NCBI GenBank assembly: GCA_964471235.1
Contig: CAYYGL010000003.1
Coordinates: forward strand, 1 to 60,859
Reading direction: 5' to 3'
From: an uncultured Calditrichaceae bacterium
GTDB lineage: Bacteria; Calditrichota; Calditrichia; RBG-13-44-9; J075
Length of the DNA: 60,859 nt
The translations under genes and the position numbers were made by a program. How positions within the stretch are numbered: the stretch's first letter is position 1; each line of letters starts with the position of its first letter. Below the pieces are notes generated by a model, which worked only from the letters and a program-made list of their open reading frames with translations, did no database searches and was not told where the DNA came from. Positions 1 to 60,859 of this stretch are shown here, piece after piece.

Positions 1-968
1 CCCCGGGGAGTACGAAAAACACCGTTCTCGGTATTCACGGTTAGAAATTCGATGATCCCACGTACCAGGGAAATAGCCGGCACATCGTCAAACAAACCCC
101 AACGGCGGGCATTGACCAGAACCGATCGCAGCACATTGGCATTGACGACCAGGTCCGGCGTCTCCACGATTTCCGGGGCAAACCAGGAGCAGATCCCTCC
201 TTTGGGTAACACGCCGGTGTAATTGACCGACCGTGAAATTTTTTTATTATTGGGAAACTGGTAATAATGAAGTATATCCCAGTACGGGGACGAAAGCAGT
301 TCATGAATCCGCTGCAAGGATTCTTCCGTAAAGCCAACCTGTTTTACCTGTTCCATCATCTCCAACCAATCGGCAAGCATCTCCAAAATCACGAACGTGT
401 CATCGGCATCGGGCTGAATGTTGATTAAATTGGTGTATTTCAGAAAACGTGCCCCGGAAGATTGGGGATTCAATCGAACCTCACTTACAGGAAAAAACTG
501 AAAAACCGTCACCGGCTTACCCTGTAACTGCCAGGTGAGGCTGTTTTCTAAAACCGTCGAGACAATTTTGCTTAACACATCCTGCCAGAAAGTGCGTTCT
601 TCGGAATGGAGGGAGGGGTCGGCTAACATTTTCCGGATGGTCCCGTAAAAATAAAAGTCGGTAAAAAAGGTATGGAAGCGGACAACATTCGAGCCGGTAG
701 TTGGAACACTGTGAGAAAGCCCCTCCCGGTGAAGGGGTTTGAGAAATCGAAGTAGGCGCAGCGGATACATCAGCAGTGTTGTCAACCGTATAACCGAATC
801 CGTACGGCTGATGATGAATTCCTTTAGATCCGATAAACGAAAGTCCGGATCCCCCTGAGGATACACCGCCGCATAACAAGGGAAATAGTGCCATTGCTGC
901 CATTCCCGGGCAATCTGTTGGCGGAGTGTCTCTTTGAACCGGCGAATGGCTTTCAAATTGATATTCAC
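1..968 (-). CDS. Hypothetical protein, 3'-partial (C-terminus lies beyond the left window edge). Possibly an alpha/alpha-toroid protein of the prenyltransferase/squalene-cyclase-repeat type.
   Basis: My own translation of the minus strand shows no stop in 322 codons from GTG at 966-968 down to position 3. It sits 5 nt downstream of the TAG stop (974-976) of the upstream gene. It is absent from the ORF track because there is no in-window stop. Peptide reads VNINLKAIRRFKETLRQQ...NIQPDADDTFVILEMLADW...TPDLVVNANVLRSVL. PDADDTF resembles the DxDDT(A) motif, but that is a weak call. Confidence 0.5.
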   Translation of the reverse strand, partial: MNINLKAIRRFKETLRQQIAREWQQWHYFPCYAAVYPQGDPDFRLSDLKEFIISRTDSVIRLTTLLMYPLRLLRFLKPLHREGLSHSVPTTGSNVVRFHTFFTDFYFYGTIRKMLADPSLHSEERTFWQDVLSKIVSTVLENSLTWQLQGKPVTVFQFFPVSEVRLNPQSSGARFLKYTNLINIQPDADDTFVILEMLADWLEMMEQVKQVGFTEESLQRIHELLSSPYWDILHYYQFPNNKKISRSVNYTGVLPKGGICSWFAPEIVETPDLVVNANVLRSVLVNARRWGLFDDVPAISLVRGIIEFLTVNTENGVFRTPR

Positions 969-973
969 ATTCT

Positions 974-3412
974 CTACCCCTCAAAGTGGATCACGATTTC
1001 TCCCCGGCTGCCATCAACCGTTATCAGTTGTCCATCTCGAACTTTTGTGGTGATACCCGGCACACTGAAAACAGCCGGTTTGTGCATCTCGCGGGCTAAA
1101 ATTGCCGTATGAGATAACATTCCGCCGACCTCGGTAACAATACCGCCGCAGATCGAGAACAATGGCGCCCAGCCGGGATCGGTGGCGGTGGTTACTATCA
1201 CTTCGCCAGGCTGCAAAGAAGCGCCCGGGGCTCGCATCAATTTTGCCGGGCCCGTTATGGTGCCGCTGCTGACCGGTATCCCGGTAAGCCGTTCATCCGC
1301 CGCAGAAAACGGTATTGAACGAGTGGTACCGGTTTGCCCGGCTTTCAAAGATTGGTATCTCTTCATCCGATGTTGAACCTGGTCTTTCAGCTTCCAGGGG
1401 ATTTTCCCACGGAGTAGTTGCTCTACCTCTGTCACCTGTAGAAAGAAAATCTCTTCGGTGGTGCCCAGGAGATGTTGTTGTACCAGAACCCGGGCGATTT
1501 GTAAATATAACCATCTAAGCTGCCCGAAACATTGCATTAGCAGGTGCTTGCTTTTTTCCCGCCATCCCCGGTAGAGAATAAACGCCTGAAAAAGACGTCG
1601 ATTGAGCCACCCGGTGATCGGGGTGGCATTTTCTTGTTCCCTCCCCGGCGATTGCTTTGTGGAGAGATGTTCTTTCTGACGAGAATTCTTTTCTGACCGC
1701 CGGAGAAGTAAACTGCGGATAATACCGAGCACCATCGCCGGGTCTTCCGACCAGCGTGGGGAAGCCAATTCGAATTCATTAAACGCCCGATCCCCGGCTG
1801 CCCGGATAAATTCTTCCAATTGCCTCCGGAATTTCCTGCCGGCAGGGGTGTGGGAGAGTTTTTTCTCAAGTTGGTTAAGATCATTTTCTAAGAAAAGCTC
1901 TTTTAGTGCCCGGTTTTGTTGAATTGTATCCACTAATTCCTCAATACCCGATTCCCAATGGTCTCGCTCAACTGCCCCGTGGGGGTGGTGTGCCAGCAGT
2001 TCATCAAGTACCGTCGTTCGGTTGGCATGGGTTATTCGGGCAGCAAGGGCGCCGTAAGCGCACATTCCCAAAAAAGTCGTTTGCTGATGTACCCGAAACG
2101 CCCGGGCGGTAATACGTAACAGGGTTTGCAAGCCATCTGCCAGCCACTCCTCTTGAGAAGAAGTGGCTCCCTGCCACGCTTGAAATGAATGGTTCACCTC
2201 GTTAAAATGCCGGGTCAGTCGGCGCTCCAGCCAGGCAGGTGACAACAGACCAATCCAGACATAAACATTTTTTAACAGAATGGCAGGGAAACTCTCGCGC
2301 TGATGATGCTCTCGTAGTTGGGGCTTGACCTCACTCAAATCGCACCCGATGCCGCGGGTAAGAATTATTTCTGCCGGAATCCCCAATAGTGCCTGATAAC
2401 TGTCCCACAGCATCTGTAAATCGATATGCGCCAGCCCGTGGTGCAACACTGCCATGCGGCTGGGTCGAACCGGGCGGGCGGGGTCTTCTTCCAATTCCAG
2501 GGTGCGCAGAAATGTTGACCAGGTTAGCGGGGTCACTACTTCCGGCATTATCTCACCGATGTTCGCCCGGGTTAACAGGCGTTCCGGGTTTACCGCTGAA
2601 GACAGGGCAGCCGTTGTGACCGGGCGAGCCTGTAAAATCCGGAAACGGCTGCCATCATAAGCAAACTCGATATCCGCTGCCTGATCCAGCAATTCTTCTA
2701 TCCCAACGGCCATTTCCAACAAGGGTCGCCAGAAATTCTCTTCCCGACCGACTTCAGGGAAATCTGCGGTCAACCGTCGATCGATCATTTCCCGGCTGGA
2801 TTTCTCAAATACCAGCCGGGTGGGTTCCTGTTGCCCGGACATCAGTTCATTTCCCAGGCCGGGAACCGCTTCCACAATTAGCTGATTGGGATTCCCGGTG
2901 ACCGGGTGAACGCTGAAAACCACCCCGGCTAAGACCGGATTCACCATCTCCTGCACAATCAGCGCATAAACAAATGGTTCCGCTTGCCCCCCCATCCCCT
3001 TTTCGTATTGCTGAAGGGCACTTTGCCATGAAGAGCGTATTGCCCGAAACAGTTCCGATTCGTTTTGAACATTCAGTATGCTTTCGAATTGTCCGGCAAA
3101 AGACTGCTCACTGCCGTCTTCCCAGACGGCTGAGGAACGGACTGCAACGTTCCCGGTAGGCAAACACTGTTGACACAACTGTTGATACGCCCGGCGTATT
3201 GCCTGTTGCAGCTCTTCCCGAATTTCGGAATGATCGGGGCTGGTAAACGCTTCCGCATCCAGGATGATGCAAAACCCGGGGGGGACCGGGTAACCGGCTT
3301 GTATCAACCTGCCCAGGGTAAGGGCTTTGGCGCCGGCAACGGGCAAATCCCGCGGGATTTTGTCAAGTAATATCACCCGTTCAGAAGTTGCTTTGGGGAT
3401 ATTCAGGTCCAT
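974..3412 (-). CDS. PEP-utilising (dikinase) family phosphotransferase: N-terminal PEP/pyruvate-binding ATP-grasp domain and C-terminal swivelling His domain, with no TIM-barrel domain (rifampin-phosphotransferase-like layout).
   Basis: 812 aa. The N-terminus GAKALTLGRLIQAGYPVPPGFCI is typical of PPDK_N. The extreme C-terminus GEVIVTTATDPGWAPLFSICGGIVTEVGGMLSHTAILAREMHKPAV is the mobile His-domain signature. It overlaps the upstream UbiA gene by 10 nt. Confidence 0.75.
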   Translation of the reverse strand: MDLNIPKATSERVILLDKIPRDLPVAGAKALTLGRLIQAGYPVPPGFCIILDAEAFTSPDHSEIREELQQAIRRAYQQLCQQCLPTGNVAVRSSAVWEDGSEQSFAGQFESILNVQNESELFRAIRSSWQSALQQYEKGMGGQAEPFVYALIVQEMVNPVLAGVVFSVHPVTGNPNQLIVEAVPGLGNELMSGQQEPTRLVFEKSSREMIDRRLTADFPEVGREENFWRPLLEMAVGIEELLDQAADIEFAYDGSRFRILQARPVTTAALSSAVNPERLLTRANIGEIMPEVVTPLTWSTFLRTLELEEDPARPVRPSRMAVLHHGLAHIDLQMLWDSYQALLGIPAEIILTRGIGCDLSEVKPQLREHHQRESFPAILLKNVYVWIGLLSPAWLERRLTRHFNEVNHSFQAWQGATSSQEEWLADGLQTLLRITARAFRVHQQTTFLGMCAYGALAARITHANRTTVLDELLAHHPHGAVERDHWESGIEELVDTIQQNRALKELFLENDLNQLEKKLSHTPAGRKFRRQLEEFIRAAGDRAFNEFELASPRWSEDPAMVLGIIRSLLLRRSEKNSRQKEHLSTKQSPGREQENATPITGWLNRRLFQAFILYRGWREKSKHLLMQCFGQLRWLYLQIARVLVQQHLLGTTEEIFFLQVTEVEQLLRGKIPWKLKDQVQHRMKRYQSLKAGQTGTTRSIPFSAADERLTGIPVSSGTITGPAKLMRAPGASLQPGEVIVTTATDPGWAPLFSICGGIVTEVGGMLSHTAILAREMHKPAVFSVPGITTKVRDGQLITVDGSRGEIVIHFEG

Positions 3413-4437
3413 ATTCGTTTCACCAAATTCCCTAAAAAACTGTTCATCACCACCTCTTTCCGAAACAGCCCCTTGTGGACAACCAACAGCAGGATGGGTA
3501 GCGCATACAGCCCGTTAAATTTTACCAGAAAAAGCGCCAGAAAGAGGGGCAGAATAATTGTCGGAAAGGGATGATGCAAGAATTGAAAAACGGTTTTACC
3601 GGTTTGAACAAAGGGATTTGGGTCATCTCCCTTGAAGAGTCTGTAAAGAGAATAAAGGTATGCGATTCCAAAAGCTGCCGGGAGAGCATAGAAAACCATC
3701 CCGTATTGCCCGGAAAGGCGCCAGGCAATAAAGGTCATTACAACCATGCCAAGCACCCGTTCGCTCTCCACCACTATCCGAAAAATTTTCCGGGAATGAG
3801 AATGGCCGGCAGAAACAGCAAAGGTGGTGGCGCCGGTTCGGGCATCGGCGTGGTAATCTTCCAACTGGTGATTCAAATCGGAAGCAATTCCCCGCAAGAA
3901 AATATAGAGTGTCAGTAGCACTACATCCAACGGTTCCCGGTAGTGAAAGGCAGCGAAAATCAGCAAAGTGGGCAGCACCCGCTGGGCAAACACCACATCC
4001 ATTAATCCGATGAAACCGCGCTCCTTCAGACGAAAGGGCTTCAGGGAATAGACCGTCGCCAGTATCAGCCAGGTGAACCAGAGCAGGAGAAAGAAGGGTT
4101 GCGTGCAAAAGAACCAGACACTCATTAGCGCCAGGCTCAATACCGCTCCAAAGGAGAAAACAACAAACGAAAAAGGCTCCCCCTGAAACACATTGAGTTT
4201 TCCCTGGGCAGCATCCAACTCCTGATCGGCAAAGTCATTGATCAGGTAACCATACGACGTGGAACTCACACTGAGCAGATAAAAGAGCAGCAGGCTAAGC
4301 AGGAAGTTATTGGAAAAATCATGTGACCGCAGGGCGATGTAAAATGCCAGAAAGATGTGTTCAATAAACGAATTATAAGTAAAAACCGCCCAGTTTCGCC
4401 AGCCGAATGTCTTTTTCAGATAATTTGATAACATCAT
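3403..4437 (-). CDS. UbiA-family polyprenyl(-phosphate) transferase, integral membrane protein.
   Basis: 344 aa and multi-pass hydrophobic. First Asp-rich motif YLINDFADQELDA (NDxxDxxxD); second motif LEDYHADARTG (DxxxD). It has a 4-nt ATGA-type overlap with the upstream gene. Confidence 0.8.
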   Translation of the reverse strand: MMLSNYLKKTFGWRNWAVFTYNSFIEHIFLAFYIALRSHDFSNNFLLSLLLFYLLSVSSTSYGYLINDFADQELDAAQGKLNVFQGEPFSFVVFSFGAVLSLALMSVWFFCTQPFFLLLWFTWLILATVYSLKPFRLKERGFIGLMDVVFAQRVLPTLLIFAAFHYREPLDVVLLTLYIFLRGIASDLNHQLEDYHADARTGATTFAVSAGHSHSRKIFRIVVESERVLGMVVMTFIAWRLSGQYGMVFYALPAAFGIAYLYSLYRLFKGDDPNPFVQTGKTVFQFLHHPFPTIILPLFLALFLVKFNGLYALPILLLVVHKGLFRKEVVMNSFLGNLVKRIWT

Positions 4438-6023
4438 TGTTCATGCCCGTTGCTATTATGAGGGGCGGTTTCTGAACTGTCTTTCTGCGAAATCACAAAC
4501 AGCCGCAGAGTGCCACGGACATCTTCAAACCGGTACTTCTTTTTTTCCGCAAAATGTCTTTCCAGGAAAGAAAGGATGGTTCCTTCCTTTTGGAGGTAGA
4601 AGTCCGCCGACAGACCGGTTTTGACTTCCTCGTGAAACCAGATACGGTGATAGGGAAAGGTGGGATTTAGCAAAACCCTTTCCAGATCGTTATCGGTGAT
4701 CGCATTGGGTTTATTGCGAAACAAATCTTCATACAGCTTTCGGTTGATGTTATAAGGAGATTGGAGGCCGGCATAAAATTTAAAGCGGATAAAGTCTGCC
4801 GGGGGGATAATGAGGAGCACATCCCCGTCCTGCCAGTTCTTCGCAATAATTTGGCTCTTAGTTTTCCAATCCGATTCCTGGTAAGGTTCGGTAATTGCCT
4901 TTTGGGAAAGTTTGCCACTTGCCAGAAAAAATATCAGTAAAACTCCATAACCAATTGCTTTAAAAGGAATCGTGGATATTCCCCGAATGATTAACAGACA
5001 ATAGGCAAACTGAAAGGGAACAAAATATCGTTTTACAAAGATGGGATGAAATTGGGATATTACCCAGAAAGAAACTACCGGCAACAGGTAAATCAGAACA
5101 ATGAACCAATATTCGCTTTCCGTTCGGAGGGCAGGTGAAATTTTTTCTTCCCGCTGGAAGGCAGACAATAAAAAGATGAGGGTAATGGCATATCCGGCTA
5201 AAATTCGATTCGAACGACCTTTAATTATAAAAAAATTCAACTGGGTAATTTGCATCATTAAATCGTACTTGCTGGGTACTCCTTCCATCACACTAATCCA
5301 GCGAGGACTTAAGGTACCACCGGCGGTCAATTGTTTTGCCAGGAAAGGCAATCCCGCCAGAATCACTATCACATAAGGGAGTTGAACAACCAACCATTTT
5401 CGGAAATGTTTTTTTGTCAAGGTTTTTCGAAACATACTACTATAGATGCCAATTAGCCCCTGGGCAATGACAACAAAAATTCCGATGTAATGGGTTGCCA
5501 ACATCAAGGCATTCACCAGCCCGTTAATCCAGAACCATTTCGAATTTTCCCCGGTAAGTATTTTGACGAACGAATAGACCGCCAGGAGCACCAACAATGT
5601 GTCCAGAGCATACATTCTTGCCACGGCGGAAAAAACGACCTGATCGGGCATGATGGCAAAGAAGAAGGTGCTTAATACAATATATGCAGTTTTTTTAAAG
5701 ATGTGCTGAGCCAACCGCAGAAACACAAACAAGCTGATTACCGAGAAGAAGAAAGAGGGCAGACGAATCCACATTTCGGAATAAACGTATTTATTCCAGA
5801 AATGCATGAGCAGGTAAAACAGAGGGGGATGCTTATCCGTTGACAGCACATGTAATAATGATAGAAAATTCTTTTCACCCAGCCAGAAACTCCAGGCTTC
5901 ATCAAAAGAGAGGGGACCGGCAAGTACCAATTTTACACCCCGCAGTACAATACCCAGACAGATGATACCGGCAATGGTATAAGGAACAGCCTTCTCTTTT
6001 CGCAACCAACCGTCAATTGCCAT
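4434..6023 (-). CDS. GT-C fold glycosyltransferase (PMT_2/ArnT-like, GT39/GT83-type).
   Basis: 529 aa with roughly 11-13 predicted TM segments. First-loop acidic motif PLSFDEAWSFW and the DKHPPLFYLLMHFW motif are typical of the ArnT/PMT family. There is a C-terminal soluble domain. Confidence 0.65.
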   Translation of the reverse strand: MAIDGWLRKEKAVPYTIAGIICLGIVLRGVKLVLAGPLSFDEAWSFWLGEKNFLSLLHVLSTDKHPPLFYLLMHFWNKYVYSEMWIRLPSFFFSVISLFVFLRLAQHIFKKTAYIVLSTFFFAIMPDQVVFSAVARMYALDTLLVLLAVYSFVKILTGENSKWFWINGLVNALMLATHYIGIFVVIAQGLIGIYSSMFRKTLTKKHFRKWLVVQLPYVIVILAGLPFLAKQLTAGGTLSPRWISVMEGVPSKYDLMMQITQLNFFIIKGRSNRILAGYAITLIFLLSAFQREEKISPALRTESEYWFIVLIYLLPVVSFWVISQFHPIFVKRYFVPFQFAYCLLIIRGISTIPFKAIGYGVLLIFFLASGKLSQKAITEPYQESDWKTKSQIIAKNWQDGDVLLIIPPADFIRFKFYAGLQSPYNINRKLYEDLFRNKPNAITDNDLERVLLNPTFPYHRIWFHEEVKTGLSADFYLQKEGTILSFLERHFAEKKKYRFEDVRGTLRLFVISQKDSSETAPHNSNGHEQ

Positions 6024-6106
6024 CTACTATCCTTACAAATTTCCTGGTGTTAATCCCACAGGTATCACATATTGCAAATGCAATCAACGAAATAATCGGA
6101 TACAAT

Positions 6107-7801
6107 TTATTTTATCAGGAGGGTTTTTATAACTTGTCTATACCGGTTGCCGAGTGTTGATCGGCTATTACCGGATGTAGATCTCGGGCTTTGGGAAGTT
6201 TCCCGGTTCACCACAAAGGTTACAAAATATATTCCGGATGCCAGCCGTTCCGCATTCCAGGAAACCGAAGATTTACCGGCGGGCAATCTTTTTTTAATAA
6301 TTGTCATTACTCGTTGGCCGGTTACATTAAAGACGCTAATTTTCACATCAGCCGGGAAAGATAATTCCCATTGAATTCGCGCGAAGGAATTAAACGGGTT
6401 GGGGAAAACGGAAAAAAGGGTTTCCGAGGGTGCGGCTGATAATTCATTTTCAACCCCAGTGGTAGATTCCGGTGTAGCAGAAGCAAACGCGGGATCAGCA
6501 TAATTGGGAATGGTATCAAAAGCGAATGCGGCATAATAGTATGTCGTGTTTGCATTCACAACGGTATCTACGAAAATCGTGTCCGTCCCCTGGTAAACCA
6601 GGTCGCCATCGGTCGGAAACCCCGGGAAATGATCCGTTCGTCTCATGATTCGGACTCCGGCATAATCTGCATTTGTCGGTGGCTGCCAACGCAGTTCAAT
6701 TTGCCCGATGCCGGGCTGTGCGGTGAACCCGTTTACCGAATCGGGCGGCAGAAAATCCCCGAACAGTTCTTCGCTATGAAGCACAAATTCTGCCATGTGT
6801 ACATAAGCAGAGTCGGTCAGTTCTGCTTCATAGTTGGCACGGATGGTCTCATTACTGGTGATGCGGCTGTCGGGCCAACTGGCAAACGGACCGCGGTCCC
6901 AGGGATCGCTGATATACACAAATGCTTTGATGCCCGCTTGAGAATGAATTTTATTAAAATACGGGATAAACCAGTTATTCCAGTTGGCGGGGTTGGTAGT
7001 ACCGCCGTTGTGGATTGGATTAGACTCGCAAATCATCACCGGTTTGCCATGGGCAGCGGCATCGGAGAGAAAGCCATCAGCATTGTTGATTTGCGAAGTG
7101 GAAAAATAATTGATCCCCCACCAGTCTACATATTGATCCCCGGGATACCATGCCATATAATTGAACTGATTGGGATTGACCGTATTCCAAACCCAGGCGA
7201 CATTGCGAACAAATTGCTGCTCAAAAACATTGTAAAGGTGTATCCAGATATTCACAAAATCCGCGGCGCTGACATTGGGATCGTTATGAATCCCACTGTT
7301 CCCCCATCCGAACTCGAATCCCGGTCGTACGAACACCGGGCCGTTGACTGCTTTGATTCGCTGGGCAATATCGATAATTCGATAATCCAGGGCGCCGCTT
7401 AAAATGTCCTGAACGGGAATATGAACCGTTCCATTGATCAAATAGGTGCTGTCAAACAGAGCGATTCCGACCAACAGGACGTACGGATTGCCATGCTGGG
7501 TGGTGATATTGATAAAATCGGTGTTGTCCAGGGAATTAAGGGCTGGATCGAGACTGGCATAAACGGAATAAATCACCGGAACTTGATTAACCCCGTTCTG
7601 GTATTCGCTTACATACTGCCAATTTTCGGCATCGCTGTAAAGGATGGAGACATATTGTCCCAGCCCGTGAATGACTCTTCCGGCGGGGGGTTCAAATTTT
7701 TCCCGGGAAAAGAGCGGCTGCCACAGAGTGCTCAGCAACCAGAAAACCAGAAAGCCGTTCAAAAACCGATGACGGCGCTGTTTAGATTGTGCTTCATCCA
7801 T
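6107..7801 (-). CDS. Secreted glycoside hydrolase (clan GH-A, GH26-like) with an FN3-like domain and a T9SS C-terminal sorting domain.
   Basis: 564 aa with an N-terminal signal/anchor FLVFWLLSTLW. VRPGFEFGWGNSG, WVWN, WYPGDQYVDWWGINYF and VMICESNP resemble GH26 catalytic-region motifs. PPDSVNGFTAQPG...ELRWQPP is FN3-like. The C-terminus FPNPFNSFARI...SGIYFVTF...LLIK is a T9SS CTD. Confidence 0.55.
   Translation of the reverse strand: MDEAQSKQRRHRFLNGFLVFWLLSTLWQPLFSREKFEPPAGRVIHGLGQYVSILYSDAENWQYVSEYQNGVNQVPVIYSVYASLDPALNSLDNTDFINITTQHGNPYVLLVGIALFDSTYLINGTVHIPVQDILSGALDYRIIDIAQRIKAVNGPVFVRPGFEFGWGNSGIHNDPNVSAADFVNIWIHLYNVFEQQFVRNVAWVWNTVNPNQFNYMAWYPGDQYVDWWGINYFSTSQINNADGFLSDAAAHGKPVMICESNPIHNGGTTNPANWNNWFIPYFNKIHSQAGIKAFVYISDPWDRGPFASWPDSRITSNETIRANYEAELTDSAYVHMAEFVLHSEELFGDFLPPDSVNGFTAQPGIGQIELRWQPPTNADYAGVRIMRRTDHFPGFPTDGDLVYQGTDTIFVDTVVNANTTYYYAAFAFDTIPNYADPAFASATPESTTGVENELSAAPSETLFSVFPNPFNSFARIQWELSFPADVKISVFNVTGQRVMTIIKKRLPAGKSSVSWNAERLASGIYFVTFVVNRETSQSPRSTSGNSRSTLGNRYRQVIKTLLIK
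6110..6424 (-). other. T9SS (Por) C-terminal sorting domain of the GH26-like protein. It carries an unusual Ser/Arg-rich insert before the last strand.
   Basis: The peptide reads ETLFSVFPNPFNSFARIQWELSFPADVKISVFNVTGQRV...ASGIYFVTFVV, then the insert NRETSQSPRSTSGNSRSTLGNR, then YRQVIKTLLIK. Confidence 0.65.
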
Positions 7802-7839
7802 ACCACTGCCTCCTCTAATATGCAGATAAAATCAGGCGC

Positions 7840-9582
7840 TTACCCCCGGACTTCTTTCTCCACGGGTACCGAATTTTTAGCATCGCGGTACAGATTTTTA
7901 GTGGTTCCGGAAATGTGCCAGATGTAAGGATTGTGATCCCGCAGATGGAAATTAATGGTGGCTTCGATTCGGCAAAACGCCTCAATCAGTATCATCCCGG
8001 TGACATAGAGCAAGTGGCGAGGGTGCCAGTCGATTGCCCGCCAGAGGTATTTTAATATCCGCCGGGATTGGTATGTAGAGACCCGGTAGTCTTTCGTGGC
8101 AAGCAGATGTTTATGCCCCAGCGCAATACGCTTCCGTTGTTTTATGTAATCTTTTACCGTCTCAGGACCCTTGTTCCGAACAATCGCTTCCGGTGCATAG
8201 CGAATCAAATAGCCTTTTTCGTTAAAGGTGGCTTCAATCGCGGCTTCATCCACCGCGGTATAGGAGGGAATCTTCTGGATCACGTTCAGAAAAGCAATCA
8301 TCTCCCCACACTTGGGAGTTTCCAAAGACAGGTGATGATGTAATTCCCAGAGTTTATGCACACAATAGCCAATGAAGGTTTCGGTTGAGTTTACCGGGAT
8401 GGGATGTGCACCTACCACCCCCACCCCGGGGGTACCAAAGGGTTTTACCAGCTCTTCAATGGTTTGTGGTTCCGGGATGGTATCGGCACTTTCCAGAACC
8501 ACGATGTCTCCCACGGCATGTTTTAAGAAGATGTTGATTGCCGAGGCTTTCCCTCGCCGTTGTTCTTCCACAATCAGATGAATTTTCGGATTTCGCTGTT
8601 CAAATTCCCGCACTATCTGATCGGTGCGGTCGGTGGAGCCGGAGGAAACCACAATAATTTCCTCGATGACCCCGGAACTCAATCGCTGATTTTCCAGGGC
8701 TTCCAGGCAATTGGCGATATTATCTTCTTCATTATATGCCATCACCCCAACACTAATGCGGAAAAAACCGGGGGTGAGGGGATGGGTGAGTTTGCGAAAC
8801 TTCACCGGCGTCAGTAATTCTTCGTATTCTTCAACAAAACGAGTGTAATCTTTTCTCAGAAACGTAATATGACGCAATATTTCCAGGAAGGGGGCATGAT
8901 ACCGCCATACTTTTAGTGCCGTTCCCCATCGATCACTGCCGCTTAATTTGGAAACCGAATATTCGGTATCCTTGAACACGAAGGAAACTTCCTTAACCCG
9001 TAAGCGCAAGGCATAAGCAAGATAGATCATGTGAATCTGAAATAGATACCCGCCGGCAGGTAAACTGTCCAGGTCAATCCGGCGCAGGAAAGATGCAGAG
9101 TAGACCCGAAAGCCCGAGGTAAAATCCCATATTGGCTTCACCATAATGTAAGCCACATACATGTTTGCCAGTTTACTCAGCAATAGTTTGCGGAACCGCC
9201 ATCCTTCCACCCGCACCCCACGAATATAGCGGCTGGCTATCAGCAAGTCATAATCCCGGGCGAACTTTAACAATTTATTGAGATAAAACGGGGAATGGGA
9301 GAGATCCGCATCCATGGTAATAATGGGGTCGTAGCCCTCCTTCAAGGCGATTTTAAATCCCTCTTTAATGGCGGAACCAAGCCCGGCTTTCTTCTCCCGA
9401 TGAATCACAATCATATTGCCCAAGTCGGATGCTAATTCCTCAGCCACTTCGCCGGTTCCGTCCGGTGAGTTATCATCAATTACCACAATTGCAAACTCCT
9501 GATCCAGTAAATTGATAATTCTAACCAGAGTCGGCAATTGTTCCGCCTCGTTATAAGTCGGCAATATGATACAGGGATTCAC
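7840..9582 (-). CDS. Two-domain GT2 fusion: an N-terminal DPM1/Ppm1-like polyprenyl-phosphate hexose synthase domain plus a second GT2 domain.
   Basis: 580 aa with a GTG start. Domain 1: CIILPTYNEAEQL, VVIDDNSPDGTGEV, ITMDADLSHSP, YSVSKLS. Domain 2: SVGVMAYNEEDNIANCLEAL, VVSSGSTDRTDQIV, VVLESADTIP. No TM segment is evident. Confidence 0.7.
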   Translation of the reverse strand: MNPCIILPTYNEAEQLPTLVRIINLLDQEFAIVVIDDNSPDGTGEVAEELASDLGNMIVIHREKKAGLGSAIKEGFKIALKEGYDPIITMDADLSHSPFYLNKLLKFARDYDLLIASRYIRGVRVEGWRFRKLLLSKLANMYVAYIMVKPIWDFTSGFRVYSASFLRRIDLDSLPAGGYLFQIHMIYLAYALRLRVKEVSFVFKDTEYSVSKLSGSDRWGTALKVWRYHAPFLEILRHITFLRKDYTRFVEEYEELLTPVKFRKLTHPLTPGFFRISVGVMAYNEEDNIANCLEALENQRLSSGVIEEIIVVSSGSTDRTDQIVREFEQRNPKIHLIVEEQRRGKASAINIFLKHAVGDIVVLESADTIPEPQTIEELVKPFGTPGVGVVGAHPIPVNSTETFIGYCVHKLWELHHHLSLETPKCGEMIAFLNVIQKIPSYTAVDEAAIEATFNEKGYLIRYAPEAIVRNKGPETVKDYIKQRKRIALGHKHLLATKDYRVSTYQSRRILKYLWRAIDWHPRHLLYVTGMILIEAFCRIEATINFHLRDHNPYIWHISGTTKNLYRDAKNSVPVEKEVRG

Positions 9583-10227
9583 AAATAACCCGTTCTTTGA
9601 TTTGGTTATGCAATAAATTTATTTATGACCATTATGCGTTCGATACGTGGTTCAGAACGTCCTCGTAACTATAAGAATAATGCCCCTGTATTTGTTTCCC
9701 GGTAAACTATTGACACTGACTTTTTGTTGTTGTGATAATGTCAAGTTTAAAATCTCAAAATTTTACCAAGTTGTTTGAGAACATCATAATGATTATCGAA
9801 TCCTGACTCGACAACAATGAGAAAATTTGTTAATATATACGTATTCCCCGTTCAAGTGAAATAGAAACATATATCACCAGGCCCCGTTGCTATCCGAAGA
9901 CCATACACAATGTAAATGAACACTATCTATAATCGGTGGTTATGTCAAATGATATTACCAAATGAACAATTTACAATAGAACTTATTCATAGTTAAGTGC
10001 TTTTATAACCTGAATCGTCCCCCTCCCGTTCCAAAAAACGGGGCACTCTCTCTCCGTGGTGTATTTACAATGAATTTTTACGATCATTCTATCCATTTGA
10101 TTACCCACTAATTAAGTGGGAATATGGTCTAATATAAATTGTCCTCATTACAAACGAATTTCAAGCATTTTATTTAAAAAGAACAATTTTTACTTATTCG
10201 GAATTATTCAACCCTAAAGCCCCTTCC

Positions 10228-12072
10228 TCAGGGCTTTCTTACAAATTTATAAATTGCATATCGACGGTGATAGACCGGTGTTAAATACTTGAATCCGAAT
10301 TTATCCACCCAGGTTAAATTTGATTCTTCCTGGCTCACTCTGGAAAATACCGGCGGAAGTTCCTGAATTGGTTTGTTTCTGGAACGATAAATTACCCATA
10401 AGGAATCCATCTGGTCGTAAGGGATATCGGGTACCCCAATACGACAGACCCGGCAAAATTTATCAAAAGGGGTAAAATCGAGCATATACGGTTCGTGATT
10501 CCGGATTGGGGCGTAGAAATAATCCGTGGCAAACGCAAAAATATCCTGGTAAATAATTGGCTGTTTCCCACCGCTATAAGGCGCCGGGTAATTATCTTCC
10601 AGGGCAGCCGATTGCAGAAAAAGGATCCCCGATATCACCATCACAACGGACATGACGATCTGCACCAGCTTAGATAAATAATGATACGATATAACCAGAA
10701 CAAACGGCAACAACACAGCCATAAAGCGGGCAATGATTAAATCACGCCAGAAGAATTGATGCGCCCATAACAATATCCAGAACGCCCCTACAAAAGTGAG
10801 AGTTAACCGTATCTCCGGGGCGGAAATGTTAAGCGGCATCATTTTTATAAGCCGCGAATAGAACCATACCAGACCTAATAGTGCTGTGGGCATCACCTCG
10901 ATTAGCTGAAGCCAACCCAATTTGAGCAATACTTCCAGAATAATGACTATCAAGATAAACAGAATAAAATCGTTCATTAAAATCACATGGCGATTACGTT
11001 CATCAAGGTCATGTTCTGACATTTTTTCTTCGGTTGAAAGAAACAGAATATCCGAAGATGAGATGAACGACAGATGACGTTTTAACGAAGACATCCAGTG
11101 AGAAAGAATCGGATTGGAAACATTTTTTTCGTAATGGTTCAATCGAACCAGGAATGCCCCCAGTAAGATAGCGGATAAACCAACAAACAGGAGTTCGATA
11201 AAACGGAATTGAAAAATCATCACAGAAAAGCGGTAAATCACTTCCTCGGACTGATGAATCACCTTCATAACCACCCGGGAAGTGTTTAACCCGTCAGTAA
11301 CTGAAAGGTACACGGTAGTGGAAAGCCATAACAGCAAAAGGGAACTGAACATAATGATAAAGAATGATTTGATATATTTCGAGCGTCTCATGACAACCAT
11401 CAAGATATAAGGGAGCAATAAGATAAAATTAAAATCCGCTAAAAATCCGCCGAGGGCAACCGCCAGAAAGATCCGGAAATCCTTTTTTTCTCCGGTATGG
11501 GCATATCTTTCCCCAAACCATACCAATAAGGCACTAAAAAGACAGACCAACCCCCACATCCGGGCTACCACAAAGGTATTCAACATAACCCCCGAGGCAC
11601 TCAGTGCGAGGAAGAGATAGGGGGGAGTGTTGGAGGAGATGAGGAGTTTGGTTAACACAAGGAGGAATAATATTCCCACGCCGTAATTAAGCAATCGCAG
11701 AGCAACGATGTCATTGTGTATGCCAAATTGTTGAACGATTTTTTGGAGCAAGTGGAAAGGAGGCGGATGCCCGATACCGAATTCTTTCATTTGGAGAATT
11801 TGCCCAAAAGAAAAACGCTGGGCATATACCCAGGAAAAAAATTCATCCACGTGCACGCCTTTACTGAGAGCGGCTGTCCAGTAAAGGATGGAGAACAAAA
11901 CGGCTGCCATTAAAAAATAGACCACCGGCTTTCGGTTGTTTGAAAAAAGCGATCTCAAGTGTAAAGGACCTTTGATGGTTAGGCAGATAAAAGCATCTCG
12001 GTGAAGGAAGCGATTAATGTTCCATTCCGGGGGCAAAGACTCCTTTCCCAAACCCCCAGAACCAGTAAACAA
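10228..12072 (-). CDS. Polytopic membrane protein, probable GT-C (PMT_2/ArnT-like) glycosyltransferase.
   Basis: 614 aa. VHVDEFFSWVYAQ is a first-loop DE motif, and GIGHPPPFHLLQKIV parallels the HPPL motif of 4434..6023. There are many TM segments. The track start overlaps the upstream GT2 by 59 nt; an internal Met (MAAVLFSILY, about position 11910) is a plausible true start. Confidence 0.5.
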   Translation of the reverse strand: MFTGSGGLGKESLPPEWNINRFLHRDAFICLTIKGPLHLRSLFSNNRKPVVYFLMAAVLFSILYWTAALSKGVHVDEFFSWVYAQRFSFGQILQMKEFGIGHPPPFHLLQKIVQQFGIHNDIVALRLLNYGVGILFLLVLTKLLISSNTPPYLFLALSASGVMLNTFVVARMWGLVCLFSALLVWFGERYAHTGEKKDFRIFLAVALGGFLADFNFILLLPYILMVVMRRSKYIKSFFIIMFSSLLLLWLSTTVYLSVTDGLNTSRVVMKVIHQSEEVIYRFSVMIFQFRFIELLFVGLSAILLGAFLVRLNHYEKNVSNPILSHWMSSLKRHLSFISSSDILFLSTEEKMSEHDLDERNRHVILMNDFILFILIVIILEVLLKLGWLQLIEVMPTALLGLVWFYSRLIKMMPLNISAPEIRLTLTFVGAFWILLWAHQFFWRDLIIARFMAVLLPFVLVISYHYLSKLVQIVMSVVMVISGILFLQSAALEDNYPAPYSGGKQPIIYQDIFAFATDYFYAPIRNHEPYMLDFTPFDKFCRVCRIGVPDIPYDQMDSLWVIYRSRNKPIQELPPVFSRVSQEESNLTWVDKFGFKYLTPVYHRRYAIYKFVRKP

Positions 12073-12916
12073 GTCCGATTTTTAACACAATCACTGCCAT
12101 CGGATGACGAAACACAATTGCCGGATTTTTCTGGATGAATACCATTAGAGTGCGAAACAGTTTAACAGCCGGAAGTAGGGGACCGACGGTAAGAAAGAGA
12201 ATTTTATTTCTGGCAATCGACGCTCCCGGGAGTGGCAGCACCTTTAACACGCGGGAGGTGATATGACCGATTTTTTTCTGATGCTGCAAAAATGTGCGGA
12301 AGTCACTGCGATGGGTATGTTTGACCCGAATATCCGGTGAGAATAGAATCCGATATCCGCTTTGGGTGACTTGATAGTTAAACACCAGGTCTTCCTGGGG
12401 ATAATAGCGGGGATCGAAATAGCCGAGCTTTTCGAACACCCATCTTTTATAAGAAATATTTAGGGTGGGGATATGAGGTACAAACCCCCGGGGCTGCTGG
12501 GGAATGAATTCCCGAAATTCCCCCATATATCCCGCCCATCCCACATTATCATGGAGTGGATTCCCATTAATTGCCGCGCCGCCGATAGCAGCCACCTCAG
12601 GGAACTCCCGGTGTAGGGAGACGATTTTCTCCATCCATTCCCGGTCTGCTTCACAATCCGAATCGATGAACAAAATAATTTCTCCCCGGGACTCTTTTAC
12701 CCCATGATTCCGGGCAGTACCCGGATCTGTTTTTCGCTCAAAATGAATCAACTGAACCTGCGGATAGCGAGTGGTTACAATCTCCGGTGTTTTATCCACC
12801 GAACTGTCAGCCAGGATTATCTCAAATTCACCCCGATAAGTTTGGGCATACAGGGCATCCAAACATTTCTCAATGGTTGATTGCGAATTATAAGATGGGA
12901 TAATGACAGAAATCAT
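12014..12916 (-). CDS. GT2 family glycosyltransferase.
   Basis: MISVIIPSYNSQSTIEKCLDALYAQTY and ILFIDSDCEA (DxD). I place the start at the internal ATG (12914-12916), 2 nt after the upstream stop. The track ORF extends to 12973. Confidence 0.8.
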   Translation of the reverse strand: MISVIIPSYNSQSTIEKCLDALYAQTYRGEFEIILADSSVDKTPEIVTTRYPQVQLIHFERKTDPGTARNHGVKESRGEIILFIDSDCEADREWMEKIVSLHREFPEVAAIGGAAINGNPLHDNVGWAGYMGEFREFIPQQPRGFVPHIPTLNISYKRWVFEKLGYFDPRYYPQEDLVFNYQVTQSGYRILFSPDIRVKHTHRSDFRTFLQHQKKIGHITSRVLKVLPLPGASIARNKILFLTVGPLLPAVKLFRTLMVFIQKNPAIVFRHPMAVIVLKIGLVYWFWGFGKGVFAPGMEH

Positions 12917-12918
12917 GT

Positions 12919-13785
12919 CTACCGGTTTATGAAAATGAAGTAGCGGTGATGTCCCCAGAAATTTTTGATACAACGGGGAGCATGTTCCAACATTCCGTAG
13001 CGGAGAATTTCTCCTTCCATCCCCGGATTTTTCCCGGAGAAGAAATCAAGAATACACCATCCCGAGTGACCGGTTTCGTTTTTTCTTTTTGCAACAAGCC
13101 GTTTCGCCACCCAGTTTAGTTTTAAGCGGGCAAGCAAATCTTCCTTTTTCATGGGAATGTCCGGCCAGGGGGGAACATCGAAAATTCCTTGCTTCCATAA
13201 CTGCCACCCCTCCCCGCTGAATGCCCTTTTCACAGTTTTCGGCTGGATATGGGAAAGATGTATTTGGGGCACATCCACTGCATATTTTTTACGCAGCAAA
13301 TACCCCAGTCCCCGGGTGTTGGGAACACAAATCAGAATCACTTTTCCGGCGGTTTGTTTCACCCGATTCGCAAAGCGCTCCAGGTCTTTCACAAACCACA
13401 GGGCGGCAAAATTCCATACCAGGTCAAAAGCCCCGGGGGGAAATGGTAATTCCTCCGGATTGTGACACAGAACTTCAGCGGGCAGGTTTATCTTCTGCCA
13501 GGTTTTCCGGATGAGCTCGACCCGCTGCTCATTGTCATCCACAATTGTGACTCGCTTCCCCTGTTTTGCCCACCAAATGCTGTTAATGCCGCTGATGCCG
13601 GTCATCCCGAAAGCCGGCACTTCCAGGATGGTTTCAATATCTGCCTGCTCAGCTATCATTGAAAAAATGCCATGCAGCAAAAACCGTTCGTAGGTGGTGC
13701 CCAGCCCTTCATCTGGATTGGAAAAATAATCTTCCCAGGTGTCAAGAACCGGTAGAAACGGATTGATTGACTGGTGCTGATTCAT
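12919..13785 (-). CDS. Class I SAM-dependent methyltransferase.
   Basis: 288 aa. ILEVPAFGMTGISGIN (motif I-like), VTIVDDNEQ (acidic residue after beta-2) and FDLVWNFAALWFV. The start is uncertain because of a 44-nt overlap with the upstream gene. Confidence 0.65.
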   Translation of the reverse strand: MNQHQSINPFLPVLDTWEDYFSNPDEGLGTTYERFLLHGIFSMIAEQADIETILEVPAFGMTGISGINSIWWAKQGKRVTIVDDNEQRVELIRKTWQKINLPAEVLCHNPEELPFPPGAFDLVWNFAALWFVKDLERFANRVKQTAGKVILICVPNTRGLGYLLRKKYAVDVPQIHLSHIQPKTVKRAFSGEGWQLWKQGIFDVPPWPDIPMKKEDLLARLKLNWVAKRLVAKRKNETGHSGWCILDFFSGKNPGMEGEILRYGMLEHAPRCIKNFWGHHRYFIFINR

Positions 13786-14755
13786 GTTTGGGATATGCCT
13801 CTTTCAGGTATTGAGCGACACTTTCCAGGGTATCTGCCAGCGGGCAGGAACACAGTTTTTCGATGTAGGAGGTATCGTAATACCAGGAACGGGAAATTAA
13901 TTTTAAACTAATATGGATGCCTTTGATATTGACAACATTGGTAAGCCCTTCTGCCACCCGGAAAAGGAAAGGAGGGGATAAAAACTTTCTGGGATATGGC
14001 GATCCGTAAAAATACTGATGAATCAAATCTACCAGGTCCGTTAAAGGAACCGGGGTTTTATCTGCCAGATTGAGAATAAAATCCTGGGGAAGCTCCTCGT
14101 GTTTCACTACTTTTTGGATAAACTCCCGGAGGATGTTTACATTCAAAAGATGAATCAATATATCCTGGTTTATTAACGGAAAGTAATGCTTCCGAACCAT
14201 ACTGATGAGTTTGGGTAAGAAACCATTATCTCCCATGCCATAAGTAATGGTAGGGCGGAAAATTACAAATGGAATTTTCCCTTTCAAGCGATGAACGATC
14301 AACTTTTCGGCTTTATACTTGGAAATATGGTAATTCCCTTCCGGATCGGCATAGGTCCAGGGGTCTGCCGGTAAGCGGCAGGGAATGGTGCCATAAACTC
14401 CCACGGTGCTACAATAGACAAAGCGAGTGATGTTATGGTGAAGAGAAAATTCCACCAATTTATGGGTACCGCGGACATTTACATCGTAATAATCCTTCCA
14501 CCGCCCGTTGCCATCTCCACGGATGGCGGCAAAGTGAAGAATCATATCCGGTGCGAAGTTGTGATATTCCTGTAAAATCTCGGGTGCATCGAATCGACCG
14601 TTTAGCAAAGTTACCCGGGGGGAAGAATCGAATTCTTCACTCAATTTGTCAATACAACGCGATGGGGCGAGGATCGTATGACCATCCTCGATCAATCCTC
14701 CCAACACATGTCTGCCAATAAATCCGGAGGCGCCTGTGAGTATTATTTTTGCCAT
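13742..14755 (-). CDS. NAD-dependent sugar epimerase/dehydratase (extended SDR).
   Basis: 337 aa. ILTGASGFIGRHV (GxxGxxG) and YHISKYKAE (YxxxK). Confidence 0.8.
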   Translation of the reverse strand: MAKIILTGASGFIGRHVLGGLIEDGHTILAPSRCIDKLSEEFDSSPRVTLLNGRFDAPEILQEYHNFAPDMILHFAAIRGDGNGRWKDYYDVNVRGTHKLVEFSLHHNITRFVYCSTVGVYGTIPCRLPADPWTYADPEGNYHISKYKAEKLIVHRLKGKIPFVIFRPTITYGMGDNGFLPKLISMVRKHYFPLINQDILIHLLNVNILREFIQKVVKHEELPQDFILNLADKTPVPLTDLVDLIHQYFYGSPYPRKFLSPPFLFRVAEGLTNVVNIKGIHISLKLISRSWYYDTSYIEKLCSCPLADTLESVAQYLKEAYPKHESAPVNQSVSTGS

Positions 14756-14821
14756 TGTGCAAGATCAGAATTTTCGCATTTGCAATTTGGTTCCTTTCAT
14801 CTTTTCCCCAGGCTACCTTTT

Positions 14822-16060
14822 CTATCCGTCTTCAGAAATCAGTTGAATGCTTGCAACCGGAAAAACCACGACATCCAATCCCGGTTTCTGCAATAAAGTG
14901 GAAATTCTGTTCAGGAGTGCTTCCACATTATTGTGCAATTCATACCCGCTCCAAAACACCTGTTGAAAGGTGTCCGGCTGAATACCCGGCAAAAAGAAAA
15001 GAATGAGATGGTTCTTTAACAGCCGTTTTTCACGCGGGGGACGATACAATTTTCCACCGGGTCCGAATAAATCATGCACACCCAACCCCTTGGTACAAGC
15101 AGCACTGACCACGAAGATAGTTTCCTCATTCCAGAAAGGTTTTTGAGCAGATAATACGGGATTAAACGCCGTATCGATTTGCAGCAACTCCGTATCCTTG
15201 GGATACGCATTCAGCCATACCACATCGTAAGTTTCCCGGTTAAGGGAGACGGTGTATTGTTTCCGGGCAACATCCGTCAGGGCATAATAAGTGGAGAACA
15301 ATTCTCCGGCTTGAATGTGAATGCATTCTCGTCCTTCCCCGCTCAAAAACCCAACAAAGTAATCTACCGGAATCTTCTGCATGAACTCATCTAATATCTT
15401 TCGAAATTTGTTTTCCCGAACGTTTCCGATTTTTCCCACAAATCCCATCAGTGCCATTTGATGGGTACGCCGGGTAACTTCGATATTGGATAAACCGGGC
15501 AGCACCATTTTGGGACCGCCGCTGAATCCTGCGAAGGGATGCGGCACCACCGCACTCATGATCACCCGAAAATCCGCCTCCATAAAATGCCGGTTTATTT
15601 TTATCGGGATCTTGCCCCATTCAATATCTACCGGGATCACGTCATGGTGATAATCATGATTATGCACCGAGACAAACGCGTGCTGAAATGGCGCTGTTCC
15701 AATCTTTTCTTCCAGTTCCGGGCGGTTTAAAGGTCGATGAGTGCCCAAACCTACCACGATCTTTAACTTCGGCACCGGGTCAAGCAGGCGCAGTTCTTTC
15801 AGAAATTGTTCAAAAAAGAAAGCGTAGCTGATGGGGCGGGTCAGGTCATCCACCGCAATGGCAATTTCCCCGGGATTGCGGTTTGCCACTTGGGCAATTA
15901 ACCGACCGACCTCCCGGGCAATGGCATCTGTTTGAACCGGCTTTATTTCCGGCAGATGGGCTACCTCAATCTGCCAGTTCCGGGGATGATGAATTTCCTT
16001 ATGTTCATCCCCATACCAGGCATTCCAGGGGAGGCGGAACGAGAGCGAATTCATTGTCAT
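14822..16060 (-). CDS. LarA-family (nickel-pincer-nucleotide dependent) racemase/epimerase homologue (DUF2088).
   Basis: 412 aa. AVDDLTRP, GLGTHRP, VVPHPFAGFSGGPK and TRRTHQ. With the track start, the His/His/Lys/His residues fall at positions 108/174/184/200 and the Asp/Arg at 72/75. As far as I recall, these are the catalytic and cofactor-binding positions of Lactiplantibacillus plantarum LarA. Confidence 0.7.
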   Translation of the reverse strand: MTMNSLSFRLPWNAWYGDEHKEIHHPRNWQIEVAHLPEIKPVQTDAIAREVGRLIAQVANRNPGEIAIAVDDLTRPISYAFFFEQFLKELRLLDPVPKLKIVVGLGTHRPLNRPELEEKIGTAPFQHAFVSVHNHDYHHDVIPVDIEWGKIPIKINRHFMEADFRVIMSAVVPHPFAGFSGGPKMVLPGLSNIEVTRRTHQMALMGFVGKIGNVRENKFRKILDEFMQKIPVDYFVGFLSGEGRECIHIQAGELFSTYYALTDVARKQYTVSLNRETYDVVWLNAYPKDTELLQIDTAFNPVLSAQKPFWNEETIFVVSAACTKGLGVHDLFGPGGKLYRPPREKRLLKNHLILFFLPGIQPDTFQQVFWSGYELHNNVEALLNRISTLLQKPGLDVVVFPVASIQLISEDG

Positions 16061-16091
16061 CTGTTGTACCGGTTAACAGGGGGTTTGCAAA

Positions 16092-16343
16092 CTATTGTTG
16101 GCGACTCCGGATATAGGTAACCATCGCATTAATGGAATCAAAGTTTTCCGGCACCATGTCATCTTCTTCAACTGTTATGTTAAACTGAGTTTCAATAAAC
16201 TCAATCAAATCCAGCATTTTAACCGAATCAATGAGTCCCATCTCCAGGAGAGAATCGTCATTCGTTAAATTCTCAAATTCATCCTTTAAACTATCTTCAT
16301 ACAAAAATTCTCGTAATTTGTCTTCCACAACTTTATCAGCCAT
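16092..16343 (-). CDS. Acyl/peptidyl carrier protein.
   Basis: 83 aa and acidic. The motif LEMGLIDSVKMLDLIEFIE contains the DS phosphopantetheine attachment site within a 4-helix carrier pattern. Confidence 0.75.
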   Translation of the reverse strand: MADKVVEDKLREFLYEDSLKDEFENLTNDDSLLEMGLIDSVKMLDLIEFIETQFNITVEEDDMVPENFDSINAMVTYIRSRQQ

Positions 16344-16376
16344 AATGATTCCTTTCTGTTAACAACCGTTCAATCA

Positions 16377-17612
16377 TCAGGATTCCCGGACATGCTCCCA
16401 GGTAACGTATTTAATACCTCTTAAATTATCTATCAAACCGAAGAGGGCAGCAAAATGGGAGGTGGTAAAATAATACGGAAAATACAGCCAAATCGGTAAA
16501 TTTTCATTTTCACGGGCAAAGAAAGCGCCTATTATGGATAGGAGTACAAAGCCGGATTGCACCACCATAAAAGCATTGTAAAAAAACGATGGGGAGAACA
16601 ATACGATAAAAAGATTGGAAACAAATAACATTCCGATTAAGAGCCAATTAAACCAGCGTAAAATTTTATGGGAAAACAATTCAAAGATAAATTTGAAATT
16701 TCTTCGGAACGTGAACAGTTTGATATACTTTTTGAATGAGCGGTAACTTCGGTTGACAATTCTTCTTTTTCGGGAAAATTCCTTATCAAAATCACCGGCA
16801 GCATTTTCATAACAAATCGCCCGGTTGTTAAAAAGCCCCAGATACCCTTTGGAAGCAATTATCAGAGGATTGGCAAAATCTCCGATATCATCCGCTTCCA
16901 GGTTTTGATAAAGGGAACGGCGGATGGCATAAATCGCACCATCGCCAACGCATACCGAATGAAATTGCGATTCCAATTCCTTCAGCATCGTTTCGTATCT
17001 CCAATACAGACTCTCATTTTCGACCGCGGCATTTTCACTGCTGTCATAATACAATGCTTTTCCCACGACATAGCCAACTCGTTCATCTCCAAAATATTTT
17101 ACCAACTCCTGGAGGGCATTCTGTTCATAGATGGCATTGGCATCGGAGAACACCACCACCTCTCCCCGGGCTTCTGCTACCGCGCGATTCAACCCCAATG
17201 ATTTCCCATAGCGCCGCGGTTGTCTAAGCAACCGGATTCGGGAATCCCGTTTTGTCCATTCATTAATAATTTTATCCGTGTTATCATCGGATGCATCGGA
17301 TACCACCAAAATTTCATATTTTTCCGCAGGATAACTAAGCTCAACACTATTTTTCAACTTCTTGTCGATCACCTGCTCTTCATTATATGCCGAAATTATC
17401 AATGTTAAGGGAGGGAAATAGTTGTCCGATAGGGTTATCCGGTGACCATTACCTCTTAATTTAACGATCAAATACAAAATCAAGGGGTATAAAAAGTAAC
17501 TGTAAAACAACAGAAACAGAGTCGCCCAGAACAGGATATATACAAATGTTAACATATCACCCCAGTGATTTTCGAAATGTTCACCATCACAGTATTCATT
17601 ATCGGCTTTCAC
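16377..17612 (-). CDS. Membrane-embedded GT2 glycosyltransferase with TM segments on both sides of the catalytic domain; possibly processive (synthase-like).
   Basis: 411 aa. LTLIISAYNEEQVIDKKL, VVSDASDDNTDKI, VVFSDANAIY, CVGDGAIYAIRR and FSRKRRIVNRSY. One N-terminal and about three C-terminal TM helices. Confidence 0.75.
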   Translation of the reverse strand: MKADNEYCDGEHFENHWGDMLTFVYILFWATLFLLFYSYFLYPLILYLIVKLRGNGHRITLSDNYFPPLTLIISAYNEEQVIDKKLKNSVELSYPAEKYEILVVSDASDDNTDKIINEWTKRDSRIRLLRQPRRYGKSLGLNRAVAEARGEVVVFSDANAIYEQNALQELVKYFGDERVGYVVGKALYYDSSENAAVENESLYWRYETMLKELESQFHSVCVGDGAIYAIRRSLYQNLEADDIGDFANPLIIASKGYLGLFNNRAICYENAAGDFDKEFSRKRRIVNRSYRSFKKYIKLFTFRRNFKFIFELFSHKILRWFNWLLIGMLFVSNLFIVLFSPSFFYNAFMVVQSGFVLLSIIGAFFARENENLPIWLYFPYYFTTSHFAALFGLIDNLRGIKYVTWEHVRES

Positions 17613-17803
17613 AAAAGTTTATATTAAAAATAATCGGTTAAAGCGAATCAATGAAACAAACCGATATCCACCTGGAGAGCCAACTTCTCTTCCAGAATAA
17701 TGGAAAGTCACCGGTTCAAAGCGGTAACAGTGGAAAATGGCTGTTAAAAAACGGAATCCAATAGATGAAGACGGAAGTGGTTACTCCCAACACTGTTCAT
17801 AGA

Positions 17804-20800
17804 CTATTGATAATCATTCCAGCTTTTAATATGCAAATCTTTCAGGGATTTGTCTGTGACGGCTTCCACAAACCGTTGGGCAAGTTGAACCTCTGTGATG
17901 AGCGGAATTGCCATATCCACCGCTTTGCGGCGAATGATATAGTCATTGGTTAATTCTTCTTCCTGGTAATTTTTGGGAATATTGATCACCAGATCAATTT
18001 TGCGTTCGCTGAGGTATTCCAGCACATTGGGACTACCTTTTTCCAGCGGCCAGTGTAGTACCCGGGTATCAATCCCATATTGTTTCATGAATTCGGCGGT
18101 CCCTTTGGTGGCAAATAATTTTACCCCTCGTTCCTGTAACAGACGGGCGCCGGATACAAATTTCGCTTTGTCTTCCAGGGGACCGGTAGAGAGTAGCACA
18201 CTGGAAATTTGGGTGGACATACCCACGGAGAGCATGGCTTTCAGAAATGCCTCTTCAAAATCATCTCCCAGGCAGGCAACCTCCCCGGTGGAACTCATCT
18301 CCACCCCCAGGGTCGGGTCGGCTCCTTCCAGCCGGGTAAAAGAAAATTGGGGAGCTTTAACGCCCACATATTCCAGGTCCAGGAATGATTTTTTCAGCGG
18401 TTCTACCGGTTCCTGCATAATCGCACGGGTGGCATGGCGGATAAAATTTTCTTTATAGACTTTGGAAACAAACGGAAAGCTGCGGGATGCCCGTAGATTG
18501 CATTCAATCACCTTCACCGAGTTATTTTTGGCGATAAACTGAATATTAAACGGACCGGTTACCGAAAGTGCCCGGGCAATTTTGCGGGCGATATTCCGCA
18601 CCTGCCGGATCGTTTCGATATAGGTTCGCTGAGGCGGCAAGACCAGGGTAGCGTCGCCGGAATGCACCCCGGCATTCTCCACATGTTCCGAAATCGCATA
18701 CCGAACCAACTTGCCATCCTGCGCCACACCGTCAAATTCAATCTCTTTGGCGTTTTCAATATATTTACTGATCACCACCGGGTATTCCGGAGAAACCTCG
18801 GCGGCTTTCTCTAAAAATTTCTCCAGGGCAGTATCATTGGGCGCCACTGCCATTGCCGAACCGCTTAACACGTACGATGGCCGGATCAAGACCGGGTAGT
18901 GATGTTCCCGGGCAAATGCTTTTGCTTCCTCAACCGAGGTCAACTCTTTCCAGAGGGGTTGATCGATGCCCAGTGCATCCAATAAACTGGAAAATTTGTG
19001 CCGGTCTTCTGCCTGATCAATTTTTTCCGGCGGCGTGCCCAATACCCGAAGACCCGCCTGATGGAGCCGCAATGCCAGGTTGTTGGGCACCTGCCCGCCC
19101 ATGGAAATAATAATCCCCACCGGCGATTCTTTTTTGTAAATATCAAAGATGGTTTCAAAGGTTAGTTCTTCAAAATAGAGGCGATCACATTCATCAAAAT
19201 CGGTGCTGACCGTCTCCGGGTTGTAATTGATCAGAATCGTGTCATACCCCAGTTCTTTCAGGGTCATCACGGCATTGACACAGCACCAGTCAAATTCTAC
19301 CGAACTGCCGATACGATACACCCCGGACCCCAGCACCATCACCGATTGATTTTTCCGGGGCGAGATGTCGTTACTCTCCCCGTTGTAGGTCAAATATAAA
19401 AAATTCGAGCGCGCCGGGTATTCCGCCGCCAGGGTGTCTATTTGTTTCACACAGGGAAAAATGCCATAATTTTTCCGCAGGGTGCTGACCTTCATTTCAT
19501 CAATTTCCAGAAAGCGGGCAATCTGAGAATCGGAAAACCCCAGTTGCTTTGCCTCTCGGAGGATGTTGCGAGGACACACGCCCCCGGCATACATCTTTAA
19601 TTGTTCACCGGTTTTTACGATATTTTTAATTTTATGTAAAAACCAGCTATCAATATGACTCAACTTATGGATTTTTTCAATTGTATAGGATTGCTGCAAC
19701 GCCTCGGCGATGGCAAACACCCGCTCATCCGTGGGGTGTTTCAGTTCATCTTCCAGATTGTCAAACTTAATCTGCTCATTGCCAACCAGCCCGTCCACCC
19801 CGATTTCCAACATCCGCAGCGCTTTTTGCAGGGCTTCTTCGAACTTCCTCCCGATGCCCATCACTTCCCCAACCGACTTCATCCCGGACCCCAGCTTCTT
19901 GGAGACCTTGTGAAATTTCTTCAAATCCCAGCGGGGAATTTTCACCACCACATAATCCAGCGCCGGCTCAAAACATGCCATGGTGGTATGGGTGATTTTA
20001 TTTTTTAAATCCACCAGGCTGTAGCCCAGTGCCAATTTTGCGGCGATAAACGCCAGCGGGTAGCCGGTTGCTTTGGACGCCAGCGCCGAGCTGCGGGAGA
20101 GCCGGGCATTCACCTCGATTACCCGGAATTCATCGGAGTGAGGGTCGAGGGCATATTGAATATTGCATTCTCCCACCACCCCCAGGTGGCGAATTACATT
20201 AATGGCACATTCCCGCAGTTTATGGTATTCACGATTGGTCAAAGTCTGGCTGGGCGCCACGACAATGCTTTCCCCGGTATGGATGCCCATCGGGTCAAAA
20301 TTTTCCATGTTACATACGGTAATACAGTTGTCATATTTATCCCGTACCACCTCGTATTCGATTTCTTTCCATCCCTCCAGGTACTCTTCCACCAGAATTT
20401 GAGAGGTGTAGGCAAAGGCTTTTTCTGCCAGCGTGCGGAGTTCCGTTTCATCGCTGCAGATTCCGGAGCCCAGACCGCCCAGGGCGTAAGCAATCCGCAC
20501 CATTACCGGAAACCCGATCTGATGGGCAACGTTCACCGCCTCTTCCAGGGAATGCACCGCTTCGCTGCGAGGCACGGCAACGTCAATTTCCTCCAGGCGG
20601 GCGGCAAATGTCTCCCGGTTTTCGGTCTCTTCAATCACGGAAACCGGGGTGCCCAACACCTCCACCCGGTATTTATCCAGAACCCCGTCCCGCCAGAGTT
20701 GCAAGCCGCAGTTTAAAGCGGTTTGCCCGCCAAATCCCAGCATTATCCCCGTGGGACGTTCCTTCTCGATGACTTTTTCCACAAAATAGGGATTCACCGG

Positions 20801-20992
20801 CAGGAAGTAAACGTTATCCGCCAGGTGCTCGGATGTCTGGATGGTGGCAATGTTGGGATTGATCAAAATGGTGGTGATGTTTTCTTCTTTCAGGGCTTTA
20901 ATTGCCTGACTGCCGCTGTAATCAAACTCCCCGGCTTCCCCAATTTTGAGCGCCGAACTGCCTAAAATGACTACTTTTTGTTGACCGACCAT
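17804..20992 (-). CDS. carB: Carbamoyl-phosphate synthase large subunit.
   Basis: 1062 aa. VVILGSSALKIGEAGEFDYSGSQA at the N-terminus, duplicated ATP-grasp halves (second half VMVLGSGVYRIGSSVEFDWCCV) and a C-terminal MGS-like domain. Confidence 0.95.
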   Translation of the reverse strand: MVGQQKVVILGSSALKIGEAGEFDYSGSQAIKALKEENITTILINPNIATIQTSEHLADNVYFLPVNPYFVEKVIEKERPTGIMLGFGGQTALNCGLQLWRDGVLDKYRVEVLGTPVSVIEETENRETFAARLEEIDVAVPRSEAVHSLEEAVNVAHQIGFPVMVRIAYALGGLGSGICSDETELRTLAEKAFAYTSQILVEEYLEGWKEIEYEVVRDKYDNCITVCNMENFDPMGIHTGESIVVAPSQTLTNREYHKLRECAINVIRHLGVVGECNIQYALDPHSDEFRVIEVNARLSRSSALASKATGYPLAFIAAKLALGYSLVDLKNKITHTTMACFEPALDYVVVKIPRWDLKKFHKVSKKLGSGMKSVGEVMGIGRKFEEALQKALRMLEIGVDGLVGNEQIKFDNLEDELKHPTDERVFAIAEALQQSYTIEKIHKLSHIDSWFLHKIKNIVKTGEQLKMYAGGVCPRNILREAKQLGFSDSQIARFLEIDEMKVSTLRKNYGIFPCVKQIDTLAAEYPARSNFLYLTYNGESNDISPRKNQSVMVLGSGVYRIGSSVEFDWCCVNAVMTLKELGYDTILINYNPETVSTDFDECDRLYFEELTFETIFDIYKKESPVGIIISMGGQVPNNLALRLHQAGLRVLGTPPEKIDQAEDRHKFSSLLDALGIDQPLWKELTSVEEAKAFAREHHYPVLIRPSYVLSGSAMAVAPNDTALEKFLEKAAEVSPEYPVVISKYIENAKEIEFDGVAQDGKLVRYAISEHVENAGVHSGDATLVLPPQRTYIETIRQVRNIARKIARALSVTGPFNIQFIAKNNSVKVIECNLRASRSFPFVSKVYKENFIRHATRAIMQEPVEPLKKSFLDLEYVGVKAPQFSFTRLEGADPTLGVEMSSTGEVACLGDDFEEAFLKAMLSVGMSTQISSVLLSTGPLEDKAKFVSGARLLQERGVKLFATKGTAEFMKQYGIDTRVLHWPLEKGSPNVLEYLSERKIDLVINIPKNYQEEELTNDYIIRRKAVDMAIPLITEVQLAQRFVEAVTDKSLKDLHIKSWNDYQ

Positions 20993-21009
20993 GTAATTGA
21001 TTACCTCTA

Positions 21010-22065
21010 CTACAACAGTTGGATAAATTCATCAAATAAAAATTGGGTATCGACCGGACCGGGATGGGCTTCCGGATGGAACTGCACCGCAAAGAAGGGT
21101 TTATTCCGGTGGCGAATGCCCTCATTGGTTCCGTCGTTGGCATTGAAGAACCACGGTTCCCACTCTGCCGGCAGGGTGTTTTCATCCACTGCATAGCCAT
21201 GGTTTTGAGAGGTGATAAAACAGCGGTTGCTTTTGACCCGGATGCAGGGCTGGTTCTGGCTGCGATGACCGTATTTGAGTTTGTAGGTCTGCGCCCCGGC
21301 AGCTAATGCCAGCAGTTGACTGCCCAGGCAAATACCAAAAATGGGGACATCATTGGCAATCAGTTGGCGAATGGTATCGGTCGTCTGAACACATTGGCGG
21401 GGATCGCCGGGACCGTTGGAGATCACCACCCCGTCAAATTTTTCCTTGCCGGGAGACCAATTCCACGGCACCCGCCGCACCCTCACCCCCCGCTTGACCA
21501 GCGAGCGAATGATATTGTTTTTGCAGCCGCAATCTATCAGCACCACAGTTTTATCGCCGCTGCCATAACTAAGCGGCTTCCGGCAGCTCACCCCGGCTAC
21601 TAAATTTTCCTTGTTGGGATCATAAAATTCGATATGCTCTTCTTCAAAAATTAACTTGCCCAGCATGGCGCCTTTGGTGCGCAACAATTGGGTTAGCTTG
21701 CGGGTATCGATGCCGGAAATTGCCGGTATGTTATGGGCTTTCAGCCAGGCATCCAATGATTGCCGGGCAGACCAGTGGCTGAAATGATGGGATACCTCGG
21801 ATACCACCAGCCCGGAAATTTGAATTTTGTCAGACTCGAACACCCGGGAAATCCCATTTTCCATTTCATCTGCCGGAATACCGTAATTCCCAATTAACGG
21901 ATAGGTTAATACCAGGATTTGCCCGGCGTAGGATGGATCGGTCAATGTTTCCGGATAGCCGACCATGCCGGTATTAAAAACCACTTCCCCGGCAACCGAA
22001 CGTTCCTTGCCGAAAGCTTTCCCATGAAAGACCGAACCATCTTCTAAAAATAAACGAGCATTCAT
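21010..22065 (-). CDS. carA: Carbamoyl-phosphate synthase small (glutamine amidotransferase) subunit.
   Basis: MNARLFLEDGSVFHGKAFG, GICLGSQLLA (nucleophilic Cys) and FHPE. The track start at 22071 is a TTG; the ATG at 22063-22065 is more likely. Confidence 0.93.
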   Translation of the reverse strand: MNARLFLEDGSVFHGKAFGKERSVAGEVVFNTGMVGYPETLTDPSYAGQILVLTYPLIGNYGIPADEMENGISRVFESDKIQISGLVVSEVSHHFSHWSARQSLDAWLKAHNIPAISGIDTRKLTQLLRTKGAMLGKLIFEEEHIEFYDPNKENLVAGVSCRKPLSYGSGDKTVVLIDCGCKNNIIRSLVKRGVRVRRVPWNWSPGKEKFDGVVISNGPGDPRQCVQTTDTIRQLIANDVPIFGICLGSQLLALAAGAQTYKLKYGHRSQNQPCIRVKSNRCFITSQNHGYAVDENTLPAEWEPWFFNANDGTNEGIRHRNKPFFAVQFHPEAHPGPVDTQFLFDEFIQLL

Positions 22066-22142
22066 TGACAATGGGGGGTAATGTGTGAATATTCATCCCG
22101 TTGGAGCACCGTCATCATTCGGCTCCGTCCGACAACAACATG

Positions 22143-22178
22143 AAAAAGCTCCTCCCTGTTCCGATGAGAGGAGCTTTT
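22143..22178 (-). terminator. Rho-independent terminator (bidirectional form) between the carbamoyltransferase operon and carA.
   Basis: The plus strand reads AAAAAGCTCCTC - 13 nt loop - GAGGAGCTTTT. On the minus strand this gives a stem of about 11 bp followed by TTTTT. It lies about 70 nt downstream of the DUF5989-like stop. Confidence 0.6.
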
Positions 22179-22246
22179 CATAATAGAATCCGTAATGCAT
22201 TCCAAAAACTTTTTCCGACTGAGCCGTAACGGTTTTCCGGGCATTT

Positions 22247-22405
22247 TTAGAACAGGGTATAGATGAACGGTGCCAGGGCACTGCCTTGAGTTAGTACAAT
22301 CAGGGCACCGAGCAAGAACAGTATCAACATAATGGGCAGCAGCCAATACTTTTTCCGATGTTTCAGGAACATCCAGAATTCCCCGATAATTGAAAACTTC
22401 CCCAT
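22247..22405 (-). CDS. Small membrane protein, DUF5989-like, 52 aa. Not in the ORF track.
   Basis: My translation: MGKFSIIGEFWMFLKHRKKYWLLPIMLILFLLGALIVLTQGSALAPFIYTLF, then TAA. GGAG lies 5 nt upstream of the ATG. The basic patch, single TM helix and terminal APFIYTLF match my recollection of the small protein that follows SxtJ-like genes next to carbamoyltransferases. Confidence 0.7.
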   Translation of the reverse strand: MGKFSIIGEFWMFLKHRKKYWLLPIMLILFLLGALIVLTQGSALAPFIYTLF

Positions 22406-22489
22406 GGTATCTCCTGTTTTTTAAGAAGGTTTCCGAAATGGAATATTTTATAAAAGTTCACATCCGTTAAAAATTTGAACGTCAGTTTT

Positions 22490-22912
22490 TTAATACTGGC
22501 GTTCCAGGGATTTGGGATCAAACGGTTTCCTCTCCCTTGGAATCCAGTAACTCTTTGCATTCGGGTCAATTTTTTCTTTTAGCGGGTCTTTGCCCAACAA
22601 TCGCATCACCAATCCTGCCGGGGTAAACACCAGTCCGAAGACAATCCCCAGGATGACATGAGACATGATGAAGCCCATCACCACCGCAGAACTCATCCAG
22701 ATAATATAAATCGGCTTGAGGACAATTGGCACTGCCAGACCCAGCAGCAAAAACGCCCCGGCAATGTATGCCACATATCGGGCACTTTCCAGTTGTTTCC
22801 AGAAAAGAACCCCGGCAACGATGAACAAAAACACCCCGATGGTAATGCCGAACTTTCGTAATTCTTTCCCGCTCGCCTTCCGGATAACCCGAATGATTTC
22901 TTCACGTATCAT
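22490..22912 (-). CDS. SxtJ-like small membrane protein.
   Basis: 140 aa. KELRKFGITIGVFLFIVAGVLFW is followed by 2-3 further TM helices. The start lies 10 nt after the carbamoyltransferase stop. Confidence 0.6.
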   Translation of the reverse strand: MIREEIIRVIRKASGKELRKFGITIGVFLFIVAGVLFWKQLESARYVAYIAGAFLLLGLAVPIVLKPIYIIWMSSAVVMGFIMSHVILGIVFGLVFTPAGLVMRLLGKDPLKEKIDPNAKSYWIPRERKPFDPKSLERQY

Positions 22913-22921
22913 TTTTTACCC

Positions 22922-24733
22922 TTAGTCTAATTCGAATTCCTGTTGCCAGTCAATATCGTGCACCAGCTCTTTTTGTTCTTTTTTGTTCAGTAAATAATTT
23001 CCCATAATCAGGTAATCCATGTTGGTGCGCATAAAACAAAGGTAGGCATGTTCCGGTGTGCAGACGATTGGTTCCCCGCGCACATTAAAAGAGGTGTTGA
23101 TGATGACCGGGCAGCCGGTTTTCTCGTAAAATGCTTTGATCATGGCATGGTAGCGGGGATTGTCGTTGGCATCCACGGTCTGGATGCGTGCCGAATAATC
23201 CACATGGGTTACTGCCGGTATTGAGGAGCGAATAATTTTCAACTTATCCAGCCCTATCTTCCCGTCTTCGGAAACCGGATTCCACAATTCTCTTTTTACC
23301 GGGGCAACCAGCAACATATACGGGCTGGGACGGTCAATTTCAAAGTAATCGGAGACATGCTCCACCAGCACCGAGGGAGCAAAGGGGCGGAAGCTCTCCC
23401 GGAATTTAATTTTCAGATTCATCACCGACTGCATTTCCGGGGAACGGGCATCGCCGATAATACTGCGGCTGCCCAGGGCACGCGGCCCGAACTCCATGCG
23501 TCCCTGGAACCAACCGACCACCTTTTCGGAAGCGATAAGATCCGCCACAACTTCCGGCACATCTTCCTCCGGTAATTTCTGAAAAGGCACATTCTGCTCC
23601 CTTAGAAAGGCTTCAATTTCCTCATTGGAAAATTCAGGACCTAAATAGGAGGCGTTTTGAATTTTGCTGGCGGTTTCCACTTCCCGGGGATGGTCTAAAT
23701 ATTGAAACCAGGTTAGAAGCGCCGCACCCAGTGCCCCACCGGCATCCCCGGCTGCCGGTTGAATCCAGATGTCATCAAAAGGACCATCGCGCAGAATCCG
23801 GCCATTGCCCACACAATTCAGGGCAACCCCGCCGGCTAACACCAGGTATTTCATCCCGGTCTCTTGATGCACATGCCGCGCCATTCGCAGCATAATCTCC
23901 TCGGTCACTTCCTGAACCGAACGGGCTAAATCCATTTCCCGTTGAGTAATTCTGGTTTCCGGTCGACGGGCCGGGCCTCCAAAGAGACTGGCAAATTTAT
24001 CATTGGTCATGGTCAGACCGGCGCAATAGTTGAAATATTTCATGTTCATCTTAAAGGAACCGTCTTCCTTCAAATCAATCAGTTCCTTTAAAATGATATC
24101 CACATAGCGCGGCTCCCCGTAGGGCGCCAGCCCCATCAGTTTGTATTCGCCGGAATTCACTTTGAAGCCGGTAAAATACGTAAAGGCGGAATACAATAAC
24201 CCCAGGGAATGGGGAAAGTGAAGTTCCGCCCACAATTCAATCTGGTTACCTTTCCCGATGCCATAGCTGGAAGTGGTCCACTCCCCCACCCCGTCGATGG
24301 TTAAAATGGCGGCTTCCGGAAACGGCGACGGGAAAAAAGCCGAGGCTGCATGGGATTCGTGATGTTCCGGAAACAAAATGGCAGCATCGCTGGATAACTC
24401 TTTGGCGATATACTCTTTCATCCACAATTTTTGCTTCAGCCAGAGCGGCATCGCCTTGAGAAATGATGTAAACCCCCGGGGCGCATAGGCTAAATAAGTT
24501 TGCAACAGCCGCTCAAATTTGATGAAGGGTTTATCATAAAATGCAATATAATCCAAATCTGCCGCCGTAATGCCCCCTTCCTTCAGGCAATACTCGATGG
24601 CGTGAGTGGGAAAGCGGAAATCGTGTTTTTTCCGGGTAAAGCGCTCTTCCTGCGCCGCAGCAGTAATAGCGCCGTCCTGCACCAGGCAGGCAGCACTATC
24701 GTGATAAAATGCAGATATTCCAAGGATATTCAT
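22922..24733 (-). CDS. Carbamoyltransferase (NodU/CmcH/SxtI family).
   Basis: 603 aa. MNILGISAFYHDSAACLV, an ASKHA-like N-terminal half and a C-terminal carbamoyl-phosphate domain (VNTSFNVRGEPIVCTP). Confidence 0.9.
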   Translation of the reverse strand: MNILGISAFYHDSAACLVQDGAITAAAQEERFTRKKHDFRFPTHAIEYCLKEGGITAADLDYIAFYDKPFIKFERLLQTYLAYAPRGFTSFLKAMPLWLKQKLWMKEYIAKELSSDAAILFPEHHESHAASAFFPSPFPEAAILTIDGVGEWTTSSYGIGKGNQIELWAELHFPHSLGLLYSAFTYFTGFKVNSGEYKLMGLAPYGEPRYVDIILKELIDLKEDGSFKMNMKYFNYCAGLTMTNDKFASLFGGPARRPETRITQREMDLARSVQEVTEEIMLRMARHVHQETGMKYLVLAGGVALNCVGNGRILRDGPFDDIWIQPAAGDAGGALGAALLTWFQYLDHPREVETASKIQNASYLGPEFSNEEIEAFLREQNVPFQKLPEEDVPEVVADLIASEKVVGWFQGRMEFGPRALGSRSIIGDARSPEMQSVMNLKIKFRESFRPFAPSVLVEHVSDYFEIDRPSPYMLLVAPVKRELWNPVSEDGKIGLDKLKIIRSSIPAVTHVDYSARIQTVDANDNPRYHAMIKAFYEKTGCPVIINTSFNVRGEPIVCTPEHAYLCFMRTNMDYLIMGNYLLNKKEQKELVHDIDWQQEFELD

Positions 24734-24853
24734 CGTTACTCTTCAGTAATAGTTAGCGTCTGGTAAAATTGGGGTTAGAGAATCTCACTAAAGACGTCAT
24801 TAAATGTGTTGCTTCGGACGGTTAATCCTACTCAAAATCTATCCTCGATGCAA

Positions 24854-24875
24854 GAAAAAAAGTGCGTTTCCGCAC
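24854..24875 (-). terminator. Possible weak Rho-independent terminator downstream of the YdjC-like gene.
   Basis: The minus strand reads GTGCG-GAAA-CGCAC followed by eight T. The stem is short (5 bp), hence the low confidence. Confidence 0.4.
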
Positions 24876-24928
24876 CGCTTGGTTACTACATAACTTGTCA
24901 GCTGGATAACGTGAGTAGCCACATGTTT

Positions 24929-25774
24929 TTACACCACTTCCCGTTCTTCACTAAGCTTTCGAGCATTCGTTAGCACAATATCGGCTTCTTGTAATGCAGC
25001 CTTAACCCGGGAGGACAGTAATGCTTCCAGTTCTCCAGGGCGATCAATTCTTCGGTCGGGATTGGTGTCCTCGCCTTCCACAACCCCTCCCCCGGGGTGG
25101 CACATAAGTTCCGTCACGCCCGGTGGAATTCGTTTTATCATCTTTAACAAAGCTGACTCTGTCAAGATACCGCTGTAAGCGGTACCAAAAAAATTGTCAT
25201 TGGTAAAAAGGTTGTTTGCCAGAATTTTTCGTTTTGCCCGATTGGCAAAAATGCGTAGTCCCAGGTTTCCGGGAGTGAGTGCCTTGTTGAGTTTGTCGTA
25301 AGGACTCCGAATCCACTGAATTTTGTATTCTTTTGCCAGGGAGATCACCCGGTCGATTATTCCGGGTAAAATGTGAAGGTGCTGATGTCCGTCAAGGTGG
25401 GAAACATCAATTCCCGCGGACAGGATTTTTTCGATCTGCTTCCGAAGCTCAACGGCAACTTCCGAAATCTGTATACCACCTCTCAGAAAAAATTTCACGA
25501 AAGTTTTGTAATCGGAGTTCAATTTCCCGTGCTGATCCACTAACGAAGGCACCATCCGGGGATCACTTACCGGGTCACCGCCCACCAGCACCAGGTGTAC
25601 ACCAATTGCTAATGCCGGATAATGACGACTTAACTCGATCGCTTCTTCAAATGCATTGCCGTTTGCCATTAAGGAGGTAGCGGTCAGAATGCCTTCCCGG
25701 AACGCCCGGATGATTCCGCGATTCACAGAGGCATGCATTCCGAAATCATCAGCATTTACAATGACGTATTTCAA
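24929..25774 (-). CDS. YdjC/ChbG/HpnK-family carbohydrate deacetylase.
   Basis: 281 aa. MKYVIVNADDFGMHASVNRGI at the N-terminus and the HLDGHQHLH metal-site motif. Confidence 0.85.
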   Translation of the reverse strand: MKYVIVNADDFGMHASVNRGIIRAFREGILTATSLMANGNAFEEAIELSRHYPALAIGVHLVLVGGDPVSDPRMVPSLVDQHGKLNSDYKTFVKFFLRGGIQISEVAVELRKQIEKILSAGIDVSHLDGHQHLHILPGIIDRVISLAKEYKIQWIRSPYDKLNKALTPGNLGLRIFANRAKRKILANNLFTNDNFFGTAYSGILTESALLKMIKRIPPGVTELMCHPGGGVVEGEDTNPDRRIDRPGELEALLSSRVKAALQEADIVLTNARKLSEEREVV

Positions 25775-25845
25775 TCTCGGTGTTTTTTTAATAAGTGAGA
25801 AATGAAAGAAACGTTTGGCGAACCGAGCGGGTGAATCTCAAGAAT

Positions 25846-26949
25846 TCACTCGAAGTCGGGCTGGACGTCTATTTTCCCGGGGATTGGTGGCACCACCGGA
25901 AGTTTTTCCTTTTTGATGTTCAGGCTTTTGAGCGACAACCCTTCTTTAAACAACAAGATGATTCCAAACAATGTAATCGGAATGTACTGGGTCAAATTAA
26001 AAATTACCGATCCGTTCAGTATGTATCCTTTGGCAATGCTTGCCACGGTGTCCATGTTGACAAATAATCCAAAAGTGGTAATGAACACAAATTGAGTAAC
26101 CCCAATATATCCCGGGGATGAGGGGATGACAATTGCCAACGCCAGCAGTATCACAGTGGTCATCGAGAACAAACCGATATTCAAGTCTACATACTGATGA
26201 ATGGGAAAGGAATTCAGGATGATAAAAACCGTTGCCCCCATAAAAAGCCAGATAAAAATAGAGAGGAGCAGCACCGGGGTCATCAACGTCCAGTCTTTTA
26301 AAATATCCAGTCCAAAAATAAAGGCTTTCACTCTGGGTTTCACTTTGCCCCGGAGTTTTCCGGGAATTTTTTCCACCAGATTCAGGATAAATTTTCTCAG
26401 TTTGCTTTTTTCCGAGGCAAGGAGTGCCAGAAACACCAAGGCAGAAATGACCACTGCGGTAGCGGTGATGCTGCCGTATTGCAGCCAGGCAGGACCGTCA
26501 ATAAAAAATAAGACCGAAACCAGAAGTATTACCAGGGTGACGCCGTCAAACAACCGTTCGATCAGAATCGTAGAGGTAACGGCAAAAAAGCTGATTTTGC
26601 CTTTTTTACTCAGCAAAAATGCGCGCACCAATTCACCGGCATGTGCGGGCAGCACATTGTTTGCCATAAAGCCAATCATGGTAATATTGAAGAGTTTGCC
26701 AATCGGCAGGGTCGTAATGGGTTTCAGAATATAGGACCATCGCCAGGCACGGAGGGCAATGGCTACCAGTGCCATCACCGAGACAATCACCACCACTCCC
26801 CAATTAATCTCATTGGTGGTTTGCAGGATGTCCTCCATCGATATTTTTTGAAAAGCGAAATAAAGGCAGGCGATGGTCACTGCCAAAGAGAGACCGATAT
26901 GCAGCAAATTCTTAAGTTTATTGGAATTCATTATATATTCCTTCGTCAT
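25846..26949 (-). CDS. UPF0104 (lysyl-PG synthase TM-region-like) flippase-like membrane protein.
   Basis: 367 aa with about 8 TM helices. N-terminal pattern KNLLHIGLSLAVTIACLYFAFQKISMEDI and an RAWRW motif. Confidence 0.65.
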   Translation of the reverse strand: MTKEYIMNSNKLKNLLHIGLSLAVTIACLYFAFQKISMEDILQTTNEINWGVVVIVSVMALVAIALRAWRWSYILKPITTLPIGKLFNITMIGFMANNVLPAHAGELVRAFLLSKKGKISFFAVTSTILIERLFDGVTLVILLVSVLFFIDGPAWLQYGSITATAVVISALVFLALLASEKSKLRKFILNLVEKIPGKLRGKVKPRVKAFIFGLDILKDWTLMTPVLLLSIFIWLFMGATVFIILNSFPIHQYVDLNIGLFSMTTVILLALAIVIPSSPGYIGVTQFVFITTFGLFVNMDTVASIAKGYILNGSVIFNLTQYIPITLFGIILLFKEGLSLKSLNIKKEKLPVVPPIPGKIDVQPDFE

Positions 26950-27134
26950 GCTGAATCAACAGCCGGTAAAGACATAAACGGTTCCTGGTCGGGGAAAGTT
27001 TAGTCATAAAATGGTTCGTTTAAGTTTTTGATTTTCCGTCTACCCGGACCCCACACGCACCACTGGGGTGTTCAATTATCGCCCTCCCTCATAACCAATA
27101 ACATAAGGTTGTATCCCCAAAACCGTAAGGAAGA

Positions 27135-28094
27135 TTAAAATTCTTGCATATAGTCGACAACGTATTGGGGACGCCGCTTGGCTTCAATAAACGTTTTCCC
27201 CAGGTATTCCCCGATGACCCCCAGGAACAGAAGCTGGATACCGGCTAAAAAGAAAAGGGAGGTTGCCAGGGTGGCAAACCCGGGAATCGGTTGTCCGAAC
27301 ATGAGTTTTTCAAACAGAATATATAAGGCGAACATGAAGCTAAACAGGGAGATAAACAACCCTACATAAATGGAGATTCGCAGCGGTTTGATGGAAATTG
27401 CCATCATACTATTGATGGCTAATTTGATCAGGGAGAACAGGGAGTACCTGGAATCTCCGTATTTTCGTTCCCGGGGGGTATAATCGATTTGGGTATATTT
27501 TAACCCGATCAAATCCAATATCCCTCTGCCGAAAAAAAAGCTCTCATTGAATAATTTCACCCGGTCCACTGCTTTGCGATTCAGCACTTTAAAATCAGTT
27601 AAATGAACTTCAAACCCACTTAAAAAATTCAGAAATTTGTTAAACCAACGGGAGGCAAACTTCCGGTATATGGGACCGAAATTATAGTCTTTCTTGACAA
27701 TGTGAACGATGTCATATCCCTGTTCAAGATATTCCAGGGCTTCTAAAATTTTATCCGGTGGATGCTGCAAATCCGCATCCATAATGGAGCAGATCTCTCC
27801 CCGGGCATGGTCCATCCCACATTTAATCGCCAGGTCTTTCCCATGATTTCGGGAGAGGCGGATATAAGTCAGTGTCATCCCCTCTGGCTTTGGGATATTT
27901 TTGATTACCTGTTCTGTATGATCAAAACTGCCATCATCTACCAGGACAACATGTACCGAGAGGAACTTATTGGTTAGCTGCTGATGTATTTCCCGGATTA
28001 AGTCCGGAATATTTTCTTCTTCGTTATAAACGGGGATGATGATGTCGAGAGAGTATGAATATTTGGTTTTCGCCATGGAAATGAGAATATTCAA
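27135..28094 (-). CDS. GT2 polyprenyl-phosphate sugar synthase (ArnC/GtrB-like).
   Basis: 319 aa. DIIIPVYNEEENIPDLI, VLVDDGSFDHT, LSRNHGKDLAIKCGMDHARGEICSIMDADLQHPP, and two C-terminal TM helices. Confidence 0.8.
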   Translation of the reverse strand: MNILISMAKTKYSYSLDIIIPVYNEEENIPDLIREIHQQLTNKFLSVHVVLVDDGSFDHTEQVIKNIPKPEGMTLTYIRLSRNHGKDLAIKCGMDHARGEICSIMDADLQHPPDKILEALEYLEQGYDIVHIVKKDYNFGPIYRKFASRWFNKFLNFLSGFEVHLTDFKVLNRKAVDRVKLFNESFFFGRGILDLIGLKYTQIDYTPRERKYGDSRYSLFSLIKLAINSMMAISIKPLRISIYVGLFISLFSFMFALYILFEKLMFGQPIPGFATLATSLFFLAGIQLLFLGVIGEYLGKTFIEAKRRPQYVVDYMQEF

Positions 28095-28106
28095 TAGATT
28101 GACAAT

Positions 28107-29135
28107 TTAAACAGTTTTACTTCCGGTAAGAGTATGATTTGAAATCTTCCCGGAAGAAATATTCACACCGGAAATAAATTTGTCTGCACATTGCTGTAGA
28201 GTCATCGGTATGATTGTATAACGATTTTGCAAGTACTGCATCAATTCGGCAACCTTTTTAAGAAATTGTTCCACATCTTTGCGAGTTTTATTATAAGGTG
28301 AAGCGCCGGGCAGTAGTTCGGAGGAATGGAACATCATGTTTAATACTCTTACTCCCTGCCCGATAACGGTATCGGCTAAGGCTTGCATTTCTTCTAATGT
28401 GGCATAAGATGGTCTTAACCAAACCAGGTCAATCCCCCAAATTTTTCGCAGCACTCTGCGGATGCCAATATCCGGAAAGTTGGGGTACCACTTTTTCACG
28501 ATGGATGGAATAGGGCGGGTAAAATCCACAGTAAGAGGGATTTCAAGTATCCGGCTATTTCCATGTGTTTCGATATTGTGTTCATTTAGAAAGTAGGGGT
28601 TTAACTCTACCATTCCAAAAACAGGCTCCTCGGAACGATGATTATTTCGTAAGGGAACAATGCTGGTATCGATCGTATAGCCTAATTGCTCTAATACCGG
28701 CACAGTGCTTTCATCAAACCCATACCTGCCGGCACGGTAAGATTTGGGAGTGACTCCGATGATTTCGGTAATGATATTGGTTAAAACTTCCAGCTTATTC
28801 AATTGTAGTTTATTAGGCAGATTATTGGTATACGTATTGGGAATGGTTATTTCTTCTTCGTATGGGGGATTACACCAGGGATGGAGATGGGCACCGATCT
28901 CACAATCGCCAGTCTGCGCTAACGATCGGATGATATCAGCAGAAAAGTCATTGATGATTACCGGGTAATCAATTAAATACGTGGGGCGAATTTCCAGGTG
29001 TTGACAAAATTCCTGGAATGCCGGTAACTGGCGGATATTTTCTACTGTGCATTGCGGATGCCGATGAAACTTCCCTCCCCATAAGCCTTCTTCTTCCGTA
29101 TCTATGGTCAACAGAAAAACGATTTCACGGTTCAT
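28107..29135 (-). CDS. Polysaccharide deacetylase-like protein (WalW/CE4-related; ArnD-like position in the module).
   Basis: 342 aa. VFLLTIDTEEEGLWG and EIGAHLHPWCNPPY. No signal peptide. Confidence 0.6.
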   Translation of the reverse strand: MNREIVFLLTIDTEEEGLWGGKFHRHPQCTVENIRQLPAFQEFCQHLEIRPTYLIDYPVIINDFSADIIRSLAQTGDCEIGAHLHPWCNPPYEEEITIPNTYTNNLPNKLQLNKLEVLTNIITEIIGVTPKSYRAGRYGFDESTVPVLEQLGYTIDTSIVPLRNNHRSEEPVFGMVELNPYFLNEHNIETHGNSRILEIPLTVDFTRPIPSIVKKWYPNFPDIGIRRVLRKIWGIDLVWLRPSYATLEEMQALADTVIGQGVRVLNMMFHSSELLPGASPYNKTRKDVEQFLKKVAELMQYLQNRYTIIPMTLQQCADKFISGVNISSGKISNHTLTGSKTV

Positions 29136-29202
29136 AAAGGTATCCCGAAATCCAATTCGTTGATACGATATTTAATGTTACTTATTTCCGTAATTTTCTG
29201 GC

Positions 29203-30801
29203 TCAGGGGGTTTGAGGAATAGTCGCAGCAGTACCTTTCTTTATAATATTCTCAAAGATTCGTAATTTTTGATTATGAAACACTTCTTTAAACCCACTGC
29301 TGCGAAACATATTGAAAATGTGTTCATCCTCTCCCCAGAAGAGTACATAATCATAAGCCTTTTGAAATTTACTCATATCCATTTTATCTGCGGCTTCAGG
29401 ATAAAAACGCGGTAAAATTTCATCCACCGGTTTGGTGTACTGAATCGGCGCCCTGCCGGTGACATAAGCAAAGCTTAATCCGGTTGCCCCTCCTTTATAG
29501 AAATTGTAATAATTGAACGCCCAACGCAATGGACGAATTTTACCAACAACATATTCTTCCAGATGTACCGGTAGCAGCTTTTTATTTTGTTCTACATAAG
29601 GTAATCCTGATAAATAAATCTCCAGCATTTGATTTGCCGTAATTAAATAATAAGCTGTAAAGCCATAGATGATAAGACTGACAACAACAGAAGTGGTCAA
29701 AAACATATCCCATTGCTTTCGGTGTGAGAAAGGCTTCGGAATCATCAATAACAACACAAAAATATAGGGTAACAGCCTGTTGTTTAGTTTGGGCCAACCA
29801 GCTACTTCAAACGGAAGAATAAAATACATAACCGACAACACAAAGAAGACAAACATAAAAGGATTGCGCTGGATAAACTCTGCTATTTTTTCTTTAAAGG
29901 AGTCATCCGGAACTTCTTTTTGGAGTACTCTCCAATCCTGGTAACCTGTTTTTGCTAATTGATAGAATAGAAACACCAATAATACCCAAAAGACGTATAT
30001 TGCCCCATCCGAAACGCTATAATTCGACATCCGTAAATAATCTTTAATATTTTCAAAGAGGGGATGAAAACGAATCCAATAAGTTTTGCCCCCGGTAACC
30101 AGAGAATGAGAGCGTTGAAGGGTGAATATCAAATATTGCGTAAACAGTAACAAAGAGGGAATTGTTGCAATCAGAACTTTTTTAATCTGGGGTAATGAAT
30201 TCTTTTGGGTTAGTAAGTACAATATGATAATCCCCAGAATCATAAAGAATGAAAAAAAATGGGTTACATAGGTGATCACGAAAAGTAATGCCAACGAGAT
30301 AATCTCGCGGGTTCGAAGCAGGTTCTTATACTTGAAAAAGTACCCCAGAGTAAAAAAACTAAAAGCCAGCCCCATATAATAACTATCATATCCTTTAATA
30401 ACATAATAGTTAAAGGTATAAGCATAAACAGCAAATCCATATAAAGTTTTACGCTGGTCAACATTATAAATTAAATAAAATACGCTGGCAGGTAACAATA
30501 TCAAATTAATGCTAATAACAATTTTATAGGCGGTTAATAAAGGAATTATCAGGGAGAGGAGATAAACTATCGAATGGAAGACCAGGTTTGGTATCAATAG
30601 AAAAAAGAATTGGTAAAAGTCAGAATAATTGAACGCCGGATGAGAAAAATCCCGCATCATTTTAACGATTAAGATATAACCTGGACCATTTTGAGACGGA
30701 AAGTAAAGGTGAGACCACACTAATACCAGGTTAATTATCGTCAAAAGGGCGGCAACCCACAATAATAATTTTTTGTTCAAAATTCCTTGATGAGAAGACA
30801 T
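29203..30801 (-). CDS. Polytopic membrane protein. Possibly the GT-C-type transferase or a polymerase for this module.
   Basis: 532 aa with more than 10 hydrophobic segments, then a soluble domain of about 130 aa at the C-terminus. I saw no diagnostic motif; the call rests on topology and context. Confidence 0.4.
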   Translation of the reverse strand: MSSHQGILNKKLLLWVAALLTIINLVLVWSHLYFPSQNGPGYILIVKMMRDFSHPAFNYSDFYQFFFLLIPNLVFHSIVYLLSLIIPLLTAYKIVISINLILLPASVFYLIYNVDQRKTLYGFAVYAYTFNYYVIKGYDSYYMGLAFSFFTLGYFFKYKNLLRTREIISLALLFVITYVTHFFSFFMILGIIILYLLTQKNSLPQIKKVLIATIPSLLLFTQYLIFTLQRSHSLVTGGKTYWIRFHPLFENIKDYLRMSNYSVSDGAIYVFWVLLVFLFYQLAKTGYQDWRVLQKEVPDDSFKEKIAEFIQRNPFMFVFFVLSVMYFILPFEVAGWPKLNNRLLPYIFVLLLMIPKPFSHRKQWDMFLTTSVVVSLIIYGFTAYYLITANQMLEIYLSGLPYVEQNKKLLPVHLEEYVVGKIRPLRWAFNYYNFYKGGATGLSFAYVTGRAPIQYTKPVDEILPRFYPEAADKMDMSKFQKAYDYVLFWGEDEHIFNMFRSSGFKEVFHNQKLRIFENIIKKGTAATIPQTP

Positions 30802-31273
30802 AAATCCGCTTTATGTTTTTAAAACTTGTAATCAAGTGGTCCAGTCCAACGATGATGCTTTAGAACTCCATCCCCCGGGATTAAAGTATCTTACAGACAC
30901 CCTGCCCTGCACGATAATGTAAAATTTCAGGGATGGTTAAAGATGATTTTTGAAAAGATAACGTTATATGAAATGTAAGAATGGGGATCGGTATATTAAC
31001 GGGTAACTACCCGTAACAAGCTTTTGTTGGGGGGTTCCCCCCATCCCCTGGTAAATTTATTAATGAATATTTTGGGGAACTCCTGAAGCACGAGTGGATA
31101 CCGTTCAAACAATAATCGAAGATTACAGGAGTTCGGAGATATTTGCTACCCTAAGAATACAACCGGGTTTTTTTAAGGAATATAAAGATAAAACGATAAT
31201 GGCATAAAAACAACACCCGGACGGTATCATAAGCAATTTTTTGAAAAGTATGTTCGGAATTTTCCGGCAACAC

Positions 31274-33823
31274 TTATTTTGTTATCCGTAGTCCCTGAGG
31301 CGTTTGGGGTGGAGTGACATCATTGGACTTTGAGATAGAAAAGGTGCCGGATCCGCTGTATTCGAAATACAGGACTCCGTCAGTATCCACCAGAGTGTTT
31401 ACTCCGGGAACCGGGTTACCATCTACATTAACAAAATAAACGCCTGGTTCCAGTCCAGTAATAAAATGACGAACCGTTTTGTTGGTTGAAATTGTATAGC
31501 TCACGGCAGATGCTGGAGTAGCAGTGGTGTTAAAAAGTGCTACCCGGTCTTGATTTACGAATGCTCCGACAAACAGTCCGGTGTTTATAGCGTTCACAGA
31601 AGCCATATTGCTGAGAGTATTGGCATCCCCGATCTGAAGTACCGTTAAAAATTGAGAGGTATTGCTATTTGCCAGATCCTCTATCTCAAGCCGGTAACTA
31701 CCGACTTGTATCCGTTGATAATCCTGCCCCATCGTGCCACTACGATATAAATCGTTTCCTTCGGCATCGGTGAACCAATAATAATTGGTGCCATTTTCAC
31801 CTCCCCGGAGACGAAGCTCGTAATTTGCCGGTTCCAACACTTTGACAAACAACCGTCCATGCAAATTGGCATAATTATTTGTTACTTCCAGAATGCTTCC
31901 GTTCGTTGAAGTCCAGAATCCCGGTTGGACCTGGGTCCAGGAATCATCAATAAGATTTGGCTGATATGCGGTGTGCAGCATCCATCGACGTTTGATAGAC
32001 GGGCTGGTCACATCCACATCATCAAAAATTACGACATATTCTTCATTATTGTAATTAGGGGCGTTGGGGTCCCGTATGTAAAGGAACTTGCGACGAATAT
32101 CATTAACATAGTTTTCGCCTTTATATGCCCGGGTATAATCGTAATCGATATAATCAAATATATCCGGTTCAAAACGAAGGGCTTTCACATCTCCAATATG
32201 ATTCAATCCGCCATTTTGATTGTAGGGATGATAAGGGGTATCGCCTTCTTTTCGATCCCCGGAATTATATTCGTAAAACAAATTGGGAATACTGGTATTG
32301 TAGACTCCAATCGTGTTATGGAAAATCGGATCCCCGGGGTTAAAATTTTTAGGCAGATTCCCGTAGCCGTCGGTACTGGATTTTTCATTTCCGGCATCGA
32401 GCGCCAGACCGCCATACTTATTAATCGTAAAAGCCCCTTCGTCATCATGCTTATGTCCCTTTACGGACCATTTGGGAGTATAAAAATTTATTTTAGTGGC
32501 ATTCGTGGTAGTCAAATCACTTCGAAAAATGGCTTCCCCCAATCCAAAGCGGTAAGATTTGTTGATGCCTGCCTGAGAGGGGGTTTTTTTACTGACATCT
32601 TTTATCCCCCACAGAAACTTCCAGAATAGCCAGGTAGTCCGAATGGAACTGTTTTGTATGTAATCCTGAGAGAGTGCATATTGACTATCTTCCAGCAACC
32701 ATCTGGCAAACCCGGCAATATTGGGATCGGTATTTTTTACATAATGAGCAACCATGCCAATGATTTTCTGAGAGAAGTCCTTGTCCCAACGTTCCATTGC
32801 CCAGGTATCATTGCGCTGGAGCCAAAACGTGCTTCGGCCATTATTACCGTCATTAATTTTGTAAGGCTGAGTTATAAAGAAGAAGCGTATCGGAATGGTT
32901 TTTAACCAATTGTAGGTGTTAATCAGATTTTCCCCGATTGCGGAACTCAAACCGGTAACCAGAAAAGCAAAGTGGTTAAAAGTCTGCCGTTGGTAGCCGG
33001 AACCTTCACTATGGGCGTTATACCCTTCATAAATATATTCTCCGTAGTCCAAAACTTTATCAAAACAAAACCATTGGATAGCATCTTTATACACATTCAA
33101 ACTATCCTGAAAAGATTGTCCGATATCGCTATCTCCAAAAGCAGCTAAAGCCGGAAAAAAAGCAGCGGTATACCACATGGTATTCATACCATTCCCCAGG
33201 GCTTGAGCATGCCCCGGATAGGCATCTATTTTATATTGAGTCTGACGTAGATAAATGGAGGTACTTAAGATGAATTCTTTCTGGCTGGTGGTCAGATAAT
33301 TTGTGCACCAGTCATATACGGTTGCCAATGCTACCGGAATATAGTTCCAATCATTATGGCCGTCAACCAATCCCTGGTTGCGTACCCGGTTATCTATTTC
33401 AACTGCATGCTCATAAGCTTTGGAGGCATATTCGGCAGCCGAGTGAGCAAAGGAATAACTATTGAAATAGCCGGAATGCACCGCATAGCTCAGGAAGGCA
33501 TAATTGGAAGCATCCAGCATCAGATTGTGCCGGTCTTTACCAGATGCCGGTGCACTGTAATTCCCGTCAAGCGCGCCAATGTAGGTTTGAAAATTTGCGG
33601 ATTCATAACTGTTGATATACGGTGCAATTTCATTCTGCAACTCACTATCGGTAAAGAAAACCCGGGGATGAATCCCGTTTGCCAACGGCGATCCGGGCGG
33701 CGGCGTATAAGTTTGAGCCCCGGCACTCCCCCATAGCACGAGGAGAAGTAACATGCTTATTCGATATTTAATCACTGTTTTTCCCATCTCTAAGTTTATG
33801 ATGCTTATTCTCCTTATCGACAT
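31274..33823 (-). CDS. Secreted polysaccharide-lyase-like protein (heparinase II/III / alginate-lyase-like toroid plus beta-sandwich).
   Basis: 849 aa. Signal peptide MLLLLVLWGSAGAQ; the true start is probably the internal MGKTV, about position 33787. KGHKHDDEGAF resembles the heparinase II/III GHxHxD motif. The protein ends TPPQTPQGLRITK. Confidence 0.5.
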   Translation of the reverse strand: MSIRRISIINLEMGKTVIKYRISMLLLLVLWGSAGAQTYTPPPGSPLANGIHPRVFFTDSELQNEIAPYINSYESANFQTYIGALDGNYSAPASGKDRHNLMLDASNYAFLSYAVHSGYFNSYSFAHSAAEYASKAYEHAVEIDNRVRNQGLVDGHNDWNYIPVALATVYDWCTNYLTTSQKEFILSTSIYLRQTQYKIDAYPGHAQALGNGMNTMWYTAAFFPALAAFGDSDIGQSFQDSLNVYKDAIQWFCFDKVLDYGEYIYEGYNAHSEGSGYQRQTFNHFAFLVTGLSSAIGENLINTYNWLKTIPIRFFFITQPYKINDGNNGRSTFWLQRNDTWAMERWDKDFSQKIIGMVAHYVKNTDPNIAGFARWLLEDSQYALSQDYIQNSSIRTTWLFWKFLWGIKDVSKKTPSQAGINKSYRFGLGEAIFRSDLTTTNATKINFYTPKWSVKGHKHDDEGAFTINKYGGLALDAGNEKSSTDGYGNLPKNFNPGDPIFHNTIGVYNTSIPNLFYEYNSGDRKEGDTPYHPYNQNGGLNHIGDVKALRFEPDIFDYIDYDYTRAYKGENYVNDIRRKFLYIRDPNAPNYNNEEYVVIFDDVDVTSPSIKRRWMLHTAYQPNLIDDSWTQVQPGFWTSTNGSILEVTNNYANLHGRLFVKVLEPANYELRLRGGENGTNYYWFTDAEGNDLYRSGTMGQDYQRIQVGSYRLEIEDLANSNTSQFLTVLQIGDANTLSNMASVNAINTGLFVGAFVNQDRVALFNTTATPASAVSYTISTNKTVRHFITGLEPGVYFVNVDGNPVPGVNTLVDTDGVLYFEYSGSGTFSISKSNDVTPPQTPQGLRITK

Positions 33824-33934
33824 CTAATATGATTGAACAAAATTGGTGCCACAATTTCTTCAAAGCACAAAAAGGATTCATTTTCCGAAGTCAATTTTCT
33901 TGTAAAATTATTTTACAAGCATCTGATAAATGGT

Positions 33935-35113
33935 TCACTTTCCTGTGTGTTCTCTCCGAAGTTGTTCTGCCAACAGCACTACTTCCCGGGCGTTCTTTTC
34001 CCAGGTTCGTTTTGTGAGTACTTCCCGGGCAGCGGTTTTGCCAATCGTTTTTCGCCATTCGGCGTTCCGTATCACCTCCTGTAGTTTATCTCTTAAATCC
34101 GATTTATTCTTCGGTTTAAATAGAATTCCCGTCTCACCGGGTTTAATGATATCCCGAATGTTGGTCATATCCGGTGCCACAGTACACTTTCCCATTGCCA
34201 TATATTCCAGAATCTTCATCGGGGAAGAGTAATACGTGACATGAGGACTAATCGCGACATCGAACATGGCGATGTGTTCCGGTACTTCCTGATGAGGAAC
34301 CCTCCCGGTAAAAATCACTTGTTTCTCAATCCCCATCGAGCGAGCTTTTTCCTCCAGTTCCTCCTGGACCGGACCATCACCCACAAAAATCAACTTTAGA
34401 TGATGCTCTGCCGGCTGTAACTCCTGAAATGCTTCTAGCAACATCTCTATATTGTGCCATTTTCTCAACACTCCCACAAAACCTAACACCGTATCATTGG
34501 CACGAATGTGATAACGCTCTCGGAATTTGCCATTATATTTCCCAGGATTAAACACATCCGGGTCGGTACCATTGGGCATCACCACAATTTTATCCGGATG
34601 AGTGCCATGTTCTATCAGATGATTTTTCAGTGCAGTGGAAACCACAATCACCCGATCGGCACCGTTGGTAATTTTAGTTTCAAAATACTGAATCAGACGG
34701 GGGAAATAGATTTTTTCCCAGACCCGCCGTTGGGTGGCATAGGGTGAATTGACTTCCAGAATGACCGGAATCCCCAATTTTTTCCCGGCTAAGATTGCCG
34801 AATAGTTATAACTAATATAGCGATCGTAAATCACATCCGCCTCAAACTGCCGCGCTGCCTTCAAAATCATCCGAAACCCGGTGACGTTATAGGCAACTTC
34901 AATTAGTTCAAAAACAAACCCGGGTAGAAAATTTTTTATCCAGGACCATCTGGATTCCGCCACTCGTTTTTGGGGATTGATCAGTTGCTCTTCACCAATC
35001 AATGATACCAGCTTTACCCGGTGCCCCAGGTGGCGCAGGGCTTTCACAATTTCCCGGATGTGAATCCCTTCCGCACCATCCCCCAATGTGCGATGGTGAT
35101 AAATAAAATTCAT
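33935..35113 (-). CDS. GT4 family glycosyltransferase.
   Basis: 392 aa. ILEYMAMGKCTVAPDMTNIRDIIKPGETGILF (EX7E region) and FVGDGP. Confidence 0.8.
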   Translation of the reverse strand: MNFIYHHRTLGDGAEGIHIREIVKALRHLGHRVKLVSLIGEEQLINPQKRVAESRWSWIKNFLPGFVFELIEVAYNVTGFRMILKAARQFEADVIYDRYISYNYSAILAGKKLGIPVILEVNSPYATQRRVWEKIYFPRLIQYFETKITNGADRVIVVSTALKNHLIEHGTHPDKIVVMPNGTDPDVFNPGKYNGKFRERYHIRANDTVLGFVGVLRKWHNIEMLLEAFQELQPAEHHLKLIFVGDGPVQEELEEKARSMGIEKQVIFTGRVPHQEVPEHIAMFDVAISPHVTYYSSPMKILEYMAMGKCTVAPDMTNIRDIIKPGETGILFKPKNKSDLRDKLQEVIRNAEWRKTIGKTAAREVLTKRTWEKNAREVVLLAEQLRREHTGK

Positions 35114-35118
35114 ACTCC

Positions 35119-36198
35119 CTATGCCCCTTTTACCAACTCGATTTCTTCAATGACCGTATCTTTAATGAAAGGCTTTTTCAAGTTCTTTTTGACCTCTTCC
35201 AGATTTTCCACCACATAGGTTAATTTATCAACCATATCTTGAATATTTTCATTTTCATAGGTAATTGTGCCTTCCGGGCGGGAGCCGTTTTCACTTGCCA
35301 CCACCGGTATATTCAGACTCAGCGACTCCAGCACCGAACTGCTCACTCCATCTTTCACCGGCGTTCGCAAATACAATGTGGAACGGGTTAATGCCGTTAG
35401 GAACATATCATGGTCTAAATCTCCGGCGATATACACATGGTCCGAAAGTCCCAATTCTTTGATTTGCGCTTCAGTGGGCTCTTTACCGATATCATTCCCC
35501 ACAATTAACAAAAAACTTTTCGGGTATTTTTTCCGAAACTCTGCATAGGCGCGGATCATGGAATCAATAAAAAATTCAGGACGAAAACATACATAACAAA
35601 AGATGACCGGATTTCTTTCCCGGAAGATTGCTTCCATACGATCCGGCAATTCCACCTTCTGAAACTGGAGATATTGTCGGCTGAAAGCAGGGATCGGGAA
35701 TATCTTATTGCCGCGAATTCCATAAGTCATGATGTTTTCCTTCACCGCTTCATTATTACATACAATATATTTCGCGGCATGGAACAGATACCAATATACC
35801 GGAGTCAGTAATGGCGCTTTAAATTTGGGGAAATATAGCTGCACCGGTCCGGCATGGAATGTCAGCACCGGTCGTTTAAAGGTTAACAAACTGATGGTGG
35901 TAGACAGCAGGGCAAGCACAAACCCTTTCGGAGAATCCCCGTTCATGTGATGATGAATGGTGAATCCATTTAGACGATGTTTGATAACTTTTTTTACATA
36001 ATCCAATCCGCTTAACACCGGGATAAAATCCCTTCCGGTTAAAAATCTGCCTTTCCCGATATTTAAAACCTGGCAGACATCCCCATTTTTCTCCATCTCC
36101 TGTTTCAGGAAGTAGACCCGCATTCCCCAGCCGGCGCGGGGCGGCGGATAAGAAGTGATATGTAATATTTTGGCGGGACGATGGTTTGAATTAGCCAA
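35119..36198 (-). CDS. GT4-like (GT-B fold) glycosyltransferase.
   Basis: 359 aa. VSSSVLESLSLNIPVVASENGSRPEG and LLIVGND. Confidence 0.7.
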   Translation of the reverse strand: MANSNHRPAKILHITSYPPPRAGWGMRVYFLKQEMEKNGDVCQVLNIGKGRFLTGRDFIPVLSGLDYVKKVIKHRLNGFTIHHHMNGDSPKGFVLALLSTTISLLTFKRPVLTFHAGPVQLYFPKFKAPLLTPVYWYLFHAAKYIVCNNEAVKENIMTYGIRGNKIFPIPAFSRQYLQFQKVELPDRMEAIFRERNPVIFCYVCFRPEFFIDSMIRAYAEFRKKYPKSFLLIVGNDIGKEPTEAQIKELGLSDHVYIAGDLDHDMFLTALTRSTLYLRTPVKDGVSSSVLESLSLNIPVVASENGSRPEGTITYENENIQDMVDKLTYVVENLEEVKKNLKKPFIKDTVIEEIELVKGA

Positions 36199-38479
36199 TC
36201 TGTTCCTCCCAGTTCGTTTGCATATTCGAGTCAGAGGTAGTAGTAAAGTGGAGTAAAGAAAGTTTCTGCGGTGTATGGCGAATCAGCTTTATTCCGTGCT
36301 TTCTGGCATTGTCTGACCAGGTAAGATGCAACAACTCCCTTCCCCTATTATCATCTGCTGCGTTCACATCGGAACCAGGATTGCTCAGATGATATTCAAA
36401 GTGAGCCGAACGAAAAGATTCCGGGATTCCGAGTTGAGAGCTTGCTTTAACAGTATTCCCCCGGGAGGGAATAAACATCATATAAAACACCTGCGGGAGT
36501 GGTAAATCATTGTGGAAGCGAATCATTGGTGCCGGAACAGCCTGACGGTAAAGAGGAGAGATCCACCCTTCTTCCATCTTTTTCCCCCCTTCCAGGACTT
36601 CCCGTTTCATTTCTGCCCCCCAGGGAATCAGGCGCAACTGAACATCCTCTTGTTCAATCTCGATATATGGGTTCTGCATGGTTATCCGGGAAGGAGAAAG
36701 ATGCAGGAAGGATTCGACCAAATGGCTGCCTTCCCCGTACACTTCATCGATGACCACCCAGATGTCCTGATTGATGAAGAAAAAATTTCGGTAATGCTTC
36801 GGTTGTCCGGGCAACTCGCGATACGCATCGTGAGTGCCGCGAATGTAAAACAGATTATCCCGATTGACCACCTTTAGCAATTGCGGTTCGGCAGCCTTGC
36901 TCCATTCCAAAATTCCGCCATGTGTTGCCTGGCTCATTCCGTCAATCACCAAACAATTGTGGGCGCGGGTTTCCCGAAAATATTGGTGCCATGATTTATC
37001 ACCGCGATAGTTGTGAAACCCGGGGTCTATCACAAAATTCTTGCCGTAAGCGGTCAATTCAAAATTCAGGATATCCGCATGTCCGTGTGCCGCGGAAGGA
37101 GTATCGTCTCTAAAAACACCATCGGCAATCGGTCCGCAATCAAAACGGAAGTAATGAGCATCTGTCCCCCAACCGCTTCTGCCGACTGCATAACCGCTTT
37201 CCGGAAAGTAACGACACAACTCCGTTGGCGGGAGAGATTCCAGTTGCTGAAACCGCTGCCATCCCTCGGTCCCGAAGAGCCACAGGATATCCTCCCAGGG
37301 CTTCCCGGCAGCGAATTTTAATGCCGGGGAATTAAACAGAACCGCGCCGGTTGCTAAAAAATTACGGAAGTCCCAATTTTCCGGTTCGGTAAAATAAATT
37401 GAGCGGGCGTTGTCAATGTCGCCAATCCAGGGCGTTGATCCATCCGGTCGGATCAGGTGCATACTGAATTCTAAAATCTGTTTCAGATGGGTTAACATCT
37501 GCCCGGCAATCGACTCTCCGTTTTGCTGTTTGATGATGACCGGCATCAGGTAAAATCCGAGGGTGAAATAATGGTAAAAAGAGGCTTGCTCAACGGTCAT
37601 TCCATCGGGGTGGAATTGTTTGGGGAGTTGGGTTTCCAGGATATTCCATCCGGTGAATTTCCATTTGGAGGCTGATGGTATTTCGGGAAAGAGGTAGCCA
37701 ATCATAAACAACGCCGAGGCTTCCCCGATCAAATGATTATAGGGGCTGAAATAGAATGAAAGGTTCTCGGAGAGATATTTCCCATGTAAACAGAGTTGTT
37801 GAAGCATCCGGGTCAGAAACTCATCATCCACCCGTTTGGAATCGATCAGAAAATTCAATGCCCAAATCCAGGCATACGCCCGAACGGCAACTTCCAGGGC
37901 GCTGGTCCAATTTATCCCGATTTTATAAGGATTTTCTTCTACCCATTGATTAAACAGTTCGATCACTTTAATGGCATATTTTTCTTCCCTGGTGACCAAA
38001 TAGGCTTTTGCCAAATCAATGAAAAACTGGTGGCGATTGACCTCCCACACATGTTTGATATCGGTTTTTCCGTCGTTATGGAATATGTTTACTTTGCGGT
38101 AAAAATTTCGTTTATAGGAATGACCGGTTACGGGATCGATGTGCCAGTCGATATGATTATGGAAGCTGAACGAACTGCCCAGCATGGTAAACCGATGCTC
38201 CAGAAATCCATCTGCCCTCCGCAGGCATTCCTCTACCTCCCTGCCAAAATGTTGTTGAAACAATTGCCGAACGTTTTCCCTTTCGGGAGTAAAAAAGAAT
38301 TGGGGGCGCTCCGGGTTGTTCAAAAATTCTTCCCGGGTAACCGACGGCACCCGGTTTTTCACCCATTGTTCCGCTTCCCCTTCCCGGAATCGTCGTTCCT
38401 CAATGGCACCTCGAACCAACTTGTATAGGCGAACGGATATTTCCCTTGGTGTTTTATGACGTAGCTTTTGCAGCATCAC
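36191..38479 (-). CDS. Heparinase II/III-like protein with no signal peptide (apparently cytoplasmic).
   Basis: 762 aa. AAHGHADILNFEL is a heparinase II/III C-terminal domain motif, and the N-terminal half resembles an alginate-lyase-like toroid. The N-terminus MMLQKLRHKTPREISVRLYK is hydrophilic. Confidence 0.7.
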   Translation of the reverse strand: MMLQKLRHKTPREISVRLYKLVRGAIEERRFREGEAEQWVKNRVPSVTREEFLNNPERPQFFFTPERENVRQLFQQHFGREVEECLRRADGFLEHRFTMLGSSFSFHNHIDWHIDPVTGHSYKRNFYRKVNIFHNDGKTDIKHVWEVNRHQFFIDLAKAYLVTREEKYAIKVIELFNQWVEENPYKIGINWTSALEVAVRAYAWIWALNFLIDSKRVDDEFLTRMLQQLCLHGKYLSENLSFYFSPYNHLIGEASALFMIGYLFPEIPSASKWKFTGWNILETQLPKQFHPDGMTVEQASFYHYFTLGFYLMPVIIKQQNGESIAGQMLTHLKQILEFSMHLIRPDGSTPWIGDIDNARSIYFTEPENWDFRNFLATGAVLFNSPALKFAAGKPWEDILWLFGTEGWQRFQQLESLPPTELCRYFPESGYAVGRSGWGTDAHYFRFDCGPIADGVFRDDTPSAAHGHADILNFELTAYGKNFVIDPGFHNYRGDKSWHQYFRETRAHNCLVIDGMSQATHGGILEWSKAAEPQLLKVVNRDNLFYIRGTHDAYRELPGQPKHYRNFFFINQDIWVVIDEVYGEGSHLVESFLHLSPSRITMQNPYIEIEQEDVQLRLIPWGAEMKREVLEGGKKMEEGWISPLYRQAVPAPMIRFHNDLPLPQVFYMMFIPSRGNTVKASSQLGIPESFRSAHFEYHLSNPGSDVNAADDNRGRELLHLTWSDNARKHGIKLIRHTPQKLSLLHFTTTSDSNMQTNWEEQIG

Positions 38480-38503
38480 TTTGTAACTGTTATGAGCTTA
38501 ACA

Positions 38504-39619
38504 TTAGTTTTGATAAATCAATTCGTAATTGCGGATCATCCGGTTCAGATCAAACTTTTCCAGCGCAATTTGCCGGGCATTTTCTCCCATCCTTTGACGC
38601 AAACTTTTATCTTGATACAATTTCCAGATGGCATCTGCGACGGCTTTATCATCATTCGAGGGAACCAGCAACCCGTTAACGCCGTGTTCAACAATTTCCG
38701 GATTCCCACCCACCTCGGTTACTACTGCCGGGAGCCCCATCGACTGGGATTCCAGCAATGCCAGCGATATTGCCTCTGACAGGGAAGTCAGGGCAAACAC
38801 ATGACAGGCAGCCAGCACATTCGCAACATCGTTACGCTTACCTAAAAACTTGATATAATCTTCAAGTTTGTTAGCAGTTAAGTACTCTGCCAATTGTTGA
38901 CTGCTTTCTTCAGTGCGGATTAAACTGGCGCCAATATGATATAATTTGATGGTTGGGATTTTCTCTTTAAGTCTATTGATGGCTTTGAACAGACAGAGAA
39001 AATTCTTTACCGTCACCAATCTTCCGATGGTGCATATATTAAATTGGCCGGTAGTAGGAATATTGTTATCCGCAGCAACCCGGTCGCGTGAGAAAAAGCC
39101 GGTATCAATCCCATTATAAATAACTTTCACATTTCGGGCGCCCCATTCTTTTTCCAGATAGGCTTTGCCGGCTTTTGATACGGAAATAGTCCGGTCGCAG
39201 AAGCGAATTAGCCCCCATCGCAGAAATTTACGAATGCCTTGTTTCAGGGAACTGGCATACATCCGTTCATCGTATTCCAGACCATGTTGCACATGCACCA
39301 ATTTGACACCCGGGAAGCGAATTTTGAGCAGCACACCGTCAACAAAGGTTCCCCAATTGTTTACATGAATGACTTGAATATTGTCCTGTTTGCACTGGCG
39401 AATCATCCGGGAGATCGCTGAGCGGTCATACCCGCTTTTTTTGTTGAAATTCCGCACCTGAACATCCGGCTTGAGGCGTTTTAAAAAATCCGCATCCGAA
39501 AAATATAATACATACAAAAACGGTTCAAAACGGGAACGGTCAAGATGATTCAACAATGTTAACACGTAATTTTCCACCCCGGCTGGGACAAAATAATTTA
39601 CCAGGTAAGCAATTCTCAT
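38504..39619 (-). CDS. GT4 family glycosyltransferase.
   Basis: MRIAYLVNYFVPAG is the probable true start (the track ORF extends to 39670). SEAISLALLESQSMGLPAVVTEVGGNPEIVEHGVNGLLV. Confidence 0.8.
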   Translation of the reverse strand: MRIAYLVNYFVPAGVENYVLTLLNHLDRSRFEPFLYVLYFSDADFLKRLKPDVQVRNFNKKSGYDRSAISRMIRQCKQDNIQVIHVNNWGTFVDGVLLKIRFPGVKLVHVQHGLEYDERMYASSLKQGIRKFLRWGLIRFCDRTISVSKAGKAYLEKEWGARNVKVIYNGIDTGFFSRDRVAADNNIPTTGQFNICTIGRLVTVKNFLCLFKAINRLKEKIPTIKLYHIGASLIRTEESSQQLAEYLTANKLEDYIKFLGKRNDVANVLAACHVFALTSLSEAISLALLESQSMGLPAVVTEVGGNPEIVEHGVNGLLVPSNDDKAVADAIWKLYQDKSLRQRMGENARQIALEKFDLNRMIRNYELIYQN

Positions 39620-39626
39620 TTTATTA

Positions 39627-41015
39627 TCAGGCATCGGTGGGCAGAGGGTGTTTAGCCAAGATTTCTTCAAACTGTTTCACCAAATGGGGCATGGAATAGC
39701 TCTCGAGTTTTTTCTCGTCCGGCAACAGGCGATGATTCTGCCCCGAGGTCAGGTATTCAAAAAAAGCAACGATGGCATCCAGGGACTGACAATCCGAAAC
39801 ATATCCGACGCGTAATTCCTCAATCATTTTCTGCCCAACGCTGGGAATTTCCAGCACTCCCCAGATCGGCTTATTCACCAGCAAATAATCAAAAAACTTC
39901 GCCGGTACCTGAACGGACGTTCCCGGTTGGAGGAGCAACAGCCAGTCGGCTTGTTTGCTTCTTTCCATCACCTCCTGATAGGGAAGGGAAGGTTGGAAAG
40001 ATACCTGCTTTGTCAGGTGCAATTGTTCAATCAACTCGTGCAAGAACGAAAGGGATGGTGAGACGGACCCCACAAACGTAATTTCGATCTTTCCGGCTTG
40101 TTCGGGATGCTGTTTGGCATAAGCTGCCAATCCTTCCAATATCATTTGGGGATTACGCTTTTTGTATAAGGTGCCGGTATGGAGTATCCGGATTTTTTCG
40201 GAGGATTCCGGCTTGTAATCTTCAGGAGAATTTTCCCGATGATTACTGCGGATCTCCGGATCAAAACCATTGGGGATGACATATCCTTTGCGGTCTAATG
40301 AGCCAAACGATGCGTAATGACTCTCATAGAGATTCTTCAGGAATTCGGTGTTAAAGATCAGCACATCGGCTTGTTTGATAGTACGCCGTTCAAAGTGCCT
40401 GTCAAGGCGGCGGTAAAGTTTCTCAATCAGGGTTTCATTTTCTACATCCCACTGGCTTAATGCCCAGGGGTCCCGAAAATCCGCAATGTAGACAAACCGG
40501 GAAAATCGTCTTAAAAAATTTAAAGGGATATTTACCGAATGAGGGGGCGAACTTGCCAGAACGTACTCAATTTTATTCTCTTTTAAAATTTTTTTCAGTT
40601 GCCGGAGAACGGACAGGCTGAACCCGTTATACCGATCCGGATATTGCAACAAACCGGTGAGAAACTCTTTTACTTCATGGAAAAACCCACCTTTCTCTGG
40701 AACAGAAAGAATGGATTTCTCGGCAGGTTTCATAGCGCCGTCATTCCCGCTCTTTTTTTTCCGAGTTAACCATCTTTGTTTGATCCGCCCGCTTAAATTA
40801 AACAAATCCGGGGGATCGAATCGAATCACTTTAATTCCATCAGGAAGGTAAAATCCATAGTTGTTAGCAGAACCTTCAAACCACTTTTCCGTGAGGGTTA
40901 AGACAAAAATTTTCCAACCATCCCGACTCAGATATTTGATGAACTTCACCATTCGTTGGGTTCCCACACTGTCGGAAGGCGGGAAATGAGGTGTTATGAA
41001 CAGAATATGTTTCAT
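39627..41015 (-). CDS. GT-B fold (GT4-like) glycosyltransferase.
   Basis: 462 aa. MKHILFITPHFPPSDSVGTQRMVKFIKYL. The C-terminal half follows a Rossmann pattern, but the EX7E motif is not clear. Confidence 0.6.
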   Translation of the reverse strand: MKHILFITPHFPPSDSVGTQRMVKFIKYLSRDGWKIFVLTLTEKWFEGSANNYGFYLPDGIKVIRFDPPDLFNLSGRIKQRWLTRKKKSGNDGAMKPAEKSILSVPEKGGFFHEVKEFLTGLLQYPDRYNGFSLSVLRQLKKILKENKIEYVLASSPPHSVNIPLNFLRRFSRFVYIADFRDPWALSQWDVENETLIEKLYRRLDRHFERRTIKQADVLIFNTEFLKNLYESHYASFGSLDRKGYVIPNGFDPEIRSNHRENSPEDYKPESSEKIRILHTGTLYKKRNPQMILEGLAAYAKQHPEQAGKIEITFVGSVSPSLSFLHELIEQLHLTKQVSFQPSLPYQEVMERSKQADWLLLLQPGTSVQVPAKFFDYLLVNKPIWGVLEIPSVGQKMIEELRVGYVSDCQSLDAIVAFFEYLTSGQNHRLLPDEKKLESYSMPHLVKQFEEILAKHPLPTDA

Positions 41016-41070
41016 TTTGGTTGCAAGTCAATGGTTCCGATAATTTTATAATATACGAAGAACAGCGTTC

Positions 41071-42165
41071 CTAACCATCCTTTAGAATCTCAACAATCCT
41101 GTCAGCGGCATTACCATCCCACAATTCCGGTATCCTGCCCTTTTTCCACTTTCCGTCCAATAATTGCCAGGTAAGTTGCACGATCTTTTCGGTATCGGTA
41201 CCGACAATTTCGTTGGTACCTTCGGAAACGGTCACCGGACGCTCGGTATTTTCTCTCAGGGTCATGCATGGGATGCCCAGATAAGTGGTCTCTTCCTGAA
41301 TGCCCCCGGAATCCGTCATCACAAATTTACAATGACGCATCAACTGCATAAAATCCAGATACCCAACAGGGGCAATGAGTTGAAGATTCGGTAAAGATGC
41401 CAATCGCTTCTCCAATCCAAAATCTTTAATATTTTTTTCAGTCCGGGGATGAATCGGAAAGATTATCGGTAACCGGGATGACAATTGTTCAAAAGCGGAG
41501 ATGATTTTGAGAAAATTCTCAGGGTTATCTACATTCGAAGGACGATGCAGTGTTACCAGCGCATATTCCTTAGGTTGCAGATGAAATTCTTTCAGCAACG
41601 GTGCTCCATCGTTTTTTTGCAAATAGTAAATCAAGGAGTCAATCATGACATTGCCCACGAAATGAATTTTATGCGGGTCGATACCTTCTTTAAGCAGATT
41701 TTCGGTGCCGCTTTTCTCAGTGGTGAACAAATATTCGGATAAAGCATCCGTAACGATCCGATTGATTTCCTCGGGCATACTTCGATCAAGACTTCGCAAC
41801 CCCGCTTCGACATGGGCAACAGGAATTTCCAGTTTAGATGCGACCAGGCTGCAAGCAACGGTGGAGTTCACATCTCCCACCACCAGAACCAGGTCCGGCT
41901 TCATCTCCTGGCAAATTTTTTCGAATTCAATCATTATTTTTGCAGTCTGCACCGCATGGCTCCCGGACCCAACACCCAGATAAATATCCGGTTCCGGCAA
42001 CTCCAGATCATCAAAAAACACTTTGCTCATCTGTTTATCATAGTGCTGCCCGGTATGCACCAATACCGGTTCAAAATCGTTAGGGTACTGCTTCATCGAT
42101 CGGTGAATCGGGGCTATTTTCATAAAATTTGGGCGTGCACCAACAATATTTAAAACTCTTTTCAT
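41071..42165 (-). CDS. wecB: UDP-N-acetylglucosamine 2-epimerase (non-hydrolysing).
   Basis: 364 aa. VLNIVGARPNFMKIAPI, VHTGQHYD, HVEAGLRS and MTDSGGIQEE. Confidence 0.92.
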   Translation of the reverse strand: MKRVLNIVGARPNFMKIAPIHRSMKQYPNDFEPVLVHTGQHYDKQMSKVFFDDLELPEPDIYLGVGSGSHAVQTAKIMIEFEKICQEMKPDLVLVVGDVNSTVACSLVASKLEIPVAHVEAGLRSLDRSMPEEINRIVTDALSEYLFTTEKSGTENLLKEGIDPHKIHFVGNVMIDSLIYYLQKNDGAPLLKEFHLQPKEYALVTLHRPSNVDNPENFLKIISAFEQLSSRLPIIFPIHPRTEKNIKDFGLEKRLASLPNLQLIAPVGYLDFMQLMRHCKFVMTDSGGIQEETTYLGIPCMTLRENTERPVTVSEGTNEIVGTDTEKIVQLTWQLLDGKWKKGRIPELWDGNAADRIVEILKDG

Positions 42166-42228
42166 AACTTCCTTTCCGATTCCGTTTGGAGTGTCGACTA
42201 AATGTTCAAAATTTTCATAGATATCTTT

Positions 42229-44229
42229 TCAGGTTCTATGAAATTTATAAACTAGCACCATTCCATCCAGGCTGGTGTAAACAAGATTCTTCCGATACAA
42301 CCGGGCAATTTTGCGTTCTTCCGGAGAACTGTTTTTGTATTCGGGAGAATAGGAAATAAACCAGATTGTTTTGCCGGGAAAAGTCAACAAGTTTAAAAGT
42401 TCCGATTCCGTTTTCAACAACCGGGCATTCGTCCATCGCTCTCTCTCTCCATATTGCATGGATATACTGGTAAACGTTTTACGGTTCATATTCCGATAAA
42501 AGTAATCCATCCGTTTCAGATAATATTCCACCGGGTAAATCGAAGTAATAATGATGTCCTCCGGAGACATTTGTCTGTTTACAAATTCTGCAGGAGTTCG
42601 AACCTCAAACCGACGAATCACATGCGCTGCCCTGGAGGAATTGATATTATAATTCATTCGAAAATTCACTTCCTTTGAATCAATATGCGTCAGATGAGCA
42701 AGGTTAAAATCTTCCGAAAACCACAAAAACAACCCAAGTAAAATCACCATAGATAATTGAGGTACCGTTCCTTTTGGCACGAACATTTCAACAATCCATT
42801 TCAAGGATTGTACAAAAAGAATTAACAACAACGGGTATAGGAAGAATGAATACCGGGTATTATGATATGGGGTGTTGAGGACACCAATTAACACATTATG
42901 AAAAAGGCCGACAAAAAACAGAAACCTGGCTCCCTCGTCGGAACGGTTATTTCGAATCAGCACATAAAATACTCCAAAAACAGTTATGATTCCGACGATA
43001 ACACTAAATAATGGAATGGCTTCCCAGTATTCGCTAATTATTTTGTCATAAACCGGGGGGTAATCTATGAGAACAATGAGCAATTTTCGTAAGGTATGAG
43101 CCTGTTCCATTCCCGGAAAAAATGAATGCCAGGAGGTGGTTGTTAAGCCAAATACTATCCAAAAAACAAGATTGATGAGTATGGATACCATACTATATTT
43201 AAATGCCGACGTCTGAAAATCTTCATTTTTCAACCACCGGATAAAATACATCATCAAAAACAAATAGAAAATTACCCCGAACAGGTTAAGCAAAGAGAGC
43301 AGCATAAAAAGAACCGGTACAAATGCCTTGAGAAGGGGTAATTCCCTGCGTTTAAAAATATTATAGGTAAAGAAAATTGTTATGCCAAGCGGCAAAATGA
43401 ATGAGACACTCCAAAATGAATTCCGGAAGATAGTGGTCAGAAAAAGATAAGGAAAATCGACTGGAGTTTGGCTAAGATTGGATAGGGATAAATTTGCCGG
43501 GAACGGATTCTTTACCCCCCAAAAACGGAAATTGGTTGACAGGAAAAAATATGCTATCCCCAGTAATAGCAAACTGAGGAGAAACCGTGGGAGGTGTTTT
43601 TTATATTCACCCCGATAAGCATAATAAACGAAAGGGAAAAAATTGAGAAGTACCAAAAAGAATGCGGCTTCGAATACCAGAATACTGAGAAAACTAATCA
43701 GGTAAAGCCATTTTTCAACTTTATGGTTTTTTTCCACAATAACCATATATAGAAACAGTATATACCATAAAAACAACATCTGGAAAGGAGCATACATTCG
43801 GGCATACCGTGCAATTTCAATTTCCCAGATGGATAAAGAAAACAATATGACACTTGCCACTGAAACGGTACGCCCACCGATTTTTTTAGCCAGGAGGTAG
43901 ACGGCGGGGATAGTCAAGATGTTGGAGAGAACCGGTATAAGACGGAGAGCCAATTCATCCCGTATACCGAACGAAATTAAAGCGGCTGAGATGTATTGTT
44001 GAAATAAGCCGCGAGTATAGAATCCTCCTAATTCGAATGCTGGCAATCCACATCGGATAATATTATGGACAGATTTCCCGATGAAATATTCATCGGTAGA
44101 TGCCAGGGGCCATTTCCCTAACCCTTTAAATCGGAAAAAAATCCCCAGGACAACCGAGAGGGTCATCACCAGGTACCAAAACAATTCAACCGACGAAAAG
44201 TCCTGTTTTATTCGTCTATACTTAATCAT
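42229..44229 (-). CDS. Polytopic membrane protein, probable GT-C-like glycosyltransferase.
   Basis: 666 aa. The first-loop acidic motif LASTDEYFIGKS is followed by more than 12 TM segments and a C-terminal soluble domain. Confidence 0.45.
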   Translation of the reverse strand: MIKYRRIKQDFSSVELFWYLVMTLSVVLGIFFRFKGLGKWPLASTDEYFIGKSVHNIIRCGLPAFELGGFYTRGLFQQYISAALISFGIRDELALRLIPVLSNILTIPAVYLLAKKIGGRTVSVASVILFSLSIWEIEIARYARMYAPFQMLFLWYILFLYMVIVEKNHKVEKWLYLISFLSILVFEAAFFLVLLNFFPFVYYAYRGEYKKHLPRFLLSLLLLGIAYFFLSTNFRFWGVKNPFPANLSLSNLSQTPVDFPYLFLTTIFRNSFWSVSFILPLGITIFFTYNIFKRRELPLLKAFVPVLFMLLSLLNLFGVIFYLFLMMYFIRWLKNEDFQTSAFKYSMVSILINLVFWIVFGLTTTSWHSFFPGMEQAHTLRKLLIVLIDYPPVYDKIISEYWEAIPLFSVIVGIITVFGVFYVLIRNNRSDEGARFLFFVGLFHNVLIGVLNTPYHNTRYSFFLYPLLLILFVQSLKWIVEMFVPKGTVPQLSMVILLGLFLWFSEDFNLAHLTHIDSKEVNFRMNYNINSSRAAHVIRRFEVRTPAEFVNRQMSPEDIIITSIYPVEYYLKRMDYFYRNMNRKTFTSISMQYGERERWTNARLLKTESELLNLLTFPGKTIWFISYSPEYKNSSPEERKIARLYRKNLVYTSLDGMVLVYKFHRT

Positions 44230-44430
44230 GAGGGAACCAGCAAAAAAGGATTATTCTCCCTATTCAACACGGTAAATTCCGGAATATTCTACCCGGTTGG
44301 TATTACGTTAGATGATGTTGTAACCATGAATTGGAGGAAACATGAATGTTTTCACCCCTGGTGGCAGGCATATTCTTTGGGACAAAAAACTTTATTAAGA
44401 AGAGGCACCGTCAGGCATTGGAGATCGAGC

Positions 44431-45384
44431 CTAATTCACAACTTGTTCTATAGTATATTCTTTGAGTTCTTTGGCATGGGTAAAAATAATAATTTCCCCG
44501 ATTAACCCAATGGCAAGAATTTGAATGCCTACGACGAATAGCAGTAAACCCACCAGAACGATGGGTCTGTCCGCCAGCCCGATCCCCATAAACATGCGCT
44601 GGATAAAGAGTAAGATTAATAAGATGGCACCGAGGGCAAAAATAAATAGCCCGGTAAGACCAAAAAAGCGTAAGGGTTTTTTGGTAAACTTAATCAAAAA
44701 GAATACAGATAAGACATCCAGCAGGCGACGGACATAGACACCGGGTGCATACAATCTTTGGAAGGCATCTTCTTCAGATTGGGGAATATCAATTTCCCGC
44801 ACCTTAAACCCATAGCGGCTTGCCCATAATGGTAAAAAACGATGCTGATCACCGTAAACCTGAATCTCTTCTAAAATCTTCCTCCGCATTAACCGCACAC
44901 CGGAACCAAGATCTTTAAATTTGTAGCCGGTAATCTGTTTCACCAGAGCATGAAATATTCGGGATTGTAATTGATTAATAAAATTGTCTTTACGTGGATA
45001 GCGACGAGCAATTACCATATCATACCCGGTTATCGCATCCATTAACATGGGCAACTTATCAATGTGAATTTGTTGGTAAGCCGGCAGGGTTAAGATGTAA
45101 TCACCGGAGGCATGGGCAAAACCGGCGGAGAGGGCGGTACTTTCTCCAAACCTTTTAGAGAGTTTTAAAATTTTAATGGGTTCACCCTGTTCTTTCAACG
45201 CCTGAAAAGCCATATACAGGTGAGGATAATCGCCATCTAAAACACAGATAAATTCGTAAGTTTTCCCAATAGTCTCCAAACTTTGCTTATAGGCGGGATA
45301 AAGTTCTGCTACATTATTAGTACGTTTTTTTTCCGTAATCGGAATGATTACCGAAATCTCAATTTTGCTACTCATAATGAACAA
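44431..45384 (-). CDS. GtrB/DPM1-like GT2 paralogue with degenerate catalytic motifs and two C-terminal TM helices.
   Basis: 317 aa. ISVIIPITEKK, ICVLDGDYPHL in place of DDGSxD, and ILTLPAYQQI in place of MDxDLQ. It aligns by eye with the adjacent gene 45368..46384. The start is possibly the ATG at 45375. Confidence 0.6.
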   Translation of the reverse strand: MFIMSSKIEISVIIPITEKKRTNNVAELYPAYKQSLETIGKTYEFICVLDGDYPHLYMAFQALKEQGEPIKILKLSKRFGESTALSAGFAHASGDYILTLPAYQQIHIDKLPMLMDAITGYDMVIARRYPRKDNFINQLQSRIFHALVKQITGYKFKDLGSGVRLMRRKILEEIQVYGDQHRFLPLWASRYGFKVREIDIPQSEEDAFQRLYAPGVYVRRLLDVLSVFFLIKFTKKPLRFFGLTGLFIFALGAILLILLFIQRMFMGIGLADRPIVLVGLLLFVVGIQILAIGLIGEIIIFTHAKELKEYTIEQVVN

Positions 45385-46384
45385 CCTTTCGGCTTTCTCT
45401 TTCTTTTTTGATTTCTTTCACAATAGTTAAAAAAGGAAGTTGTTCCAACCTTAGATTCCCGGTTTTATAAATCAAATCACAAAGCATTCCTAAAGATAGC
45501 AGGAAAATACTATTCGCTCCGCACAGCAAGCTGACCCCCATCCAAACCACAACCGACTGCTCCGGGAAAAAAAACGTCCAGATAATGCTGACGAGGAATG
45601 CCATCAGACTAACCAGGGCAAATAAAAAAGCACCAATGCCAAACCCCCTTACCGGTCGAGAGGAGATGGAAATAATCGTTTTAATAGAGATTAAATCTAA
45701 CAGTACTTTATAGATTCGTGAGAGACCATATTTGGAAGTGCCATATTTACGCGCATGATGGCGAACTTTGATCTCCGCTACTTTCGCCCCGGCAATAGAT
45801 GCCATTGCCGGAATAAAGCGATGCATCTCGGAATATAAAGGCACATTTTTAATCACTTCCGCCCGATACGCTTTTAAGGAGCACCCATTGTCTTTTATCG
45901 GAACACCGGTAACCTTTCCAATTAACCAATTGGCAATTTTGGAAGGAATTTTACGCGTGATGAGTTTATCCTGCCGGTTAAAACGCCACCCCACAACAAT
46001 GTCATATCCCTCTTGAATTTTCGCAAGGAAATGGGGGATATCTTCCGGGTCATTCTGCAAATCGCCATCCATTGTCACCAAAATCTGACCACGGGCATTG
46101 TCTATGCCGGCTGCCATCGCCGGGGTCTGCCCGTAATTACGCCGAAATTTGATTACCCGTAAAAAGGGATTTTGTAATGCCAGTGCTTTTGCTCGCTCAA
46201 AGGTGCTGTCGGAACTCCCGTCATCAACAAATATAATCTCATACTTTAACCCTAACGAAATCACCACTTTCATTAAGGCATCATAAAGGGGGTGGATTGA
46301 TTCCTCTTCATTGTACAGCGGTACAACAATAGACACGTCTACTTCATGACTGTTAGTTGAATAGTGGTGATGTTGAACAGGCAT
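45368..46384 (-). CDS. GT2 polyprenyl-phosphate sugar synthase (GtrB/DPM1-like).
   Basis: 338 aa. VSIVVPLYNEEESI, IFVDDGSSDST, FRRNYGQTPAMAAGIDNARGQILVTMDGDLQNDPEDIP, YGTSKYG, and two C-terminal TM helices. Confidence 0.8.
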   Translation of the reverse strand: MPVQHHHYSTNSHEVDVSIVVPLYNEEESIHPLYDALMKVVISLGLKYEIIFVDDGSSDSTFERAKALALQNPFLRVIKFRRNYGQTPAMAAGIDNARGQILVTMDGDLQNDPEDIPHFLAKIQEGYDIVVGWRFNRQDKLITRKIPSKIANWLIGKVTGVPIKDNGCSLKAYRAEVIKNVPLYSEMHRFIPAMASIAGAKVAEIKVRHHARKYGTSKYGLSRIYKVLLDLISIKTIISISSRPVRGFGIGAFLFALVSLMAFLVSIIWTFFFPEQSVVVWMGVSLLCGANSIFLLSLGMLCDLIYKTGNLRLEQLPFLTIVKEIKKERESRKVVHYE

Positions 46385-46609
46385 TTTTTGAATGACTTTT
46401 CGTTTTCTTATTCGATCGCTTATAATCGGAATGTTGTTGGGATAAACAAGTTTTTACACAACTTACCAGCAAGATTATTTTTCCACAAAGTAACTTGGGA
46501 ACCTCAGGCAATCGAAACATATCTTTTAAGCAGAAAAAGAACTCCTGTGGAGAGGATGCACTTGAGAGGAAGTTAACAAAATTTATTTTTTCGTAGCACT
46601 CTTAAATGA

Positions 46610-48733
46610 CTATCTTAAAAAAGTCATTTTTTTGGTGGCAGAAAAATCACCCGCTTTAATTTTGTAAAAATAAACACCGGATTGCAACTGTGAGGCATCA
46701 AAAAGAATCCGGTGTATCCCCGCATCCTGCCGCTGATTGACTAAAGTGGAAACCTCCCTGCCTAACAAGTCATAAATTTTAATGTTTACTTTAAGTTCTA
46801 CCGGCAGAGAATATGAAATAATCGTAGATGGATTAAAAGGGTTGGGATAATTCTGGAAAAGCTGAAATCGTACCGGGAGTTGCTCATTAAACGATTCTGC
46901 CTGGATGGGACCATGGGTGGTTATGTTTCCGTTAATATCCACATCCTGTAGTTCATAAAAATAGGTTTTGCCCGGAATAACGTAGGTGTCAATGTATTGA
47001 TAATCGGTTGCCTGGTTGGTTGTTCCCTGTCCTCTCAAAGCAGGGTTACTTTCATACGAGGCTACCAGGATAAAATTTTTCTGCCCCTCCTCTTTGCGGA
47101 GGATACGAAAACCCAGGTTATTAATCTCACTTTCGGTCCGCCATCGCAACAGAACGCCTTCATCGACCAGTGTAGCAGAAAAAGAGGATAGAGTAATTGG
47201 GAGGGGGTCATCTCCCAGAACCGTGTCGATAACAAATTCTTTAAACGAAAGTGCCGGAATACCCCGGGAATTGCGCAGCCAGGGTCCCAGATAACTGGTG
47301 GTGGTATTGTTATAATACCGATTGGGAAGATAAGTTACCGAAACAGCGCTACTGGATTGAGTTAAGGCAAGTCTGACCTTGTTCCCAAAAACCTGCCCGG
47401 TAGAGACAATCGAAGTATCGATGCTCCCGGAAGAATTATGCAGATAAAAATAATCTTTTAAAAAGTAGGTGTTAGCGCCTATCGTCGTATCATTCTGCCA
47501 GACCATTAAATTGGCATTCCCAAATTCCAGAACCAGCACATCTTTTTGAGGGCTGGTAAAAAACGCCTTGGTAATATTCGGCGGGTCGACTTCTACGGTA
47601 TCCGTAGCGTTATAAAAATCTCTCCGGATCTGGTTATAAACCCGGTTGGCGTATGTTTCATAGCCGTGTTGGTCAAAATGAGCATTATTAATCAGGGTAC
47701 GTAAGGCATTTGCGGTCATAATTTCCGTTCCAGGGTCTGCTTGTGCTAATTGTCGTTGTCGTTCGCGGAGCAACCCCCCTTCGGTTCCGGCAGTACCGGA
47801 GGCATATCCGGCATATATCTGGGTAGTGTAAATTTTTTGGATATTTGCATAGTCTGTTCGCCAATCGGCACGAAGTGGCGGGAACTTATTTGCATACGTA
47901 TTTGCCTGGACAACGCTGGAAGAATTGCTTTCTCCCTGCCACCAGATTAAGGCTTTTACATCAGGGCTCAGATTCGCATGTTGCACCCGATACAACAGTC
48001 GGCCATACACGGTGGTGAGATCCGTCGGATTGGCATCATTCCGTTGATGTTGTTTAATGTCAGTGCCACCGGGTGAGCCATTGATGATGCACACCGGGAT
48101 TCCCTGATTGCTGGAAATCAAATCACCTAATTTAAGCCCCCAAATGCCCACTGCCAGATGAGAATTAATTGAATCGGCTTGTGCCAATCCCCACAAGGTA
48201 TCCAGCGTGGTAGCAGCAATACCATTCCGATTTAAGCCGTTTCGATCCGTGGTAGTGCCAAAACTACGAACCCATTGGGACTGGTAAGAGGTGAATGTAG
48301 CATAAATATCCGCCTGGGCATTGGACTGCCCCTGAATCAAATACACATCTCCACAAACCACGCTGTCAATCAGGGCATCCTGGAAAGCGGTTCCACCCGT
48401 CCAAAATTTTATGATGAATTGGAATTCTACTGTGTCCGCATAAATTTTAGGACTAAGGGAGAAAGAAGCGACATTATTATTATATGTGAGGGTCTGAGAA
48501 AACTGTCTCCAGAAAATCCCGTTTCGTTTAATATCCACCGTGATGGAATCGAATCCGCCGCCGGTTTCGTTTCCTTTTATCTGAACGATTGCCGAATCAT
48601 TATCGAAAGCATTACGAGGATACAACTGATACTTGGAAGGGATAGAGTCATACACTACGGTCTGAGCAAACAGAGTTCCCATAGTCATAATGACCATCAA
48701 CAAATTCAATCTAAACCAAAAACGAAACTCCAT
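46610..48733 (-). CDS. Secreted SGNH/SASA-type carbohydrate O-acetylesterase-like protein with a T9SS C-terminal domain.
   Basis: 707 aa with a signal peptide. DVYLIQGQSNAQ (GQSN motif of sialate O-acetylesterase-like domains) and ALIWWQGESN. The C-terminus reads LFQNYPNPFNPSTIISY...SGVYFYKIKAGDFSATKKMTFLR. Confidence 0.65.
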   Translation of the reverse strand: MEFRFWFRLNLLMVIMTMGTLFAQTVVYDSIPSKYQLYPRNAFDNDSAIVQIKGNETGGGFDSITVDIKRNGIFWRQFSQTLTYNNNVASFSLSPKIYADTVEFQFIIKFWTGGTAFQDALIDSVVCGDVYLIQGQSNAQADIYATFTSYQSQWVRSFGTTTDRNGLNRNGIAATTLDTLWGLAQADSINSHLAVGIWGLKLGDLISSNQGIPVCIINGSPGGTDIKQHQRNDANPTDLTTVYGRLLYRVQHANLSPDVKALIWWQGESNSSSVVQANTYANKFPPLRADWRTDYANIQKIYTTQIYAGYASGTAGTEGGLLRERQRQLAQADPGTEIMTANALRTLINNAHFDQHGYETYANRVYNQIRRDFYNATDTVEVDPPNITKAFFTSPQKDVLVLEFGNANLMVWQNDTTIGANTYFLKDYFYLHNSSGSIDTSIVSTGQVFGNKVRLALTQSSSAVSVTYLPNRYYNNTTTSYLGPWLRNSRGIPALSFKEFVIDTVLGDDPLPITLSSFSATLVDEGVLLRWRTESEINNLGFRILRKEEGQKNFILVASYESNPALRGQGTTNQATDYQYIDTYVIPGKTYFYELQDVDINGNITTHGPIQAESFNEQLPVRFQLFQNYPNPFNPSTIISYSLPVELKVNIKIYDLLGREVSTLVNQRQDAGIHRILFDASQLQSGVYFYKIKAGDFSATKKMTFLR
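46613..46879 (-). other. Canonical T9SS (Por) C-terminal sorting domain.
   Basis: LPVRFQLFQNYPNPFNPSTIISYSLPVELKVNIKIYDLLGREVSTLVNQRQDAGIHRILFDASQLQSGVYFYKIKAGDFSATKKMTFLR. Confidence 0.8.
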
Positions 48734-48950
48734 CGTCTCTTTATTCCTCTTCTCGTTTTTGAGTTAATTATTGTTCCGTTTAATAGTAAATGATTTTACA
48801 TATATTTATAGTGTATTGATACCCTCCCAATTTCTCCATAATCTAAAAAATATTATTATAAACTCTATTTCTTAAAAAACAAGTGATTTGTTTCGAATAA
48901 TTCACAAAAAATTATTTAAGTTTTTTTGTGGGGCGTGCTATCAATGATGC

Positions 48951-50531
48951 TTATTTCGTAATATGCAAACCGGTAGGATTTGCCGGGGGAGTAAAATCAC
49001 TGCCGGTGGAGAGGAAAATAACCCAATCGTCATTATCCGGCGGGGTAACCACATAATCTGTTCCACCGGAGAACGGACTGCCGGCAACCGGGGTTTCCGC
49101 GCCGGAGCGAGGGTCAAACCAGGTAGCAGTGTACCCACCGGTTAAGGAGGATAGTTTTAACGTGATATCTCCACCATTCCCCGGGTCCCAGCGATCATTA
49201 ACTCCGGTTTTAAAATAGACCAACTTACTACCTGCCGGGTCCGCCAGACAGTAGCCATTGGAAACCAATGAAGGAGCAGGAATCATCGTTGCAAACGTAT
49301 TGCCTAATTTCGTCTCCAGAAATGGATTTATCAATGTCAGCCACTGTTCAGATTCCAGGTCCTGGGGAAGACAGGGAAAATGGAAATATCCATCCTGACC
49401 GCATCCGCCACCATCACTGCGGATAAGCCCACCCAACCCACCAGCTAACAGGCATTTCCAGAAAGCCCGGCGAATATCTTCGGGCTGAAAATTCTTACTT
49501 TGATGACTGGGGCGGTTTTCTCCCCAGGCATCATCCATACTGACGGGAGTGCTCGCACTGAGAAAATGATTGGTCATCGTGTTAATAAATGCTTTCCGAT
49601 CTCCCCAACTATTAAACGTTTGCCCAGACATAATAATATTCCCGGACCCGCCACCATGCCGACTGGAAATAGGATGCCCATACGGATCAAGATTGCGAAT
49701 CTGTTGACCAAACCAATTTATATCAGACTGGCTTCGATATTCGCTCACATCAATTCCGGTGTTAAACCAAACCACCGGGAAACTGGCTAACCGGGCGATG
49801 GCATAGCGAATCACCAATGCCCCGGTTGCCGATTGCCCTCCCCATCCCGGCGCACCGGCCTGGTCCGAATAAAACATGATATGCCCCCCCAAACCATAAT
49901 CGGTCAATACTTCCATTCGCTGTTCCATACGGTCCCAGATGGTCAGATCAAATTGGTGGTTCTGCCAGTTTCCCTGGAAAATAAAATCATGTCGTCCCCC
50001 AAATTGACCGGTCTCCTCGGTTAACCGGGTTTCCAGCATTTGAATATGATTGCTACTCATGAATGTTGCGGCGGCGGTTATGTCGTTGATATTGCCTGGC
50101 TCGCTAAAAAATTCCAATCTCAACGCAATGGGAATGACATAGGGACCATCGGTGAATTTCCATTTTCGCCCATCAATGGAGTCTGCCACCAACATGCCGG
50201 GGAGACCGGAAGGGACACAGTTCAGAGAACCGGTTACCCCGTCTAATTCCGGGTCGGTAGAAGAAGTTACATACGTCCATTGTCCTAACAGGGTGGGCAT
50301 GAAGGCAATTTTCCATTCATCATTCCCATCATAATATCCTGGCAGGGTAATCACTGTACCGGATGCCGTATGGGTAAAGGTGCCATCCACCTCCAATTCA
50401 AACGGATTGCCACTGTAACTACTATTGGGCAGGGTAATCACATACCGCCGCCATTTACCGACATCCACCGCATAAAGAGATATTGTAAACAAGACCGTAC
50501 AGAGAAACAGAAGAAATCCTACTTTTTTCAT
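48951..50531 (-). CDS. Secreted putative glycoside hydrolase: a DUF5060-like N-terminal beta-sandwich plus a DUF4038/GH-A-like barrel.
   Basis: 526 aa. Signal peptide MKKVGFLLFLCTVLFTISLYA. FELEVDGTFTH...ITLPGYYDGNDEWKIAFMPTLLGQWTY matches the DUF5060 pattern as I recall it. The protein ends TPPANPTGLHITK. Confidence 0.5.
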   Translation of the reverse strand: MKKVGFLLFLCTVLFTISLYAVDVGKWRRYVITLPNSSYSGNPFELEVDGTFTHTASGTVITLPGYYDGNDEWKIAFMPTLLGQWTYVTSSTDPELDGVTGSLNCVPSGLPGMLVADSIDGRKWKFTDGPYVIPIALRLEFFSEPGNINDITAAATFMSSNHIQMLETRLTEETGQFGGRHDFIFQGNWQNHQFDLTIWDRMEQRMEVLTDYGLGGHIMFYSDQAGAPGWGGQSATGALVIRYAIARLASFPVVWFNTGIDVSEYRSQSDINWFGQQIRNLDPYGHPISSRHGGGSGNIIMSGQTFNSWGDRKAFINTMTNHFLSASTPVSMDDAWGENRPSHQSKNFQPEDIRRAFWKCLLAGGLGGLIRSDGGGCGQDGYFHFPCLPQDLESEQWLTLINPFLETKLGNTFATMIPAPSLVSNGYCLADPAGSKLVYFKTGVNDRWDPGNGGDITLKLSSLTGGYTATWFDPRSGAETPVAGSPFSGGTDYVVTPPDNDDWVIFLSTGSDFTPPANPTGLHITK

Positions 50532-50704
50532 GGTAATTTTACCTTTAATTCTAATGATTCCCTAAAGAATGACAATAATTGTGCCACAACATAGAGTATC
50601 GCAAAAGGCTGTTTGACGAGTGTTTGCGGGTTTATTTCGAACATGGAATTGCTCATTGTGAATTTTTTAGACAAAAAACAAGCGGATAAGCATGAATCGC
50701 CATT

Positions 50705-51706
50705 TTACTTCCGGAATGCATACACAATTCCACCCAATACGCCTTGCAACATCAGGATGCCGTATTCTATCCAGGCAAATGCAATGGCTTCCGGTTTGGC
50801 AACCGCAAACGTCGCCAGGAAAAAAAAGAAAACATTTTCCCGCAGCCCAATGCCATTGATGGAAACCGGTATCATCATAATAAAAATGGAAAGAGGCACA
50901 ATCAGGAAGAAATTGTAGAGTGGGATGTGAAATCCCAGGGCGCTGGATATCAGGAAATAATAGAATACCACATTCGCTTGCAGGAGCAGAGAGAGCCCCA
51001 GTGCTTTCAGCAATGCCATCTTTTGACCGCGAAAGGTCCAGAAAGCATCGATTAACTTCATCAACAGACGCTGGAGTTTGGCAGAAAAGGGGATGCGAAT
51101 TTTCCCCACCCATTCGGCTAATTTACGGGAAGGCATAAAAATCAACCAGATAATGAACAGCATCCCAACAGCTGCAATGCTCACCCACAGGTTTAGATAA
51201 GGAACTCGCTGGGTAATACTTTTGGCAAAAAAAGCTGCAATAAAAGCGTATAAAATCAGCGCAGTAAGTCCCAGAAAGCGATCCACAAACACCACTGCCA
51301 CCGCACCGGATTTGCTTTTGCCAAGTCGATAAGAATCGTACGCCCTCACTGTATCACCGCCCACAGTTGAGGGAAGAAAATTATTAAAAAACATTGCCAC
51401 GATGTAAGATTTAATCAAAAACCATAAATTGGAGTCGACCTTATGAACTTTCAGCAGGGTTTTCCAGCGCAGGGCACTGACATAAAATCCCACAAAATGC
51501 AACGTAAAGGAAAGCAATAATAACGGTAAATATGCTTTCTTCATGGCAGCAAAAATTTCTGTGAAATTGGTTCCCCTCAGAATCAGGTAAATCAGAAAAG
51601 CGGAAATAAGGCTTTTGCCGACTGTGAGAAGAATTTGCTTCTTCCGGGAAGTAGGTACCGAACTTTCTTCTACCGCATTTTCAGTTGTTTGAGCCGCTTT
51701 ATCCAT
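50705..51706 (-). CDS. UPF0104 flippase-like membrane protein; second copy in the window.
   Basis: 333 aa with about 8 TM helices. LISAFLIYLILRGTNFTEIFAAMKKA and SALRWKTLL. Confidence 0.65.
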   Translation of the reverse strand: MDKAAQTTENAVEESSVPTSRKKQILLTVGKSLISAFLIYLILRGTNFTEIFAAMKKAYLPLLLLSFTLHFVGFYVSALRWKTLLKVHKVDSNLWFLIKSYIVAMFFNNFLPSTVGGDTVRAYDSYRLGKSKSGAVAVVFVDRFLGLTALILYAFIAAFFAKSITQRVPYLNLWVSIAAVGMLFIIWLIFMPSRKLAEWVGKIRIPFSAKLQRLLMKLIDAFWTFRGQKMALLKALGLSLLLQANVVFYYFLISSALGFHIPLYNFFLIVPLSIFIMMIPVSINGIGLRENVFFFFLATFAVAKPEAIAFAWIEYGILMLQGVLGGIVYAFRK

Positions 51707-51730
51707 TTATATCCATAAAAATTGGGTTGA

Positions 51731-52474
51731 TTATTTCCGGGAACCAATCACTTTTGCCGGAACCCCGGCAACAATAGCATATTCCGGCACATCTTTAATC
51801 ACCACTGCCCCGGCGCCAATGATACTGCCATTCCCCACGGTAACACCATCCACAATCCGCACCCCGACGCCCATCCAGACGTCATCACCGATGGTAATCC
51901 CTTTCGCCTCGCCGTCCTGCTTCATCATGGGAATATCCAGCCGCTGATACCCGGGATTGCCGGAGATAATCACCGTTTGGGCGCCAATAGTGATAAACGA
52001 GCCCAGGGTGACCGGGGCGCGGCTGGCGCGAATATAAGAATTAGGTCCGATTGAAAGATCATTGCCAACCGTTATCGCTGCCGCAGCACAGGAGAAAATG
52101 GTGTTCTTCCCCAGGAAAACCGAATCCCCCATGGTGATACGGGAATCGCTGCCCTTGGCGTCTAACACCACATTGCCATCGGCGACGAAATTATCCCCCA
52201 CGGAGATTTGCCCCGGGCAGCGCAAGGTTAAATTCGCACCCAATATTGCCCCCCTGCCCATGCTGGCAAACAACTTTTTGTAAAACATTTTTCGAAGAAA
52301 AAAACCGACTGCGCCGGGTGTTTGGGAAAACAAAAAGGTGAGCAACTCATATTTTATCAACGCGCCCAGGGTATACTTGCCCACATAGATATCCTGGTAT
52401 TTACGAATGATGGATTGGGATTGACTGGAAAGGGTATCGACGACGGTTTCGTGCTCATAGGATTGGCTGCTCAT
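51731..52474 (-). CDS. Hexapeptide-repeat (left-handed beta-helix) acyltransferase.
   Basis: 247 aa. Repeated [LIV]G-x4 hexads throughout, for example ITIGDDVWMGVGVRIVDGVTVGNGSIIGAGAVV. Confidence 0.8.
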   Translation of the reverse strand: MSSQSYEHETVVDTLSSQSQSIIRKYQDIYVGKYTLGALIKYELLTFLFSQTPGAVGFFLRKMFYKKLFASMGRGAILGANLTLRCPGQISVGDNFVADGNVVLDAKGSDSRITMGDSVFLGKNTIFSCAAAAITVGNDLSIGPNSYIRASRAPVTLGSFITIGAQTVIISGNPGYQRLDIPMMKQDGEAKGITIGDDVWMGVGVRIVDGVTVGNGSIIGAGAVVIKDVPEYAIVAGVPAKVIGSRK

Positions 52475-52493
52475 CCAAAACTCCCGGTTACCA

Positions 52494-54428
52494 TTATACC
52501 GCTACTTTGTATTCATTCTGAAAGCGATCCTGCAACTCGTGGAAATCATTCCCCACAATATACAACTGGTGCCATACCTCCAGGTTGATCAACATCCACA
52601 ACCGCACGTGATGATCCACCTGGTTGGTTCGATGTTCTTCGATCAACTTCTGCACTTCATCCCGTCGGAACAGCCCTTCGTTCACAAAATAGGAATTCAT
52701 CAGAATTGAGTTCACAAACGGGTAAAGCTCACTGCGGAACCAGTACGCCACCGGAAACATAAACCCCTGCTTTTCCCGTTTCAGGATTTCCTCGGGAAGA
52801 TGCTTTTCGGCAAACCGTCGCAGGATATATTTCAACCGTTTCCCTTTAATTTTCAAATTGCTGGGCACCTGCGCCATGAATTCCACCAGGGGATGATCCA
52901 GAAATGGCGATCGGGCTTCCAGGCTGTGCGCCATGTTCATCCGGTCGGTCAACATCAGGGTATGTTCGGTGAGACGGGTCATAAAATCGGCATAAAGCAT
53001 CCGGTCAATCGGGTCATCTGCTTTGGCGCGGTTATATTGCTCCACAATAACCTGGTTGGAGTTCACATCTTTCAGACGATTCCACAAATCATCACTAAAG
53101 AGAGCTTGTTTTTGGAGGTGATTGAAGCGGAAGAATGCGGTTGCTTCGGCATAGCGTTCCCCGGCTTCATACTCGGATAATTGATCCATCCAGCGCAATT
53201 TTTGGGGCAGGCTTTTGTAAGTAAAACTATCCGAAAGCCCTAAAAAGAGCGGTCGCAGCAATTTGGTGCGGATAAAAGATGGGATGAGGTTGTAATAATC
53301 AATTAACCCGACACCGCGATAGCGGTCGAATCCGGCAAATAACTCATCGCCGCCGTCCCCGCCCAGCACCACCTTGACATGCCGGGCAGCTAACTGGGCT
53401 GCCTGAAACATACAGGCGGCAATGGGGTCGGAAGGTTCATCCAGGTGCCAGATCATCATGGGCAGCAATTTAATTAAGTTGGCATGCACCACTTCTTCCA
53501 CGTGTTGAGTATGATATTTCTCCGCCACCATGCGGGCATAGGGCAATTCGTTAAAATCCTGTTCTTTCACCCCGATGGCAAATGTTTGGAATGACTGATT
53601 CATAATTTGCCCCATCAACGCCACCACGGTGCTGGTATCCATCCCGCCGCTTAAAAAGGCGCCCACCGGCACATCGCTAATCAGGTGCGACTCCACCGCC
53701 TCAAACAACTTTCCACCCACCCCTTCAATCAGATCATCCTCGGAAAGCCGCATCTTCCGGCGAAAATCCACATCCCAGTAGCGCTGCACATCTACCCGGT
53801 TGTTCCGAAATACCAGGTAATGCCCGGCGGGTAGTTTTTTGATGCCTTCAATCATGGTATGGGGAGCGGGAATAAATCGCAATGATAAGTAATGATGAAC
53901 CGCTTCATAGTTGATGTTGCGCCTGACATTGTTGGCTGCCAGAATGGATTTGACCTCTGATCCGAATAGAAATTCATTGTCCCGGTGTAGGTAAAATAAG
54001 GGTTTCTGCCCGATGCGATCCCGTGCCATAAATAGCTGTTGCCGCTTTTCATCCCACAGGGCAAAGGCAAACATCCCGCTCAGTTTTTCCACACATCGTT
54101 CACCATATTCTTCATATAGATGCACAATCACTTCCGTATCGGTATGGGTTTTAAAACGATGCCCCTTTTCTTCCAGTTCTTTTTTTAGAACCGGGAAATT
54201 GTAGATTTCGCCGTTATAGACAATCCAGATGGTATCGTCTTCATTGCTAATCGGTTGTTTCCCACCATCCAGGTCGATGATGCTCAGGCGACGATGCCCC
54301 AATCCAATCGGGGGTTTGATATAGAATCCCTCGTCATCAGGACCGCGGTGCCGAATTACTTCCGCCATCCTCTTTATTTCCGGCAGACTAACTTCATGAG
54401 TACTAAACTTACCGCATATACCGCACAT
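52494..54428 (-). CDS. asnB: Asparagine synthase-type glutamine amidotransferase.
   Basis: MCGICG is the Ntn nucleophile Cys2, and GGAGG lies 5 nt upstream of this ATG. The track start at 54446 would bury the Cys. SGGMDTS is the PP-loop. Confidence 0.9.
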   Translation of the reverse strand: MCGICGKFSTHEVSLPEIKRMAEVIRHRGPDDEGFYIKPPIGLGHRRLSIIDLDGGKQPISNEDDTIWIVYNGEIYNFPVLKKELEEKGHRFKTHTDTEVIVHLYEEYGERCVEKLSGMFAFALWDEKRQQLFMARDRIGQKPLFYLHRDNEFLFGSEVKSILAANNVRRNINYEAVHHYLSLRFIPAPHTMIEGIKKLPAGHYLVFRNNRVDVQRYWDVDFRRKMRLSEDDLIEGVGGKLFEAVESHLISDVPVGAFLSGGMDTSTVVALMGQIMNQSFQTFAIGVKEQDFNELPYARMVAEKYHTQHVEEVVHANLIKLLPMMIWHLDEPSDPIAACMFQAAQLAARHVKVVLGGDGGDELFAGFDRYRGVGLIDYYNLIPSFIRTKLLRPLFLGLSDSFTYKSLPQKLRWMDQLSEYEAGERYAEATAFFRFNHLQKQALFSDDLWNRLKDVNSNQVIVEQYNRAKADDPIDRMLYADFMTRLTEHTLMLTDRMNMAHSLEARSPFLDHPLVEFMAQVPSNLKIKGKRLKYILRRFAEKHLPEEILKREKQGFMFPVAYWFRSELYPFVNSILMNSYFVNEGLFRRDEVQKLIEEHRTNQVDHHVRLWMLINLEVWHQLYIVGNDFHELQDRFQNEYKVAV

Positions 54429-54470
54429 GCTATCCTCCGACTTCAAAGCCGAGCAGGCTTTTGAAGCAAG

Positions 54471-55433
54471 TTAGTGTGTTATCCAATTTCTTATATGTGA
54501 TATCAATGTGCCAATTATTTTAGAATCGTAACAGACCCTTGAGAAGAAAAAACCGGTGTTGAGATAATGATCGGTATCCGGCACGGTCCAATAAGTAACT
54601 GGCGGTGCAATTTGTGATGTTATTCTGCGAAGGAATTGTAAATCCGCCGGGTCTTCTTTTGCGCCGTCAATGAACATGATTGGGATGTGCCCGGCTTCCG
54701 AGAGCTTCGCCAGGTAGTTTTCGATATCCAGCGGTTGATAAACCGCTTGCCAAAGGTCATAAGGTAATGGATATGATAATTGCATATCTTTTTGCCAGCG
54801 TTTTAAAAAATATTCCCGGTCCGGCGAGTTATCTTGAAAAAAGCGTTCCCGAAGCCGCCGCGGGGGACCAATCAACACCAGTTTTTTGATCCGCTTATCC
54901 CGTTGCATCGCTGCCAGGGCAACACCGGCGCCAAAGGAATGACCAATCAGGAAAATCCGGGAAGTGTCGGCCAAGGGTTGCTTACTGAGAAAATCAATGG
55001 CGTGAATGACATCCGCCGCAAAATTAAAATCTTTCGGTGAGGTTAATGCCGGAGGATCATCCGATTCTCCGTAACCACGCAAATCGATATTCAAGACCAT
55101 GAAATTCATTTGCTGAAATTTGGCTGCCATTACCTGCATCAGGGGCAACTTTCTTCCGTTAAGTGAAGACCCATGCAGCAAGATGATACATGGGGAAGGA
55201 ACACCGCTGGCAGGTGGATATAAATCCCCGGTAATGGTGAGTTGATCGGATTTAAAATGAACCTGAGTTGACCGATCCAGTTGAAGGCAATGCAGGGAAG
55301 AGAAGGAATGAACATTGGTTAAATATCTAAGTTGTTTGATTTCGTTGCGAAATGTATAAGACTGGCTGATGCCAACAACAGCTACCACCATCAGGATCAG
55401 GAAACCGAACCAAACAATTTTTTTGTGTCGCAT
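54471..55433 (-). CDS. Alpha/beta hydrolase with an N-terminal membrane anchor.
   Basis: 320 aa. TM segment IVWFGFLILMVVAVVGI and LIGHSFGAG (GxSxG). Confidence 0.7.
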   Translation of the reverse strand: MRHKKIVWFGFLILMVVAVVGISQSYTFRNEIKQLRYLTNVHSFSSLHCLQLDRSTQVHFKSDQLTITGDLYPPASGVPSPCIILLHGSSLNGRKLPLMQVMAAKFQQMNFMVLNIDLRGYGESDDPPALTSPKDFNFAADVIHAIDFLSKQPLADTSRIFLIGHSFGAGVALAAMQRDKRIKKLVLIGPPRRLRERFFQDNSPDREYFLKRWQKDMQLSYPLPYDLWQAVYQPLDIENYLAKLSEAGHIPIMFIDGAKEDPADLQFLRRITSQIAPPVTYWTVPDTDHYLNTGFFFSRVCYDSKIIGTLISHIRNWITH

Positions 55434-55437
55434 TAAA

Positions 55438-56421
55438 CTACCCGGAAAGATTTTCCAGCCACGTTTGACTTTCTTTTAAACCTTCCTCAAAAGTAAATCG
55501 GGGATTGAAATCCAACATTTTTCGGGCTTTACTGATATCGAAGGCATTGTTGGTGTCAAAGAACTCCAGGGTACGGCGTGAAATGGGAGGTTCTTTTCCT
55601 ATTAACCCAAACACCGTTTCTGCGGTGGCGGCAATGGCAACCCCTACACGGTATGGCAGACTGACCACCGGCCCCGGGGTGCCCAGTGCCTGCACAAAAC
55701 CATCCACCAATTCCCGGGTGGTAATGGCGCGCTCCCCGGCAATCAGAAATGTTTCCCCGACCGCCGCCTCGTGCTCCATGGCTAAACGGAATCCCTCTAA
55801 CATATCGGCAATGTAAATGGGATGCCGCAGATTATCCCCCTTGCCAATCATTACAAAGCGCTTTTTCTTTAAGGTGCGATATAATTTTTGCGTGCGCGGA
55901 CAGCCAGGTCCGTAAACCCAGGCCGGGCGGATGATCACCACCGGGAAATTGTTTTTAGCGGCGTATTCGTTGACCACCCCCTCACCGGCTAATTTGGTCT
56001 CCCCATAAATGGATTGAGGATGACATTCGCTCTCCTCGTTGGCTGGCAGGGTGGTCAGGTTGCCGTAGATTCCCACGGAACTGACGTGGATGTACCGGGA
56101 AACGCCTTTTTGTTGCGATAGTTTTAACAGCGGTTCCAGGCTGTGCACATTGATATCCCAGTATTCGGATTCTCCCAGGCTGATTTGCAGGTGGGCGCTG
56201 GCTAAATGAAAGACCACATCTACCTGCTCCAAAGCTTCTTCCATCAATGATTGCTTCCGAAAATCCCCGGTGAGCGCTTTAAAACGAGGTGGTTTGCCAT
56301 CCACCGGCTGTTCCGGATAGTGGATATCCACTCCCACAACGGTATGCCCGTTATCCGCTAAAAAATTTGCCAGATGATAGCCGATGAACCCACCGGCGCC
56401 GGTGACTAAAATTTTCTTCAT
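55438..56421 (-). CDS. NAD-dependent sugar epimerase/dehydratase (extended SDR).
   Basis: 327 aa. ILVTGAGGFIGYHL and YGETKLAGE (YxxxK). Confidence 0.85.
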   Translation of the reverse strand: MKKILVTGAGGFIGYHLANFLADNGHTVVGVDIHYPEQPVDGKPPRFKALTGDFRKQSLMEEALEQVDVVFHLASAHLQISLGESEYWDINVHSLEPLLKLSQQKGVSRYIHVSSVGIYGNLTTLPANEESECHPQSIYGETKLAGEGVVNEYAAKNNFPVVIIRPAWVYGPGCPRTQKLYRTLKKKRFVMIGKGDNLRHPIYIADMLEGFRLAMEHEAAVGETFLIAGERAITTRELVDGFVQALGTPGPVVSLPYRVGVAIAATAETVFGLIGKEPPISRRTLEFFDTNNAFDISKARKMLDFNPRFTFEEGLKESQTWLENLSG

Positions 56422-56433
56422 TTTCTCCTGTTG

Positions 56434-57237
56434 TTATTTTCTGCCTTCCACAATCACCACATACCCGCGGGTAAAAAAGAGCAGGTAGTCGAGACTGGAA
56501 ATGATTTTAAAAAAGGGATAGATGAGGGAATACATTTTGTAAGTCTTCTCGACCGATCGAAGTTGCTCTTCCGTTGCCGGGGCAATGGTGCCCTCTTCCA
56601 CCTCCACCTTACTTTTTTTAGCCAACACCATCACATACATAAAATTGATGCCCAGCTCCAGCATCTCGGTAAAAAAACGGGAGAAGGTTCTCTTACCGAC
56701 CGGCTTAAAATTCGCCTGTTCCATAAAAGAATTTAACTCCCTGGCGCTGTAGCCGTCCACCACATGCCCGTATTTCTCCTTGGTCATTCCCACCATGTTT
56801 TTGATGATGTTGGCGATTTTGGTCTTCTGCCCGCCCGGCACAGTGATAATAACCCTGCCATTGGGTTTGGTGATTCGCTGCAACTCTTTGGTAAAGACCA
56901 CCGGGTGCTCCATGTGCTCCAGGCAGTCAATGGAGATGACGATGTCGAAATAATCATCCGGATAGGGCAATTTGTCATAGGTCACGTGTTTCACCTCATC
57001 GCCCAGCAACTCCGACATCTCGGCAATGCTGGTATCTTCCAGGTCTGCCCAGGACCATTGCCCGCCCAGCGCCCGGAGATTGTAATTCATGGCGCCGTTG
57101 TTATCACCGGAGGTTACCAGCAAACATTTGTCCCCGGGCTTGATGGCGCCCAACATCTTTTTCAGGTTGTGCAATCTCAACTGCTTTTTCAGCGTTTTTC
57201 GAAACATTCTCAACTGCCAGGGAGTGTTATGACTCAT
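56434..57237 (-). CDS. Class I SAM-dependent methyltransferase.
   Basis: 267 aa. KCLLVTSGDNNG (motif I-like), FDIVISIDCLEHMEHP and NGRVIITVP. The C-terminal tail is hydrophobic. Confidence 0.65.
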   Translation of the reverse strand: MSHNTPWQLRMFRKTLKKQLRLHNLKKMLGAIKPGDKCLLVTSGDNNGAMNYNLRALGGQWSWADLEDTSIAEMSELLGDEVKHVTYDKLPYPDDYFDIVISIDCLEHMEHPVVFTKELQRITKPNGRVIITVPGGQKTKIANIIKNMVGMTKEKYGHVVDGYSARELNSFMEQANFKPVGKRTFSRFFTEMLELGINFMYVMVLAKKSKVEVEEGTIAPATEEQLRSVEKTYKMYSLIYPFFKIISSLDYLLFFTRGYVVIVEGRK

Positions 57238-57445
57238 ATATCCAACCTCTGTTTGGTGTTACTTTAAGAGTTTGAAGAAATTTCGCAGATTCCGGTATTT
57301 TGAGTTCGGCAAAAAACCGCTACGAAGTAGCTCCTGCGGAGGAATGACAACTAATTGAGACTTACTCAGGGTTACGGATAAAATAACTTCCCAGCCTGCC
57401 CCGATGGGGAATTGGGAGATTTGACATTCAGCTTGTTGTGGCTAA

Positions 57446-57537
57446 CGGAACTCATCCCCAGCCCCTCTTCTGGAAAGAGAGGGGAGTTTCTCCCCCTTCT
57501 CTTTTGCAAAAGAAGGGGGTTGGGGGGATGAGTTCCG
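57446..57537. repeat. Nested palindromic element: a 14-bp outer stem enclosing two GC-rich hairpins (Y-shaped).
   Basis: Outer arms CGGAACTCATCCCC (57446-57459) and GGGGATGAGTTCCG (57524-57537). Inner hairpin 1: CCCCTCT (57462-68) / AGAGGGG (57478-84). Inner hairpin 2: CCCCCTTCT (57492-57500) / AGAAGGGGG (57511-19). Confidence 0.6.
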
Positions 57538-57594
57538 AAAAAAGCAGACAAAATGCCAAAAAATGAAATCCGGAAATAATTAAATCAGCAGGCT

Positions 57595-59106
57595 TTAACA
57601 ATTTATTTTTTCACCGTTTATTGGTGTAGTTTCCTGGTAAAATTTTTCCACTCGTTCAATTTCTTGTTGGCAGCGCTGCTCATCCCAGTCGAACAAGCGA
57701 GCAACTTGAGGCGCTAAGGTAACCGCCAACCGGGGCAAATTCCCCAGGTTGGTGCGCCGGACGATCAAGTCATCCAGATGAACCACTGCCTCTTCCCGGA
57801 TAATCCGCTGCAATTCCTCAATCCATTCCCGGGGTAACTCCTGCATTTGGGAATTCAGGTTAAAGAGACCGCGAATCGGCTGCCGGGGCCGATGCTCCCG
57901 GTTTTTCTTTGCTGCCCCGGGATTGATTGTGGTAACCACCTTTTCGGCAACCAGCCGCGCCGTGGTAAATTTCACCCCGGAGACACTGTATAGCCCTTTG
58001 GGACCGCCGCTTTTCCCATGGTCCAGAATCACCTCTCTCACTGCCAATTGATTGGTGCCTTCGGTGCGGGCGGGCAGCAGCCCGGAGAAAATGTGCAAAA
58101 TATCTTCCCGGCGTAAATTCAACCCGGGAACGGTATCATTAATATCCCGGATAAAATTCTCAATGGAGGCTTCCGAGGGCAGGGGCTGTTTTTCCACCCC
58201 GTTCCAGGGCTGATGGATGGTTCCGGCAAGCAGATAGCCATTCCAGGAGCGCAGGAAATAGACCTGGGCATCCGGTTTTTTGGGGGCTAATGCCAGGGCA
58301 TAGTCGGAAAGCGGGGGATGGTCGAATAAGAGATTCCAGGCGATGGAACTGTGAAACAGTTTGGGGTAATCCTGGTGAAAGCGGGTGGCTAATTGCCGGC
58401 ACCAGGGTCCGGCAGTATTCACCACCACCGGGGCGTGAAACTGATACTCACCACCGCCGGCGTGATCCATCGCGGCGACTCCTGATACCGCTGAACCGGC
58501 AGTAAGCAATTCGGTAACTTCCATGTAATTCACAGCCGTTGCGCCCAGGGAGACTGCCCAGCGCAGCATTTCCATTAGCAGCCGCTGGGAGTCGGGCATG
58601 GAAGCATCATACCAGATGGCACCGCCTTTCAACCCCCGCCCATCCACCATGGGGAAAAATTCCTTCACCCGCGCAGGTGGAATGACGTTCCCGCCCGGTA
58701 AGTTGTTTTCCCGGGGAACCGAACGATTTCGATGAAGCGAGAGAATGTCATTTATCATTAACGCAGTGCGAAGAATGGAAGGACGGAACAGCCCATTGCC
58801 ATAGAGGGGCATCAGGCAGGGCAGGGGCTTTACCAATTCCGGAAAATGCTGTAGCAGCCAGCGCCGTTCGCCCACGGATTCAAAAAAGCGGTGCAAATCC
58901 ATTTTTTGCAAATAGCGGAACCCGCCATGCACGATGCGCAGGCTGTTATAGCTGGTAGCGCCGCCGAAATCATCCCGTTCCAAAAGCAATGGACGGAGAC
59001 CCCGTGCCGCTGCTTCCCTTGCCAGGGCAACGCCGTAAATGCCGCCGCCAACGATGATCACATCATAGGTTTTCTCGGCTGCTTCTGCCGGATCTCGCTT
59101 TATCAT
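57595..59106 (-). CDS. FAD-dependent oxidoreductase of the glycerol-3-phosphate dehydrogenase/oxidase (GlpD) type.
   Basis: 503 aa. YDVIIVGGGIYGVALAREAAARG (dinucleotide fold) and SYNSLRIVHGGFRYLQ (GlpD-like motif). Confidence 0.8.
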   Translation of the reverse strand: MIKRDPAEAAEKTYDVIIVGGGIYGVALAREAAARGLRPLLLERDDFGGATSYNSLRIVHGGFRYLQKMDLHRFFESVGERRWLLQHFPELVKPLPCLMPLYGNGLFRPSILRTALMINDILSLHRNRSVPRENNLPGGNVIPPARVKEFFPMVDGRGLKGGAIWYDASMPDSQRLLMEMLRWAVSLGATAVNYMEVTELLTAGSAVSGVAAMDHAGGGEYQFHAPVVVNTAGPWCRQLATRFHQDYPKLFHSSIAWNLLFDHPPLSDYALALAPKKPDAQVYFLRSWNGYLLAGTIHQPWNGVEKQPLPSEASIENFIRDINDTVPGLNLRREDILHIFSGLLPARTEGTNQLAVREVILDHGKSGGPKGLYSVSGVKFTTARLVAEKVVTTINPGAAKKNREHRPRQPIRGLFNLNSQMQELPREWIEELQRIIREEAVVHLDDLIVRRTNLGNLPRLAVTLAPQVARLFDWDEQRCQQEIERVEKFYQETTPINGEKINC

Positions 59107-59121
59107 GACACCTCGATTCCG

Positions 59122-60859
59122 TTAACGGGGATCCAATACACTGTTCCGGGGCTGGGAAATCGGTGCTTCCAGCCATAATTTCTGCCAGGCATGAAAGACA
59201 ATCAATGCCCATAGAATGTGGCTATGATTGGCAATCCCTTTCCGATGCTCCGCTTTCAATCGCTCGATCGTTTCAACCCGGAAGATTCCGTCAGCAGAAA
59301 TTTTTTGCGGGGAGAGCAATTCATCCACCAGGGAGCGGAATTCATTGTTCAGCCAATGCTTGATGGGGATGCTGAAGCCTTCCTTGGGACGGTAAACACA
59401 CTCCCGCGGTACATGGCGGGCAGCAACTTTTTTTAAAATTACTTTGGTCTCGTTGGAAGTCACTTTCAATGCTTCCGGCACCTGAAATGCCAATTCCACC
59501 ACATCGGGTGCCAGGTAGGGTACCCGGGCTTCCAACGAGACGGCCATGGACATCCGGTCAACTTTGGTGAGGATGTTATCCACTAAGTAGCTCTTCACAT
59601 CCACGTATAGACTGCGGTTGAGATGTCCGCGGTCACCGGCTTGTTGAAACAATTGGCTAATGTGTGCCGATGCCGGAACGGTCATTTCCGATAGAGCGGT
59701 TTCGGTAAACAATTGCCGGCGGGCAGCCTCCCCGAGGAACATCCGCCAGCGGGCATGGGATAATTCCGCAGGATGCTCTAACCCTTCCAGAAAGCGCTTG
59801 GCTTTGTTGATCAATCCCTTCTTCTTGGCAGTGGGGCGTAGGGAGTTGATGACCGGCTCAATCAGCAGGTGACGAAGGAAAGAAGGGATACGCCCATATT
59901 GCAGTGCCTTGTTCTCCGCCAGGTAGGTCTCGTACCCGCCGAACAACTCATCCCCGCCGTCACCGCTCAGCACCACCGTCACATACTGCCGCGCCAGTCG
60001 TGATACCAGGAAGGTGGGAAAAATGGAAAAATCGCCGATGGGATCATCCAGAAAATACATCAACTGCTCGTAAAGCTCCAGCACATCCGGTTTAATGATC
60101 TCATCTTTATGATCCACTTTTAGATGGTCGGCAACCTTGCGCGCCCATTGCAATTCGTTGTAGGTGGGATCATCAAACCCGATGCTGAAGGTCTGCGCTT
60201 CCCCCATGGAGGCAACAATTAACGAGGAATCCACCCCACCGGACAAAAAAGCGCCTAACGGCACATCGCTGATCAACTGCATTCGGGTGGAGGTGCGCAC
60301 CTTCTCCTCCACCAGACTCTCCCATTCCGCGGGGGAACGGGGTGCCGTGGCATCGTCAGGCAATGGGATATCCCAATAACTCTGCGGTTGACAACCCGGC
60401 GATTGCAAATCAATGACCAGCATGGAAGCCGGTTCTAATTTGCGCACCGCTTTTAACAGGGTCGCCTGACCGGGCACGTATTCCCAGGTTAAAAACTCTC
60501 CCAGGGCATTCAGGTCCAGAGTGCGCTCCACCATCTCGCTTGCCAGGAGCGCTTTAATCTCCGAACCGAACACGATGTAATCATCCGTATAGGCATAATA
60601 AAAGGGTTTGATGCCGATATGATCCCGCACCAACAGCAGCCGCTGCTGCTGCCGGTCGTGCAGGGCAATGGCAAACATGCCGTTTAAATAGCCGGGGAAT
60701 TGATCGCCGTATTCTTCGTAGGCGTGAACAATCACCTCGGTGTCGGTATTGGTTTTAAACTCATGCCCCCGGGCAGCGAGTTGTTTTCGTAATTCCGGGA
60801 AGTTATAAATCTCCCCGTTAAAGACTGTCCAGACCGATTGATCCTCGTTGTAAATCGGT
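59122..60859 (-). CDS. asnB: Second asparagine synthase-type amidotransferase, 5'-partial (N-terminus lies beyond the right window edge).
   Basis: The track ORF begins at an internal GTG (60735). My translation of 60736-60859 continues in frame as PIYNEDQSVWTVFNGEIYNFPELRKQLAARGHEFKTNTDTEVIVHAYEEYG, which is typical of the AsnB glutaminase domain. SGGVDSS is the PP-loop. Confidence 0.9.
   Translation of the reverse strand, partial: PIYNEDQSVWTVFNGEIYNFPELRKQLAARGHEFKTNTDTEVIVHAYEEYGDQFPGYLNGMFAIALHDRQQQRLLLVRDHIGIKPFYYAYTDDYIVFGSEIKALLASEMVERTLDLNALGEFLTWEYVPGQATLLKAVRKLEPASMLVIDLQSPGCQPQSYWDIPLPDDATAPRSPAEWESLVEEKVRTSTRMQLISDVPLGAFLSGGVDSSLIVASMGEAQTFSIGFDDPTYNELQWARKVADHLKVDHKDEIIKPDVLELYEQLMYFLDDPIGDFSIFPTFLVSRLARQYVTVVLSGDGGDELFGGYETYLAENKALQYGRIPSFLRHLLIEPVINSLRPTAKKKGLINKAKRFLEGLEHPAELSHARWRMFLGEAARRQLFTETALSEMTVPASAHISQLFQQAGDRGHLNRSLYVDVKSYLVDNILTKVDRMSMAVSLEARVPYLAPDVVELAFQVPEALKVTSNETKVILKKVAARHVPRECVYRPKEGFSIPIKHWLNNEFRSLVDELLSPQKISADGIFRVETIERLKAEHRKGIANHSHILWALIVFHAWQKLWLEAPISQPRNSVLDPR

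Follow-up and report, generated by a model that had tools for sequence, protein, structure and literature searches.

A conserved operon joins an RPH-type dikinase, a terpene cyclase-like protein and a UbiA prenyltransferase, probably for a sugar-carrying isoprenoid lipid

A dikinase with the layout of rifampin phosphotransferase (RPH), encoded in a frame that overlaps that of a UbiA-family transferase, raises the question of what such an enzyme phosphorylates and what the genes around it make. The case comes from a 60,859-nucleotide stretch of DNA of an uncultured Calditrichaceae bacterium (the window), whose left end was originally predicted to recall the decaprenyl-phosphoribose/arabinose donor pathway or, alternatively, to hold a prenyl-lipid tailoring module.

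We re-read coordinates, motifs, domain order and start/stop overlaps from the sequence. All four left-end genes lie on the minus strand, and the predicted reading frames of the dikinase (974..3412, 812 aa), the UbiA-superfamily membrane prenyltransferase (3403..4437, 344 aa) and the PMT_2/ArnT-like GT-C glycosyltransferase (4434..6023, 529 aa) were recovered as described. So were their overlaps: the dikinase ATG opens a 10-nt overlap with the end of the UbiA frame, and the GT-C stop and the UbiA ATG share the 4-nt ATGA. The fourth gene, X (1..968), has a GTG start at 968, 5 nt past the dikinase stop, and leaves the window, which holds the N-terminal 322 aa of a soluble protein of ~470 aa. All four are genuine genes. 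They form part of a conserved, hitherto undescribed operon, of which we found no published account. In the window it spans ~1..13785, continuing beyond the left edge, and closes, on the downstream side, a glycan locus of 60 kb encoded on one strand. Its product is probably a sugar-carrying isoprenoid lipid.

Domain layout of the dikinase

A Pfam search of the dikinase located PPDK_N at residues 62-273 (E 3.7e-45) and the PEP-utilizers domain at residues 734-804 (E 1.4e-23), and found no PEP-binding TIM-barrel family. The central part is PF27448 (Rph_4th) in the precomputed annotation of the protein collection. From the N-terminus, the protein comprises an ATP-grasp, a central domain for substrate binding and, at the C-terminus, a swivelling phospho-His domain, with H768 lying in GGMLSHTAILARE (residues 763-775). 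Among solved structures, those of Listeria RPH match best (E 1e-48), with an alignment covering most of the protein, including its C-terminal half. The RPH-Lm residues R117, R666/E667 and H825, whose roles have been described (PMC4844700), correspond to R92, R618/E619 and H768, which are invariant across 10 X-linked dikinase orthologues. The domain set and the retained catalytic residues thus bear out the predicted RPH layout, as opposed to that of PEP synthase.

RPH-Lm (PDB 5HV1/5HV2/5FBS) and PigC, RedH and HapC likewise combine an ATP-grasp, a large central substrate domain and a C-terminal swivelling His, and the chemistry is presumably common to all: ATP is converted to AMP + Pi and the beta-phosphate passes via the His to a hydroxyl on a hydrophobic substrate. 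The dikinase differs from these enzymes in identity (<30% overall), in scoring far below every equivalog cut-off and in its divergent central domain. Its gene is neither a resistance gene nor part of a prodiginine cluster but shares a biosynthetic operon with genes for UbiA, glycosyltransferases and a cyclase-like protein. Between clusters the central domain is only 19-32% identical, the closest relative excepted, and the variants may therefore act on different substrates.

The UbiA protein and protein X

The UbiA protein matches PF01040 at 67 bits (cut-off 34) and carries both Asp-rich motifs, the predicted NDFADQELD at residues 67-75 and a second as D194-x3-D198, while the loop after motif 1 reads (R)xGKxNxF in place of the usual RPxxxG. 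It belongs to an orphan subfamily with at least 190 relatives. A fold search with its AF2 model (pLDDT 95) placed DGGGP synthase and archaeal UbiA homologues nearest among solved folds, with Rv3806c 14th. In a profile search, ChlG gave 1.4e-10 (44 bits) compared with 7e-4 for Rv3806c (22 bits, one motif only). BchG/ChlG (42 bits) and homogentisate phytyltransferase were among the nearest profiles, all far below their family cut-offs. Models of DPPR synthase did not match the window UbiA itself and matched 3 of 8 orthologues faintly. The protein is a member of an orphan clade nearer to chlorophyll synthase and DGGGP synthase than to phosphoribosyltransferases, and the decaprenyl-phosphoribose/arabinose analogy is not supported.

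Protein X carries the predicted DxDDT-like motif, D-A-D-D-T-F, encoded at 410..393 (D187/D189/D190 at 410..399); D187 and D189 are invariant even among homologues of 16-25% identity. Its family comprises 22 members among 5.8 billion clustered proteins, and has no Pfam or NCBIfam match, nor does its sequence link it to any family of terpene cyclases. We modelled the full-length relative P0123, 76% identical to X, with AF2 (pLDDT 85.6, pTM 0.89). The top Foldseek matches in the PDB were AsDMS (1.9e-6), squalene-hopene cyclase, SsDMS, MstE and OSC, with modest TM-scores of 0.40-0.57. The model suggests that X represents a previously unnamed family with an alpha/alpha fold like that of class II terpene cyclases, the best matches being single-beta-domain enzymes (MstE, the AsDMS cyclase domain) and beta-gamma enzymes (SsDMS, squalene-hopene cyclase). 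X has a DxDDT motif at a helix start and a conserved core rich in aromatics, features it shares with class II cyclases in general terms, although sequence similarity is undetectable. The partner of X is a dikinase; AsDMS instead carries a fused phosphatase.

Conservation and the surrounding glycan genes

The dikinase lies immediately upstream of X, often with a 4-nt overlap, in 12/12 distinct loci from an FCB-type lineage and Chloroflexota. Because this holds for so small a family, the arrangement is far beyond chance. Where the flank upstream of the dikinase is visible (10 loci), UbiA is the immediate neighbour in 8. The conserved pair is dikinase then X. The wider core adds UbiA, two glycosyltransferases (a 319-aa GT2 and a GT1), a methyltransferase, a flippase and a protein of GH26 or GH-like type. 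The shared backbone runs methyltransferase, GT2, GH26/GH-like, UbiA, dikinase, tail modifier, GT1, methyltransferase and Wzx-like flippase. The expected trio of dikinase, UbiA and GT-C is not a conserved unit: UbiA belongs to the core, but the GT-C gene is variable or unseen across lineages.

Sister clusters in other phyla have geranylgeranyl-reductase (GGR)-like flavoproteins in place of X, or lack X. Between dikinase and GT1, L014 and L025 carry a GGR/lycopene-cyclase-family flavoprotein, and the slot is empty in L024, where the dikinase overlaps the GT1 directly. L025 additionally encodes Dxs as well as a synthase of short-chain prenyl diphosphates (FPPS 255 bits, CrtE 235 bits), and L014 and L024 a GGR, which ties the UbiA protein to prenyl diphosphate chemistry. 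Together with the X fold search, these genes support the prenyl-lipid tailoring alternative of the original prediction. No prenyl diphosphate synthase or GGR is encoded in the window itself; such genes may lie beyond its edge. In L020, whose X relative is 77% identical, X is followed by GT1, a methyltransferase and a Polysacc_synt flippase, and the same three genes follow the dikinase in L024. The window and L025 share the gene order methyltransferase, GT2, GH26, UbiA.

The GT-C protein matches PMT_2 at 34.3 bits (cut-off 26.1), with 8 hydrophobic spans and an FDE motif past the first. It is only a variable neighbour, an accessory module member. Its L001 orthologue is 76% identical, and its adjacency to UbiA is confined to the window and the closest relative. 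Non-orthologous GT-C genes occur elsewhere in Chloroflexota loci and in L014, and none was seen in L002, L024 or L025.

Upstream, still on the minus strand, 6107..7801 encodes a glycoside hydrolase of GH26-like type that ends in a C-terminal sorting domain for type IX secretion. Its orthologues immediately precede UbiA in L024 (42% identity) and L025 (32%); Chloroflexota loci and L014 have instead a Glyco_hydro_cc-type protein adjoining UbiA or the dikinase. The two-domain GT2 (7840..9582, minus) is 45-47% identical to the first genes of L007 and L009. Its N-terminal half resembles polyprenyl-phosphate sugar synthases of the ArnC/Dpm1 type (ArnC, AglJ, PpgS) and, judged by this likeness, is therefore a likely, ordinary source of the lipid-linked donor for GT-C. 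A polytopic membrane protein with ~9 hydrophobic spans and no family match (10228..12072, minus) probably starts downstream of the listed TTG; in L025 a fragment weakly similar to it (25% over 108 aa) precedes the methyltransferase.

The 319-aa GT2 (12014..12973, minus), MftF/EpsD-like rather than Dpm1-like, ends in a hydrophobic anchor and belongs to the co-conserved core (43-45% identity in Chloroflexota loci, 51.5% in L025, 42.5% in L014). The SAM-dependent methyltransferase at 12919..13785 (minus), co-conserved with it, has a 39%-identical counterpart in the same place in L025. An NAD-dependent SDR epimerase/dehydratase (13742..14755, minus) is a possible, weakly conserved module member, ~29% identical to a Chloroflexota-locus SDR that is slightly closer to another window SDR (55438..56421). 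The window also encodes a carbamoyltransferase, AsnB-like amidotransferases and SDR epimerases.

Proposed pathway and rival readings

We give an even chance to the reading that window 1..~13785 holds an operon whose product is a glycosylated isoprenoid lipid, either a terpenoid glycolipid or a lipoglycan. Family assignments and synteny are observed; the steps and their order are inferred from gene order and family chemistry. UbiA would ionise a short all-trans prenyl diphosphate (C15-C20) via its two Mg-binding Asp-rich motifs and pass the chain to a nucleophile, probably oxygen, like its nearest relatives ChlG and DGGGP synthase. X would then use D189, the middle Asp of its DxDD motif, to protonate the distal C=C of that chain (the role of this Asp follows PMC12232559), giving a cyclised tail or added water, and the flavoproteins in its slot in sister clusters would saturate the tail instead. 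By the mechanism described for its relatives (PMC4844700, PMC13534948), the dikinase would move the ATP beta-phosphate onto H768 with release of AMP and Pi, after which the His domain would swivel to the central domain, where R618/E619 would help the phosphate reach a hydroxyl of the hydrophobic lipid; a sugar or the UbiA acceptor could also be its target. The phospho-lipid would be glycosylated by the GT1, predicted just past the edge, and the 319-aa GT2, then methylated and exported by the Wzx-like flippase. GT-C enzymes may lengthen the glycan outside the membrane with polyprenyl-phosphate sugar from the two-domain GT2, and the secreted GH26-like enzyme may trim it.

Parts of this scheme have known counterparts. 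UbiA-type prenyltransferases and class II cyclases occur together in meroterpenoid pathways, and the MstE substrate, geranylgeranylated dihydroxybenzoate, is the product type of a UbiA-type enzyme; unlike MstE-type systems, the X locus has no aromatic-acceptor pathway genes. ChlG/ChlP and DGGGP synthase/GGR pair an O-prenylating UbiA with a prenyl-tail modifier, as do the GGR-flavoprotein sister clusters, but the window UbiA differs in its sub-threshold scores and its loop after motif 1, and its context is glycan assembly and export, without tetrapyrrole or glycerol-phosphate lipid genes. At the level of general logic, the scheme resembles moenomycin-type phosphoglycolipids, in which a short rearranged isoprenoid is O-linked to a small phosphorylated head group and a methylated, carbamoylated, amidated oligosaccharide is built on the head-group phosphate. 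There a TIM-barrel prenyl-3-phosphoglycerate synthase takes the place of UbiA, the phosphate comes from 3-phosphoglycerate so that no kinase is needed, and a class II cyclase is absent.

A pentofuranose donor pathway, in which UbiA would be a polyprenyl-phosphate phosphoribosyl-type transferase feeding GT-C and the dikinase would supply polyprenyl phosphate or a sugar diphosphate, fits the 4-nt UbiA/GT-C overlap in the window and L001, the recurrence of a GT-C gene in many loci and the absence of a phosphoglycosyl transferase among the scanned window ORFs. Three-component systems that similarly cluster a UbiA-type PPPRS, a flippase and a GT-C are known from mycobacteria (the DPA pathway) and also beyond Corynebacteriales (Citrobacter youngae O1, PMC11127046), none of those known with a dikinase. 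We nevertheless consider it very unlikely. Judged by the DPPR-synthase models, the lead of ChlG and the fold rank of Rv3806c, the window UbiA is no orthologue of PPPRS/DPPRS; neither a 5'-phosphatase nor a DprE1/E2-type pair turned up; the GT-C genes are not orthologous between lineages and are dispensable across relatives; sister clusters carry prenyl diphosphate supply (FPP/GGPP synthase, Dxs) and prenyl-reducing genes (GGR); and the Dpm1/ArnC-like GT2 already accounts for the GT-C donor.

In plants, phytol kinase and phytyl-phosphate kinase feed homogentisate phytyltransferase and chlorophyll synthase. The dikinase might analogously phosphorylate a free terpenol, either the X product after diphosphate loss or a salvaged prenol, to make the UbiA donor, which would suit the nearest UbiA profiles and the translational coupling of the dikinase to a tail modifier. 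The pyrophosphoryl-His intermediate of the dikinase cycle (PMC4844700) makes diphosphate transfer conceivable, and the cyclase-phosphatase fusion AsDMS shows that phosphorylation of a cyclised terpenol is enzymatically managed (PMC12232559). Yet characterised enzymes of this architecture deliver one phosphate whereas UbiA enzymes require a diphosphate, no second kinase was seen, and the L024 dikinase/GT1 overlap without a tail modifier fits handover to a glycosyltransferase, which leaves this route unlikely. Somewhat less probable still is a ligase role, with transient O-phosphorylation as the leaving group for a net condensation (e.g. lipid + head group) to a phosphate-free product. HapC/PigC work via a phosphorylated intermediate (PMC13534948), and RedH (276 bits) and PigC (258 bits) are among the best NCBIfam matches, but far under their equivalog cut-offs of 1300-1350 bits; RPH and PEP-synthase-like models score similarly, and nearby pyrrole or aldehyde pathway genes are absent. 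X itself could be a sugar-acting alpha/alpha-barrel hydrolase, epimerase or lyase for the glycan part, with DxDD as an acid/base or metal site, given GH116, alkaline invertase, N-acylglucosamine 2-epimerase and a putative glycosylhydrolase lower in its fold list (E ~1e-2), further invariant D40, D356, D387 and R339, and a locus full of glycan enzymes. We regard this too as unlikely, since class II cyclases lead by 3-4 orders of magnitude in E-value, DxDDT is their signature, invariant aromatics are plentiful (FHTFFTDFYFY) and prenyl-reductase-family flavoproteins fill the X slot in sister clusters. That the dikinase is a stand-alone rifamycin-modifying enzyme, as sharing its architecture with RPH, its best solved relatives, might suggest, is hardly credible: it scores 233 bits against the 999-bit cut-off of the rifampin phosphotransferase equivalog model, and it is contradicted by the strict synteny and the codon overlaps that join the dikinase gene to X and UbiA across phyla.

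Gene layout and the dikinase

All genes in the 60.9 kb are carried on the minus strand. The dikinase ORF (974..3412, minus strand, 812 aa; Pfam PPDK_N and PEP-utilizers) lies beside the UbiA ORF (3403..4437, minus strand, 344 aa; Pfam UbiA) and the GT-C ORF (4434..6023, minus strand, 529 aa; Pfam PMT_2), and on its other side is the partial minus-strand ORF of protein X, which starts with GTG at 968 and is open at the left edge. By reading the sequence directly, we found that the end of the UbiA gene contains the dikinase ATG, 10 nt inside, and that the GT-C stop and the UbiA ATG overlap as ATGA; the dikinase stop and the X start are 5 nt apart. All ORF coordinates and overlapping starts and stops of the original prediction were confirmed in this way, and the motifs it quoted (GGMLSHTAILARE, NDFADQELD, DYHAD and PDADDTF) were all found. 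A scan of 1..13000 gave no evidence of internal terminators, terminator-like sites being at chance level, and yielded 35 promoter-like sites versus 18 in shuffles, with no convincing minus-strand site among them.

The 812-aa protein had been claimed to have the layout of rifampin phosphotransferase (RPH) and not that of PEP synthase, a claim borne out by Pfam, NCBIfam and the alignment with RPH. Pfam places a PPDK_N ATP-grasp domain (PF01326) at residues 62-273 with an E-value of 3.7e-45 and the mobile, swivelling PEP-utilizers domain (PF00391) at the extreme C-terminus (residues 734-804), and the precomputed annotation of the window protein assigns the central domain to PF27448, the Rph type. 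The Pfam HMM searches returned no PEP/pyruvate-binding TIM barrel at E <= 0.01, so that no cryptic PEP-binding domain came to light, and the PEP synthase equivalog scored 198 bits against a cut-off of 598, with the match confined to the two shared domains. The best solved relatives are the Listeria RPH structures (E about 1e-48), with most of the protein aligned including the C-terminal half. Since the protein lacks a PEP-binding domain and its RPH alignment spans most of its length, the PEP synthase reading was rejected. In NCBIfam, matches to the PRK06241 "PEP synthase" subfamilies and to RedH, PigC and Rph rank together between 230 and 290 bits, far short of the respective cut-offs, and the rifamycin phosphotransferase equivalog NF041857 itself gave 233 bits against a cut-off of 999. 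It is not a PEP synthase, and it is not orthologous to RPH either; its ATP-grasp domain, Rph central domain and C-terminal swivel His assign it, at the sequence level, to the RPH-type small-molecule dikinases.

From the RPH alignment and an alignment of 12 relatives, R92 corresponds to RPH R117, R618/E619 to R666/E667, and H768 to H825; H768 is invariant in all 12 aligned relatives. Mutagenesis of RPH has shown the importance of R117, R666/E667 and H825, the Arg-Glu pair being needed for the second phosphotransfer (PMC4844700). Because these residues are conserved, the protein is very probably an active dikinase, and it should hand the beta-phosphate of ATP via the swivelling His to a hydroxyl in the central domain.

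The UbiA-family protein and protein X

The 344-aa protein is a true member of the UbiA superfamily by profile, motifs and fold. It scores 67.2 bits against PF01040 (cut-off 34.2), and both Asp-rich motifs, N67-D68-xx-D71-xxx-D75 and D194-xxx-D198, are intact and invariant, with a loop after motif 1 that departs from the usual RPxxxG. The closest folds to its AF2 model (pLDDT 95) are DGGGP synthase (DGGGPS) and the archaeal homologues AfUbiA and ApUbiA. Rv3806c ranks 14th in this search, where all TM-scores are similar (0.48-0.69) and thus discriminate weakly between prenyl- and phosphoribosyl-transferases. Sequence was more informative as to the proposal that this is a phosphoribosyltransferase of the Rv3806c type, and did not favour it. 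The window protein has no DPPR synthase match, and such matches appear in three of eight orthologues at E 1.6e-4 or worse. A profile search against PDB sequences retrieved chlorophyll synthase (1.4e-10), Rv3806c (7e-4) and DGGGP synthase (0.05), and the match to Rv3806c (8j8j) amounts to 22 bits over residues 44-132 only, covering one motif. Grouping with quinone prenyltransferases, which had been named as a counter-indication, was not seen either: MenA types scored about 22 bits against a cut-off of 264, and no match to 4-hydroxybenzoate-type prenyltransferases was obtained. Scores were 28-42 bits against BchG/ChlG, archaeal prenyltransferases and homogentisate phytyltransferase, the highest being 42 bits for BchG/ChlG with a cut-off of 212. 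Since no subfamily cut-off is approached and the similarity to Rv3806c is faint, the protein clusters neither with the quinone prenyltransferases nor with the phosphoribosyltransferases. At least 190 proteins, 40-52% identical, make up its own subfamily, the few named ones coming from Calditrichia, Syntrophotaleaceae, Syntrophorhabdaceae, Omnitrophota and Chloroflexota.

Partial X matched no family in Pfam or NCBIfam. Beside the closest relatives of the dikinase are full-length homologues, about 470 aa long, and a profile run against 5.8 billion clustered proteins defined a family of 22 members, all unnamed and lacking Pfam domains; 21 members and 10 remote homologues were likewise without a Pfam match. 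Among 185,579 species genomes there were five matches, all in Chloroflexota and mostly in Anaerolineales, and when 1.84 billion representatives were searched exhaustively with an HMM, 69 matched, including remote homologues at 16-25% identity. By sequence, X is not a member of a known cyclase family: profile searches against the PDB gave no sequence match and no sequence-level bridge to such a family. Its fold is seen in a confident AlphaFold model of one homologue, built on a 21-sequence alignment (pLDDT 85.6, pTM 0.89). Its best PDB match by Foldseek is AsDMS (E 1.9e-6), followed by squalene-hopene cyclases (SHC; 6.6e-5 to 2e-4), the Streptomyces drimenyl diphosphate synthase SsDMS (2.6e-4) and MstE (6.5e-3), with an oxidosqualene cyclase and a fungal copalyl diphosphate synthase also among the best matches; TM-scores to class II cyclases are 0.40-0.57. 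The model thus points to a class II terpene cyclase-like alpha/alpha-barrel fold (beta or beta-gamma).

Among 21 family members the D187-x-D189-D190-T motif does not vary, and the remote homologues, too, all retain D187 and D189, the middle Asp. The middle Asp of the class II cyclase DxDD motif is the general acid (PMC12232559). In the AlphaFold model taken by itself, rather than superposed on cyclases residue by residue, the motif begins the helix 188-207. The remote homologues P0144 and P0164 are stand-alone genes in unrelated neighbourhoods. Five remote homologues (P0163, P0164, P0166, P0185 and P0200) have an N-terminal hydrophobic anchor, keep the DxD core and are encoded by stand-alone genes, for example beside a histidine kinase.

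Conserved neighbourhood and sister clusters

ORFs were predicted in every locus fetched and matched against a reference set. In each of the 12 distinct loci (the window, L001, L002/3/19, L004, L005/6, L007/9, L008/12, L010, L011, L013, L016 and L017/18), X lies directly downstream of the dikinase, and the two genes often overlap by 4 nt. The dikinase is directly preceded by UbiA in 8 of the 10 loci with that flank visible; in L007/L009 a Glyco_hydro_cc gene stands between the two, and the short upstream flank of L017 has no UbiA. A 319-aa GT2 (12014..12973 in the window) is the fourth co-conserved gene, at 43-52% identity, and in L002, L007, L016 and L020 X is followed by a GT1 (macrolide-GT/UDPGT type). 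The order in L020, whose X is 77% identical to the X of the window's closest relative, is X, GT1, methyltransferase and Polysacc_synt flippase, and a similar order probably lies beyond the left edge of the window. The GT-C gene behaves differently from what was proposed. It adjoins UbiA only in the window and L001, so the trio of dikinase, UbiA and GT-C does not hold as a conserved unit; Chloroflexota loci have a different GT-C, one gene away or on the opposite strand, and none was seen in L002, L024 and L025. A more distant dikinase relative in L015 (Verrucomicrobia) has a context without UbiA or glycan genes, and the link therefore does not extend to the whole dikinase family.

Two proteins without Pfam matches beside UbiA or the dikinase, in L005 (5075..6535) and L014 (6351..7907), are homologous to the Glyco_hydro_cc protein of L007 (6165..7619) with E-values of 1e-33 to 1e-103, which makes a secreted GH-like enzyme a constant component of the module. 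A protein of 965-1111 aa without a family match is encoded downstream of X/GT1 in L002 (15253..18150) and L013 (11533..14868); the two copies, one on a metagenome contig and the other in an Anaerolineales genome, are 53% identical.

Three sister clusters served as informative contexts of more distant dikinases or UbiAs. L014 reads GT2, GT-C, UbiA, flippase, B12-radical-SAM (nearest models lipid-related), GH-like, dikinase, flavoprotein, GT1 and a bona fide member of the geranylgeranyl reductase (GGR) family. L025 begins with a methyltransferase, GT2, a short-chain prenyl diphosphate synthase (FPPS/CrtE-like), GH26 and UbiA, and goes on with an FAD protein, flippase, B12-radical-SAM, dikinase, the flavoprotein as in L014, GT1, NUDIX and Dxs; four of these genes, for the methyltransferase, GT2, GH26 and UbiA, occur in the same order in the window, at 32-52% identity. 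L024, from Calditrichia, has GH26, UbiA, several genes, dikinase, GT1, methyltransferase, flippase and GGR, with the dikinase directly overlapping GT1. The flavoprotein of L014 (10574..11791) and L025 (11758..12981) is a divergent member of the GGR/lycopene-cyclase family, 405-407 aa long and 47% identical between the loci. It overlaps the dikinase stop codon, exactly at the position of X in the window-type cluster, and looks like a non-homologous replacement of X.

Because this gene order is common to the window-type loci and to L014, L024 and L025, the module backbone is methyltransferase, GT2, GH, UbiA, dikinase, tail modifier, GT1, methyltransferase and flippase, where the tail-modifier slot holds X, the flavoprotein or nothing. 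Comparison of the clusters would make X one of several interchangeable enzymes acting on a prenyl tail. In addition, some versions carry isoprenoid supply and prenyl-reducing genes, which places UbiA in prenyl diphosphate chemistry. The original prediction had offered a prenyl-lipid tailoring module as its alternative reading, and this gains support from the fold match of X and from the GGR, prenyl diphosphate synthase and Dxs of the sister clusters. A carotenoid pathway (lycopene elongase plus cyclase) was considered and rejected, as neither the window nor the related loci contain crtB/crtI-type genes.

A candidate glycolipid pathway in a glycan locus

The most economical reading of the operon is a pathway to a glycosylated isoprenoid lipid. 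From the family assignments, catalytic residues and synteny observed here, we infer an order of steps, their substrates and a role for the phosphate. UbiA would install a short prenyl chain, X would cyclise or hydrate its distal double bond, and the dikinase would phosphorylate a hydroxyl of the lipid; GT1 and GT2 would then build a glycan on it, a Wzx-like flippase would export it, and GT-C and GH26 would act outside the membrane.

A bolder version is possible but doubtful: the dikinase, UbiA and the tail enzyme would make a dedicated phospho-terpenoid lipid that replaces undecaprenyl phosphate plus a phosphoglycosyl transferase as glycan primer or anchor, and X would found a new class II terpene cyclase family. 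That lipid would consist of a short isoprenoid, cyclised or saturated, and carry a phosphate added by the kinase; its glycan would be exported by Wzx, and several bacterial phyla would then have a second, previously unseen route for starting lipid-linked glycan assembly. The scan of window ORFs did not turn up a phosphoglycosyl transferase, and three large ones have no family match (none in Pfam for 28107..29135, 342 aa; 29203..30801, 532 aa; and 42229..44229, 666 aa).

Other readings change the part played by single enzymes. The dikinase might activate a prenol so that its product feeds UbiA, or X might be a sugar-acting barrel enzyme; we regard each as unlikely, and for X the sugar-acting alpha/alpha barrels enter the fold list only at E about 1e-2. 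Transient activation by the dikinase in the manner of PigC is less likely still. The pentofuranose (arabinan) donor system favoured originally we hold to be improbable even beside these: such systems do exist outside mycobacteria (PMC11127046), but the UbiA component fails the sequence test and the phosphatase is absent. It would be most surprising if the dikinase were a stand-alone resistance kinase.

The glycolipid pathway combines known elements, namely the enzyme superfamilies and terpenoid glycolipid/lipoglycan biosynthesis; what is undescribed is their combination, together with the X family and the UbiA subfamily, and full-text literature searches found no account in which an RPH-type dikinase is tied to geranylgeranyl reductases, terpene cyclases or UbiA. 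Genomes very commonly encode RPH-type dikinases, and the label that these usually carry, PEP synthase, is wrong. To our knowledge, only a few of them have known substrates, namely rifamycins and prodiginine precursors; related two-component kinases act on phenols. By tying one dikinase clade to prenyl-lipid and glycan enzymes, the conserved operon offers a testable physiological role for part of a large orphan family. It points to a hitherto undescribed phosphorylated terpenoid glycolipid, and it defines two directly testable orphan enzyme groups, the cyclase-like X family and the UbiA subfamily. The carriers are uncultured vent and sediment lineages (Calditrichia-like, Anaerolineales, Desulfobacterota, Omnitrophota), so the operon may make an envelope lipid or a biomarker that has so far escaped recognition. 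The window sequence is present in one DNA sequencing run, a hydrothermal vent metagenome.

The 529-aa protein is assigned as a GT-C glycosyltransferase on the basis of its polytopic domain with 8 hydrophobic spans, an acidic motif (SFDEAW) following the first span, and a PMT_2 match of 34.3 bits (cut-off 26.1). The N-terminal half of a two-domain GT2 (7840..9582) resembles polyprenyl-phosphate sugar synthases and therefore offers an ordinary donor source for GT-C without involvement of UbiA. The window is one long glycan locus, with several GT2 and GT4 enzymes, a UDP-GlcNAc 2-epimerase, SDR epimerases, YdjC, an acetyltransferase and secreted enzymes with type IX sorting tails. Together with the Calditrichia-like relatives of UbiA, these tails point to an organism of the FCB group. 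CarB (1062 aa) and CarA lie directly beside a NodU/CmcH-type carbamoyltransferase (17804..24733), which suggests a dedicated supply of carbamoyl phosphate for O-carbamoylation of the glycan. Between a GT2 and the SDR epimerase is a protein with the N-terminal domain of LarA (14822..16060), the nickel-pincer lactate racemase; its part here may be to epimerise a sugar acid or hydroxy acid for the glycan. Two heparinase II/III-like proteins (31274..33823 and 36191..38479), normally polysaccharide lyases, are found among GT4 glycosyltransferases. Two separate LPG_synthase_TM (MprF flippase-like) membrane proteins are encoded at 25846..26949 and 50705..51706, and two AsnB-like amidotransferases at 52494..54446 and 59122..60735; such asparagine-synthase-like enzymes elsewhere amidate uronic acids in glycans.
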